A DNA stretch of 59,119 nucleotides, filler included, from Sphacelaria rigidula (taxonomy: Eukaryota), in NCBI GenBank assembly GCA_964200075.2. It is 5 parts of 5 records of this genome, joined end to end, with 100 filler letters (N's around TTAATTAATTAA, not from the genome) between each part and the next. Parts side by side here need not be neighbours in the genome. Positions count along the whole stretch, not along the records: positions 23,691 to 35,435 come from CAXNAA020004562.1; 4 more parts are not named here. One strand, written 5' to 3'. The notes beneath the pieces are model-generated. The model was not told the origin of the DNA, searched no databases, and worked only from the letters and a program-made list of their open reading frames with translations. The translations under genes were made by a program, and so were the position numbers. Each line of letters opens with the position of its first letter. Within the stretch, counting starts at the first letter, position 1. This document shows, one piece after another, positions 1 through 59,119 of the stretch.

Positions 1-199
1 TACCTCGACTCTGCTCATTCATTAGAAGAGGAAAATAAGTCAAAACAAACATGCGCAAACTCAAATACGAGCTCTTTTTTTGAACGTTTTTCACCACCAA
101 TAACAGGAAACGCTTTTCAACGTTTTTCACCACCCCCCCCTGCGTTTACTGTGACGACCGTTTCGAGAAATTGAGCTAATGTGACGAAAAATAATAAAA

Positions 200-344
200 C
201 AATCGAGAATATCGATTTTCGATATTGATATTCGATATTGATAAATATCACATTTCTCGGTTTCCTACGCTCCGATACCGATATGGCATATCGCCGATAT
301 TTATCGAAATCATATCGATTATCGATATTCGATGTGCAACACTG
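200..344. mobile_element. Probable right end of a hAT-like MITE with ATCGAT/CGATA subterminal repeats
   Basis: Dense cluster of atcgat/cgatat motifs ending in gcaacactg (reverse complement CAGTGTTGC, a hAT-type terminus). No partner end identified. Confidence 0.4.
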
Positions 345-782
345 TTGTCATGTGCACGCGTATTTTCCGCCCTCATGTTCTTTATGAACCTTGCTTCGAT
401 CTGATCGAGCTTTTGTGTCGTCACTGTCGCCTGCATTGCATCACCTTCGCCTGACCTACACCTGTTCACCCATAACATCACCGCTGTTCCTAACCAGCAA
501 TGATCGTGTTCCAGACATTCTCCATGTCATTTCGGTATTTTTGTTGCATATTGAATTGGGGCAATCAACCCACCATGATCAGTATGTACTTTGTTTCCGG
601 AGTCGCATTTTTATTGTGGCCATGGGGATTTATGGAATGCACATGCAGTAAAGCTTCCATTTTATTTCAATCTTGTTTGCTTTTCTTTCATCTTACACAT
701 TCATATTGTCTGCATCTCCGGGTGTCGTGTCCACCATAACTGTCTTTTGAGCCCCTCGATTGTATTTTGAGTGCTATATAAT

Positions 783-935
783 TTTGCGCCGCCGTCGTCT
801 TGCTCTTTCGAGCTGCACTATTTTTCGTTTCATGTTCTGGAAATTTGTATTTTATTTTGATTGTCTTATCATTTGCGCCGCCGTCGTCTTGCTCTGTAGC
901 TGCACTATTTTTCATTTCATGTTCTGGTAACTTTT
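783..935. repeat. Tandem duplication, ~88-bp period, 2 copies
   Basis: tttgcgccgccgtcgtcttgctct...gctgcactatttttc.tttcatgttctgg occurs at ~784 and ~872. Confidence 0.8.
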
Positions 936-2891
936 TATTGTGTTTGGCGCTCGTGATGTTTTTCTTTGACCGTGCGGGTGTAGGATATCCGCAGGGCCTT
1001 GTCTGTTGCGCTGCCTGTACTCATCATGCTTGAGCAGGATTCCGCTTGTAATCGTTTCATCTATCTGGTTCGCAAGGCCGAAACGCCGAATTTACCGCCC
1101 GGCACACGACATTTCGATCTGCGTCACGTGCTGTGAAACCGAGCCGTATTTTCACGGACCCCAAGACTTTCAACGCATACTAACCGTGCCCTCTATTACT
1201 TCCTCCCTTGTTTCACCTACACTCTTGCCTTGGGTGTGTCGCATCCCCATGTGTGAACCGACGCTGAACGAGATTGCTTTGGGGAGGACACGCAGGAAAC
1301 ACTAAACGGTTTGCTCATGACGGTATGCTCCGGCGTGGAATGTCAGCAATCTGGTTTGGTATAGCTAATCCTGTGTACCTTTAATAGGATTCTGGTGGCA
1401 GGGCTATTGCCTTGGTGTCACCAAACATTATCTCCATTTTTATCCCACTCTGGTGATCGGTTGTATGGTTTGCTATTCAATAGGTTGACTTCTTGACGCA
1501 CCCTGTACCGTAGTTGACTACTACCCTGTCCCTTCCTGATACCGTAGTTGGATAATACTTTGTTCAGTTGCTTTAAACTTGGCTTTCGATACCATGCAAC
1601 CACAAATATTTTCGTGCGATGTCTTGTCATTACTTATGCAGTGCGCAGACTTAGTTTCTCTGCTTTATCTTTTTGCCTTTCATGCCCAGCGTACCATGCA
1701 AGGTGACTGCGCGACTACAAACCGTGTCTTTGACAGTTCTTACAGACCCCACATATGGTTTTCAGACACTCATTCCGCTGATGTGGTCGCTGAACCCCCT
1801 TGGGGGGGGCGAAGCACGAGTTCCATATGTTTTGCTCGTTGTTGTCTCGCGTGCTCACCCATTGCCACAAAACAACGCGGCTTCCCACCATAAGAACGCC
1901 GCATGATCAGAAAAGAAATGCACAAGCTTCTTGACCGAGGTGTTGCTCACCCAACTTTCCCCGGCAAAATTTGTCGACTGCACGATTATATGTATGGTAA
2001 AATTTGCCGTATTCGCCAAATATATCTTTACTGCAGGGTCTCACAGGTTCCTTAGCCTGTTAATCGTTAATACCGGCATACAACCAGCCCCCTCCAAACG
2101 CGACGCAATTGCTCAGACGTCACGTCCATACAGTCGAAAAACAACGTTCATTTCTAAGCCCACCGGGTACCTTGGACAATTTGTCCAGGAGCGTAGCATT
2201 CTAGTCGCCCCGCTGACCGATATTCTAAATACGTAGGAAAGCCAACAGTATTGCTGTACGATGTAGGTAAACGCGCGCTCTCCTTTTGCTGTCAAACTCA
2301 TGTGCCATACAACTGCAGCAAGACTTCACCACTTGTGATTTCTGTACTTTGTCTCCGTATATTTAGTACAACGTACCTCACAATTATATTTTTATTTAGC
2401 ATGCCTTGTCTATTTTATTTTCGCCATGATTATGTCTACAGTTTCACAGGATTCGAGAACCTAGGGGGCCGGCTGCTGAAAAGGTTACATAATTGTACAA
2501 ATCTTGGCCCCAGAGAGAGTACGTTTCACGCACACTCTTGCGCAATCGTACCCTACCCGACGACCCGACGCCATGCTACCGTCTGACACGTTTCCCTTCG
2601 AGCTCTGGACTGGCCGTAAACATTACACACGTACCACCGCTGTCTCAAAAGCAAGAAGTTCCTTCCATATCCGCCCACCCCATCCTAAACACTCCATATC
2701 CGAAGTGTTTGCGTCCCACCTGCGTCCTACCTTGGGGGGGACCAAACTGGAACGCAACACCCACATTCCCCCTGACCCCCGAGTTTGTCCCCGTGTTGAA
2801 TTGCATTGCCTGTATCTGTCACCGTGTTGTATTGTTGAGAACTCTACGTGGTTTCAGGCACTGACGGGTGGGGAAAAGGGAAAGACTTCAA

Positions 2892-3400
2892 GGGGGGGGG
2901 GGTACTCATTTGTTTCGAGCATCCAAGTATTTTCTGAGCTCTTGCACTCTGTACTGTTTACAACTTCTTCACTAGCTTTACTGCATCCAAGCATTTTTTC
3001 AGCTGCTGCCATCTGCACTGTTTCCGGATCAAAGTATTATCTTAGCTGCTGCCAGCTGTACTGTTTCCAATTTCTTCATCAACTTCACCCTTTGCTCTGC
3101 GGTTTCTAACGGAAATATCACGTCATCAATAAATACCTCGAGTGCAGCGGGTGATAACGTACATCCTTGCGCAACGCCTTGTAAAATATCAAAATATTTA
3201 CATATTTTGGCGCTCGAAGCACCCCGCTCCCCCACGTAGTGATGCTTTGAAGCTTTTGCTCATAGGTGCTACCACCTGGAAAGGCTATAGCAGTGCCAAG
3301 CTGAAGCGCCAAGTGTTTATAATTATGGGAATTTCTTTCGGCGAGTACGATACGAAGATGGATTCTGGGAAAAGCTACCTCGCCGGGAACTCGAGCGCTC
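2892..3400 (-). pseudogene. LINE (non-LTR) reverse transcriptase remnant joined to the family 3' tail
   Basis: ORF 3029-3235(-) has GVAQGCTLSP..LEVFIDD, the LINE RT QGxxLSP motif. The minus strand ends AACAAATGAGTA plus a C run, the same terminus as at 12775 and 47378. Confidence 0.7.
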
Positions 3401-3502
3401 CAAGCTGGAACGGAGGAATCAAAGATAGACTGCAGCCATCGACGTTTACGTGTAGCTGTTGTGTGATGTGATATATTATATCATTGCGAGAGGAATGCGG
3501 TG

Positions 3503-3713
3503 GTGAAATAAGGGAATAAGTATATATCGCTGCACAGTACGTTTCAGTCATGAATTTCGAGTGTTCCTGTCTTTTTCTTTGTCGCTTTGTTATTGATTGC
3601 TCCGTGATGAAATAAGGGAATGAGTAACTATATATCGCTGCTACCGTACGTTTCAGTCATGAATTTCGAGTGTTCCTGCCTTTTTCTTTGTCGCTTTGTT
3701 ATTGGTTGCTCCC
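3503..3713. repeat. Tandem duplication, ~110-bp unit, 2 copies, possibly within the LTR/5' region of the gypsy element
   Basis: tgaaataagggaat...tatatcgctgc...gtacgtttcagtcatgaatttcgagtgttcctg...ttattg.ttgctcc is repeated back to back. Confidence 0.8.
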
Positions 3714-5272
3714 CATTTGGTAACATACGGGTACATGTGTGAGCGAAGGCGCGTGGGCTCTATTTCCAGTAGAATAGGCGTCAGTAGTTCTAGAAGAGCA
3801 ACCCTCAAAAGCTGCACTCCTGTAACTATTGATCGGTTCGTGGAAAGGTTGTTTTTAGCGAGGTTCAAGCCCCGCACTGCCCAAGAATCCAGTGTAACTG
3901 ATCCGGGGTGTCGACGCGCGATCAAGCTAACTAGCCGATCGTTCTCCAGTCTAACTGAGATCCCGGGAAAACGACAGCGACCGTACTTGTCTGCTGTTCT
4001 ACCTATCATCAGCCTGAAGTCCGTTCGCACCGTACTCTGAGCACGGTGGGCATCAAATCAGTCCCGAGCAAATATTTGGATCTTAGAAGCGCGGACAATT
4101 CACCAATCAACAGTAGTCGGTTTCATCCCTTTCGACCTCATGTCAGGGGAAACAAACCTGCCCGTTGAAGCATTTTTGTTTTACGAGATTTCGGTCCCGA
4201 CTACATTCCGATCTATAATTCACTGATAAGAGCATTTGGAGGCATTTCAGATCGGGGAGCCGAGAGAGTATCGTCCCGAAATTCCAATGTTAGTATCAAA
4301 GCTACACACAAGAGACGGAACGAGCAAGGAAACTCTACGCGCAGGGGACATGACACATTTTTCGTTGTTAGAGTAGAAGCTACGGCGCAACTTGTCCCAG
4401 TATATCTCAGAAAATATGTACTGTTCTTCCGCAAACTGATATGGCCCTTGATCTCGAGTCAAATTAATCCCCTGAAGTGACAACCATGGCAATAATTCAG
4501 CCGCGCATAGTCACGGAATAAGAAGTTCAATCTTTCGACACGTCCCAGGCGTTCCAAAGACTGATCGTGGCTCAAACAGTACAGTCTGTATATGGTCAGC
4601 GGTGAATAAAGCAGCTATGGTCCAGATAGCCAATTCATCTAAGAGGCACGCCCGCCATATAGAGCGTAACACTCTGTTGTCATGAGGAGCATTGTAGCCT
4701 GTTGTCATGCCGCCTCAGACCCGTCGATGAGTCCGGCTCATATTTCATCCAGGCTAAATCCAAATTTGTCCACCGGGTTGTTGGCTTTTACATGGACCAG
4801 GACGGCATCTTTCCTGGGGAGGGCATCACGTCCCTCACCCTGGGACAACTGCTCTTACACATGACCACTGGCGCAGGCCCTGATCAACCAAGATATGTGG
4901 AAACTGTCACCGATCTTTTTGCGGCACTACGTGCCACTTACCACTCAGATCCCGACGCCACAATTGGCGAGAACGACCAGGATGACGATGGTTGGACTCC
5001 AACGAGTGCCAACTGCAGGGGAACGAAGAAGAACCACAGGCGAGACGACGACGACAACGGCGGAGGAGGCTCACGCCGCCGCCATGGTGGTGGAGGATCC
5101 TCCTGGGGCAGTCCCGTACCGAACCGCCCGGTCCGCAACACCCACGGCCCGACCCGGAAGAAAACCTGAGGCAACTCTTCCGCATCTTCCACGACAGGCT
5201 GGAGCCGGTCTAACACAGACGTGCCCCCTTCGGGTTCAGTGACACCAAGGCAGGTGATACCTCAGTTGGCCG

Positions 5273-6790
5273 ATGTTTCGCGTCGTATTTTTGGGTTTAT
5301 CTGATACGGACACACCAGACCGTTCATTGTCTTCTATTGCAGCCCGAGCCTTAGCAACCGCTGCGGCTGACAAAGAACGTTCGGAAGATAGTACAAAAGC
5401 AACTTCCGATAAAGTCGAGTCTGCCCGGGTAGCTGCAATACAGAGACAATATATTCAGATGGATGTGAAAAAGCTTTGGCATATCAAAAACATGCGTGCT
5501 GTGGATAACGAAGAGTCGGGACAGTTTACTTCTGCCATCATCACATCCATTTGTCTTACCGTTTGCAATATCCTTCATTTGGTCCAACGTTTCGAACATC
5601 CCATTTTGGTAGAGGGGTGGCGGACCCGATTGCATAAAGCATTGCATAGATCCAACAGCCGCCGCTCTCCCGACACTGCTGCTTCTTTAACACAGATCAT
5701 CGACGGCTTCTTCGCCGAGATGGATCCGGATCGTGCCAAGGGGAAGACAGACCCGATATTGCTCTCTGATTTGGAGAGGCGTCTGATAGGTTACTTTGAC
5801 AGAAGTGACCAAGCGAGCGCTATCCAAAGACTGAACTCTTTTGCTGTCGCATCGGATGTCCCCTTCGCGGATTATCTTCGCGAGTATAAGCTTTTAGCCT
5901 CCGGTACTACGGGTGTCGGACGCCAAAATGGTCCGGGCGACGCAATGTGTCAGACTTACGTTCGCAATAGTGTTACTCAGGAGTACCCGGCTCTGATGCC
6001 GTCGTTGTTTCCGGGTGTCTTGGCGCATTGCGAGGTGCCTTACGCCTCCGTTGATGCTATGTGGTCTACTTTTGTACACCAAGAGGGTAATCTAACGCCC
6101 GCCATACGTGGCAAACCTTCCACTCCTCTGCGCTCACAACTCACGGTTGTGTCCTCCGCTTATGCCCAAGGGTCTCGCGGCAGGAATTCGAGTTCACCCC
6201 GTACTTCATGGACTCCCGACTCGGTTGCCGGTTCAGTTATGCACGTTCAGAGTATCAGATATGCATCTAGTGCGAGCTTTGATGGTTGGCCGCTCTCCGA
6301 AGAAACTTGGGATGATGTTTGTTTGACTTCAACAACGGCATTCCTTGCGGATGATCCCCATTTGTGGAACCCACTTCCTTCGTCTCCTGCTAGACGCAAC
6401 GCCTTCAGCAGCCATGCCAACCCTTGCACCAACTGTAGTGTTCAAGGCCACAGTATGCGCGACTGCGATAGCTCATGCATCAATGCCTTTCATCTCATGA
6501 ACCCTGAATTGCAGGACAATGAACCCGCGTGGCGCCGATGGCAAAAACGCATGCGTGACTATCGCCCACCTAATCGAAATTACCGCAATAACTCGAATCA
6601 ACGAGGCAACCATCGCTCTAATCGCGGTCGCCGGCAAAACAACAATAATGCAAGCCCTCGTCAGATCGATCATAGTCCTTGCGACAACAAACGATGCACT
6701 GATAGGCACCAGCAGACGGGCCCGACACAAAATTCGAACCCCAACACCAAAACCCCTGGTACCTTCACTACGGATCGCATCGACTCATGA
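5273..6790 (+). CDS. gag: Retrotransposon Gag-like protein, 505-aa open frame
   Basis: Exact CX2CX4HX4C knuckle (CTNCSVQGHSMRDC) followed by an R/N-rich tail, immediately upstream of pol. The true start may lie in the disrupted segment 4699-5270. Confidence 0.75.
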   Translation: MFRVVFLGLSDTDTPDRSLSSIAARALATAAADKERSEDSTKATSDKVESARVAAIQRQYIQMDVKKLWHIKNMRAVDNEESGQFTSAIITSICLTVCNILHLVQRFEHPILVEGWRTRLHKALHRSNSRRSPDTAASLTQIIDGFFAEMDPDRAKGKTDPILLSDLERRLIGYFDRSDQASAIQRLNSFAVASDVPFADYLREYKLLASGTTGVGRQNGPGDAMCQTYVRNSVTQEYPALMPSLFPGVLAHCEVPYASVDAMWSTFVHQEGNLTPAIRGKPSTPLRSQLTVVSSAYAQGSRGRNSSSPRTSWTPDSVAGSVMHVQSIRYASSASFDGWPLSEETWDDVCLTSTTAFLADDPHLWNPLPSSPARRNAFSSHANPCTNCSVQGHSMRDCDSSCINAFHLMNPELQDNEPAWRRWQKRMRDYRPPNRNYRNNSNQRGNHRSNRGRRQNNNNASPRQIDHSPCDNKRCTDRHQQTGPTQNSNPNTKTPGTFTTDRIDS

Positions 6791-6848
6791 CGTGCCGACG
6801 CCGGCGTTCAAAGGTCGTCCGCACCGCCTACAGCACGAGCGAAGAGTT

Positions 6849-7070
6849 TTTCAACACAGCCCGCGGAGCCCGTGACTGAGATTGCTCACCCGACTCCTCC
6901 GGCATTATCCAGAAGCGCAACTGACGGCCGTTCGAATCGACCTCCGTCTCCACCCTCCACACACATTTCAACACAGCCCGTAGAGCCCGCGACTAAGATT
7001 GCTCGCCCGGCTCCCCCGGCACTATGCAGGAGCGCAACTGACGGCCGTTCATATCAACCCCCGTCTTCAC
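6849..7070 (+). repeat. 117-bp (39-codon) tandem repeat in the gag-pol spacer
   Basis: tttcaacacagcccg at 6849 and 6966; the peptide PPAL.RSATDGRS appears twice in ORF 6872-7519. Confidence 0.8.
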
Positions 7071-7939
7071 CCCCCCACACACCGCGTATCAATTGTGTCA
7101 CCCCGCGACTCAAACGTACATCCGGCCCTGAACTTGGTCCTTCAGTGCCGAGTATAAGTCTGAGGTGTGGGCGGACCAACCGCCAGCCCCTGAGGCAAAG
7201 GCTTCCCTCAGCGACCGCACGCACAGGTAGTAGCAAGCCGTTTCCAGCTGACCCAAGTGTTGCTGATTCGAACTTGGCCATATCGGATCATGTAATTTCC
7301 AATCAGTTGGATCGAGGTCCTTCCCCGCGATTTTCAACACGCGCGGAACTACCTTTGGCCGGTTCTAATAAAAACCGCCCCAAAATACCTTCGGATATGA
7401 CCCCCCCAGCCAAGCTTGCCTACGGACAGCAGCCCACAAGTTTCGCTCGATCATGCCCCGATGCTGACCCCATCCACCCGACTGGACGCAGTTGTGGTAT
7501 CATCCCAAAATGTTTTTGAAGTTCCCAGACCATTGTCACGGCGAAAGAGCAAGCCCCGTAAGCATGCCCCCAAGGACGCGCGCGCATCATCACGTACACC
7601 TCTTTCGAGCGGAAATCCTCGAGCTCAATCTCTCCAAAATGCGACGGCTTTGAGTTCGACGGCCCTATCAAGCATCACGGAAGAAACAAAATCAAATACT
7701 TTTGACGTCACAACTTCTTCAATCGACGACTCCAGCCCCGCAAAATCTGTATCCCCCTTCGACGGCGATCCCTGTCAACCAAACAGGATCTTTTATAAAA
7801 TCGCCAATGATCACTGTAGCTGTGCCACACCTGGAAAAAATATACCGTCCACCCCCTTCGCTGGTGAGAATCTAACCCAATCGCGGATCGCCCGCCGTCC
7901 GTTTCTGCTGTCGGCCCCGCTGATCCCGATCGATTTACC

Positions 7940-10330
7940 TTGTCGGAACACGGTTCGGATCTTGTCGGCGGTAAAGTGCCTGTGGATCCGGCCACTTTCA
8001 CTACACGCGTCGCGATCTATTCTGGTCCAAACACTATCACACCTACGAAATGCGTATCCTTGTTGGACAGCGGTAGCCTGAAAGCATTTGTTCGAGAATC
8101 AGCATGGAAACATATCAAGCAGACTGGCGCTACTACTGCATCTTGCGAGACCACCACCCAACCTCGAGTATGGAGCGGTTTCGGTGATTCTACTGCACCC
8201 CTGACGACACAAAAATCTGTACGTCTCGGTGTGCAACCCTCTCACAACACCACTCGTTTTGCCAGCCTAGCCACCTGGGCACACAACGCCCCCGACAGAA
8301 CAATGCATCACGCCATATTATTGGGCAGATATAGCTATATGCGGTTTAATAAACGAACCTGCCGCACGCTTCCACCACCATCGCCACATTCCACGCCTCG
8401 TGGAGAATTCAACCCTGAACACTTGGGTACACTCCACGGTGCCCTGGTCTATCAAAAGAATACTCAAGCAACCGGAGCTGCTCACCACCTACGATACAAC
8501 GGTAGTGTTGGTATTACACTCTCCGACGACCCTCAACTTTTAGAAGTTGCACTAGTTCGACGAAATGGCATGCCAGCCCTTAGAGGTCATTATCTTGCCG
8601 AAATGATACCCCGTATTTGCGCACCAGCCGACACAGAAGATTTTGTCTCGGCGGGACAACAACTCCTCCCTCTTACGGGCCATGCAAACTTGGAACTCGA
8701 CGAATTTTTAGAAATCGCCGCTGCTCCCCTGATGCACATCCCACTCGAGACGAGCCCAACGCAACATCTCCGACGGAGTCAGTCCATAATGTCATGAACC
8801 TTTTTTCGTCCTCGCCTCTGCGACTCCTCCCCAGGTCCACGCCGTGGATCCTGCCCAGTCAAATTCCGATCCTCCTGCTGAAGTGCTTCAACGCTCATCA
8901 CCATATTCCCTGAATAGTTTTTGCAAATTTGGTACCAATTGCCGCCACACATGCGTGACATTAATTTTGACCTTCATGGGTCCGGCTGGGAACCGGCAGT
9001 CATCCGAGAGCTCTCAGTGATGTCCTGCTACAATACCAAGACCGATTTTCCAGCTCTAAGACGGACCTTGGGCATTGCAAAACGCCGCCCTTTGAGGTTA
9101 CCCTCCAACCCGGAGTTTCGCCGACCTCTTCTCGATCATACCGGACAAACTAAGTCCTTACCAAGAAGGTTAACGTCATCTTGGATGCATATTTGGGAGC
9201 GGGACTGAAACAATATATAGATATCCTCTCCTTGGGCCTCGCCACTTGTGGTCGCTCCCAAAATGGATGGAAAGATACGCATAACCGTGTATTACGAACT
9301 GTTGAACCGCGTCACTGTGGTTAGTAAACTTCCAATTCCCCGCATTGATGAAGTCTACGGCTCCTTAGGCGAAGGGAAAATATTCAGCACCTTCGACCTC
9401 GCTTCTGGATTTTTTTAGATTGCTATTCACCTTAACACAGTCCCACTAACGAACTTTTGTATCTTGTCCGGACTCTACGAGTGGCTTCGAATGCCACCAG
9501 GCGCTTCCACTTCCCCGGGATGCTTTCAACGCCTAATGCAACGTGTCACCGAGGGCCTCGAGCATATCATCATGTACCTAGATGACGCTATCGCTTTTGA
9601 TGCCTCTCCTATTGCACGTATCCGCACTCTACGAGAATTTCTCTCTCGCCTACGCACACACGATTTGAAACTGTCTCCACTCAAAGCTCGACTTGGTGCG
9701 ACTGACTTGAATTTCCTGGGGCATTGCATTTCGCCAGCAGGACTGCATCCGGATACAAACAAAGTCAGGGCGATGACTGACTTGCCGATGCCAACTAACA
9801 TTTCTCAACTTCGCTCATTCATTGTTGGGCGGACTATCCTACTACCACGAATATTTGCCGACTTTATCCAAACGCATTCGTCCCCTTCCTGAGTTACTCA
9901 AGAAAGGAGCCGTGTTTTTCTTCACAGCCGATATGGAGAATATCACCCGCGAAGTACTAAAGACGCTTACCGAAAATACTTTCCTGATTCGAAGGCAGTA
10001 CAAGATGGCTCTCGCCTTTTCCAACTCCACACTGACGCCAGCACAAACGGAGTTGCAGGAGGTTTGAATCAACCTCAGGTTGATGGCTCCGTTCGACCCA
10101 TCCTCTACATCAGCCGCATCACCCTGCCCAACTAGGCCAACTGGAGCCCGCTAGAATTGGAAGGCGGAGTAATCATCTGGGCCATTAAGCGCCTTCGACA
10201 ATATCTGTCTCATGTGTTCTTTGAGATTTATACGGATCATGGGGCACTCGAACAACTCGCCAAGGTTAGCGAACACAACCCGCGTGTATAACGATGGTTG
10301 GAGTTTCTAAAAGCAAACTAATGTACCATT
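7940..10330 (+). pseudogene. pol: Gypsy pol pseudogene: aspartic protease, RT, RNase H
   Basis: Protease SLLDSGS (~8060). RT SPWASPLVVAPK..LPIPRIDE..FDLASGF*..YEWLRMPPG..MYLDD..FLGH (9225-9730). RNase H LHTDAS..RPILYISR..LELEGG..YTDH..RW (10020-10310). Several stops and frameshifts. Confidence 0.92.
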
Positions 10331-11569
10331 AACAGTAGAGTTTACTACTTGGCAGTTGACAGATAGTTCTCGGAAATTTACGGCTTGTGGACAGGTGATG
10401 ATGAGTTTCAACTTTTGTTCTCGCATATTGTTCTTTCGCCCAGGAGCCACAGTATCTGGAACCACAAATGTAGTAGCACGTCACCTCTTTTCCTCATCGG
10501 CAGTCCCGGATGTACCGCATACGTCTCCTCTTAAAATGAGGGAGTAGCTAATGCAGTGGCTGAGGTATCTCAGTACGAGTGCCAGGAGATACCATTGGTT
10601 CCAGCTAACCAATCTCTCACACGGGCACGTCTCAAGACTCATAGCTATTCATCATGAACAATCACACATAGGTTCATCTATATGTAAACTGCTGATCAGG
10701 AACTCACGTATTTGACAGCATCATGTTAAATCTACAAGCAGCTCTCTTGCTCAGTACAGCCGCGGCGCAGCCATAGGAGCAGAACGTAGTGATGGCCCGG
10801 AGTAGCAGAGCTAGATCAGCGACTAATGCAAAGCCAGTAACTGGTCGAAGGTGCGTCGGGGGCATCTGGCGACGCCGGAACAATCATAACTAATGACAAT
10901 AGCAAACGCGGTAACAACGCGTTACGGAACCCAGGGTCTACGAACTGACCCGCGCATCGTGATATCTTGTAATGCCACTGAGCTTCATCACACTTCGAGC
11001 TTGTACGTATTTTACACACCGGACAGTTCTGGATTAATTTTGACAGCTCCGCAGCTAGTACTGTCTGACTGACTGCCTGCATCTGTCTGTTCTTATTTTT
11101 ATCTCACACAAATACATACACTCTGTTAGACGCCCTGCTACTGACAAATGTTTCCAGCTCAATTTTTCGAGCTGCCGTGCGTTATCAACAGCTGTATTTC
11201 GTGGAGTGGGGTAGGGTGGCGTTCACGACCCTTCGTCACAGGGAAACGTAGCCGTCTCACGTTCATTGATCTAGCTCAATATAAGCCCATCACGGTGAAT
11301 AAAATACAACTTCACGGGTCAGACTCTTCACGGACGTTCGGTCCGCTTCCCCGACGACGCATTTGCGCGGCTCCGTTGTAAGATCAGGAAAGGTGAGTTC
11401 ACGCCTGAAGTCGGCAGCTGCTGCCGTGTTGTATCATTTTAGTACGATGTACATATTCCGTACCCGCGGTTGGAACTTCTTTATATTTGAATATTCATTA
11501 AATGGTTTGCACAGCCTACATTTCCAAATTATGAGACAAATGCTCACTAGGACGTCGGAATCAGCAGTG

Positions 11570-11664
11570 AACAGTGGATCCTGAGAAATGGGGTTCACCT
11601 CAACAATGAGGTTGCAGTAGCATTTCTTTTTTGCAGAGATGACGCGAAACACTTACGACCGAGC
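11570..11664 (+). repeat. Arm of a MITE-like repeat (CAGTGGATCC terminus) at a contig end
   Basis: ~95 bp, closely similar to the reverse complement of 11846-11942. Confidence 0.65.
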
Positions 11665-11745
11665 GAAACCATCTACCCCCCCAAATGTTCGCAGCAGTTA
11701 CGCAGCTGTGGCTAGGTGCACCTAAAGACTGCGGTGTACACGCGT

Positions 11746-11845
11746 NNNNNNNNNNNNNNNNNNNNNNNNNNNNNNNNNNNNNNNNNNNNTTAATTAATTA
11801 ANNNNNNNNNNNNNNNNNNNNNNNNNNNNNNNNNNNNNNNNNNNN
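11746..11845. other. Artificial contig spacer (N44-TTAATTAATTAA-N44)
   Basis: 100-bp spacer with stops in all six frames, identical to the other three spacers. Confidence 0.97.
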
Positions 11846-11942
11846 CTCGGTCGCAAGTGTTTCGCGTCGTCTTCCCTGCAAAAGAGAAATGCCACTTCAA
11901 CCTCATTTTGTAGATGAACCCCATTTTCTAGGATCCACTGTT
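11846..11942 (-). repeat. Second copy of the CAGTGGATCC-ended MITE arm at the start of contig 2
   Basis: Ends ...ccccattttctaggatccactgtt, reverse-complement similar to 11570-11664. Confidence 0.65.
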
Positions 11943-12429
11943 AGGACGTGAAAGGGAAGCGGGCAAAATACAGTACAGACAGCGCAGGACTACATGTATT
12001 TTCTGCTCACAGTGTAACGTGAGAAAGACTCGAACGATGTGCAGCTTTGTACTGCCTGCACCGTCCATGATGAGTGTGTATGCAAAAAGCCGCTCATCGC
12101 CCGCACCCTACCCCGCGTGGTTTCGTCGCCGCGCGATACCGCAACGATGAAAGATGCTCGAGTTGAAACTTCCATCAAAAAGAAGTACATCATACCCAAC
12201 TATCGCGGTGTGTCTGATACCTGTGCCCAACTCGTGCTCTTTGCCGCAGAGTTGTGGTGGTAGCTCGGAACAAATGTTGTTAGGCTTGCATCGTGCGATC
12301 TGCGAACGGCGAGTGATATATATCTGGGGTGATGGCGGCCCATACCACAAGATTGCTGGTGTCCCAAAGGTGCCCTGGAGACAGTCAGGACACAAGTGTC
12401 GTCCAGAGGTTTGATGTAGTGCGAACTCC

Positions 12430-12661
12430 AGAGGTGATTTTACACCCTGGAGAGTATTGTTTCCCCAATTTTCCCTAGAGGCACCCTCGGAAAAATTTCA
12501 TCCTCCGGGAAATCATGTGCCCTCCGGCGACTTCGTGTACTACCCACTCCAGAGGTATCATGAACCACCAGATGGTACTTCATCCTCCGGAAAGCCATTT
12601 TCCCTCCAGAGGATGAAAATCACGAAAGAGGATTTTCAAAGAGGGGCCGAATGGCCGCGTG
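12430..12661. mobile_element. Partial MITE related to the CACGCGGCCATT-ended family
   Basis: Many tccggag/tccagagg motifs; ends aatggccgcgtg like the copy ending at 15995. Confidence 0.55.
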
Positions 12662-12759
12662 TGAACACCCCATTTCCCCCCTCTTTTTTTCATTTCAATG
12701 AGTTGTCGACGATTTTGTACCATTTTCTCCCCCTGAATTTTCGATCACCAACAAGTCAT

Positions 12760-12847
12760 GGGGAGGGGGGTGGCGTACTCATTTGTTGCTTGCCTTAGTC
12801 GTTTGACCATTGACCACGCATCCCTTTCGAGACGGAGCGGGGGGGGG
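12760..12847 (-). mobile_element. 5'-truncated LINE 3' end embedded in a poly(C)/(G) tract
   Basis: 12775-12829 is the exact reverse complement of 47378-47432 and reads ..APSRKGCVVNGQTTKASNK* on the minus strand. G runs flank both sides. Confidence 0.6.
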
Positions 12848-13325
12848 TGAAGAGGAAATGACAGGGGTTTCGCACATACCTCATGTACATCGTGTCAAAA
12901 TTTCATAGAAAACGACTCAAATTTGACTTGCTTCAAGACTACAACGTCAGCCGGAACTTTGACGATCTCTACAACCTTTCTTCACCTGGTGCTCATTGGT
13001 TCGCACACAATTACCGAATGCTTTAGCGCGCTGGAGGCCTTGTCTGCGTGCCATCTCAGACACTGCGCGCCTGCAGTACGACATGAACTTTTGTACAAGC
13101 ACAACGTGTGCAGCACCATCACTTTGTCGCCGCGGCACAATCGACTGAAACTGAAAATGCGATCCCAGCCGTGTTTTTCCCTACAGTTGTGGGCGCGCGT
13201 GAACTATTCATTTAGTGATTTCTTCGAAATAGGCGATTTTCTTGGGCTCTTTTGCTTGCCGTCGCTCACCGCATTGGGGATCTGAAAATACTCGTATCCG
13301 CTCCACATTCCAAGGGAAAAAACAC

Positions 13326-15038
13326 CACACTCTGGGCAATGGGCACAACCATAGTCCATTGCTTCAGCGATAGACACGGGGGGAAACCTATCGATATACA
13401 TTATCGAACACGATAAATGGTGAAACACATCTATTGATATTTATTGCAAGGGGAAATAGATGTTGCAATAGTCGATCGATAGTCCATGGCAATTACAAAA
13501 TATACAGACCACTCGCCGTCGATGAATATCGTGTACCGCAATAGATTCTGGGATGTATATATCGATAGCCATTGACATGATCAATATATTTAGTGAGCCA
13601 TCCATCAATAGTCGTTGCCGTTGTCAATAGTTTTGTGAGCCACCCATCGACAGTCATTGACATATCAGTAGGTTAGGTGAGCCATCCATCAATATCTATT
13701 ACCGTCATCAAAATATTGGTGAGCCGTCTATCGGTAGCCTCTGCTGCCAACAAGGCATTTTTCGGTATCATCAAAATGGGCATTGCCATCAACAATCGAT
13801 TGTTCCTCGGAACACCTACCGATGGCCAGTGACGCCAACGATACGAAATATGTGCATGCATAGCGCTAGTGATGAACGCCATTCGGCTACTTTTGTGATC
13901 GGCAATAGATATTAGTTACCGCGATTCAGATTACATTGTGACCAGCGGTAGACGTTGGTGGCCGCGATTCAGATTCTATTGTGACCCTCAACAGAAATCG
14001 GTGCGCGCAATTGATGTCCCATTGTGACCAACAATATGTACTAGTGGCCGCGTGGTGGATCAAAGTGTGATTGGCAATAGACATTGGTGGCCGTAATTCA
14101 GAGCCTATCGCAACAAATAAAGTGTAACGATAGACAACTTGGCACCGCCATTGTCACGGCAATGATACATTCTGTCCCTTGTCTCGAATCTACCGTCACC
14201 TACAACAGCTGTCGATAGGCATTGATGACTGTCGATTACGACTGACAAAGCACATTAACAGTCACATGTTCAGGGCTATTGCAGCGCCACTGTTCTATTA
14301 AATAGTCTATTGCCCAGGGTATCAGCACATCTCACCCACACAAAAAAGTACTGTAAGCACTCATGTCCATCAGAGGGACAACCGTAAGTACTAACACCAC
14401 ACCAACGACAAAACACTTACTGCGGGTTCCTACAAAATACGAGCGTTACACATTAGTAGAAACGTGATGTCATATGTTGACAAGTAGTATCATTATATAC
14501 CCACTGCATGCCCACCTGCGTCTTCTCTACCGTACCTTGACCAAGTATTATATGCTGTATACGTAGTATGTTGCGATGTAGCTATGACAATAGATGACTG
14601 AAAATATATATCGGTAGGCATTGTATACCACAGTAGATTCTGGTATGTGTATATCTTTATATTTTGCCGCCGTGCATGGATGTATACGCAATCTATCATT
14701 AGCTAATGCGGCCATCAATAGATTCGGCAAACAATATGTCAATAGCCATCGTCATCAATAGACTTGGCACGCGGTCTATCGATAGCCATTGTCGTCATCA
14801 ATAGATTTATTAAGCTATTGATCGATGCCTTTGGTCGACCGCAAAAGATTTCGGTGTAGGACCACGACAGACTGCTGCCCGGACAAAAGTGTGGGGAACT
14901 GGTCTATCGATAGACATTGCCAACGATAAGAGATGTAGAAAATTGCCTATCGATGGCCATTACGGATGACGATATTGACATCTACTGCAGCAGATTCTGT
15001 TGCTATCACAATAGGTGCCGTCTATTGCTCAGGGTGTG
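13326..15038. mobile_element. Non-autonomous TIR DNA element (~1.7 kb) with ATCGATAG/CAATAG-rich interior and 8-bp flanking duplication
   Basis: Left end cacactctgggcaatgg, right end ctattgctcagggtgtg. aaaaacac flanks both sides (13318-13325, 15039-15046). An extra right-end-like copy tctattgcccagggt sits at ~14306-14320. Confidence 0.7.
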
Positions 15039-15195
15039 AAAAACACACACACACCTTGATCCATAGCTGCTCAACAGCTGAACACATTGTGTGTGCTGTC
15101 GCTCAAATCGGTTCAAACCTCAGTGATGAATGATTAATTGTGTGAGACGCTCGCACAGCACACGCACACAAACAGTGAGCAACTGCACGTCTTCA

Positions 15196-15482
15196 CAAGC
15201 GGCCATTTGGCAACCCCCCAAAATGCCTCCGGAGGGATGCGCGAGCCCCCCAGAGACAAAACAATCCTCCGGAGGCCTTCAATCCCTCTGGAGGGAACCA
15301 AACACTACCGACCTGGAGGGCCGCGCACCCCTCCGGAGGAATTTGGGGGTAGCAAAATGCCTTCGGAGAGATACGCGGCCCTCCAGAGGCAAAAACAAGC
15401 CTTTGGAGGCGTATAATTCCTCTGGAAGCTTGAAAAGTTGACCGACCTGGAGAAATGTTTGGGGTAGCCAAATAGCCGCGTC
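15196..15482. mobile_element. MITE copy 1 (TIR ~CACGCGGCCATTTGGCTACCCC, CTCCGGAGG subrepeats)
   Basis: gcggccatttggcaacccc ... ggggtagccaaatagccgc form inverted ends. Confidence 0.7.
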
Positions 15483-15628
15483 TGTTCGGTTGAGAGTTGA
15501 CACGCGCGTGATCCTTCTCATCCAATGCTGGACGGATTTCTGTGGAAACAGAACTGCCGGGTGCAGATGATGAAGAGCTAGCGCTGAAGTTAATGCGCGT
15601 GGGTGGCGGGTGTCTGTATGTATGTGCA

Positions 15629-15995
15629 CACGCGGTCATTCGGCTACCCCCCAAAATGTCTCCGGAGGGATGCGCGGCCCTCCACAGGCGAAACAAGTCT
15701 CCAGAGGCCTTCAATCCCTTCAGAGGAAACCAAGCACTACCGCCCTGGAGGGCCGCACACCTCTCCGGAGGAATATGGGGATAGCAAAATGCCTCCGGAG
15801 GGATGTGCGGCCCTCCAGAAGCAAACACAAGCCTGCGGAGGCGTGCATTTTCTCTGGAGGAAACCAAACAATAGTCCTCTGGAGGATCGCGAACTCCTCG
15901 GGAGGGCCACGCACCCCTCCGAAGGCGTTCAATCCCTCTGAAGGCTCGAGTTGACCGCCCTGGAGGATTTTTGGGGGTAGCCAAATGGCCGCGTG
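15629..15995. mobile_element. MITE copy 2, same family (CAC...GTG ends, CACTA-like)
   Basis: cacgcggtcattcggctaccccc ... gggggtagccaaatggccgcgtg; internal ctccggagg/ctccagagg repeats. Confidence 0.75.
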
Positions 15996-16370
15996 CGTGG
16001 ATTTCCGGCGCTCGGCGTGTAGGCATCGTGTTGTCTTCTTGCGTGTTGTGTGCAGCAGTACAGAGATGTTCGACTAAAGGTCACGTCGAGAATCGCCGCC
16101 TTCATGTACATGTGTGCAGATCTGGGCTTCGAACTGGATAAAACTGCTTGTCGGTGAGACTCAAAACCGGTCGTTGTCGGGGTAATCATTTTTCAAAAGT
16201 GATTTTTCGAAAAGTGATGATCATTTTCGATGAGATGTTTCAATTTTTTATTTCATCATGCCCTCGCGATTTGATATCGAATCACAATACCAACACTGGG
16301 CTGATGAATGGCCTGCAATACTGGTCTGAATGCCGACTGACCCATGCGGGCTTTAAATGGCCTATTCTCA

Positions 16371-17385
16371 CTTCACTTTAGGGGTTGTACTTTCAAAGTT
16401 GGTATGGAGAACTGCTGAGGCACAGGCAAGAACATGTTGAGACAATGGAATTTATCTTCACGACTTACCGATATTTTTCGTGACCTTAACCCTTTTGAAA
16501 TCCACTGACGATTTTTGTTTTAGTGAATCGGCATCATTTTGTCTTGAAAATGACTGAAAATGATGCCGATTCACTGAAACAAAAAATCGTCAATGGGTTC
16601 CAAAAGGGCTAACGTAACTGGAATTTTCTTTGCCCTAAACCTATGAAAAAATATTTGAGTATATCAAGACTCATGTTTTTATTATTATGCCCAGTAGTGT
16701 CTCTACGCCCAATTTGAAAGACCACCTCTTAAAATTGAGGTGATAATTGGTTTTCAACCTACATATCCACTCCTTGGCTGGCCCACCTCGTAGTCACCCT
16801 CTGCGGCGCATACCGAATCACGCTTTCTCTGCTCAATTTTGAGAGTTGTGATTTAAAAGTGAGTATGGAAAATCGCAAGGACACACCCAAACAAAACAAA
16901 GGTGGGCTTTAATTTGTTTTGTGAGTCAAGGACGTCCTCGTGAAAAAATGGTCCTTACCACACCAAAAAATACCTCAACAAAAACACCTTGACCCATGAA
17001 AACAAATCATGCCCCAATATCTGTCTTCACGAATGCCCTAACGTTCCCCCCAGAACATTTTAAAGGACAAGAATCAAAACTGGACTCTTAGATGGTGCGA
17101 AAAATGTTCCGGATCTTAACCGCACCAGCTTCTGAACACGTCCATGCGAACCTCAATGATGGGAGTTGGACTTTGATTTTGGTATGGACACTCATGAGGG
17201 CAAAATAACGAAATGATTCATAGGATGTCGAGATTGTTTTGTATTTTCATGACTTCAGACGTTTTACTGAAAATCGGATTGCCACCGACTCATGGAAAAA
17301 CTTTCAACGCCCCGAGGATGTGTTATTGTGCCCGGTTGAGTTGCCATACCAAACTTGAAAGTCCAAGACCTAAAGCGAGATCAGA
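16371..17385. repeat. Cluster of degenerate ~70-80-bp repeats in both orientations (foldback-like)
   Basis: Forward copies ~16371, ~16832, ~17151; inverted copies ending ~16740 and ~17380. Shared core is (a/t)ttggtatgga. Confidence 0.55.
16490..16608. mobile_element. 119-bp palindromic piggyBac-type MITE
   Basis: TTAA|ccctttt...aaaaggg|CTAA, with near-perfect arms of ~50 bp (tgacgattttttgttttagtgaatcggcatcatttt / aaaatgatgccgattcactgaaacaaaaaatcgtca). Confidence 0.8.
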
Positions 17386-20191
17386 ACGGGCCTACAATTT
17401 ACAGATCCGCTCCTGGGCTAGTCCATCTCTTATGTGTGGGGAAATGACATGCTGTAGCCGACGGAACACGGCGCGAAACCCCGGCGGGAAATAAACCCGT
17501 GGAAATACAAGGGTGGAAACATGCGGATTTCATTGCTGTCGTTGGTGATCTTCGGTTCCTGGGTCTGGATCTGTTTTTAAGTTGCCTTCGTGTATCGAGC
17601 GGGAATGTTGGGCTCGGTCTCCAGCAGTCCGAAGGGTCGCAGCAGTACCAGATCTCATGAGGTTAGCAGTACTCATTCTTATATGTATGACGTCCGTGTT
17701 ATTCTCTGGTCATTTGATCTTGCCACATGTTCAATTTTTCAGCCTGCCGCAGCCGAGACTCTGTCGCCGCGACATGTCGCAGCAGATGTACATGGTTCAC
17801 GTAACGTGTCTCACCAAGCGTCAACTGTACGATCAAGTAAACTTACTCGGCTAGTCTAAATTTGACCTGGTTCACCTGTGTTACTCAAATGAAGTAACTT
17901 ACCTTGGCTAGTCTAAACTCAAGTGACGTGATTCACCTTGAACTGCTGGGCCGGAGAGTCCACCACATATTCACACGCACGTGAAAGCCATTCGACGATA
18001 GCCCCCTCCCCCAAAACCAGCCCAAAACGGTCACGAAGAAACTGGTCACAGAGCACCTGATGTTTGGTTTCAGGCTGCATGAAGCGCTTCATATGGACGA
18101 CATTAGCGAAATCGAACCGACGCGTGGCCATTCCCAGCTGCTCGTTGTGCTCGTTTTTTTTCATTTCGATTTACGTGTAGATTTTGCCTCACCAAGCCAG
18201 CCACGATTTTTGTTTTTTTTCCGGGGGGGGGGGGGGGGGGATCGTACAAAGTGCCGGGGCGCTGCGGGGTTTTGCGAAGGAAGATTGCACGAATCCGTGN
18301 NNNNNNNNNTTTTGTTTTTGTCGCGGTGGAGGTCGGGTGTGGGCCCCCCGGCCGCGCTGGGTTGTTTTGTGTTGGGGGGGGGGGGGGGGGGGGGGTATCG
18401 TACAAAGTGTCGGGACGTCTCGTGGTTTGGAGAGAAGCGCATGCCCGAATGATGGTTGCTGCATGCCCGGCGCGCTTCAGCCACAAACCAGCGGCTAAGG
18501 TAGTGGCAAGCTGACTCTGGGGTTGCTCGGAGCCCTCTATGAGCTCCCCACGTATCATGGAGCAGTGGTTACTTTTGTTGAATGACGCCTCGTGGTGCAA
18601 CCGTGATCTTGCCGCCTCGACCTAAGTTTTCATGACTGCCCTTTCGAACAAAAAGCAGCCAGGAAATATCGCCTTCGACCCCTCAACATCATGCAGTGCT
18701 TGTATTGATATGCCTGGTAACTTGTACGTATGGCGGTCCCTCGAGAGATCGAAATATGAAACCTTGCGCTTCTTAGTTCTTCGGTTGGCTGTCTTTGAGG
18801 CCTTGCGTGTCGCCCGTAGTCGGACGCTATGTTCATTTCTACCTGGCCTCGCGCCTCGAGTTGGAAAGCCGGGCGCCACCCCCTGAAGTTCGAATGGCCA
18901 CCTGCGGCACCGGATCTTCTGAGGTTAGCTATTTTTATTCTCCTTCTTCTTTCTTCTCTATTCCCGTTTGCTTCTATCACGTTTTGTGAGTTTTTATCTT
19001 GATCTGTTTTGTTTTTGTTTTTGTTCTTGTTCGATTTCCCTATATAGGTACCTACCTTATTTATAGGTAGCTGACCACGGAAGGCGTCCGCATCAGATGC
19101 CCACTACGAATGGACCGCGCAGATATCGGAACGATTTTGAATGTTGAGACAACAGCAGCAACAACAACAACGATGACGACGACCCCTCTGAAGAACTATG
19201 ATGCCAGGCATACAATTGTCAAAGACAAATTACGACAGTACCGCATACCCTTTCGTTTTCACGTCCCCCCAGCCGCAGCACCTCAACCTTCACGAGCCGA
19301 TACGGGTGATAGCACTGAAGGAGACATGCCCGTAGTCGGTCGCGAGGTATCGTGCAGCGCTCGCAACTTTACCTATCTTGTACGTAATGTTTCCGAAGAT
19401 AGCGTTGCCTCAACAGATAGAGTCGCGTAATGCTGTTCGGCACATCACCCACGACACATGTCGAGTTGGCTTAGTGATTCTTTGCCCGTCCCTGTTTAAT
19501 TCTGCCATCGTTTGTTCGAGAACAATATCGACTACTTCGGCCACGTTGCTTGCTTGAGAGGAATGTCAAGTGTTTTCGGCCATGTTGCGAAGTACCCCAA
19601 GCAAAAAGTTGCGAACCACATGAACCCCAAACAGTCCTAGCCAACGGCAATGCAGGGAATGGACACAAATATATCAATCGACTATGTTCCGGACGTTCCT
19701 CAGTGGTATCAGAGACCATATGATTGATGTGAACAGGCGTATCGCACGTGAACATCGTGATTCGCTTCCTTCACGTAGTTGCTCTTTCCTTCCTACGGGT
19801 TGCCAGGTTGACCCTCTGGGTTGTTGGATGTGTGTATCGTCTGTCTGCCCAAGGTACATGTATCCAAAACGCCTACCACACCCCACAACCACGACACGAG
19901 TTGCTGCACAAGGAAGGGTGCCGCACAACAACAGTTCATGTCGCCGGTCGAGGGTGTTCCCCACACGGGTGTAATTCCAAATGAGTTTTCCACTTCGTCA
20001 CGAAGTATGCAGACATCAGTAGTAGTAGCAGGTCATACCCCTAGACAGTCACTCCTAAGTTTGCGGTAGAGCCGTCGTTGAGCCAAAGGTAACACGATGT
20101 GAAAACTTGTGGTGTTACCCGTGCACACATCGAACTGGAACCGCATAACACTGTTTTCTATGGTAAAAAACACACCACTTCTGCACATATC

Positions 20192-20536
20192 ACCCCGGTG
20201 GCTCAGTTGGTAACCTCGTAACCTTCCGATGGTTGAGCAGGGGGGTTCAATTCCCGGGGCGATCTGGACTCTTTTCTCACACCATGCCCAACAGTGGAGA
20301 GTGACTATGTCGTGGGTACACAAGATTCGACTTAGCGGTCGACGAGGGGAAGGGACTGCTGAGCCCCTCTCGCGATAAAAAATAAAGGCAAGCACCGCAG
20401 AAGGAAGGTGGGACAATAACAAATAAAAACGAAAAAGCTCCTGTGTTCGACCTCCTGTGTGACCCCGGCTGATGCGCCCAGATATACCGAAAGGTATAGA
20501 CTGGAGCCCAGAATAAATGGGACAACAACGCACACC
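20192..20536 (+). mobile_element. tRNA-derived SINE, copy 1 (tRNA-Arg-like head)
   Basis: A box tggctcagttgg (20199-20210), B box ggttcaattcc (20244-20254), anticodon arm aacc-ttCCGat-ggtt. The body is shared with 21110 and 44250 and ends in a CA-rich tail. Confidence 0.85.
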
Positions 20537-21109
20537 ATGAGATTTCAAATAGTAGAATTCAGCGGGAACCGCGAAAGGATTGGCGCTCGGCTTCCCCCTC
20601 TTTGTTGTCAGTTGCCAACTAAGCGACATGAAGGGAAGGACAACGTGTGCGACACGTTTCACATTCTGCTACACGTTACGCACTGCCGAGTACACCACCT
20701 AGTTTCATTGTACCGGCTGGCATCATTCGTTTCCTCTCGTTGTCCTTACAACATCTTTCAAGAGTTGTCACGAAATGTTTCTCTACTTATGTCCCATTGA
20801 TGATGGATCCCGCCCTTGTGTGTTCAGTCGCCAATTGAGCGAGAGAAATGAGCGAAGGAAATATTTTTCAAGTGGACCATAATGACGCGGACACGCTTGA
20901 CACTCTGGTACTACGGTGGTTGGTTACTGTACATTCCACACCTCCTAATACATCACCTAGTTTCATACACTGTGTGTAGCGATCCTGCATTTTGTTGTGT
21001 GTTTCCAATGTTTTTCATGGCCGTCACCATGGTATTTTACTCCACATTTTATTGTCAGCGAACTCCTAATACTGCTGTAGGATTATCAACGGTAGTAGTA
21101 AAGCCGATC

Positions 21110-21457
21110 GCGCCGGTGGCTCAGTTGTTAAACCTCGAAACATTCTGACGGTTGGGTCGTGGGTTCGAATCTCGGTGCAGTCACACGATCTGGCGTTTTG
21201 TCGCACACCATGCCCAACAGTGGAGAGCGACATGTCGTGGGTACACAACAATCGACTTCACGGTCGACGAGGGAAAGAGACCGCTGGATACCCTCGCAAT
21301 AGAAACAAGGCAAGCACCGCATAAGGAAGGTCGGGAACTAAAATATAGGGAAAAAGAAAAAATCCCGTGTTGGCCTTCCTCCTGTGTATCCCCGGCTGAT
21401 GCGCCCACATGTACCGAAAGGTCTAGGCTGGCATCCAGAGTGGGATGGCAACACACA
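21110..21457 (+). mobile_element. tRNA-derived SINE, copy 2 (diverged subfamily)
   Basis: A box tggctcagttgt, B box ggttcgaatct, then caccatgcccaacagtggagag...aaggcaagcaccgca...ccccggctgatgcgccca. Confidence 0.85.
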
Positions 21458-23590
21458 GTACTGAACGAACATCGTTGCAATAGGATTTTCGTTCTCCGTT
21501 TTCCTGCTGTTTTCCGTAGTTTCTTTTCATATACATCAGTACTTCACTGTATCGTCGCTCTTATCTTCACGTGGTGTATCTTTTCAAAAAATGACCCACG
21601 CTGCCATCCAGATTAAGACGAATACTTCCGTTGTCAGGTACTAAACGGTTCGCGAAAGGAATCAATACTCGATCTGGCCACTTTTTGTTTTCGCGAAAAA
21701 TAATTGGAAAAGAGGGACTACAAACAAGGTCCGATCTCGTTGTTTCCTACCCAAAAACCCACACCAGGCACCATCCGTCTAGTTTGTATGTTGGCAGCAC
21801 AACATATCTCAATTTTCCGTCTCTGCTATGAAACATGGCATTGTCACCCGTAGCAGACAAGCAGGCATGGTTGACGTGGGCGTGTCAACTCCGCACATGC
21901 CTTTCCCTTTGGATTCGACGGATGTGAGCGTAAACAACACGCCTCTTCGGATTGGCCAGGTACCTATGTGTCACGCTTTGTATATACATATATATGCTTG
22001 TCGAGTCCATCGAGACCAACACAATTTCATCCTCTCCTTTCTCGATTGTTTTGAGATTGTGGCTCATGGCGCAAACCCACGGTTTTTCATTTACAAACCC
22101 AAGGCGTCAATATAATCGCAGATAGTAATTGTGATTAATCTAAAGTGAATGGTTATCTACCTGTCCACTGTCCACAGCAGGTAAGACGTTAGTTCGCGGT
22201 GCCAAGTGAATAAAAACGGCAATATACACAGAAGGGTACACCCTGATGAAAGAGTACACCCTGGTGCTTCTGAAACAAAAAGAGTTAACGCGTTTTTCGC
22301 TTTCGGGTGCGGCGCTGCACGCGGGCCGAACACCTCGAAAACACGTTCCAGCACCTCAGCCCCACGCCCAAGGTGTCTGGGCAGCATACCCGTCCATTTG
22401 CTTTTATTTTCCAGAGTGTTACTGGGCTGAGGCACGAAGCCGAAAATGACAGCCTGTGAGAGAACCCTTTTTTGTAAGCAAACCAGGAGGGTACACTCTG
22501 CCCTCTGCTAAAATTTATATCTCGCCCTTTTTTGTTTCACTGGTGATCCTTTTGTGTGAAGTGGTGACCCTTTTGTGTGAAGTGGTGACCGTACCGCCGT
22601 CTCAACACAAGCTACGCCGTGCAGTCACAACCATAGCTATTTTCGGTAAAATTACACCCCACCAAAAAAGGCCGAAACCCAACGACTAGAAGAGTGTAGC
22701 CCCTTGTTGGATGGCCCGAAGATCCGGAACATTCAACGATGCATACAGGTCGCTTGTGTGCCGGAGCTCACAAAGATCCAACGAATATGGGTGAACATCT
22801 TACCGACGTACCAGCCCGAACGGCATCATGCGGCGACAACATCAGACCGTTGGCGGATCTGCAATGTGCGGCTCGGAAACGGAGATGGACACCGACCGGA
22901 TTCCGGATTGGAGGAAGAACGCCTGAATCGAACGGCGTAGACTGTACAATCGGGTGTCTTCCTCCGATCGTTGCCGTTGCACCAACGAGACCACCACTCG
23001 GAATTCTCAAAGCTGTGGGACTGGCGCATCGCCCAATTCATCCACATGCTCTTGAAATAAAGGCATTTTGTGCTGTGATAAAACGGCTGCTCTGAACCCC
23101 AGATGTGGCATCGTTCATCTGACCCCATGTGAGGGACATCTGTGTTGTAAGAGTCAAACGTGTGCCTTCGGTGCACTCACTAGACTTGGCCCTGCATAAC
23201 TGCATCTAGAATGCGCACAGCGTGAATCGGATTCGAAAATACAAAATACATCAACGACGGTATTGTCGACGTTTGACCGTGTACACGACGCAGCACGGCG
23301 TGCGATCACTTTTTCCCCCCACCCGACTCCATTCTGTTCCACGTCCATGACCCTTCCATAATATATGATCACTCAGAACCCGTGAATCTCCTTTTCAGTG
23401 GGGGAAAGCCGAGGTGAACAACTTGCTGTTTAGTGAATGATCGACGCCGGCTTGCAGCATAGCACCTTGTGGGGGGCATATTCATTGTTCCACGGCGGTG
23501 TAGCGTGTTGACCGATGCTGCTGTGGATGAGCACTGTGACGGTTTAAGAGACAACCAACTAGACTACTGACCAGTCAGCGCTGACTGGTC

Positions 23591-23690
23591 NNNNNNNNNN
23601 NNNNNNNNNNNNNNNNNNNNNNNNNNNNNNNNNNTTAATTAATTAANNNNNNNNNNNNNNNNNNNNNNNNNNNNNNNNNNNNNNNNNNNN
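23591..23690. other. Artificial contig spacer
   Basis: N44-TTAATTAATTAA-N44. Confidence 0.97.
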
Positions 23691-23758
23691 GGCATCAATT
23701 TCAAGTGAAAAAAAGTATGCATGATCCAGAAAGACTAATCTCGCGGTCTAAGGGTTAA
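23691..23758. mobile_element. Probable piggyBac-type element end at contig start
   Basis: ...gcggtctaAGGG|TTAA, i.e. a CCCT terminus plus TTAA target. The other end is not in the contig. Confidence 0.4.
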
Positions 23759-26700
23759 AAGTGATGAAGCGGGCGTTCTGCTCGAGAGGGCCTCGGCACA
23801 GGTGTGACCACCTACTGACGTGTTCATTATTCCCCCGCACTTCTGTTTATTTTTAGTTTGCCGCTGATTTCTTGGTCGTTAGGCCCTCCAGTCCCACCCA
23901 TGACTGTTGTGGTTCTTTCTGTACTACGTGCTAATCGGGGCAAAAAGAGTGAAGAGGCCATTCGAGCAAATCATTAACGACCACAGACAAAAAATCTCGT
24001 TTTCCTTCTTCGTCCTGGGGGATTCTCCGCCCAAATACACCTGTTTTTACTATCCAATCTCTTGATGGGTTGGCGCGCGCGCAGGCAAACACCCTCCCTG
24101 TTCATACACTCTATCCCTGGCTGACCATCCACAACCACCCTTCAGCCCTGGTCTTGTCCGTGTGCTTCGAAGGCGTACGCTTTGAACCTGAAAGAACATG
24201 GCTCCATACCCATAGGGTAACCTCTGCATTGAATTAAATTAAACGCGCGGAACACGTTATTTTCAGGCAGCACGCGCGCCAGCGCGTGCGACGTCATGCC
24301 AGCAGCGCACTTGTGCACTACAGCGTTGTGCTCCCCTGTGGCAGCCCATCACGGAATCGCTCCTCATGTTTCATCATGCTTTATTCGGAAACACGCAAAA
24401 GAGATGCCAGCGAGTCCATCGTTATTCCGCTTGGAGGTGTAGAATAAGTTTTTTTGTCGATCGAGTACTGCCGCATGCTGAGTGCTGTACATATTAGATA
24501 CCGTACTACTCGTAGTTCAAAACGGATACTCGTATGCATGAAAAGATACGACCGGCATGCTCTGCTTATCATGAATTGTTCACGAGGTGCGGGAGGCGTA
24601 GTTTCTGTCAAGGAATGCAAGGACGCAACGGTACTGCAGTACAGGCAGTTTTGATTATTGGCATGAAACACGTGATTCGAACGAGACACAGGACAAAGCA
24701 TTTACATTATAATACCTGGGCGTTGTGGTACTAAAATGAGTCCCGCCAGTCCGTCCACTACCTACCCTAAGGAGATAGATACCACGTGTAAATGCAGTAT
24801 AAGTTACCTTATGCTCGACTCTACCATGACATGCCGCTGCGACTTCTCACTGTAGCGTCAACACTCGTTTCGCTGTCATCACACAAAAATATACGAGCAG
24901 TTTACTGTAGACGACGAAGAAAGAGTAACATGGATAGGTACTTGACCTAAACCATTGCTTGAAAAATTTTCACCATCGAACTGTAAAATATTAATAGTCA
25001 CAACCAAACGCCATATAGAATACCAGTAGTACCTGAATACATGTTCTCCATTTGTGTCCTTCTCTCGACCACTTGACTATAGGTGAAAACACAAATATCG
25101 CACATAAATATAAAAATAAGTTAGGTGACGCCTGACTCCAACATGCCATGCCGCCACGAGTTCTTAATGCAAGTGGCAACACTTGCTTCGCTGTCACTGC
25201 ACATAAGAAGGTACACACAGTTGTACTGAAAACGACCAAAAAATATTTACATCAATGGGTACTTGAACTGCATCATTGCTCGAGAACATCACATCATCAC
25301 GTCGCAAGGAGCCCAGGTCATGACGCGACCACTGCTTCATGTGCACGCTCCGGTTGAAACTGTAGTGCTACCTAGCGGCGCTCTTACGCGTTGTCAAAAG
25401 TACACATTTTCCGAACGGGGCGGTCAGTCAACTTGAATGGCTGCCGGTTCCACGGCTGGCTGTGCTCTCGCTTTCCTTTTCTTCTTTGGCGGCATAGCTC
25501 CCAGGCAACCTCCTGGATGATCATCATCACCCGTGCAGCGGCACTCCTCGCCACCAAAGCGGCGGATGCCTGTGGCTGTGCTGTTGGGGATTGGGCGACG
25601 GCGCATGTTTTGGGGGACGGAACACGTCGCGCCGTCAATGATGTTTACGGCAGTAACTTTTCTAGCTTTAGGCAAACTCTGCCGATGGTACTTCGCGAAC
25701 GGCCCAATCTGACATTTGACACCTGAAACGTTGCTGGAGTTGACACCATCCATGGCTCCGCCGCAGCTGCCGTGGCGCCTTCGACCACGGCAGGAATACA
25801 AGGGCTGCCGCGCAGTGAAGCATTCTTCTCTCTGACAGGAACGCATGGCCTCTTTCTGATTGATTTTATCGTGATACCTGAGTCGTGGTGGGAAAAGGTG
25901 AGCATGAAAAGCACAACGACACCGAGCATAATGTATATACGGTATGATGGGTGAGTACAGGGCAAAGAAAAAACTGAACGTACATGAAGTTCGACTCAGT
26001 AACTTCAGAACAATCTACACCGTCCTTCTCGACGCTGCATGTGACTTACGATGCCCAGTAAGCTTTCATGTGAGCAGCTGCGTTCCTGAATATGTGCGAT
26101 ACTGGACTCTTGCTTTTCTCCATGAGCTCCACACTCTGGTTCCACTCAAGCGCAAATCGGTCGAAGTTCAGGGAACTCTGCCCGCTGCCGCTGCTGATGT
26201 ACTTTGGAAAATCCGAGTCGAACTTGGCCCTCTCCGCCATGGTGATCAGCGGTACCGCGGGGATGGTGAATCCCTGCATTTCGCCGAGCGTCGCCGCGGA
26301 CTCGATGAAACCCTCGAGCGGCAGCACTTTGTCAACCCCCGAGTAGATCCCATCGGCATCATCGTCGTCACAATCATCATTTTGCGCAAGAATGCTGGAC
26401 ACGAAACCACATTTCTCTCCCGTGTCGCGGTAAGCACCCGTAGGAACCCAGGTGGGGTACTGTGCCTCTCCAAATAGAATGTGAGTCATCCTCTGGAGAT
26501 GGGCAAGCGTATGTGAGAGCAGTCGAAAAATCAGGAAGTGTATCGAGGGATATTGCATCGAAAGTTTGTTGAACATCAGAAGGAAAGTCACCCTGGCAAA
26601 ATACCGGACTTGTCACAATACGGCGAGCAAACATCACTACGAAATCCGCCTGCCCGATAACATCAGGAATATTCACACTGATCCTAACAAGAACAGGGGG

Positions 26701-28589
26701 GAGAGATCGCAAGCGATTTTTTTCGTAGCTGCTGCTGTGTGCATGAACACGTGATACCTGAAGAGCTTCGATGACGGGTTGGTCGAAGAAGCCAGCCACG
26801 GCAGGATCAAAACGCCTGTTCTTGTCACCTTGTCGCATGTTCCACTGGTAGTTGTGTTCAAGGAGCATGCCGTTGGCTAAGGGCGGTGACACAACCCACG
26901 ACATGAGCATTCGCATGCGCAAGTGATAGCCCTCGAGGTCATTTGTCCCACGTACGCATCGGTATTGCGGCGCCCCAGTCTCTGGGTCCTTCCCAGTCTC
27001 GAAGTACAGAGGAACCCCCGACAAGATCGCTGACGCACCCAGCGATGATATGCTGCCGGAGTCGTTTCACCGCTTCCCATGCCTCGGGTCGCAGGAGAGG
27101 CTGCTTGGTCTTCTTGTCGATGACGTTGCCGTACACCCGATTGACGAGATCGAATCGTTTCAGCAGCTCAGCTGGAAGAGGAATGAACCTATATATTGAG
27201 AGCAATAGAAAACAAGAAACGAGGAATTAGCGGACGGGGACATTGGAGTAATGAGACAAGAGGGTACGCACAGGCGTGTATTCTAGCTTGACCAAGAGTT
27301 GAACAGCCGACACTGCTCAAACGTGAAGTCATCAAAGAATTCACGCCGTGAAGGGGCTGCATACCCGATGTCAACAACAAACCCCACCCAACCTTCGACA
27401 CTTCGAGAGGAAACATCCCCAGTCCGTTCTCTTCTCCTCCTCGATTTATTCTTCAGAGTAGCCCATGTGCCGTAAAGTTTCAACTACGGTGTCGAAGTCC
27501 TTCTTATATAGTCGGAAAAACACGTCCCGAAGCCATCCAGTATACGGAGAAGTGCCGCCGTGAAATTTGGGGGTCAGCTTGGTCACCCGTTGCATAGCAT
27601 GGAAGACATCGAGCTTAACTTCAACCTGAGCAGTCTGCAAAGCATTGAAGCGAGCGTTATGTTGTGCACGGGGGGAAAGCGGGCGTTAGTGTACGACGGG
27701 TGAAAAACACTGCAACTGAATGACTGTCCCCCACCAATGACAACAAAGTGCAAAGACCCGTTCACTCCGCCAACAATCATCACCTGGAGAGGGTCATGTT
27801 CTTGTTGTTCTGTGACGACTTCGTCAAGTATGTCCACATTAGTAGGGTCTGAACTGTCGAAGCCGCAAGCCTGGAGGAAGATTTCTCGCGCATCCTCGGT
27901 TTCGAACGCTGAAAGGTCCAGCTCTGCCGCCGCCCGCTCCTCGGCAGAAAGAGATGCACCGGAAGCCATGTCCAGCAGATCAACCGCAGCCGCGCTTAGT
28001 TGCTCCAATCCGCACAGCTCTCCGACGAAGAAAGACCCTTATGGGGTTACGTACAGACTCTCAACAGTGAAGTCCTTGTGACACCCAGCGATCCGGGCCT
28101 CAGCACCCGCCCCTGCGACCGCGCTGCTGGCGGCGCCCGCTACCAAACCTCCGCTGCTGGCAGCACCAGCTTCTGCAGCCCTACTGCTCACCGTGCCCGT
28201 CCCTGCGCCCTCGCTGCTGGCAGCGCCCGCTCCCACACCCCCGCTGTTGATAGCTTTTCGCATGCGACGGCTGTTCCACAGCACGAGCTCGCCCACTCTG
28301 TCGACGACCTTCGCCCTTTCTTGAGTTCCACCTCTGTCGCTGTCTTGGTACATGACGTGCGTTCGATTTACCAATGCCCGATCAATACGCACAACCCATC
28401 GTTGCGGTTTGTTTCGAGTGGTTCGTTTGCCGACCGCCAATCCCGAATTGCCCCACATGTGATGCGGGTATTCCTCTAGAACACCTTCCGCGACACAAAC
28501 AGGGCCTGTCTCCATGTAGAGACGGGCAAGATCCCCTGCCTTGAGATCATCCGGCTTCTCGAAGATGGGATCTGATAGCTGCACAATAC

Positions 28590-29440
28590 GGCCATAAAGC
28601 GCGAGCGATGCATGCGCATCTCGTGCAGCATACCTGCGCAGTGTAGAGGCGACGGATGCAAATGTGTGGAGTGATGGTCAAGAACGACGAAGTTTAGCAG
28701 GAGAAAATGCATCGACATAAAAAAATGACAGCAACACTGCGAGCTGGAGCCACGCCATCATGATGTCAGTAAACAAGAGGATGGCGCGGTGTGCAGTCAG
28801 CTTGCTCAAAACTGCGATTTTCCTCTATTGCGGAAGTGGCCCTGTTGACTGCAATTCACACGCCCCTCTGTAAGAATTCAACAGTAGAGGTCCACGACAA
28901 TTCAGGCAAACAGAACATAAGGATGACATCATGTCGACGGATGCAATCGTTCGGAAGCAACAAGAACAACACAACATGCCTAAATCCGCATTACAACCAA
29001 CTGCGGCAATACAAACACTCACCCCTTCTGGGCGTCCGAAAGATTCAGCGTGTTCCATTTTGACACCCGTACATGTTTCTCTTTCTCCAGGCGCTTTCCG
29101 AGAAGGTCAGCGCATAGATCTGCGAGACCGTTTCTTCCCAACTTCACCTGGCGGTCACGGCCAAACCTAACCAAGTCGACGGCGTTCGCGACTTCCACGT
29201 TGTAGAAATTCCGTAGCCGTGTACAGTCGGCAGAAATCGCAACACCGGCCTTCACGATCTTTGAGTTCTCCAAAAGATCCTGCAGTGACGATGGAAGCCC
29301 CTTGGGTGCCAACCTCTGGCCGTGCAAAACTTCAAATATCACCACGAGTTTTCCTGCAGCCAACTGAATAACGGCAGGAGGATTTTGAGAGCTACCGACC
29401 CCCGGTAGCTCTCACTCGATGTCCAGGCCCATAACGTGGT
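28590..29440 (-). pseudogene. WRN/Mut-7-like DEDDy 3'-5' exonuclease domain within the transposase gene
   Basis: ExoI VMGLDIE(*, where W is expected), PAVIQLA, ExoII KAGVAISAD, RVSKW..LSDAQK, then across intron 28634-29022 ExoIII YAARDA. Confidence 0.88.
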
Positions 29441-30332
29441 CGTTCGCCGCGACCTCGCCCTCAAGTTTTTAGCACAAATCTTCCAACGCACTACTCTGCT
29501 GGCTTGCCCGAACGCAAACAACGTCAACATCATCCAGGATCTCATACAGCGGCTGTTCCGGTCCCGTTGGCTCCGGGTCTCCGAGGCGGTACTCCCACCC
29601 TTCGTCCCGAAGTTCGTTGAGTATCTCACGGAGAAGCTGTTGGTCATCACAACACAAATCCGTGTACAATACCCGAGGGAGCTTGAATCCGCTGTCTCTG
29701 TAGCGAGCCCTCAGCAACAGCTTCAGGTCTGCCTTGATCTTTCTTAGTGATGCGCCAACCAAGCCCTTGTGCATGACCACCTACAGCACAAGAAAGCGAC
29801 ATGCAAAATACATAAAAAACAGACGAGGTGGGCGCTACAGCAATCGACTCAATACGCATACTGGGGTACCGTACCGTACAGCACTGCAAACATAACGGGT
29901 AAGATCACATTATTCATGAATGCGACATAGCCTCAGAACGACCTTCGGTTTATCATCACCGCACTGACTGACCGCACACCGTGGCCCACCTGCTCGAACT
30001 CGTTGAAAACGGTCATCACACAGTAGATGGGCCGTGTGTCTGTCCCTTTCCCATCGTGTAATCGAACCAATTTGACGAATTTGTGCGAGCCGTCCATGCT
30101 GAGCACAGTCCCATCAATCTGCTGTTGGCGTCGCTGCAAGAAATATTCACGAGTCCAACCCTCCTGCAAGTGCGTGGGTCAGGAGAAAGTATCGATGGGT
30201 AAAAGAAAAGGTCACCATCGCAACGGAATAATCAGTAACAAGTTGGGGACACGAGCAAAAACATTTTTCGTATACAAAGAGACCAAGATTAGCCAACGTT
30301 GCAAGAGAGTCGTGAATATTCTATCAACACAC

Positions 30333-31312
30333 CTCGCCCTCCCCTCCTTTGACATAATTGTCGAGCCTGGCAACTGGCCGCCTCTCCTGGACTTCATGCC
30401 ACAAGGACCTGAGGTAGTTCGCAGACGGAGTGTTGCCATTGTAATACCTTCGGTTGTCAAAGTCGCTGAATATTTCCTCCTTCACCGGTATATCCACCGA
30501 GGGGATTCTCCTATCCCACAACAGCTTGCTGTAGTACGTCATTTCTTGGTCGTGGTAGCGCACTAGATGCGTTTGCCTGATTCTCTCTGCACAGGCTTTC
30601 AAACTCTTCCCTCTTCCAACGACGTTGTCACGCAAGTCGTTGACGATATCCTTGTGCACCGCTGACTTCTTCGTGAGGATGAACGGAAAGCTCTCCTGAA
30701 CGTAGATGGGAAGCTGGCTCAAGACCGCGGGGTCCCACGCCCTGAATGATTCAGGTACCTTCTTCTGTTCCTGCACGAGGGTAGTTTTCATTATGGACGC
30801 GCACAACGGTTATCATTCGCAAGCGGCGGGAGTGTCCAGCAAAGCAACTCCAAGGTCCTCCAGCGAAAATATACGATGAATGAATGTTTTGGCTAGTTCG
30901 GCCAAGCCATGTAAAAAAGACATGCCATCAACAGCGAAAATATGAAGACGTACTTCGTGCTCTTGTTATCGTTTTCACAAGCGTGACATATGTACCAGTA
31001 CGTCGTCATGTCGCAGCACTCGTCCCTTATAACGCCCACTCTGGATATGTGTGAGATCCACCCCTTCTTGGTCACATCCTTGGCGGTCTTGTGTCGGGGG
31101 CAAGGCAGCTTGTCGCCGAAGTGCGCTTGTACTTCCGGACATTGCATTTCAGGCCGCCACACGAACACGGGGCGTAAATGGAAATCGCTCGCCCGTGTTC
31201 GGGCGTTAACTACAGGGTTTCGCGGTCTCACGAAAAAATCGTCGTACGGGTAGCTGCTTGCTTTCGCGATTTCCCTCTGCACCTCCTCCACACGCTGTTG
31301 CTGCGGAGTCAA
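30333..31312 (-). pseudogene. DUF6729-like Cys/Zn-binding N-terminal domain (two exons)
   Basis: FHLRPVFVWRP..LPCP..GW..SRV..YICHAC, then SFRAWDPAVLSQLP..FPFILTKKSAV. The pattern is recalled as DUF6729 and has not been HMM-verified. Confidence 0.65.
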
Positions 31313-32993
31313 CTGCGGCTGAAGAACATCACAGCAAATGCGAGTGAAGATCGGCAGCCAGGGAGCGAAGGTGAATGCAAAGTCAGTTCACTGTGCATTT
31401 CTGTAATGCTCATCACAGTACAGCACAGAACAGTACACCACACCAAAACAGCAAACGCGTTCATGCGGCTGCCTGCAATTATGCGAAGCTAGGGATGCCT
31501 TGTACTGTACCATGTACCCGCAGAAGTGGTTCAGAGTGGTCTACTTCTACCTGTCCAGATCTGATCGACCTGACAGTCGCCGCCACCTGCCGCGCCACCT
31601 GGAGCATCACCTCGGACAACGCCCGCCGACCCACTCTGCTGAGATGCAAAAAGTCCCTCGTCCGCACCGATGTTACTACCATCCTGCTGCCGAGTGCCCC
31701 TTGGTCCTCCGCTCGCACGAGAGCTTCCACCACCCCCATGTGTTCCTGCTGATCCTCCGCTGGCTCCAGAGCTGCTACTATCCTGCCCAGTTCCGCGTGA
31801 CTCCCCGCTTGCACGAGAGCTGCCATAATCTCGCGGAAGTGCGCTGGAACAGGAGCTTTGAACGTCTTGATGAGTTGCCGATGATCCCCCACTGGCACCA
31901 GAGCGATGACTACCCTGCCGAGATCTTGATGGTCCTCCACTGGCACCAGAGTTAGAACTTTCAGCGGCAGGAGTATCGCGCCAGAAGCGTGCGTGGGCCC
32001 TTCGAGAGGCCTCTTCTTTAGCTAACCTTCGCCGTTTGTCGCCAGCGCTCTCTTTGCCAGGTTTCGCTGAACCCGGCCGATTTCTTTTTTCTGGAGGTCG
32101 ACCGCGGCCAGGAGCCACCACTTGCTGCTGACCAAGCAGCAGCAGGGAAAAAACTAGAGCAACAGCTGGACATTTCATGCTTAGTACATGCAGATTTTCG
32201 GCGAACCGCGCCACCCCATGTACAACGGCTGTGTCAACCTCATCCAACTACGTACATTCACTTAGCCATCATCCCAAGCACGCCGCGGTGCTTTCCGCCA
32301 TGCTCCTAATGCTCGGCACGCCCTGATTGTCTATGCACATCAATGCACATCAATGTTTTTTTTTATTGTCAGGCGTCATTTAGGCCATGACTTGAAAACA
32401 ATTATGGGTCCTACTTCGTATACTTTAATCAAGTTGCGCACATCAATACACAGGTTACCCTATGAGCGTGGAGCCTAAAACATACGAAGTATATATTTTC
32501 GGCTTTTACTCATGTGACCGCGGGACGTGCCCTGAAATGGCTACCGCAGGATGATGCATCGGGGTTTGAAGCACCCAACACATACAACAATCTGCATTCG
32601 AATCGCGCCCGCAACCGTGAAGAACCGCGTGAGCAATATTTACTGCTCGATGGAGTTTCCCCTGCAACGCGCCGTCCCCAAAAAATGCTAGTGGAAAACA
32701 ATCACAGCCAAAAGGGGCTCGGGGAAACGTCGCGGGGGAGGTCTGAATCGGTCGCGGAGTAACTTTAGTTTGGTGTGCACATGTGTTAATAAGATGCAGT
32801 CGGACATTTTCTGTTGAGGAAAGCGCCATGGGTTGTGTACACTACCGCAAAAGGAACCTACAGTCTTACGCCAAAAAAAAAAGAAGCAAGTCAACTGCCA
32901 AGATCCCCGCATACAAAAATCATACGCACCTCATGTATCTTTCGACGGTTAAACAGGGTTTAGTACTGTAATTTCAGTACAAATCAAGGGTTA

Positions 32994-33235
32994 TTTTGCT
33001 TGTGGATTTCTCCGACGTGTCTGTTCTATCGAGCCTGAAACTCGGCACAGAGGTAGACCACAACACAGACAACATATTCCCGGAGCGGCGGCACGTTTTA
33101 CGTGGTGCGCTAGACGAACGAAGCAAAATACGGATTTTGGGCAATGCCATCGATACGCCCTCAAAACGCAGTCCCCTCGGCCCAGACTGCGTGAGACGTC
33201 AGTGGATGCATATGTCGACACGCAGATACACTCAC
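32994..33235 (+). repeat. Dispersed repeat, diverged copy at ~39936-40185
   Basis: Shared colinear blocks tgtggatttctc / tgaaact..gcaca / cacaacacaga / aatgcc.tc.at.cgcc.tcaaa / gcccagact / cgcagat.cac. Confidence 0.6.
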
Positions 33236-34220
33236 TTCCTGCTGGGTGGCTCCTGCCCCGGCAAACGAACACATCGATCCGTATTGCGCACACTCTGGAT
33301 GATGTCATTCTACGCGGTACCTATCTTGGTATCGCCTGTAGAGGTGCTCATTTCAAGAGACACGACCGTGCAAGCGCTGTTCGTGCTCTTACGAGCTGAA
33401 ACTTCGACCACATGTCGTGTAGACTACAGACAACAACCCCATCTTGCTGAATCTGGGGTTGCGCGGTGTGTGCGTGCGTATTAGGGCGAAAATATGTCGG
33501 ATTTTGTTCCGATTTTTTTTTTTGGTATAAGACTGCCTAAGGTGAAGAACATGGCGTATACTGGGACAGACAACATCATGGTGACTGAATTATGCTCTCC
33601 TCTTCGTCTTTGGTGTTGATTGTATTGGTACCGCCATGTCCACCGTACCGCCTCAACAGCCTCCGTCCGCTGCGACTTGAGCTTTTACGTCGGGTCACAC
33701 GGACAAGTTTTACTCACCCTGCATTTACTCCGGGTCGGTCATCTGTTGTATCGGCATACTTTCCACTTGAAAAATGAAGGCAAAATCAGATGATCCAGTC
33801 GGAGGTCGGAGAGGCTACCGTCTTCAGATATTCTGACTTGAAAAATGAACACAAGACACCACCCTGGTTCTCAAGCGTCGCTTTTTGAGCGGGCGGGGAG
33901 AGGTGACGCTCTGGGCGCCTGAAGTCTTGATTATGATAATTTCTTCGTAATTGACGATTTTGTTAGGCTCTTTTCCTTGCCACCACCGATCACATTGAGG
34001 ATCTGAAGACTGTGCCCGCTCCCTATTTCAAGAAGAAAAACATCTGTACTCGATATTGAGTGACTTCCGGGCTGATCGGTCATCGGGGGTCCTTTAACGA
34101 TTTAGCCCAGATTCTGACCCTTCGGTATTTTCGGTCGATCTAGCCTATCCCGATCGTATTTGTCAAGAACCATCTTATACAGGCCGGTTCACGCTCATCA
34201 CCCAAAAAACACTCATCGGC

Positions 34221-34495
34221 AAAACCTCACGCCGTTTTAAGGAGGTAGACCCTGAAATTTTGCACGAATGTCCTATGGGTCATTACGCAACTTTGCAGGA
34301 ACGTTTTTTTTTTCCACTTTTTTCACCGTTTTTCGGGGGTCCCAGTTTTTTGGGGGAAACCTCGACCCCATCGGACCCCCGTAAAACGGCAACAAAAAAG
34401 TGAAGAAAAAAACGTTGCTGCAAAGGTGCGTAATGACCCATATAACATTCGTGCAAATTTTCAGGGTCTAACTCCTTGAAAGGGCGAAGGTTTTT
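34221..34495. repeat. ~275-bp foldback palindrome (MITE-like); third arm copy at ~34760-34885
   Basis: aaggag.tagaccctgaaa.tttgcacgaatgt...gggtcattacgca...cgggggtcc pairs with ggacccccg...tgcgtaatgaccc...acattcgtgcaaa.tttcagggtcta.ctcctt. Confidence 0.85.
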
Positions 34496-35435
34496 GGCCT
34501 TTGTTTGATCAAGTTTGCCGTACCGAAGTGAAACCGCAAACTACTCGATTTTAGAATCAAAACGGCGTTTTGGGGCCTTCTTTGACGTGAACATGGAAAT
34601 TCAAGCATCAGTTGACCGAGTTTTGCGACGAAAATTTGTGGAGCCTATCCTTGGGTTATGCGGAGGCAGATAGTTTGCGAAAAAATAAAAAATAAATCGT
34701 AGTGCCGTTTTGTGGGGTCCCAGAAAGGAGACTACCTCGAAAAACGACTTCGATCCCGTCGGACCCCCGAAAACGGTGAAAAACTCAAGAAGTACAAAAA
34801 ACATCGTCCGAAGAAAGATGCGTAATGCTACATGACATACTAATGCGAAGTTTCACGATCTAACTCCTCATGACTGTGAAAGTTTGCGCGTTTGTGGAGG
34901 ACGTGGGCTTGAAACGTGCAACTCCTAACTACTTGGTTTTAGTATGGAAGCGTCTTTTGGGGTGAATTTGACGTTAAGGCAAGAGAAACTGTATGAGGTT
35001 TTTCGAGTTTTTTTCCATCAGACTTTTTACATGTGTTCCTTGGACTCCCCCGGGACGCATCATTTAATTATTTTTCTCTTTTGGCATTCTGTACCGCCTT
35101 CCGGGGGTCTTCATGCTGGGACCCTCGGAAGCCGGTAGAGAACGGATAAAACATTATATATTGCCAAGAAAACAATTTTTCCATTTTGAGCACCAACACC
35201 TACGGAACTGCAGAGTTTGAGGGCGATCTGAGCTTTTCTACAACAGATATAGAGGACACCGTCACGAGGCTCCCTGGGTCTTTCGTGCGTATCATGAGTA
35301 GAAATTAGACAACGCCAACACCCGACATCACCGGAACATAACGGTTTCGGGTATAATTCGACCCCCGTAGTAACCGTTTTGAAAAATATGATTTTCTCGT
35401 TAGATTCCCGTGTCGATGACGGTTACCACGATTTG

Positions 35436-35535
35436 NNNNNNNNNNNNNNNNNNNNNNNNNNNNNNNNNNNNNNNNNNNNTTAATTAATTAANNNNNNNNN
35501 NNNNNNNNNNNNNNNNNNNNNNNNNNNNNNNNNNN
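35436..35535. other. Artificial contig spacer
   Basis: N44-TTAATTAATTAA-N44. Confidence 0.97.
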
Positions 35536-36299
35536 CCCGCAACCCCCGGGGGTGGCGGAGGGTCGGGGAGGGCCCCCCCCCGGCCGGGGGGGGGGGGGGG
35601 GGGGGGGGGGAGGCGGGGTGATATCAGAGATCCCCGTTCCAGATTTTGTCCACGGAGAGGGTGTGGGGGAGCTGGAATGATCATCATCGTCTATATCAAG
35701 GCCGACGCCGACGCCAGCGCCGACGCCGATACCTACGCCGACGTTCACATCGGCATCGTACACTCCCTCGTCGCCCGCACTGTCACCCTCTTCAACGGGT
35801 CCCTCGCAAGACAGCGGGGGGCACGGCGACGCTCCTCAGCTCTCGAGTTCCGAGCGACGCCGTCTCACGTGGGCCGACGAGTTACCGGCATGAAGGGCGG
35901 GGCGCACGAGGAGCCAAACGCGTGAAGCCATGGGGTCGGCACATACACACGGCGAGACGCTGGTGGCTAGCGAAGGGTGAAGATCAAAAAGGAAGCGGAG
36001 ATGGCGCTGGCGGGGATGGCCGAGGACAAATGCTCAGCCACAGAGATGATCATCGCGGCAGCAGGACAGGTGGTAGGTCAAAACGCAATTTTCTCGATAC
36101 AGAACGAGTTGGCCGACAACGACTTTTTGTTTTGTTGCTGAGGAAGACAGAGTAGGGCAGCCTGAAATCGGCTTGCGTTCACCGGTTGGCTTGAATGTAA
36201 GCGAAGTAGGGGCAGCACCCACCAGTATGGATGACATAGCAAAATCAGAGTTCCGAGAGGCAGGTTTGCCGGGATACAGGCCGAACTTGGAGGTCATGA

Positions 36300-37765
36300 A
36301 AAGACTGAAACATTTTCGATTGGCCCTGTACCGGAATGAGAAAACATGATTTCAGGAAAGTAGATTTTTAGTTGTAAAACTGACGCAGATGGTACTATAA
36401 CGAAGGCAAAGGCTAGGCTGGTAGCACGAGGATTCGGACAACGTTTCGCGGTCGACTATTTTGAGACTTTCGCGGCAACGCCTTACATAGCCTCCATCAA
36501 ACTGGTCATGGCAGTGGCAGTTCAGGAAAAGTGGCCGCTGTACCATTTCGACATAACCAGGCTTTTGTTCAAGCGAAAGTGGACCCTGACGTGTACACCA
36601 GGCTGCCTGAAGGTTGCTACGCTTCAACAGACATGGCTGTTGAGCGCGAAACATCCATGTACGGAATCAAGCACGCAGGCAGACAGTGGTCACGTCTTCT
36701 GCGCCAAACTATATTGGAGGATGTCGGGATGGTGCAGTGTGAGGCTGACCGTTGTGTTTTCAAGATGGAGGATGCAGGAGACGTGCGTGTGATTTTAGTC
36801 GTCCATGTGGATGATATTCTGATCAACGGTACTGAGGAAAATTGTGCGAAAGGTGGACAAAATTTTGAACGGCAAGTTCCCCAGGAACAATCTCGGAGGG
36901 GTCACATGGTACATGGGATGTGCGGTGAACAGGGATTGGGATAGAGGCATGCCGTCGTGACGCAAACTACGTTCACGGGCACGCTCGTAAAGTGTTTTTA
37001 GGTGAGGGGATACTCGGAAACTCCTGTCTCTGTTTCAGTTAAGTTGGGGGCCGACAACGGGCGAAGGCAGTGGTGAAGCGCCCATACCGTAACGCAGTGG
37101 GGGGGTTGATGTGGCTGGCAACAGTCACTAGACCTGACGTAGCGAATGCAGTACGAGCCCTCGTTTGCCAGTCATTTGACCCGTGCGAGAGGCACTGGGA
37201 AGCGGTGGAAAAGGTGCTGAAGTATCTTGATAGGACAAAGGAGTTTGGGCTTACGTTCGAGAGAGATCACGACAGGCTTTCAGTTTACTGTGACGCAGAC
37301 TACGCTAAGAAGAAAATAGACGGGCGTTCAGTGTCGGAGGTAGCTGTGATGTGTGGTGGTGCGGTAGTGTCGGCAACGAGTCGCACGCAACTCTGAGTGA
37401 TCTTATCAACCACGGAAGCGGAGCATATCGCAATGGCCGAGGAGGCAAAGGAGGGACTACTCGTGAAGGCAGTGTTGACGTGTTTACGACCTCAGACTGT
37501 GCCGGGGTGCGGGGAGGACCACGGTGTTTTGTGCGAGGACAACAAGGGAGCCAAGGCTCTAGGCGAAAATCCCCTCAATTCTAAAAGGAGTGAGCAAATT
37601 GATGTGAGGTATCACTTCATTCGAGAACTCGTGGGGACGGGAAGGATCAGGGTCGTGCATGTAGATTCAGGATGGCAGCATGCCGATATTTTGACGAAGC
37701 CTCTCTCGATCAACTTGTTTGCGAGGCACAGACGGGTTTCGATGAATTTTGAAGGTGACAAGTAG
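36300..37765 (+). pseudogene. pol: Ty1/copia pol remnant (RT + RNase H)
   Basis: KAKARLVARGFGQ..VDYFETFA; HFDI..AFVQ; YGIKHAGRQW; VVHVDDIL; PYRNAVGGLMWLATVTRPDVA; YCDADYA; LSTTEAE; IDVRYHFIRE; QHADILTKPL. Frameshifted. A PPT-like agcggggg followed by TG occurs at ~38037-38046. Confidence 0.95.
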
Positions 37766-38123
37766 ACACGTTTTCGTGTGTACCTTTGTGTTAGCTCCGG
37801 GTATTTTCAGGTCTTCGTGACGCATTTATGCGCATATTGGGTCAAGCCACCCACGCTACTATGAGGGGCATGGATTTTGTAGGGCGTTTCCTGACATGAC
37901 GTGTATCTGCCTTGACCGGCGTCCATAGGTTATCTAGATGGAGCACAAGTAGTTGAGGGAAGAGGGTTTTGCTCGGATGGCCGGGTTTTCTCCTTCTTTT
38001 TTTTAGAGATTGCCACGGCGACTGATGTGCCCGTTCAGCGGGGGTGTTCATGTGAACGGGTATACTGTGAACATGCACATGTGCGGATATATTTATGCTG
38101 ACGCACGGATAGAATGAACGATA

Positions 38124-38503
38124 CACTGTAGAGAAAGTAACGTTACACCATCAGATAATGCGCCTACGCTCAAATACGACACGTTACAACGCCTTAAACA
38201 CTGGTAAATGAGCCACGACATGCAAAGACGGAAAAGTTACATTCGAATGTTACACGTGTCAACGACGCGTAATATTGGACGTTACACGTTCCATGAAGCG
38301 TTTCATGTTACACTACACGTAACGCAACGCAAAGTTAATTTTTTCCACATGATGGGTGACGCGAACGTCACGCCGAATTTTTGAATGAAACGTTCACGTA
38401 ACATTTTTTTCGGACGTGCCAAACGAAACGTAACGTGAACGTTAACTTTTACAGACGTGATGACCGTAAGGTGAACGTGGACGTGTAACGTGTAGACCCC
38501 TGC
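38124..38503. repeat. AACGT/GTTACA-rich segment, probable MITE remnant ending in a CAGGGG-type terminus
   Basis: Many aacgt/cgttac motifs; ends gtgtagacccctg. Confidence 0.4.
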
Positions 38504-41500
38504 TGTTGTGTAGGTCACGCCAACTTCATGTACATCCAACTACAATTTGTGCGCCAAGAGGATGTCGTCCCGTTCAATATCGCAGCTGGTGAAAAACGGC
38601 GCCATTTTGTTCAAATATAGTTTTTTGAACGGCTTCCATCAAGAGTTGGTCTGTAGGCTACTTCTCATGTATTAAAAAACAGTATAAGAAGTCGTTCTGT
38701 GATGACAAGCCAAAAAACACCCATGTGGTCAGAAAACGCGTTTTGTTTCAATCTGATAAAGATTTCCGATAGCCCAAAGTGATTTTCTGGTAACCTTGGG
38801 CTGCCGGGAAATGTCTTCGAAAAAGAGTTCGAAATCCCATCGCACAAAACACCCTGCAGCACCCATGATAGCTTGGCTGCCATCACTTCTGCTGGTGCTG
38901 GTGCTCGTGGGCAGTTAGCGTGTTGCTTCATTGTCCTTCGCCCGCCAGTAGCTTGGTTGCCCTTTACCCCACGAGAACAGCACAGGGTAGGTTCGATGAG
39001 GAGTGCTGTACAGACAGTCTTTATCTAGTCTGTGCAGCTTTGTGGCTTAGTTCAGATCTGTGGATGCAGCGTTTCGCGAACGGCAGTCGCAATGCAGTAC
39101 AGACTGCCCACGAATCCAAGCCTTGTAGAAATAGGACCGTACTGACTGTACACACAAGACTATTAAAAGTGCTACTATTTCATTACTACAGCCAATGCAT
39201 ACAAAACAGCACTGTTGTCTGTACTACTGTTGTCCGTGCTGGATGTCCGTATAGTCAAGTACTGCCGTGCAGCGAAAAAGCTCAACCGCCAGTTCTACAG
39301 TCAGTTACTTCAGCACAGAGCAAGGCGGTGTTCTTATTTATCGTCTTGCGTCATTGTATAAATTATCAGCTGGGATCATCCGCAAAGTAGGCGCAGTCCA
39401 CACGAGCGAGGTGCCCCAGAGGGAGGACCTGCGACCCAACAAGCGGCATATCTGAAAATTATGTTCAAGGCTGGATCGTCGGCAAAACTTGCAGGCTGAG
39501 GACGTGATTATGCCCTGCATTCGGTGGTGTACATGGTGGTGCTCGGTACGGGTGCCTTGCAGGACCGATGGTACGACGATAGGTGACGACCACGCTTCGC
39601 GTTCCAGCGCATCAAAACGCCTAGGGCGTACGTATTATATGGAGTGTACAACCCGCCTGAAAAAGAAGCATGTCAATCGCTTTCGAAGAAAACGAGAACG
39701 GCACCATCATTTGCATCCATGTCTGGCGGCGCAGCTGATGGCTTTGAAATTTGAAAACTCGGTAATGATCACTATAAAGTGCAGTATAATACGCCGATGC
39801 AATGTACGGCCTACAGACAGTACCCGAACCATAATACTGCGTGACCTCATATGACATGCGGCGTAACCAGGGCATAATGTCATCTCTTATTTATTTGAAC
39901 ACTTTCCTACGGTAAAGTCCCAGTTTCTAGGGCAACTTTGCATGTGGATTTCTCGCCTGCGACTGCGCGTTCCATCATGAAACTTCGCACACAAGTCGGA
40001 CACAACACAGAGAGCACATGCGCGAATCATTCGCGCGATTGGGCCCGAGATTTTCCAAGAACATGGCCACCAGCGATTTCGGGGAATGCCGTCAATGCGC
40101 CTTCAAATCGGCTATACTCGTACCGCAGCCCAGACTTTGCGCACTTGAGGGAAATGCATGCATGCACGCGCAGATGCACAAAAGTAGACATGTTGAGCGG
40201 CTGGGTGGTCGATGTGATAACAAACTGACACCCAGTGTTCCGCCGGGATTTTTCTTCTTTCATTAGTCCTTTGAACGCCTCCGCGGAAAACGGTGAAAAA
40301 CGGTGGATGATGGCAAATATCCTGATTTCACAAGGACGGTCAGCACCAGCTGTGCATGCAGCAGCGGTCCAGACAGCATCGCCCAGGCGGACGGAGCTCA
40401 CGCGTGGATGAGCAAGGTATGTTGATATATAGATAGGCAATTTGTGTCACAGATTAGAACGGCAACAGTGCTGTATGCAACGACTGAGGGCAGAATCCGT
40501 GCGGCCCAGCGTGAACACCACCCCCCCCCCTCGTGAAACCTGACTTCCTGTGTTATGGGAGAGCACGGCGCTCGGCCTACGCCACCGGTAGAGATACAAA
40601 GTTTTTTTCGACCATTTGGACAAAGTAGACTTTCTGTTGCAAAAGTTTTCACTGAACTCCATCGGTGTCGCAAAACTAACGACGTGACTGGAGTTTGAAA
40701 TAGTTAAAATTTTGCTCCGCACCACCACATGGGTGCAGTGGGGAGCCGCCTTCCTGCTCTACAAGCTGTTCACCCCAGTACAGTACAGGTCCCTGCAGCA
40801 CAATACCGTGCATGCTAGTGTAGCACAGAACTGTACAGCTTCGTTCAGTGAAGTGCAGTGCAGCACAGAGTGTTGTACAGTCTGTAAAGTGTAGTGCTCG
40901 GGTATGAACAGCGCCAACTGCAAGAAGAAACAATATACTGTACAGTCCTACCGTAGTGCGTATATGATGTGTCGAAGCCATCAGGATTCACGATGCGCAA
41001 CATGCGGCCGTAGGTCATGTGTAATTCTGCGGGTTACGTACTTCATAAAGGAAGCCATTAATCCCACCTGGTGCCTTTTTTTGCGCAACGATCGCATGTT
41101 GGGAACATGTACCCGGGTTCCAACGACCCCCCCGCATGGAGCGAGATAATTCGAGCGGACGTCGACATAGATTTCGAGTTGTGAAGTTGAACGATTCAAC
41201 CGTACGACGATCGCATGCAGTGACCATGAGATTAGATGGAGCGGCATCCAAAACCCCGTTACCGTTGGACGGCACAGCATGACAACCGCACGATTGAAGA
41301 TATCTGTGATCAAAAGTATTGACGTACGATCCTACATGCATCCACTCCCCGGCACATTCGCTAACCGTACATGTGCAAGAACACCGAGGCTCACAGTTGG
41401 AGTGCAACGTCTCGAGCACTTCTGAGACGCCGACCGGGGCAGACCGAACGTGAGATACGGCACCGCAATCGGTCTCGAGGTCAAAGCCCAACAAGATCCC

Positions 41501-44249
41501 TCATGCACTCATACTGCGCGAAGTAGAAGTGCTGAAGATCCCGCGCATCCGACTGCTTTCCCCTTGTTCCCGCTGATGATTGTGACTATTGAACGAAATT
41601 GAGGATGCTTACATTTCGGGAAATCATCCTTTCACACGAACCCCCAATCCTTTACAATCTGAAAAACTAGACCACATGGCGGACACGTTGTGCCCATCTA
41701 TCGTTTCCCGTCTCTTCCGGACAGGTAGTGAAGTGCCTGCACCACTCTCGCCGCCATCCCGTCCGACACATGCCACATCGGCGGTTGAAAGTAGATCTCC
41801 ACTCACGCACTCCGAACGTACAGCGCAGGTGGAAAATCTCGGGGGCATCGCGGAGGGTCACGCTGGCGAAGGGGTCAAACCGCAAAAGTGGCTGAGCCCC
41901 CCTTCGTACGGAAAAGATGCGGCGACTGTACTGTTCAGTGCGTCGGAGGCGTCCATGGCGTCTACTGATGACGCATCTGTACAAAAACAGGGGTTGTGGG
42001 AAAGCAACGACTGTCCAAGCGCAGAACGTAACAACTTCCAATTTCTATCGGGCGGGGAAGGCGCGACTTGTGAAATCTCCACTACTTTGGCGTCGGAAAA
42101 ACAATACACGGCAGGTGTCACCATAGAATCCGCGGACAGTGCCTCTCAAGGAAGTGGGTAATACCCCCCGCAAAAGCGGGAGAGCTGCCGGTGGTAGAGT
42201 CGTGGAGGTGCAGACTTCAACTCCGTCAGCCAAGGCCAAGAAAAGACGTACCCCGCCCAACTCCGGCGGAGGCACACCCCCGCATGCTCACATACATATA
42301 TCGAGACGGAAACGGACCGCAGCGCATCACCCGGAGGTTGACAGCGCATGGGAAGCATGGCATGAACAACAGAAGGCTATGTTGCATCACAGAAACGGGG
42401 TGAAGGAAGTTCAGCTTCTGGAAATACACTCTCCAGAGGAAGCGCCACATCCGCATCACCATACAACGCAAGACGGGGTCCTCCTCGGGGGTCACGGGGG
42501 GATTTTCCACGCCGTCGGGACACCGTAACGAGCGACCAGGCTGACCATGCACCTCGCAACCAACTCCTGGAGGTGCGTCTGCGTCAAAAAGCAGAGAGGA
42601 AGGCTACATATGCTGCCGCCCCTGGGGTCGACCGGTGTCGAGTTGGAGGTGTCGGCAGTTCATCTTTCGCGGCTTCGGAACAAGAGCAGGTAGCGCCGGC
42701 GCCTACGAACGGGGTTGTCAGCGAGCTAATGAGGCATCCCGACCGCCGGACACCACCCCCCGACACTGATCGCGGTGAACATCACGCGCGCGGTGAAAGA
42801 GGGAGGACGTCGATGCGACGCAGTAGCTCTCAAGGTCCCTCCGGCAAGCGTGATAGCTGCAGGAGGGTGCATTCTGCACCGGCAGGGTCTACCTAAGCGG
42901 GTTTGTCACGATGTGTGTGGCATCCAGTTCCCCCGTCGTCGACGACGCATGCAACACATGCTCCTCCTGCGGTCGGATACACGACCCGGTATTGCAACTG
43001 TGCTCCGCCTGCCATCGACCAGGACCCGGCAAAGGCGATGCCTAGCGTCATCTTGGCGCGGCACGAATTCCGGAGGCTCGGCTTTTTCTGGAGTCGTGTG
43101 CGGATGGTGGTGGCTTACACCCGGCTGCGCTTGTGCAAAACTATCAACCGAGTTCAGATTGCTTAGGCAACCGGCATGATTGTCTGTTGTGCTTGCTCGA
43201 GCGACGCAGGGTTGCGATTGATAGACGGAAGGCGAAGTCCCTCTTGCTGCACATCCGCGACTGTTGGTTTAAGTCCCCCCCCCTATCCCTGCCGAGCCGG
43301 ACTTTACTGCAGAAGCACACCATGAAGTAAATCAGTTTCTGACGGATGTAACCCGCCGGCACTGTTGGCATTGAGCGGTCTGTGCCGTTTGAATGTATCG
43401 AGTGATGATCCGGATTTGCTTTTTCCGACCGTGGAGAACGCAGGGAGTGGTTGGCGAGGGGATTCTGTTCATGCGGCGGATGATTTCGCCGTGTGGGCGG
43501 CGTGCGATGGCAGGGCCGGTTCGGTGGGCACCGCGAACGGGTCTGGTGGTGGTACACCACAACGGAAACACGGGGACGCAGTCTAACGGGGATCGGCGAT
43601 GCCCCGCGCCAGTGCCAGTACACACGGATTGACGCCGCGAGATAAGGCGCTGCGTAAGAAGACGAGGAAGAGAAAGGGGCAGATTGGGAGGCTGTACACG
43701 ATCGCGCAAAAACCTTGTCAAGACTGTTTCAGGCCGAGGATTCAGAGCAATGCACCACTTCCATCAAGTGCAGGTGTTGAAAATGCACGGCACACCCATG
43801 GCTGTAATCGACTACATTGCCGCCCACGGATTCTGGAAGACAGAGTTGATACGGTACAAGCGGGAGCAGTTCTACGTGAAGTGCAGGTTGGAAAAACTTC
43901 TCATGGCCCTTACGTTGAGGGCTGCTGCGATTCCTTGGGACAACTGCGATTTCGGCCGACGACAAGTGTTGCGGGGGCCGGCGTACATGTGAATACTATA
44001 GCGGCCACCTGCGTGGCTGTGGAGAATCTGTCTAGGCATGTGTCGCTCATGCATGTGCACCTTCAGCAAACTTTGGTCGGGATATTGCGTCGAAACATGG
44101 CAAGATGACGTGTCTGTGCATGCGGCACAGCGTTGCGTCTGGCACCAGAATATTTTGACAGTGGACCTGACCTCGCATGAACTTGAGGTTGTTTGCACTC
44201 GGGCGCCGCGCCGGAGAAATCCACTTGGATCTACTCATGCCAAGTAAAA

Positions 44250-44453
44250 CTCGACTTCACGGTCGACGACGGAAAGAGACTGCTGAACCCCTCTCGCGAT
44301 AAAAAATAAAGGCAAGCACCGCAGAAGGAAGGTGGGGTTTTGGAACAAAAAAATGTGTTGACCTTCCTCCTATGTGACCCCGGCTGTTGCGCCCACAAAT
44401 ACCGAGAGGTGTAGACCGGCCTCCAGGTAGATGGGACGACAACACACACACAC
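44250..44453 (+). mobile_element. 5'-truncated SINE, copy 3
   Basis: tcgacttcacggtcgacg...ccctctcgcgataaaaa.taaaggcaagcaccgcagaaggaaggtggg...gaccccggctg...(ca)n; lacks the tRNA head. Confidence 0.85.
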
Positions 44454-46798
44454 TCGTGCCGAGTAGTTTGAAGCTGCGGGTTGGAAATCCCTAGAGACGC
44501 CGTTTGTGTGTTTCCTATCCGGTACTGAGTCCCCATTGTGAAAAAAGCACGAGTAAGCGAGTAGGAGAAGAATTGTCTGTGGAAACAGTTCAGAGGATGC
44601 GGGAGTGCTTCTCTCATTTGAGATGCAAGATTCAGAGTCGAGCGCGGCGGGAGGTAGTTGGTGGTCGCACGAGACGACGTGCTCACCTCGCAAAAGGGCA
44701 TGAATTGAAGGTGTGAGGGCAAACAACTGCCTCACGGAGTGTATACTCCGCATCATCCGCCTTTCTTACGTCTCATGCTCAAATTCCACCCACTAGGCGA
44801 TATCGATGCAGAGGGGTGCCCAAGTACCTCTTCATGCGACTGGGCACCACGAGAGTGGGTCTAACTCGAAGGCCGCCATCGACCGTCTTGCTGATATACG
44901 TCGCGTGGATGAGAGGGGCGCGGCGGTGGCATGCATGATTGCCAGAGGGGTGGTCGAAGTAGTCAGCCGGGAATTGGATTGGAGATTCAGGTTCCGAGTG
45001 CAGCGTCTCGGAGAGAGAAAATTCGGCATCGGAATCTGTCAAATATCACGGCAATGACCTCGCGTGTTGACTGAACCTGTAGAGAAAGTTGGAGACATGT
45101 CTCACACAGATGAGTTGTGGAGGAATATATGTAACCCTGGCGGTCGTTTTTTGGAGAAGGAAGCTATAACCCGTGCATTGGGCTGATGGGGACGTTGTGC
45201 AGTGCTTGGTGCGGTGCGCCCTTGGGTGCGGACGTCGACGGCGGGTAGTCCGCCGACACCGTCGGGCGAATCTCGGGTCGTACCTGAAGATAAATACTAG
45301 TACTCATGGAATAAATCATAAAACACGAGTCAGGAGAAACCCATGGTCTTGCAGTGAACCTTTTGGAATACTGTGCAACACGATCACCGCACGCGCATCG
45401 ACTCCAGTCATGAGGCGGCGTCCACAGCGTTCTGCACAGCTGGCAAATCAGTTCGAATCTTTGATATGATCGAAAACAACCGATCATGAACATTGAGGAT
45501 GAAGTTTTTCATTGAGGAGGATGAGTCGGTTGAGTAGAATATCCATACCCACACCGATTTCTCGAAAAACGACTGCATTCCTCCCCGCTGTTGACAACTA
45601 CTGCACACCATACAACTTTGGAGTCCAAGAACAAAAAAATTGGAGTCTCCCGAGGGAAAAATTTGGAGACGAGTCCCCCGCCCCCCGCCCCCCTCTCCCG
45701 GAGGGCAATTTTTCGACAACTGTCATGATTTTTTTTCATTTGATTTGTTCATATTATTGAAGAAATTCATCAAGAAACACCGACGAAAACCGAAAGGTCT
45801 TGTGGACTTTGCGAGTTTCGTATATTTGCTTTTGCTCCTTGCTCGCTTACTTTCTCGATGACCTCGGATGCCGGCCGCCCTCACACACATGTATGCACAC
45901 GAGCGCACGGTAGCGACAGCTTGCAGCCAAAGTAGCAAATTTTTCTCACACCTCGCCAAACTCGCCCGGACTACTGGTGGGTGCTCGAGGCCCACGATCC
46001 GGAACATGATCCTATAAACGTAATCATGGTAAGTGATGAACTTGGGGGGGCGGCGTGTCCGCCATCTCATCGGTCTTCATGCCAACGATCTCTGTAGACG
46101 GTAGCTGACCGCACCCGCCAACGCCTCGGCGATACACAAGGGGACACCAAGCTGGGTGCCCCACTCCCCCCTCCCCTTAAAAACTCGAATTTTCGATCTT
46201 GGGACCTACGTGTCCAGACTTTTTTTGACAGCCCCTTGGTCCTACGTGATTTTTTTTCGGGGGAGGGGGGGGAATGCAGGTAATCAAAATGGGACACCCG
46301 ACTCCTATCCTCCACGTCGAGGATCACCTGTTCGAAGTGCTGAACGCTGGAGGAACATCTGATGATGTTTTTCATCCCCTAACCCGTCATATGTTTCCCA
46401 CCAAGCTTCCGTCTGCATCACACCGGACAGTGGATGTGACCACCAATACTTCGAAGCAAACACTAGCGCCGTTTCCGCGGTATCATACATCTATCCCCGA
46501 CAGCTTTTACAGCTTATAGTCTCGCTGACGACACAAGCAATCAGTAGAACGTGAGTGTGCGTTATACCATGCGTGGCGATCCCGGAAGCACGCTTCATGC
46601 GCCACCCCAGCGACAACGGCAAGCACGTGTTTGTACCGTCTCTTCTACTGGCGGGCAATGTTGATTGTTGCATGTATGAGTGGGGGAGAAGATATTCCCC
46701 ACGCTACAAACACGCGGCGCAATAACTACCTGCTCGATTTGAACACCACTTTCGTACAGGCTGGGCCAGCCTACAAGCGGATCTGTACTTCGCAGGCG

Positions 46799-47064
46799 AA
46801 TTCGCAATTTTTTTCTTGGAGCTAGAAAGTGAAATTTTGTATGGATAACCAACAGGGCATGAAGAAAAGCTGTCTGTGAGGTCCCAACGATTTTTCTTCA
46901 TTTTTCATGAGTTAAGGGCATTTTACTAAAACCTCGAAACTGATTTTTGCCCTTAATTCACGAAAAAAAAAATCGTTGGGATCTCACAGACAGCTTTTCT
47001 TCATGCCCTGTTGATCGTCCATACCAAATTTCACTTTCCAACTCCAAGAAAAAAATTGCGAATT
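46799..47064. repeat. ~265-bp foldback palindrome (MITE-like)
   Basis: aattcgcaatttttttcttggag...caacagggcatgaagaaaagctgtctgtgag.tcccaacgatttt...aagggca pairs with its inverted copy. Confidence 0.9.
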
Positions 47065-47277
47065 TACATTTGAAAAACCGAGGCGGCGGAAATTCGAAAC
47101 AGTATTTTGCGGGTCGTTTATCGGCCCACGTTTGGTGTTCGTGGGTTGAAACTTTGTGCGAGACCTTGCTAGGTCGTGATTATCCAGGGAAAATGGGGGA
47201 GGTTGGGTTTTATTATTTTCTTCATTGATTGAAGGCGTTTTAGTATGGTAACGATGATTTTTATACGAGAACGCCCG

Positions 47278-47377
47278 NNNNNNNNNNNNNNNNNNNNNNN
47301 NNNNNNNNNNNNNNNNNNNNNTTAATTAATTAANNNNNNNNNNNNNNNNNNNNNNNNNNNNNNNNNNNNNNNNNNNN
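47278..47377. other. Artificial contig spacer
   Basis: N44-TTAATTAATTAA-N44. Confidence 0.97.
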
Positions 47378-47450
47378 CGAAAGGGATGCGTGGTCAATGG
47401 TCAAACGACTAAGGCAAGCAACAAATGAGTACACCCCCCCACCACCACCA
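47378..47450 (+). mobile_element. LINE 3' end followed by a C-rich tract
   Basis: 55 nt identical to the reverse complement of 12775-12829, then a C run and accaccacca. Confidence 0.6.
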
Positions 47451-50400
47451 CTCGGATATTTTCGTTTCTCGTGCCGACGGCAGAATAAAGCGGTGAAACG
47501 GTATCGGAGCCTGGAAAAACTGAAGAGCATTGCGTGGGGTGATTGCGGTGATCGGTTGCGGTCTAAGGCGGAACACAGAAGCGGGCCATTGTCCGTAGCG
47601 GATCAGGTTTGGATATTTTGTAGAGCATGCAAGGGAGTAATAACACCATCTAGTTCGTCATCATGTGTTGACTAACTGAGAGATATACATACGAGGTGGG
47701 TCACCTTGAGGCATTTTTTGGCGGTTGACCAGCTTCACCCGGTCCGTTCCCAAGCGTTGGGAGTTGAAATTTTGACACAAGGTTTATGTCAAGACGCAAA
47801 AATGTACTGCCGCAGCCAGGAGAAAAGGTACAATCAAATTATAGCCAGTTTTAAGATCCAGACAAAAGTCGAAGATGTCATAACTCAATGAATATATCTG
47901 TGGCTAAGCAAATACGTCTTTGCGTATTGGCTTGTAGAACATACGTGTACAATTTCAGCTGACAACTCCTAAGTTGGGCCGTGTTCCATGTACTCTCGAC
48001 ATCTACATTTTCCTTTTGTAGAGGCTAGTTATATCGTCGAGGTCATACATTCCGCAGTATATTTTTATTTCGTTTTTTCTTGCACGGCATAGCGTGCATC
48101 AGTAGCTTGGTCTGTACTTATCAGCGATGTACTTAACATCAACGTGGTTCGGGAAACCGAAGAGGTATCGTGTGCTAGAGAAGGGGTAGCTTGTAGGCTT
48201 CCATCATAATGCTCCAGCAACCGCATCCTCCGAACAAAAAATCCCGTTCGTGGGTGGTCGCAAGTGGACATGGCCATCGTCACGGGAAATCATCACATTG
48301 TTTAGTCGTCGTGGAAAATGCGTGTTGTCTGATGCCACAGTCATCGGTCGGTGACAGCTCAGACCCTCCAGTCCGCGGGTGAAAGCAAGCGAAATCGTAC
48401 AAGCAGTAGCATTGCCCGCTCCATCCAGAAGAGTGCCTGCAGAAGATGACTGATGCATGGAGCTGATGGCGAATGAGTTGCCACCGGTCATCATCCCCCC
48501 CACACACACGCAACCCTACGATACTGTCGTCGCGTAGTGGAAATGGAAGCTTTGTGCTGCACAATCAGCAGCGACGGCAACAGCACTGTCCTGTCATATG
48601 CTCACGGGCTTCACCTTGCACGAAAAGGTGCGCAATACCATCTTTTGTACCGTACGCTACGAAAACCTACACTTGCGAAAAAAAGAGTTCTGCATTCATC
48701 ATTGGCCACCACTTGTGGAGGGGAACACGTGAGGGCTGTAGCGCCGCAGCAGGGTGCTAAGGGGAAGTGTGTTCAAACCCTTGCAGCATAGATGGGTGTA
48801 AATTACCCCTTGTATCGCCATCTGTGTGTTCGGATATCGGCGTTTGGGCGACACGCTGTACTTTGTTGCACGGCGGCCGTGACGTACAGTCTGCGGAACA
48901 AGTAGATGGATAAAACGGGCATGATTCTTACAGCCTGAATCTTGGAAGCACCGGCAAAACGTAGTATACGGGGCAGGCTGCTTCAAGAAAATGAATACCA
49001 AAAGATCCCGTTTTTGAGCACTGTCGACGCGTCGGTTGCTGTAGAGTTGAGGGGTGTTTCGTTGCGACGGAGGTGAAAATCAAGGGGCGAAAACGTGTAT
49101 TGTTTTACCGGCCGAGGTTAAACACAAGATTGGAGATGTTGAAAACACAATTGATGGCGCGCTCATCCGTGAGCGGGGGCGGGGGCGGGGCGGGTAAGGA
49201 AGTTGTTGGCAACGGGATGAACAAGTTATTACCTGTTTTAGATCTCATCGTAGCCATAGGATTCTCAGAGTCTACCGTTTACATGTTCACCAAATTGTCA
49301 CCGCAGCTCTACTTTTCAAGATATGCTCCCGTGATGCACCAACTGCGTCTGATCTCCTCAGCATTTTTTGTGTGTTCCCTCTCTAGCCACACAAAACCGA
49401 GCGTTGTTAGAGCGCTGTACCTATTTTTTGTTTCGTGGTCATGTGCGTCGGTGCGTGTGTGCTTCTAATTTTCAAAACGCCTGGCCCAGGAAGTCGTCTG
49501 CGCATCCCTGTATGTTTCTATCCACATGCCGTTGTCCACAATGCGGGAAACGACAAATCAATCGAACGAGTTTCTCAAGAAGCGAGTTGCGTCTTCACGT
49601 CCAAACGTGCTGCATGTATGACTTCTTTCCCCTTTCCTCTGGCGTGTATCGTTTCGGTTCTGGACACGAACATCAGGTTGAATGCTTGATTGACCTCGCG
49701 ACAGATCCTGACGTGCTGGGCAGGCAGTGGCTGGGACTGGCCACGTGGGTGTAGCTGATCAGGAGCGTAGAAAAACCCGCTTTGACTTTCCCCGACTCAA
49801 GTGTCGTCGGGGGTTCGTCGTCGTGTACCACTCTGCCGCCAATTGAGGATTTGACTCTGGATTTAAGCCTCGCACCTCGACCAGTGTGGCAGGACTTGCT
49901 TTTCAAACCTGCACGCAAATCCATTCCGGAGTCTGGTGGTGAGCGGCAGGTGATCGGGGTCCGCTTCTGATGACGCATGCCAAAAGCATCTCCACCATTA
50001 GAGGACGAGCCTGCATGCACTGCTGAAACGGCGCGAACGCACCCGTTCCACCCGACCCGGTCTACATCGCATCAAGTTGATACCGGCTTCAAATCATAAG
50101 GAGATGCGGAGAAGGGGGGGTAGGGAAGATTTCTCGCCAGATGGAAGGCTGGGGTTGTGGGGGTCGTGAAAATGCTATTCTAGGCTCACGCGCAAATCGC
50201 GGCCGAATCAGAGGTCAATGGTATTCGATTTCAGGGTAACGGACAGCAAGAATTAACATTTCTGAGGAAAGGAAGGAGTAAATGTACTTCGGCCTCGGTT
50301 GAACTGGCGGCTGGAAATGGTGTACGTTGATGTGAGCAACGGTGACATTTGATGTGGCTGCACTGGATGCTGTTGCTGGCGGTCGTGTTGTGAACAAGGC

Positions 50401-50696
50401 ACGCATGTTGCACGGGGCGGGGCGCGCGAGGGGGGGGGGGGGGGGGGGGGGCGGATAACTCTGCGAACTGGCAGCGACGGTGTACATTATTTGTCTTCTG
50501 CGACACCTGTGAAAGAAGGAACCGACGAGCGGTGGATGCGTGGGACGAAATCGGGTTGGAAATTCTAGGTAGTCACATGATCGTCCGATTTTACAACGCG
50601 AGAGCGGCCAGAGCATTGCATTCTCGTTATTCGGGCCATGCGTCCCTCGTTGATCGATGAGCAAAACTTGATCACGTCAAGCGATCGTGGCAACAC

Positions 50697-51103
50697 ATTG
50701 GATGAATCTTTTATTGGGGATGAGAAACCCGGAGAATTAAAAGCTTCGTATCCATACCAAATCTTGGAATTATGGTTCCATTTCTTTACCTACTGATGAT
50801 TACTGACAACTGCTACACGCCATAGAGATTTGGATTTTGATAACCGAAACGTTGGGGTCCTGGGTGAAAAACCAATTTTGAGGAATTCCGGGTGTCCAAA
50901 CGGACGCCAAAATGGTTTCGAATTGGTTTTTGACCTAGAACCCCAACATCTCGGTGGTCGAAATCCATATCTCTATGGTGTGTAGCAGTTGTCAATAGCT
51001 ATCAGTGGGTGAAAAAATGGAACCATATTTCGAAGATTTGGTGTGGATACGAAGATTTTAATTCTCCGGGTTTCTCATCCCCAATAAAAGATCAATCCCC
51101 AAT
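50697..51103. repeat. ~405-bp foldback palindrome (MITE-like)
   Basis: atcttttattggggatgagaaacccggagaattaaaa.cttcgtatcca.accaaatctt... pairs with ...aagatttggtgtggatacgaag.ttttaattctccgggtttctcatccccaataaaagat; arms ~180 bp. Confidence 0.9.
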
Positions 51104-54066
51104 TTGTAAGATCCCGTATTATATGCATAGATTCATCACGTAAATTGACATGTATTCATCCACCACGTGATTTGCTGGCTGAACACCTTGTTCGCTGGCG
51201 ACCTGTGATCGTCGCACTGTATCATTTTCACTTGCTGTCTGTTTCCTGGTGTCATATCGTGCGTGGTGAGGTACAATATCGGCTCTCGTCGGCATGGGAT
51301 GGGCTTGTTGTGCTCGACCTCGGTTTTTTGTTGGCGGGACTGATGAATAGGGTGTTCACACCTGTCTAGAGGTATGGTGTAGGAACGATGGGGGCTAGGA
51401 TCAGCATCGAGGATGCGAGACGCCACTTTCCCGTGGTCGCTTGTGTGATGTGTTGGGCCAGCCGCTTTTTTCGCGGTATAGCTTGGAGATTGGCTGCTCT
51501 CTCTACATTTCTTCAAAATGGAGGGTCGGTGCCGAGTTGGGAGTGCTACGTCGGTGCCAACTTGTTTTCCGAAACAATGAAGAGTGATAAAGGCCTACAT
51601 ATTGCCTGTCTGCCGTAAGTCGTTTATGTTCAACCGCTCATCTCGCATGTTGTTGGGCGATTCACTGGCATCGATCGGAAAGAATATTCATCGAGGGTAT
51701 GGGATAATCAGAGGCTTGCTCAAAGCATCTTCTTCCGACTTGTTTTCGCCGAAAACTCGTAACTCTGAAATGGACCCATCTTTGCATTATTTTCGGGCAA
51801 CTTCAAGCATTTGTCTTGAAGATTTCAACTTCGAGACTACTCTTCGAGGCCAATATGTGTCACCATGGTCCTCACTACAGCTCAAGTAGAATGCTAGGGC
51901 AGCGATCTTTGGTCAATGCTACGAAGAGAGGTATCGGTCTCCACGGCGCTCTCAAGGAACGGGTCGTCGGTGTAAACCCGCACCGCGTTTCCGGGAATTT
52001 CGGCCAATCTGTACAATTGGGGGTACTGATGCGCAAATGATGAGGAGTTCAGCTGGCTGTAGTACGGACCATTTGAAAACTGAGGTCTTGGGGGTGAGTA
52101 TGACATGTCGCGATTTTGTTTTCGGGGTACTCCATGGAGAATGCTGGCCCGAAGTTGGTGTATTTCCGCTCATTTATGCCGACGCGTTCTGTTTGCATCG
52201 CGCACATGTCCTCAGGCCCCTCTAGATCCACACTATTTTGGAATCCAGGGAGAAAATATTGAGGAGTCTAATTTGAGGATAGAAATTGTGATCAGATACG
52301 GTCAAGTAGCGTTCAAGTCCCAACGGGATAAACTTTTGGGACGAATGAAGCATACGTATCATTATTTTCATGGCATGCCGTAGCGCGACAGAAACAAATT
52401 GATCGTCTCAAATTTAGCCCGGCATTCAGGCCCTTTGATCGGTCGGTGTGACACCATCTCCCAAGAACGATCGTAGAAAAAGCGCTTTGCGCGAAATCGA
52501 TCTTCGAAACAGTTTCCGGGCATACTGATATAGATTCGTACTGAAGGACAGAACTTTGGTCGAAGGCGAATATACTGTAGTTAGTAGTGGCGCATAAGAG
52601 CGCGTGCGAAACTATGATACACAATACACTACAACACAGCCACACATAGGCCCGAGATCCCCCATGCTGCCGGCTAACCGCAAACCTGTAGGATGAACCC
52701 TATGCAGCTGTCGATCAACTGAGTACGATGTGCTTGCATTGTTTTTGGTCGAATGTGTTTCCAACTGAGGCGATAATATGTGTAAGAAGACGCGCGCCAA
52801 AAATGCCATGTTTACAAACGGGTCAGTATCTAAGGGCAAGTGTTAAACCGCGATATGACAAAATGACATGCACGCTGTCCCCTTACACCAATCGATACTG
52901 CAATAATTCAACAAAGAGTGATGAGTACAGAAATCCTTAGACACTAAGAGGAGCTGGTGCTAAAATGAAAAAGAACATCGGATTATTAAATATGGAGTTA
53001 AAAAAAAAATGAAGTTCGACTCAAAAGTAGTGCTTTCTTTCACCTAAATTAATGACAGATGACTTTCATATGGACGACCTCATTCCTCGCTACCTCCCCA
53101 AAATCTATTTCAGGATATTTCTAGCCCTTCGTTCCCCCGGAGGGTATGTGTACAAGCACGATTGTTTGGCCAACAAGCGTCCTTTTGTCACCCCGAAATC
53201 GAGGTAAAAATGAGGTTTCGCCCATTCCCTTTGGAGGAATGGAAGGCTCGAAACCCCCCCGGAAAGGTTTTAGGAGCCATGCTACTAGAGGAGGGGGGGG
53301 AGGGAGGGGCAGGGGTTCGATTCCACGAAAAAATGTGCTCATAGATGCGTCAAACGATTTAACACATTCGCGGTGCGTTTGAATATGGGTCAAACACACG
53401 CGGACAGATAGCACCCTGTAGGACGTGCTGCACAGTGCTCTTCACAGTCTTTTGTGAGAAACCCTGCATCGCATTTGCGAACCCTAGTACCTCTACCAGC
53501 ATTTTGCATAGCGTTTTTGTCGAAACCTTGCAAGCAACCCTGTGGAGAGGTCCTCCCAATTTTGACAATTACATTTTTTTTCTAAGATTCCGAATGATTT
53601 TATCTGTAAATACATATTTTTTTAATAGCTTCTCCTGCTGTCCGAGATGAATTTGTTTTGCCCGATTAAAATCGGGCAAAAAGGAAATTATCTCAGGAAA
53701 AGCTATTCAAAACAGATCCTGAGGGCAGGTGGCCGCTTCGGGTCCAGTTAAACATCCGAGGATACCATCGAACAGCAATACCAAACATTTCGGGAATTGG
53801 CATCACGCGATCCTCGAAGAACGGAACAGTAATCGACAAGTTACCGTTCGTATTAGAAAACAGTGCGCATGGAGCGCTTTGCAGGTTCGAAAACATCGAT
53901 TTTGATGGAACGAAACTTCTCCGGGCCCCCATTTCTGTTGTATCAGCGTGTCAAAAGTCTTTCCTCGTTCATCGATGCCTGGCTGGGGGACAGGGAAGCC
54001 GTCCTCCCTCAGATTTTGAGAGCCGTCTGCATTGTGTGGATGCAGTTGATAGTAGTCAAACTCTCT

Positions 54067-54330
54067 AGCTGAGCAATGCTACGGTAGGGGTGCACGTTTT
54101 AGCGAAATTATGTCTAGTTCAGGGGCCCCTAACAATTCAAGATGCACGAAAATATGAATAAGGATATCCTCGTTTACAAATTTATTCGGAATATCTCCGG
54201 CACATTGGAAAAGTAATCCTGCCGAACTTTCACATATTTTTATCGGTCGTGTTTTGCTTGAGATAAAGGGCTCCTAACAATTCTAACCTCGGAGCATTTT
54301 TCCGTACCCCTACCGTAGCATCACTCAGCT
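54067..54330. mobile_element. 264-bp MITE with ~25-bp TIRs
   Basis: agctgagcaatgctacggtaggggt / acccctaccgtagcatcactcagct; internal direct repeat ggg..cctaacaattc. Confidence 0.8.
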
Positions 54331-54880
54331 TTCACAGATGTTGCAACTTCCATGCGGTTTGTTACCGTGACCACCTCTGAGCAGACAGGAGTACGCGCTA
54401 GAGCAACGAAAGGTAGCTATGATCCGGTTTGCCTGCCGTACTGCCGACAGCGTCGCGTGAAAGCCACAAGACCCTTGCTGTCGGCGGTTGATGGCGTGGG
54501 TCTCGAATACAACGGCATGCGGTTGATCTTAGAGCTCTCTCGTCTCTCCTCCCAACTTTTGATAATCCATGACCTCCTGACATCGGAGTAATTATTACTT
54601 ATGGGGGAAGCTACTCGTACTGTACCGAGCTGTCCATACGACCAGCGTGTGCTGCAGATTGCATATGCGCCACGCTAGCGACACTGAGGTCACCACCATA
54701 GGTATATTTTTCCACTCCGCATGTCAAGAAGGTCTCTACAAGTGTTTGATTTCTCATACATCTCCCTCAACTGGCGTGTGGCAGGCCCTTCTGCTCGGGC
54801 ACCCGCAGTTGGGGGTAAGCGAAACTCAACGATGAATAACACCCCCTCAATTCAAATTGGATGTATCTGTTATAGCCGCA

Positions 54881-55130
54881 TGCGGCGAAATCACGCCGTC
54901 CCGATTGAACATATAGTGGATCCTGGATGATGACCAGGGGACAAGGGCATCCTGTGGATGATGACTCTTGCTGTGTAGCCCAGGCCTGATGGGACGGGGT
55001 TGTAGCTGTTTACTCCGGTAATGATGAGGTGTTGTGAAGGCTGACGACTGAGACCTTGAGGCCAGTGAAACTGGGGAGTCCCTCAACAGCATTTAGACGT
55101 TGCAGTACTAGCAACCCTGCTGGCGTCACA
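54881..55130 (+). repeat. 5' LTR
   Basis: tgcggcgaaatc...ggcgtcaca; 12 substitutions and no indels versus the 3' LTR by manual alignment. Confidence 0.95.
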
Positions 55131-55392
55131 ATATCGATATTAGTGCTAGTGCTAGGCGTGCTAGTTGGTGCTATCGTTTGAGAGTGCTGAAATGTTTTTA
55201 GCAGGGAGAGTCTGGACAGCTTGTGATTAGCTTCGGGCATAGAGCTTCATGGACGCGTAAGGAGGTTTCAAGCTGAAGTAGCTGCAAAGGCGGCTGGCCC
55301 GTGATTGATGCAGACTGGAGACTTGCTAGAGCTGCGTACAGCGGATTGTTTATAGGACCCCAGGGCTGTGGGGAGCGGCGAAGAACGCAGGT

Positions 55393-56169
55393 GTGAATCG
55401 AAGTTCGAGAAGGTTTCAGAAATCTTCGATTTTCCGCTCGAGAATGTCGACTACCGAGGTACCAGTAATAGAGCCAGCAGAGGCGACGGTAACCCCAGTC
55501 GTTCTAAGGGAAGAGTTGCGGTCGCCCAGTTACGGGAGTTTGTATTCTGAGGGTGCTTCTCGTTCGTTTTACACGAAATACGTGGAATACAAGAGGAGGG
55601 TGGAGCATGCGAATACGGGGGGTGCGGCAAGGCATCAGGTGGTATCCATGGCGAAACTCGTGCCCACCCACCTCCAACGCGTTTTTGCGAGGAGATTCCA
55701 TAAGAAACACACAAAAACGCCGCAATTGGTTGCGACGATCAGAAAGCATGCTGGGCATGTGGCTGGCCCTTGCCACTGTTGTGGCCAGGTCAGCTATTAC
55801 GCGCGGGATTACCCAGCATCTTCCGGTGGAAAGTCTGGGCAGTCTCATGCCACGCGCCATCAGCCTCGTCAGCACAAGGGCAAAATACGAGGTAGTGGTG
55901 GTGGCGGCGGCGGCGGATCCTCCAGCAGTGGAGGTGCACAGTCGAGTTCCCAGCAGCAACAGCAGCAGCAGCAACAGCAACAGCAGCAGCAGCAGCAGGG
56001 GCAGCGGCGTCAGCAGGGGTCCAGTTCTGGGTCCGGTTCAGCCGCAGAGGCTGCTGCTCCGCAACGGGCGGTGAAGGTGGGACCGACCACTCTAGTGTCG
56101 GGCTCAGTGCCAGGGCCGCCGGTAGCAGAGCAAGGCGAGACGCCTGCGGCGGAGCCAGCCGGATTTTAG
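55393..56169 (+). pseudogene. gag: Short/degenerate gag with decayed zinc knuckle and poly-Q
   Basis: CHCCGQVSYYARDY (degenerate CCHC), poly-G/S and a Q16 run; first ORF after the 5' LTR. Confidence 0.6.
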
Positions 56170-56250
56170 CTGAAATTTGGATCTGCTGCTGCGTCGGCCG
56201 GAGTACCGCTGAAATTTGGTTCTGCGGGCAGGGCTTCGTACCCGCCGGCG

Positions 56251-58690
56251 GTGCCGGTGACCCCAGCGGGGGCGTCTATGCCTGCGCCGCACGCGCAGCC
56301 GTGGCGCCAAGTGGAGATTACGGACAATCAGTCGGCGGAGCAGGTGCCGGTCGATTATCAAGGAAAATATATTCCTGCAGAGATATATCTCCCGAATCAT
56401 CGGGCACGGGGAGCCATCGCGGTAGAGGCTAAGTGGGATTCTGCCGCCCACAAGACGGATCATGTGAGTCTGTGGGTACAGATTGTAGAGATGTTGGAGC
56501 GTTTTCTCCCGGGTGTGCCGCTGCGCACTCCGTTTTCGCTCGGGGTGCGGCAGGCCGTCACCGCGTCGGATCAGAGTGTTTACGTCACAGAGCGTACGGT
56601 TCCGCTGCAGCTGACTTTGATGACTTCCTGGGGGCCGGCGTAGTTGCCTCCGATCTCGTTTACGATGATGCCGGGGTTGGATGGCGTTATTCTTCTGGGG
56701 TTGCCGATGGTTCAGGATATTGGAGTCAACGCTTGGCGGCTGTGGGACTCCATAAACACGCGGATGTCTCAACCTGGTCCACGCTTGGATACGCCCGCCG
56801 TTTTGGGTAGTCATCGCGTGAGCTTATCGGTGGATGCCTTTCAGGAGGATGGCAGGCAGGTGACCGAGGAGCGGGATACGGCGGTGGAACGCTTGGTGGA
56901 GCGCGGCCCGGAGATATGTATTGATCCGGCGGAAGAGGAGTCCGCTCGGAAAGTCGCGCTGAAGGAGAGTGTGACGGATGCTGGGGCGAACAACCTAAGC
57001 GTCTCAAAAGCGGAGCGCCTGTGCGGCATATCGCATTGCCGCGTCAACGCGTTTCGTCGTGCGCTGCGGGGTGCTCCCCCTGCGCGCGTGGAGCCCATGC
57101 GTGTCCAGGCAAAACCTGGGGCGTTCGCGGTGAAGACAAAGCCGCGGCGGTACGATCCAGTGAAGCCGAGTTGGTTGGTATTGTGCATGGCGACTCTTTT
57201 GTCGCTCGGGTTGGTGTTACAGAATTTGCAGGCAGGGTGGTCCAGTCCAGATATGGGGTTTCCGAAGAAGGCTGCATCGTGGACGGAGGGCAGGCTGCAG
57301 GCGTGGGCGGCAGCGAAGGATCTGGTGGCTCATACCGTGACACTGCTCCATCCTCGTCCTGATTGTCAGGTGCCAATGTTTCCGGATGCATTCGAGTGCC
57401 ATTGGGGTAGTTTTGTAACAGAGGTGCCTGATGCAGAAATGCAATAACGGTTGCCGGTTGAAGACACGACGCATGAACCGCTGGCTTTTCTGAGTGGTAA
57501 TTTCAAGGGTTCACAGATGCGTTGGGCAACCATTGACAAAGAAGATTTTGCTATATCGTGAGCATTTTCGTCGTCTCGAGCATCTATTATTGTGGAATGG
57601 CGTACACATTATCACGGGTCACCGAAATCTAGCGTACACTTTCAACCCGGAGGCATGCGTGACGTCTGTGTCCAAGGCGTTGGCATAACGATTGCAGGGG
57701 TGGGAAGGTGTATTAGGCCAGTACCGGTACACGATTTGTCATATTTCGAGTGAACGTAACGCGTGAGGTGACTTGCTGTCGCGCTGGGTAAATATTCCCA
57801 CTTTGCCTGCGCGGGCTGTGGCTGTGTATGGTCCGTGCGAACCTGATGACTCGATGCCGTCCAAATCTGTTTTCCGCCAAGCGCAACGAAGAGACCTTGG
57901 GGCCGAAGATGCGGATGTGTAATCTTCCGAGTCGGACGTTGGTATTGTAATTTTGGACAATGAAGGTCTGTTTCGTGTGCATGTCCGTGGTCGAAACGTT
58001 TTGTGGATTCCGAGTTCTGACAAGTAGTTGCAGGTACGTCTGATGATTTGCGCGCACATGCGCGACGCTGGGTATCGTGGTGTGGCTGCAACCCTCGTGC
58101 GCTTGCAAGAGTTTTGTGTCTGGCAGGGGATAGAAACTCATGTGCGCAAATTTGTCCGCCAGTGTCTTCACTGTGCTGACTCGAGGGCGGGCGATGTTGT
58201 TCCCCGCCCGCTCGGCGAAACGGTCCTTGTACGTGGGCGAGAGTGGCCCGCTAGCTGCCCAAGGTTTGTCGGAAGATGCGGAGTTTCGATAGATATATTT
58301 TGGTAATCATGGATGATTTGAGCAACTGTGTGGCTCTGGAACCAGTAGCAGTGGGTACTGCTGAATCGACTGCTGCGTCTTTGCTGAATTGGTGCAAAAC
58401 TTTGGGGGTGCCCCGTGTGTGGGTGAGTAATACCGACACGCATTTCAAGAATGCGATCTTGGCCCGATTGCGAGAGGCTTTGCGCATTGATCACCAGTTT
58501 GCGGTAGCGTATTCTCCGTGGTCTAACGGTACGTGCGAACGCATGGTCAAGGAGGTAGTTCGTGCTCTTCGCTCTGTTCTTCTCGAGCAGCGTAGAGCGG
58601 TTTCCGAGTGGGTGGGCGTGTTGCCGCCGGTGCAATGGGCGCTCAATACAGTGTACCGACGTCGTTATGATCGTACGCCGACAGTGAGAT
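56251..58690 (+). pseudogene. pol: Gypsy pol remnant: protease, RT N-terminal stub, RNase H, integrase
   Basis: AKWDSAA (protease-like); WSSPDMGFPKK followed directly by post-RT sequence; MFPDA..EPLAFLSG.F..SQMRWATIDKE (RNase H); AHMRDAGYRG..CLHC (HHCC); MDDLS..VSNTDTHF..SPWSNGTCER (integrase). Confidence 0.88.
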
Positions 58691-58779
58691 TCAGTCGTGA
58701 CTTGCTCAATCGTTTTGGCGTTAGTTTTCTGAGTGTCAAGCTTGTTGCTCGATTCTCGTCTAACACGCTTTGGGGGTGC

Positions 58780-59029
58780 TGTGGCGAAATCACGCCGTCA
58801 CAATTGAACATATAGTGGATCCTGGATGATGACCAGGGGACAAGGGCATCCTGTGGATAATGACCCTTGCTGTGTAGCCCAGGCCTGATGGTACGGGGTT
58901 GTAGCTGTTTACTCCGGTAACGATGAGGTGTTGTGAAGGCTGACAACTGAGACCTTGAGGCCAATGGAACTGGGGAGTCCCTCAACAGTATTTAGACGCT
59001 GCAGTACTAGCAACCCTGCTGGCGTCACA
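58780..59029 (+). repeat. 3' LTR
   Basis: tgtggcgaaatc...ggcgtcaca, 250 bp. Confidence 0.95.
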
Positions 59030-59119
59030 CGCAGCACCGCCCTTCCTGGCTTGTGTGTGACAGAGAACAGAGGTAGCGGTGACGGGAACATTGCCTATTT
59101 TTCAACGACATGTTTTTCA

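Follow-up and report, generated by a model that had tools for sequence, protein, structure and literature searches.

Which lineage of DNA transposons gave rise to the gene on the minus strand at positions 25424-32247, and is the WRN-type exonuclease encoded there a genuine part of its transposase? The gene lies in the window, i.e. the whole stretch of 59,119 nucleotides of Sphacelaria rigidula DNA that was analysed, and the initial annotation described it as a Mutator-like transposase of a poorly described lineage. The region is very probably a decayed, non-functional cut-and-paste DNA transposon of the Dada superfamily, from the lineage of Dada-1_ES and Dada-1/2_LB; this placement relies on architecture, motifs and the published description rather than on direct alignment with a reference Dada. 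A DEDDy exonuclease flanked by the second catalytic D on one side and by the DxxH signature on the other was published in 2013 for the Dada elements of Ectocarpus and Laccaria, together with the idea of end processing (Kojima & Jurka, PMC3706591). Thus, the lineage can no longer be called poorly described; the architecture has been known since 2013, and the window element is another member of it.

Anatomy of the gene and decay of the copy

The multi-exon gene encodes, in this order, a zinc-finger/DUF6729 region, the first and second catalytic aspartates (D1 and D2), a DEDDy exonuclease, a DVFH signature, the catalytic E, and a basic patch. All motifs named in the initial annotation were located on the minus strand, to which all coordinates of gene features below refer. 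The limits 25424 and 32247 are stop-to-stop limits of open frames, and the gene ends are thus only approximate. The first open frame (31531-32247) is Ser/Gly-rich, has no match to a Pfam family, and is a candidate disordered N-terminus, the start codon of which is not fixed. It is followed by a zinc-finger-like cluster at 30977-31108 (LPCPRH at 31108-31091 and YICHAC at 30994-30977) with the spacing C-x2-H-x34-C-x2-C, in which the second ligand is a histidine. The next exon (30333-30770), with candidate splice sites at its borders, contains DUF6729 (PF20499; match at 30324-30809, E 6.9e-09, 36.1 bits versus a cut-off of 27), and the exon at 29990-30163 contains D1 in the motif SMDGSHK (30100-30080), 75 residues before D2.

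A single exon (29023-29780) encodes D2 and two of the three exonuclease motifs, which were recognized by motif reading: LYTDLCC with D2 at 29669-29649, GLDIE (ExoI) at 29429-29415, and GVAISAD (ExoII) at 29246-29226. The same exon yields the Pfam match to DNA_pol_A_exo1 (29019-29411, E 8.5e-08, 32.6 bits versus a cut-off of 23.6). The intron at 29022-28634 (GTGAGT...CAG) separates ExoII from the ExoIII motif YAARDA (28615-28632), which provides the tyrosine and the fourth acidic residue and was assigned by motif reading and the alignment of relatives. The proposal that D2 and the exonuclease share one intron-free frame is therefore true for D2, ExoI, and ExoII (29780-29023), with an intron before ExoIII. 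The DxxH signature LDVFHAM is located at 27593-27613 (the D.FH column is kept in 15/15 relatives) and the third catalytic residue in RGTNDLEGYH at 26923-26952 (the GT(N/S)xxE column is kept in all 14 relatives reaching that far). The last open frame includes the NLS-like patch PPKKKRKA (25469-25492, motif reading) and ends, by frame reading, with a TGA at 25424-25426. Only two of the ten ORF pieces matched Pfam above the curated cut-offs and the remaining eight had no match; DUF6729 and DNA_pol_A_exo1, both anticipated by the initial annotation, were thus found, and MULE, anticipated as well, was absent from all ten pieces at E<=1.

A C-terminal CCHC finger cannot be clearly recognized in the S. 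rigidula copy. No Cys pair follows the basic patch in any frame, and the only candidate is the cluster C-x-C-x6-H-x3-C before the patch (25505-25546), a possible remnant whose spacing and position are unlike those in relatives. The relatives have a K/R patch directly before a C-terminal C-x2-C finger, e.g., C-x2-C-x13-H-x5-C after the basic patch in the homologue P0119.

The window copy is a dead pseudogene that cannot act by itself, because its coding sequence is interrupted by four in-frame stops and one frameshift. Two stops are in the exon with D2, ExoI, and ExoII, a TAA at 29471-29469 and a TGA at 29414-29412; relatives have W in place of this TGA. A TAA at 28039-28041 is in the linker after the exonuclease, at a position where the Scytosiphon relative has S, and a TAA at 27446-27448 is in the DxxH exon, where relatives have Q or E. 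The one-base frameshift maps to a run of five G between CVSD and VPLYF (27015-27027), where tblastn segments change frame and an intron cannot fit.

Relatives and the predicted fold of a homologue

The 253-residue D2/exonuclease exon was compared with 1.84 billion proteins by phmmer, resulting in 1086 matches at E<=1e-3, nine of them at E<=1e-30, with a best E of 5.8e-72; by this sequence comparison, the homology is far beyond chance. Among the 150 matches listed, 34 span the D2-exonuclease junction in a single alignment, which starts ahead of D2 (query residue 41) and continues beyond residue 240. These listed junction-spanning proteins belong to brown algae, chytrids, an aphelid, an ichthyosporean, and Mycena, and include some assigned by name to Quaeritorhiza, Blyttiomyces, Podochytrium, Phlyctochytrium, Paraphelidium, Amoebidium, Mycena, and Ectocarpus sp. 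Such proteins bear out the expectation that similar architectures exist as uncharacterised database entries. The nearest relatives among the matches listed are brown-algal (an S. rigidula protein with 87% identity over 137 residues, and one of Scytosiphon promiscuus with 63%). The sole Ectocarpus-labelled relative found, P0014, is only 32-35% identical, so the window element and an Ectocarpus element are not of one family.

In an alignment of 16 rows, D1, D2, the ExoI D.E, the ExoII D, the ExoIII Y...D, D.FH, and GT(N/S)xxE are near-universal among the covering rows, the single exception being D1 in the N-terminally truncated P0035. The Pfam exonuclease match occurs in 42/44 family members, in agreement with the expectation that related copies carry the exonuclease. 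The N-terminal finger is found in relatives as well (C-x2-C-x32-C-x2-C in P0017), the DxxH-E distance in them is about 150 residues, and D1 and D2 are 67 residues apart in P0119. The relatives have a patchy distribution, often with several copies per species: one Amoebidium cluster has 18 members, and the Podochytrium protein P0041 consists of three tandem units. The Amoebidium and Paraphelidium relatives are transcriptome-derived.

Word-index protein searches returned one Scytosiphon protein for the E-exon and no match for the D2/exonuclease exon. A five-sequence profile of the DxxH-E part returned seven proteins, none of them named, including P0192, which is only a C-terminal fragment; no named animal Dada was returned by these word-index searches. 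An Atlas search with the DxxH-E part pointed to unnamed Chordata and Basidiomycota clusters at scores of 0.93-0.94, which is only a lead. A literature search for DUF6729 found no papers.

The fold evidence comes from the homologue P0119, which is approximately 25-30% identical to the protein of the window. Its residues 1-596 were modelled by AlphaFold2 with 44 aligned sequences (mean pLDDT 82.7, pTM 0.69). The predicted order of elements is b1 (38-44)-b2-b3-a1-b4 (106-108, followed by D109)-a2-exonuclease (about 134-327)-b5 (344-346, followed by D347xxH350)-helical domain-helix 493-505 with E496. In this model, an RNase H fold carries the conserved D, D, DxxH, and E on its strands b1, b4, and b5 and on the catalytic helix, which answers the check named in the initial annotation for the three acidic residues, and the exonuclease is predicted to be seated between helix 2 and strand 5. 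This predicted fold, together with the conservation of the junction in relatives, confirms the anatomy and the earlier view of a fusion rather than a nested insertion.

A fold search with the P0119 model against 48,161 chains identified the exonuclease of mouse WRN (Z 27.2, with 35% identity to the domain of the homologue) and ISCth4 of the IS256 family (6xg8_A; Z 12.5, rmsd 4.4, 245 residues aligned, covering 1..540 of the model), the latter being the only entry other than exonucleases and polymerases among the best 50 fold matches listed. The top Foldseek match was also the WRN exonuclease (E 1.6e-15). A profile search of PDB sequences yielded mouse WRN (E 5.2e-54) and EXD2 (E 2.4e-41); its 42 sequences include no transposase, all being exonucleases or polymerases but for one ribosomal protein (E 0.66). 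The core of the homologue is thus predicted to be structurally tied to an IS256-type transposase.

Termini, copy number, and superfamily assignment

The only inverted pair bracketing the gene consists of two candidate 33-nt arms at 24200-24232 and 32443-32475 with 85% complementarity. The window has two occurrences of its 23-nt core versus 0.00 expected (100 shuffles), and the flanks, AAGAACAT and TAAAACAT, form an imperfect 8-bp match with 6/8 identical positions. Outside the left arm (24073-24087) and inside the right arm (32377), contig depth already reaches the hundreds; therefore both arms lie within moderately repeated DNA, which weakens the pair as proof of the element ends. When the flanks and end regions were compared with the window by blastn, neither a second copy nor an uninterrupted target was revealed, and none of the joints listed (15 of 738) skips the element. 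The gene lies amid retroelement debris.

Within the gene, summing the contigs gives a depth roughly 1- to 4-fold that of single contigs, a measure by which copy number cannot be properly ranked, and several related but non-identical contigs are present in the same sequencing runs. Low copy number fits the assignment to Dada; in a survey of Ectocarpus transposable elements, DNA/Dada is represented by one family with 15 copies, one of them intact (PMC12477816, Table 1). None of the sequencing runs listed as holding gene-like contigs is on record as RNA. Run X6, guessed to be RNA, has contigs 85-90% alike over parts of the gene, which were not counted as evidence of expression.

Dada elements are 4.7-11 kb long and have introns and an N-terminal CCCC finger; in Dada-U6_DR, this finger is C-x4-C-x34-C-x2-C, and D1-D2 and D2-E comprise 68 and 176 residues, respectively, a C-terminal CCHC finger being another Dada trait (PMC3706591). 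The S. rigidula gene has the DDE triad with a DxxH after the second D, in columns kept in relatives, and the N-terminal finger, though with His in place of the second Cys. As in the Ectocarpus/Laccaria lineage, an exonuclease lies between D2 and DxxH; its DEDDy class is given by D-x-E of ExoI in GLDIE, D of ExoII in AISAD, and Y-x3-D of ExoIII in YAARD, along with the fold predicted for the homologue.

Against this assignment we weighed the low identity of P0014, the unclear C-terminal finger, the word-index searches that returned no named animal Dada, the origin of the fold evidence from a distant homologue, and, both unlike canonical Dada, the lack of small-RNA genes next to the gene and the inverted pair with its imperfect 8-bp flank match. 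No tRNA was found in the window, and no snRNA at E<=1 within 23691-35435. Canonical Dada elements insert into multicopy snRNA or tRNA genes and duplicate 6-7 bp there; in families with defined ends, terminal inverted repeats are absent and only short sub-terminal ones occur. Targets were found only where the termini of a family could be clearly defined, and the name of Dada-1_ES carries no target (PMC3706591).

A true element of the Mutator/MULE superfamily that acquired an exonuclease would account for the best structural transposase match of the homologue model, IS256-family ISCth4, and for the sub-threshold Pfam MULE matches in 2/44 family members (best E 5.1e-05), one of which, in P0070, falls precisely between DUF6729 and the exonuclease (E 0.0051, 17.7 bits versus a cut-off of 27.6). 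An Atlas neighbour cluster (score 0.81) with PF20700, Mutator, in 14% of its members is a lead in the same direction. Still, neither MULE (PF10551) nor Transposase_mut was found above cut-off in the window pieces or the relatives, and the zinc finger/DUF6729 N-terminus, DxxH instead of CxxH, the multi-exon gene, and the embedded DEDDy exonuclease all follow the description of Dada, whose distant similarity to MuDR and IS256, with a C/DxxH-led core common to both sides, was already stated there (PMC3706591). The IS256/Mutator-type RNase H core with a C/DxxH-led insertion domain, as predicted on the homologue model, is likewise a trait common to Dada, a superfamily that Repbase keeps apart from MuDR/Mutator. 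We consider a Mutator/MULE origin improbable; of the term "Mutator-like", the structural resemblance of the predicted core stands and the superfamily label very probably does not.

Co-option of a transposase-exonuclease fusion by the host, for DNA repair or small-RNA processing, is more improbable still. Low copy number, catalytic residues conserved across very distant eukaryotes, and transcriptome-derived relatives would suit a domesticated gene or its derivative, but the window copy is broken by stops and a frameshift, its non-identical kin occur within the same runs, the relatives are patchy and often multi-copy, and retroelement debris surrounds the gene. There is hardly any chance that the fusion is an artefact, i.e., an exonuclease gene or fragment nested in a transposase intron, or an assembly chimera. 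The window does consist of separate contigs of about 11.7 kb joined by N spacers, and a chimera is conceivable in principle; yet the entire gene is inside one contig (23691-35435), D2 lies in the exon and frame of ExoI/II, independent contigs from the sequencing runs show 0-13 differences over 29192-29700 and 28614-29142, and the junction-spanning relatives contradict it as well.

A broader proposal goes beyond the Dada assignment of this locus: the exonuclease-bearing Dada elements of brown algae, chytrids, aphelids, ichthyosporeans, and agaricomycetes would form an old and widespread clade of their own, with a WRN-type exonuclease as obligatory catalytic partner in the helix 2/strand 5 loop and, in contrast to canonical Dada, real terminal inverted repeats (33 nt at the window element), approximately 8-bp duplications, and no targeting of small-RNA genes, as a distinct branch bridging Dada and IS256/Mutator. 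We regard it as rather unlikely.

Putative mechanism and comparison with known systems

A single multi-exon gene would once have encoded a large transposase. Its zinc finger and DUF6729 region are probably involved in DNA binding, and its core would be an RNase H-fold DDE domain of the C/DxxH type common to MuDR, hAT, P, Kolobok, and IS256, with the WRN-type DEDDy 3'-5' exonuclease inserted in the loop from helix 2 to strand 5, a helical insertion domain preceding the catalytic E, and a basic tail at the C-terminus. Domain order, catalytic residues conserved in distant relatives, the predicted fold of the homologue, and the breaks in the copy are the results on which this scheme is built. The excision and integration of intact relatives would rely on DDE chemistry, and the exonuclease they carry would trim 3' ends produced in either process, as proposed by Kojima & Jurka; its substrates could be the element's own termini ahead of strand transfer or the donor flanks, in preparation for repair. 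The suggestion that the nuclease counters small-RNA silencing found no support in any analysis.

The locus has little weight as a discovery, its arrangement having been published in 2013 and the copy being dead. The exonuclease-bearing Dada-type form, on the other hand, reaches well beyond the two hosts named in PMC3706591, the predicted topology gives a confident position for the exonuclease within the RNase H fold, and the predicted core is linked in structure to an IS256-type transposase. Intact relatives would be suitable for studying the need of certain cut-and-paste transposases for a 3'-5' exonuclease of their own.

Dada-1_ES, Dada-1_LB, and Dada-2_LB (PMC3706591) resemble the window element in the DxxH DDE transposase, the exonuclease between D2 and DxxH, the N-terminal zinc finger, and the multi-exon structure of several kb, and their hosts are comparable: a brown alga, and agaricomycetes such as Mycena. 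Compared by description, the window copy differs in being broken and flanked by the 33-nt inverted pair, and constitutes a separate family, given the divergence of the Ectocarpus-labelled relative. The canonical Dada-U6, -U1, and -tRNA elements of fish, Daphnia, oyster, and Perkinsus share the catalytic signature, the D1-D2 spacing (68 versus 67-80 residues; DxxH-E is about 150 in the relatives), and zinc fingers at both ends, as in the relatives of the window element, whereas they lack the exonuclease and sit in snRNA or tRNA genes with 6-7-bp duplications, none of which was seen at the window element. ISCth4 (PDB 6xg8), of the IS256 family and a prokaryotic kin of Mutator, is similar to the homologue model in its RNase H core, where a helical insertion precedes the catalytic E, but is bacterial, has no embedded exonuclease, and gives no sequence-level match. 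The DEDDy exonucleases WRN, EXD2, and Mut-7 (Nibbler) have the same fold and motifs, whereas the domain in the window is an insert in a transposase core without a helicase or HRDC partner. Finally, KolobokD with a DEDDh exonuclease and KolobokE with a lambda-exonuclease-like one (PMC9587614) are also cut-and-paste transposons with their own exonucleases, proposed to process DNA intermediates, but represent another superfamily and other exonuclease classes.

Organization and state of the gene

All motifs named in the initial annotation were located on the minus strand at the positions assigned to them: the N-terminal cysteine/histidine cluster C-x2-H-x34-C-x2-C (31108-30977), the catalytic residues D1 in SMDGSHK (30100-30080) and D2 in LYTDLCC (29669-29649), the exonuclease motifs ExoI GLDIE (29429-29415), ExoII GVAISAD (29246-29226) and ExoIII YAARDA (28632-28615), the DxxH signature in LDVFHAM (27613-27593), the catalytic E in RGTNDLEGYH (26952-26923), and the basic patch PPKKKRKA (25492-25469). 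A Pfam scan of ten ORF pieces yielded matches above the curated cut-offs for two of them, covering DUF6729 (30324-30809, E 6.9e-09) and DNA_pol_A_exo1 (29019-29411, E 8.5e-08); at E<=1, none of the ten gave a hit to MULE or to another transposase family.

Approximate exons were obtained by placing relatives on the window with tblastn and scanning for frame-keeping GT..AG pairs. The minus-strand gene comprises a zinc finger exon (...31387-30950), a DUF6729 exon (30770-30333), a D1 exon (30163-29990), an exon encoding D2, ExoI and ExoII (29780-29023), an exon encoding ExoIII and a long Ala/Gly/Ser-rich linker (28633-27784), a DxxH exon (27634-27393), an E exon (27188 to ~26700), and C-terminal exons that end with the stop codon at 25426-25424. 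The proposal that D2 and the exonuclease share one frame with no intervening intron holds for D2, ExoI and ExoII, which lie in one exon and one frame, since the related protein P0002 confirms the D1-D2 splice, reading ...NEFEQV|VFQKG... over the joint. The exonuclease is interrupted 5' of ExoIII by the intron 29022-28634.

Five defects were found on the minus strand: an in-frame TAA in the D2/exonuclease exon (29471-29469), an in-frame TGA at the W of GLDIEW in relatives (29414-29412), an in-frame TAA at a position occupied by S in Scytosiphon (28041-28039), an in-frame TAA where relatives have Q or E (27448-27446), and, between CVSD and VPLYF, a one-base frameshift at a G5 run (near 27015-27027). 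All breaks were translated as X, with the sequence left as it stands. This copy is dead, and the protein cannot be made from it.

Relatives and predicted fold

The 253-residue D2 and exonuclease exon, with X at two stops, was used as a phmmer query against 1.84 billion representative proteins, giving 1086 matches at E<=1e-3, 73 at <=1e-10, and 9 at <=1e-30. In 34 of the 150 matches listed, a single stretch is aligned from before D2 (query residue 41) past residue 240; thus, the D2-exonuclease junction is a conserved feature and not an accident of this locus. Where the sources name the organisms, the relatives come from brown algae (Sphacelaria rigidula, 87% over 137 residues; Scytosiphon promiscuus, 63%; Ectocarpus sp., 32-35%), chytrids (Quaeritorhiza, Blyttiomyces, Podochytrium, Chytriomyces, and Phlyctochytrium), the aphelid Paraphelidium, the ichthyosporean Amoebidium, and the agaric Mycena.

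Of eight long relatives, all gave a DNA_pol_A_exo1 match (seven above cut-off), and four gave a DUF6729 match (three above cut-off). Among the 44 members of the family alignment, the exonuclease family was detected in 42, DUF6729 in 17, and MULE in two, both below cut-off; in the relative P0070, the sub-cut-off MULE match sits exactly between DUF6729 and the exonuclease. A 16-row alignment of the conceptual protein of the locus and 15 relatives retains the catalytic columns D1, D2, ExoI D.E, ExoII D, ExoIII Y...D, D.FH, and GT(N/S)xxE in nearly all covering rows, the sole exception being D1 in P0035, which is N-terminally truncated. Two relatives have additional features. The Paraphelidium tribonemae transcript P0079 encodes a C-terminal Ulp1 (Peptidase_C48) domain (residues 1150-1230, 24.2 bits vs a cut-off of 20.7). 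The Podochytrium sp. protein P0041 (3352 aa) has three successive sets of D2 and ExoIII motifs (~629/847, 1724/1942, and 2835/3053) and probably represents three tandem element copies merged by gene prediction.

Residues 1-596 of the compact homologue P0119 were folded with the 44-sequence alignment (mean pLDDT 82.7, pTM 0.69). In the model, a strand (38-44) ending at D42 is followed by two strands and a helix, then by a strand (106-108), D109 and a helix (111-121), a complete exonuclease domain (~134-327), a strand (344-346) with D347..H350, a helical domain and a hairpin, and a helix (493-505) bearing E496. The predicted core has the topology of an RNase H fold, in which the inserted exonuclease separates helix 2 from strand 5 and the usual helical insertion precedes the catalytic E. 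Foldseek ranks structures of the WRN exonuclease first (E 1.6e-15, TM to target 0.84), and a fold search of 48,161 representative chains recovered mouse WRN exonuclease with Z 27.2. The only entry among the best 50 chains that is neither an exonuclease nor a polymerase is ISCth4 of the IS256 family (6xg8_A; Z 12.5, rmsd 4.4, 245 residues aligned over model 1..540), and its alignment bridges the exonuclease insert. The initial annotation held that D/D/E segments without an RNase H fold would refute its reading; because of the model topology and the ISCth4 match, such a fold can be assigned to them in this homologue.

Genomic setting, candidate ends and copy number

The spacers N44-TTAATTAATTAA-N44 at 11746-11845, 23591-23690, 35436-35535, and 47278-47377 separate contigs of ~11.7 kb, and adjacency across them is not real synteny. 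The whole locus lies inside the single contig 23691-35435, and therefore only this contig provides real genomic context. The other contigs carry retrotransposon remains on the plus strand (4663-9892, 36465-36944, and 58255-58815), including RVT_1 (9419-9892, E 2.3e-12), RVT_2 (36465-36944, E 1.2e-10), a weak integrase core (rve) match below cut-off (58255-58815, E 0.0044), and a 250-nt direct repeat pair (54881-55130 and 58780-59029; 95%). They also contain a plus-strand open frame (55330-56169) in which a CAG repeat encodes a long run of Gln and a CxxC...H...C segment is CCHC-like; this frame adjoins retroelement-like frames and matched no Pfam family above cut-off.

The gene is bracketed by only one inverted pair (24200-24232 and 32443-32475; 33 nt, 85% complementary); two copies of its 23-nt core are present in the window vs 0.00 expected. 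Outside the pair, AAGAACAT and TAAAACAT are identical at 6 of the 8 positions. The two arms are candidate ends of an element that would be 8,276 bp long. No tRNA, and no snRNA at E<=1, was found in contig 23691-35435, and neither a second copy nor an empty site was found within the window.

For depth estimates, contigs of four public runs were placed at 85% likeness. Summed depth over 24867-32314 is low, roughly 25-120 vs ~23-35 per single contig in the runs X1 and X3, and therefore points to a few related copies; in both outer flanks it reaches thousands to hundreds of thousands. On the left side, positions 24073-24087 and 24254 have depths in the hundreds, compared with ~20-38 at 24280 and ~15,000-16,000 at 24377; on the right, depth is ~23 at 32158 and ~830 at 32377. 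Thus, both arms lie in moderately repeated DNA. Between the stop of the gene and the candidate left end, a very high-copy stretch (~24300-24700; depth ~15,000 at 24605, ~20-40 at 24815) could represent a small repeat inserted into the 3' region of the element. The same contig contains a hairpin at 34220-34496 with 120-nt arms (80% complementary) and a 37-nt loop. Its Rfam matches to plant miRNA precursors are sub-threshold (MIR837, 48 bits vs a gathering threshold of 117), and summed run depth here is 10^4-10^5; the hairpin thus resembles a palindromic (MITE-like) repeat of very high copy number rather than a miRNA gene.

Proposed mechanism and relation to the Dada superfamily

The established part of this account consists of the order of the domains, the conservation of the catalytic residues and the fold predicted for a homologue. 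Intact relatives would transpose by a cut-and-paste reaction with DDE chemistry. DNA would probably be bound by the zinc finger/DUF6729 part, and the WRN-type exonuclease, which would sit beside the active site, may trim 3' ends made in excision or integration. We regard a role in end-processing of transposon or donor ends as about equally likely to be right or wrong.

The anatomy proposed in the initial annotation is right; the lineage it took to be poorly described is very probably the named Dada superfamily, defined by Kojima & Jurka 2013 (PMC3706591), and both the architecture and the proposed mechanism are already in print there for a brown alga. That paper describes Dada elements as intron-containing, 4.7-11 kb long and without terminal inverted repeats, with duplications of 6-7 bp within snRNA or tRNA genes, and their products as DDE transposases with DxxH after the second D and a distant likeness to MuDR, hAT, P, Kolobok, and IS256. 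In a later paper (PMC9587614), Dada is one of five C/DxxH superfamilies, and KolobokD and KolobokE are described as other lineages that carry an exonuclease. Table 1 of a 2025 Ectocarpus TE survey (PMC12477816) lists one DNA/Dada family with 15 copies, one of them intact. Our additions are modest: a broader set of hosts for the form that bears the exonuclease, a topology predicted with confidence for the exonuclease insert, and a model-based structural tie to an IS256-type transposase.

The locus shares with Dada the DDE and DxxH signature, the N-terminal finger (C-x2-C-x32-C-x2-C in the relative P0017), and the position of the exonuclease. The DxxH-E spacing is ~150 residues in relatives. A C-terminal CCHC finger is clear in P0119; the C-terminus of the locus has only an oddly spaced Cys/His cluster ahead of the basic patch. 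By its architecture, motifs, spacing, and the description in PMC3706591, the locus is assigned to the Dada superfamily as a decayed member, with 75 residues between D1 and D2 (67 in P0119) compared with 68 in Dada-U6_DR.
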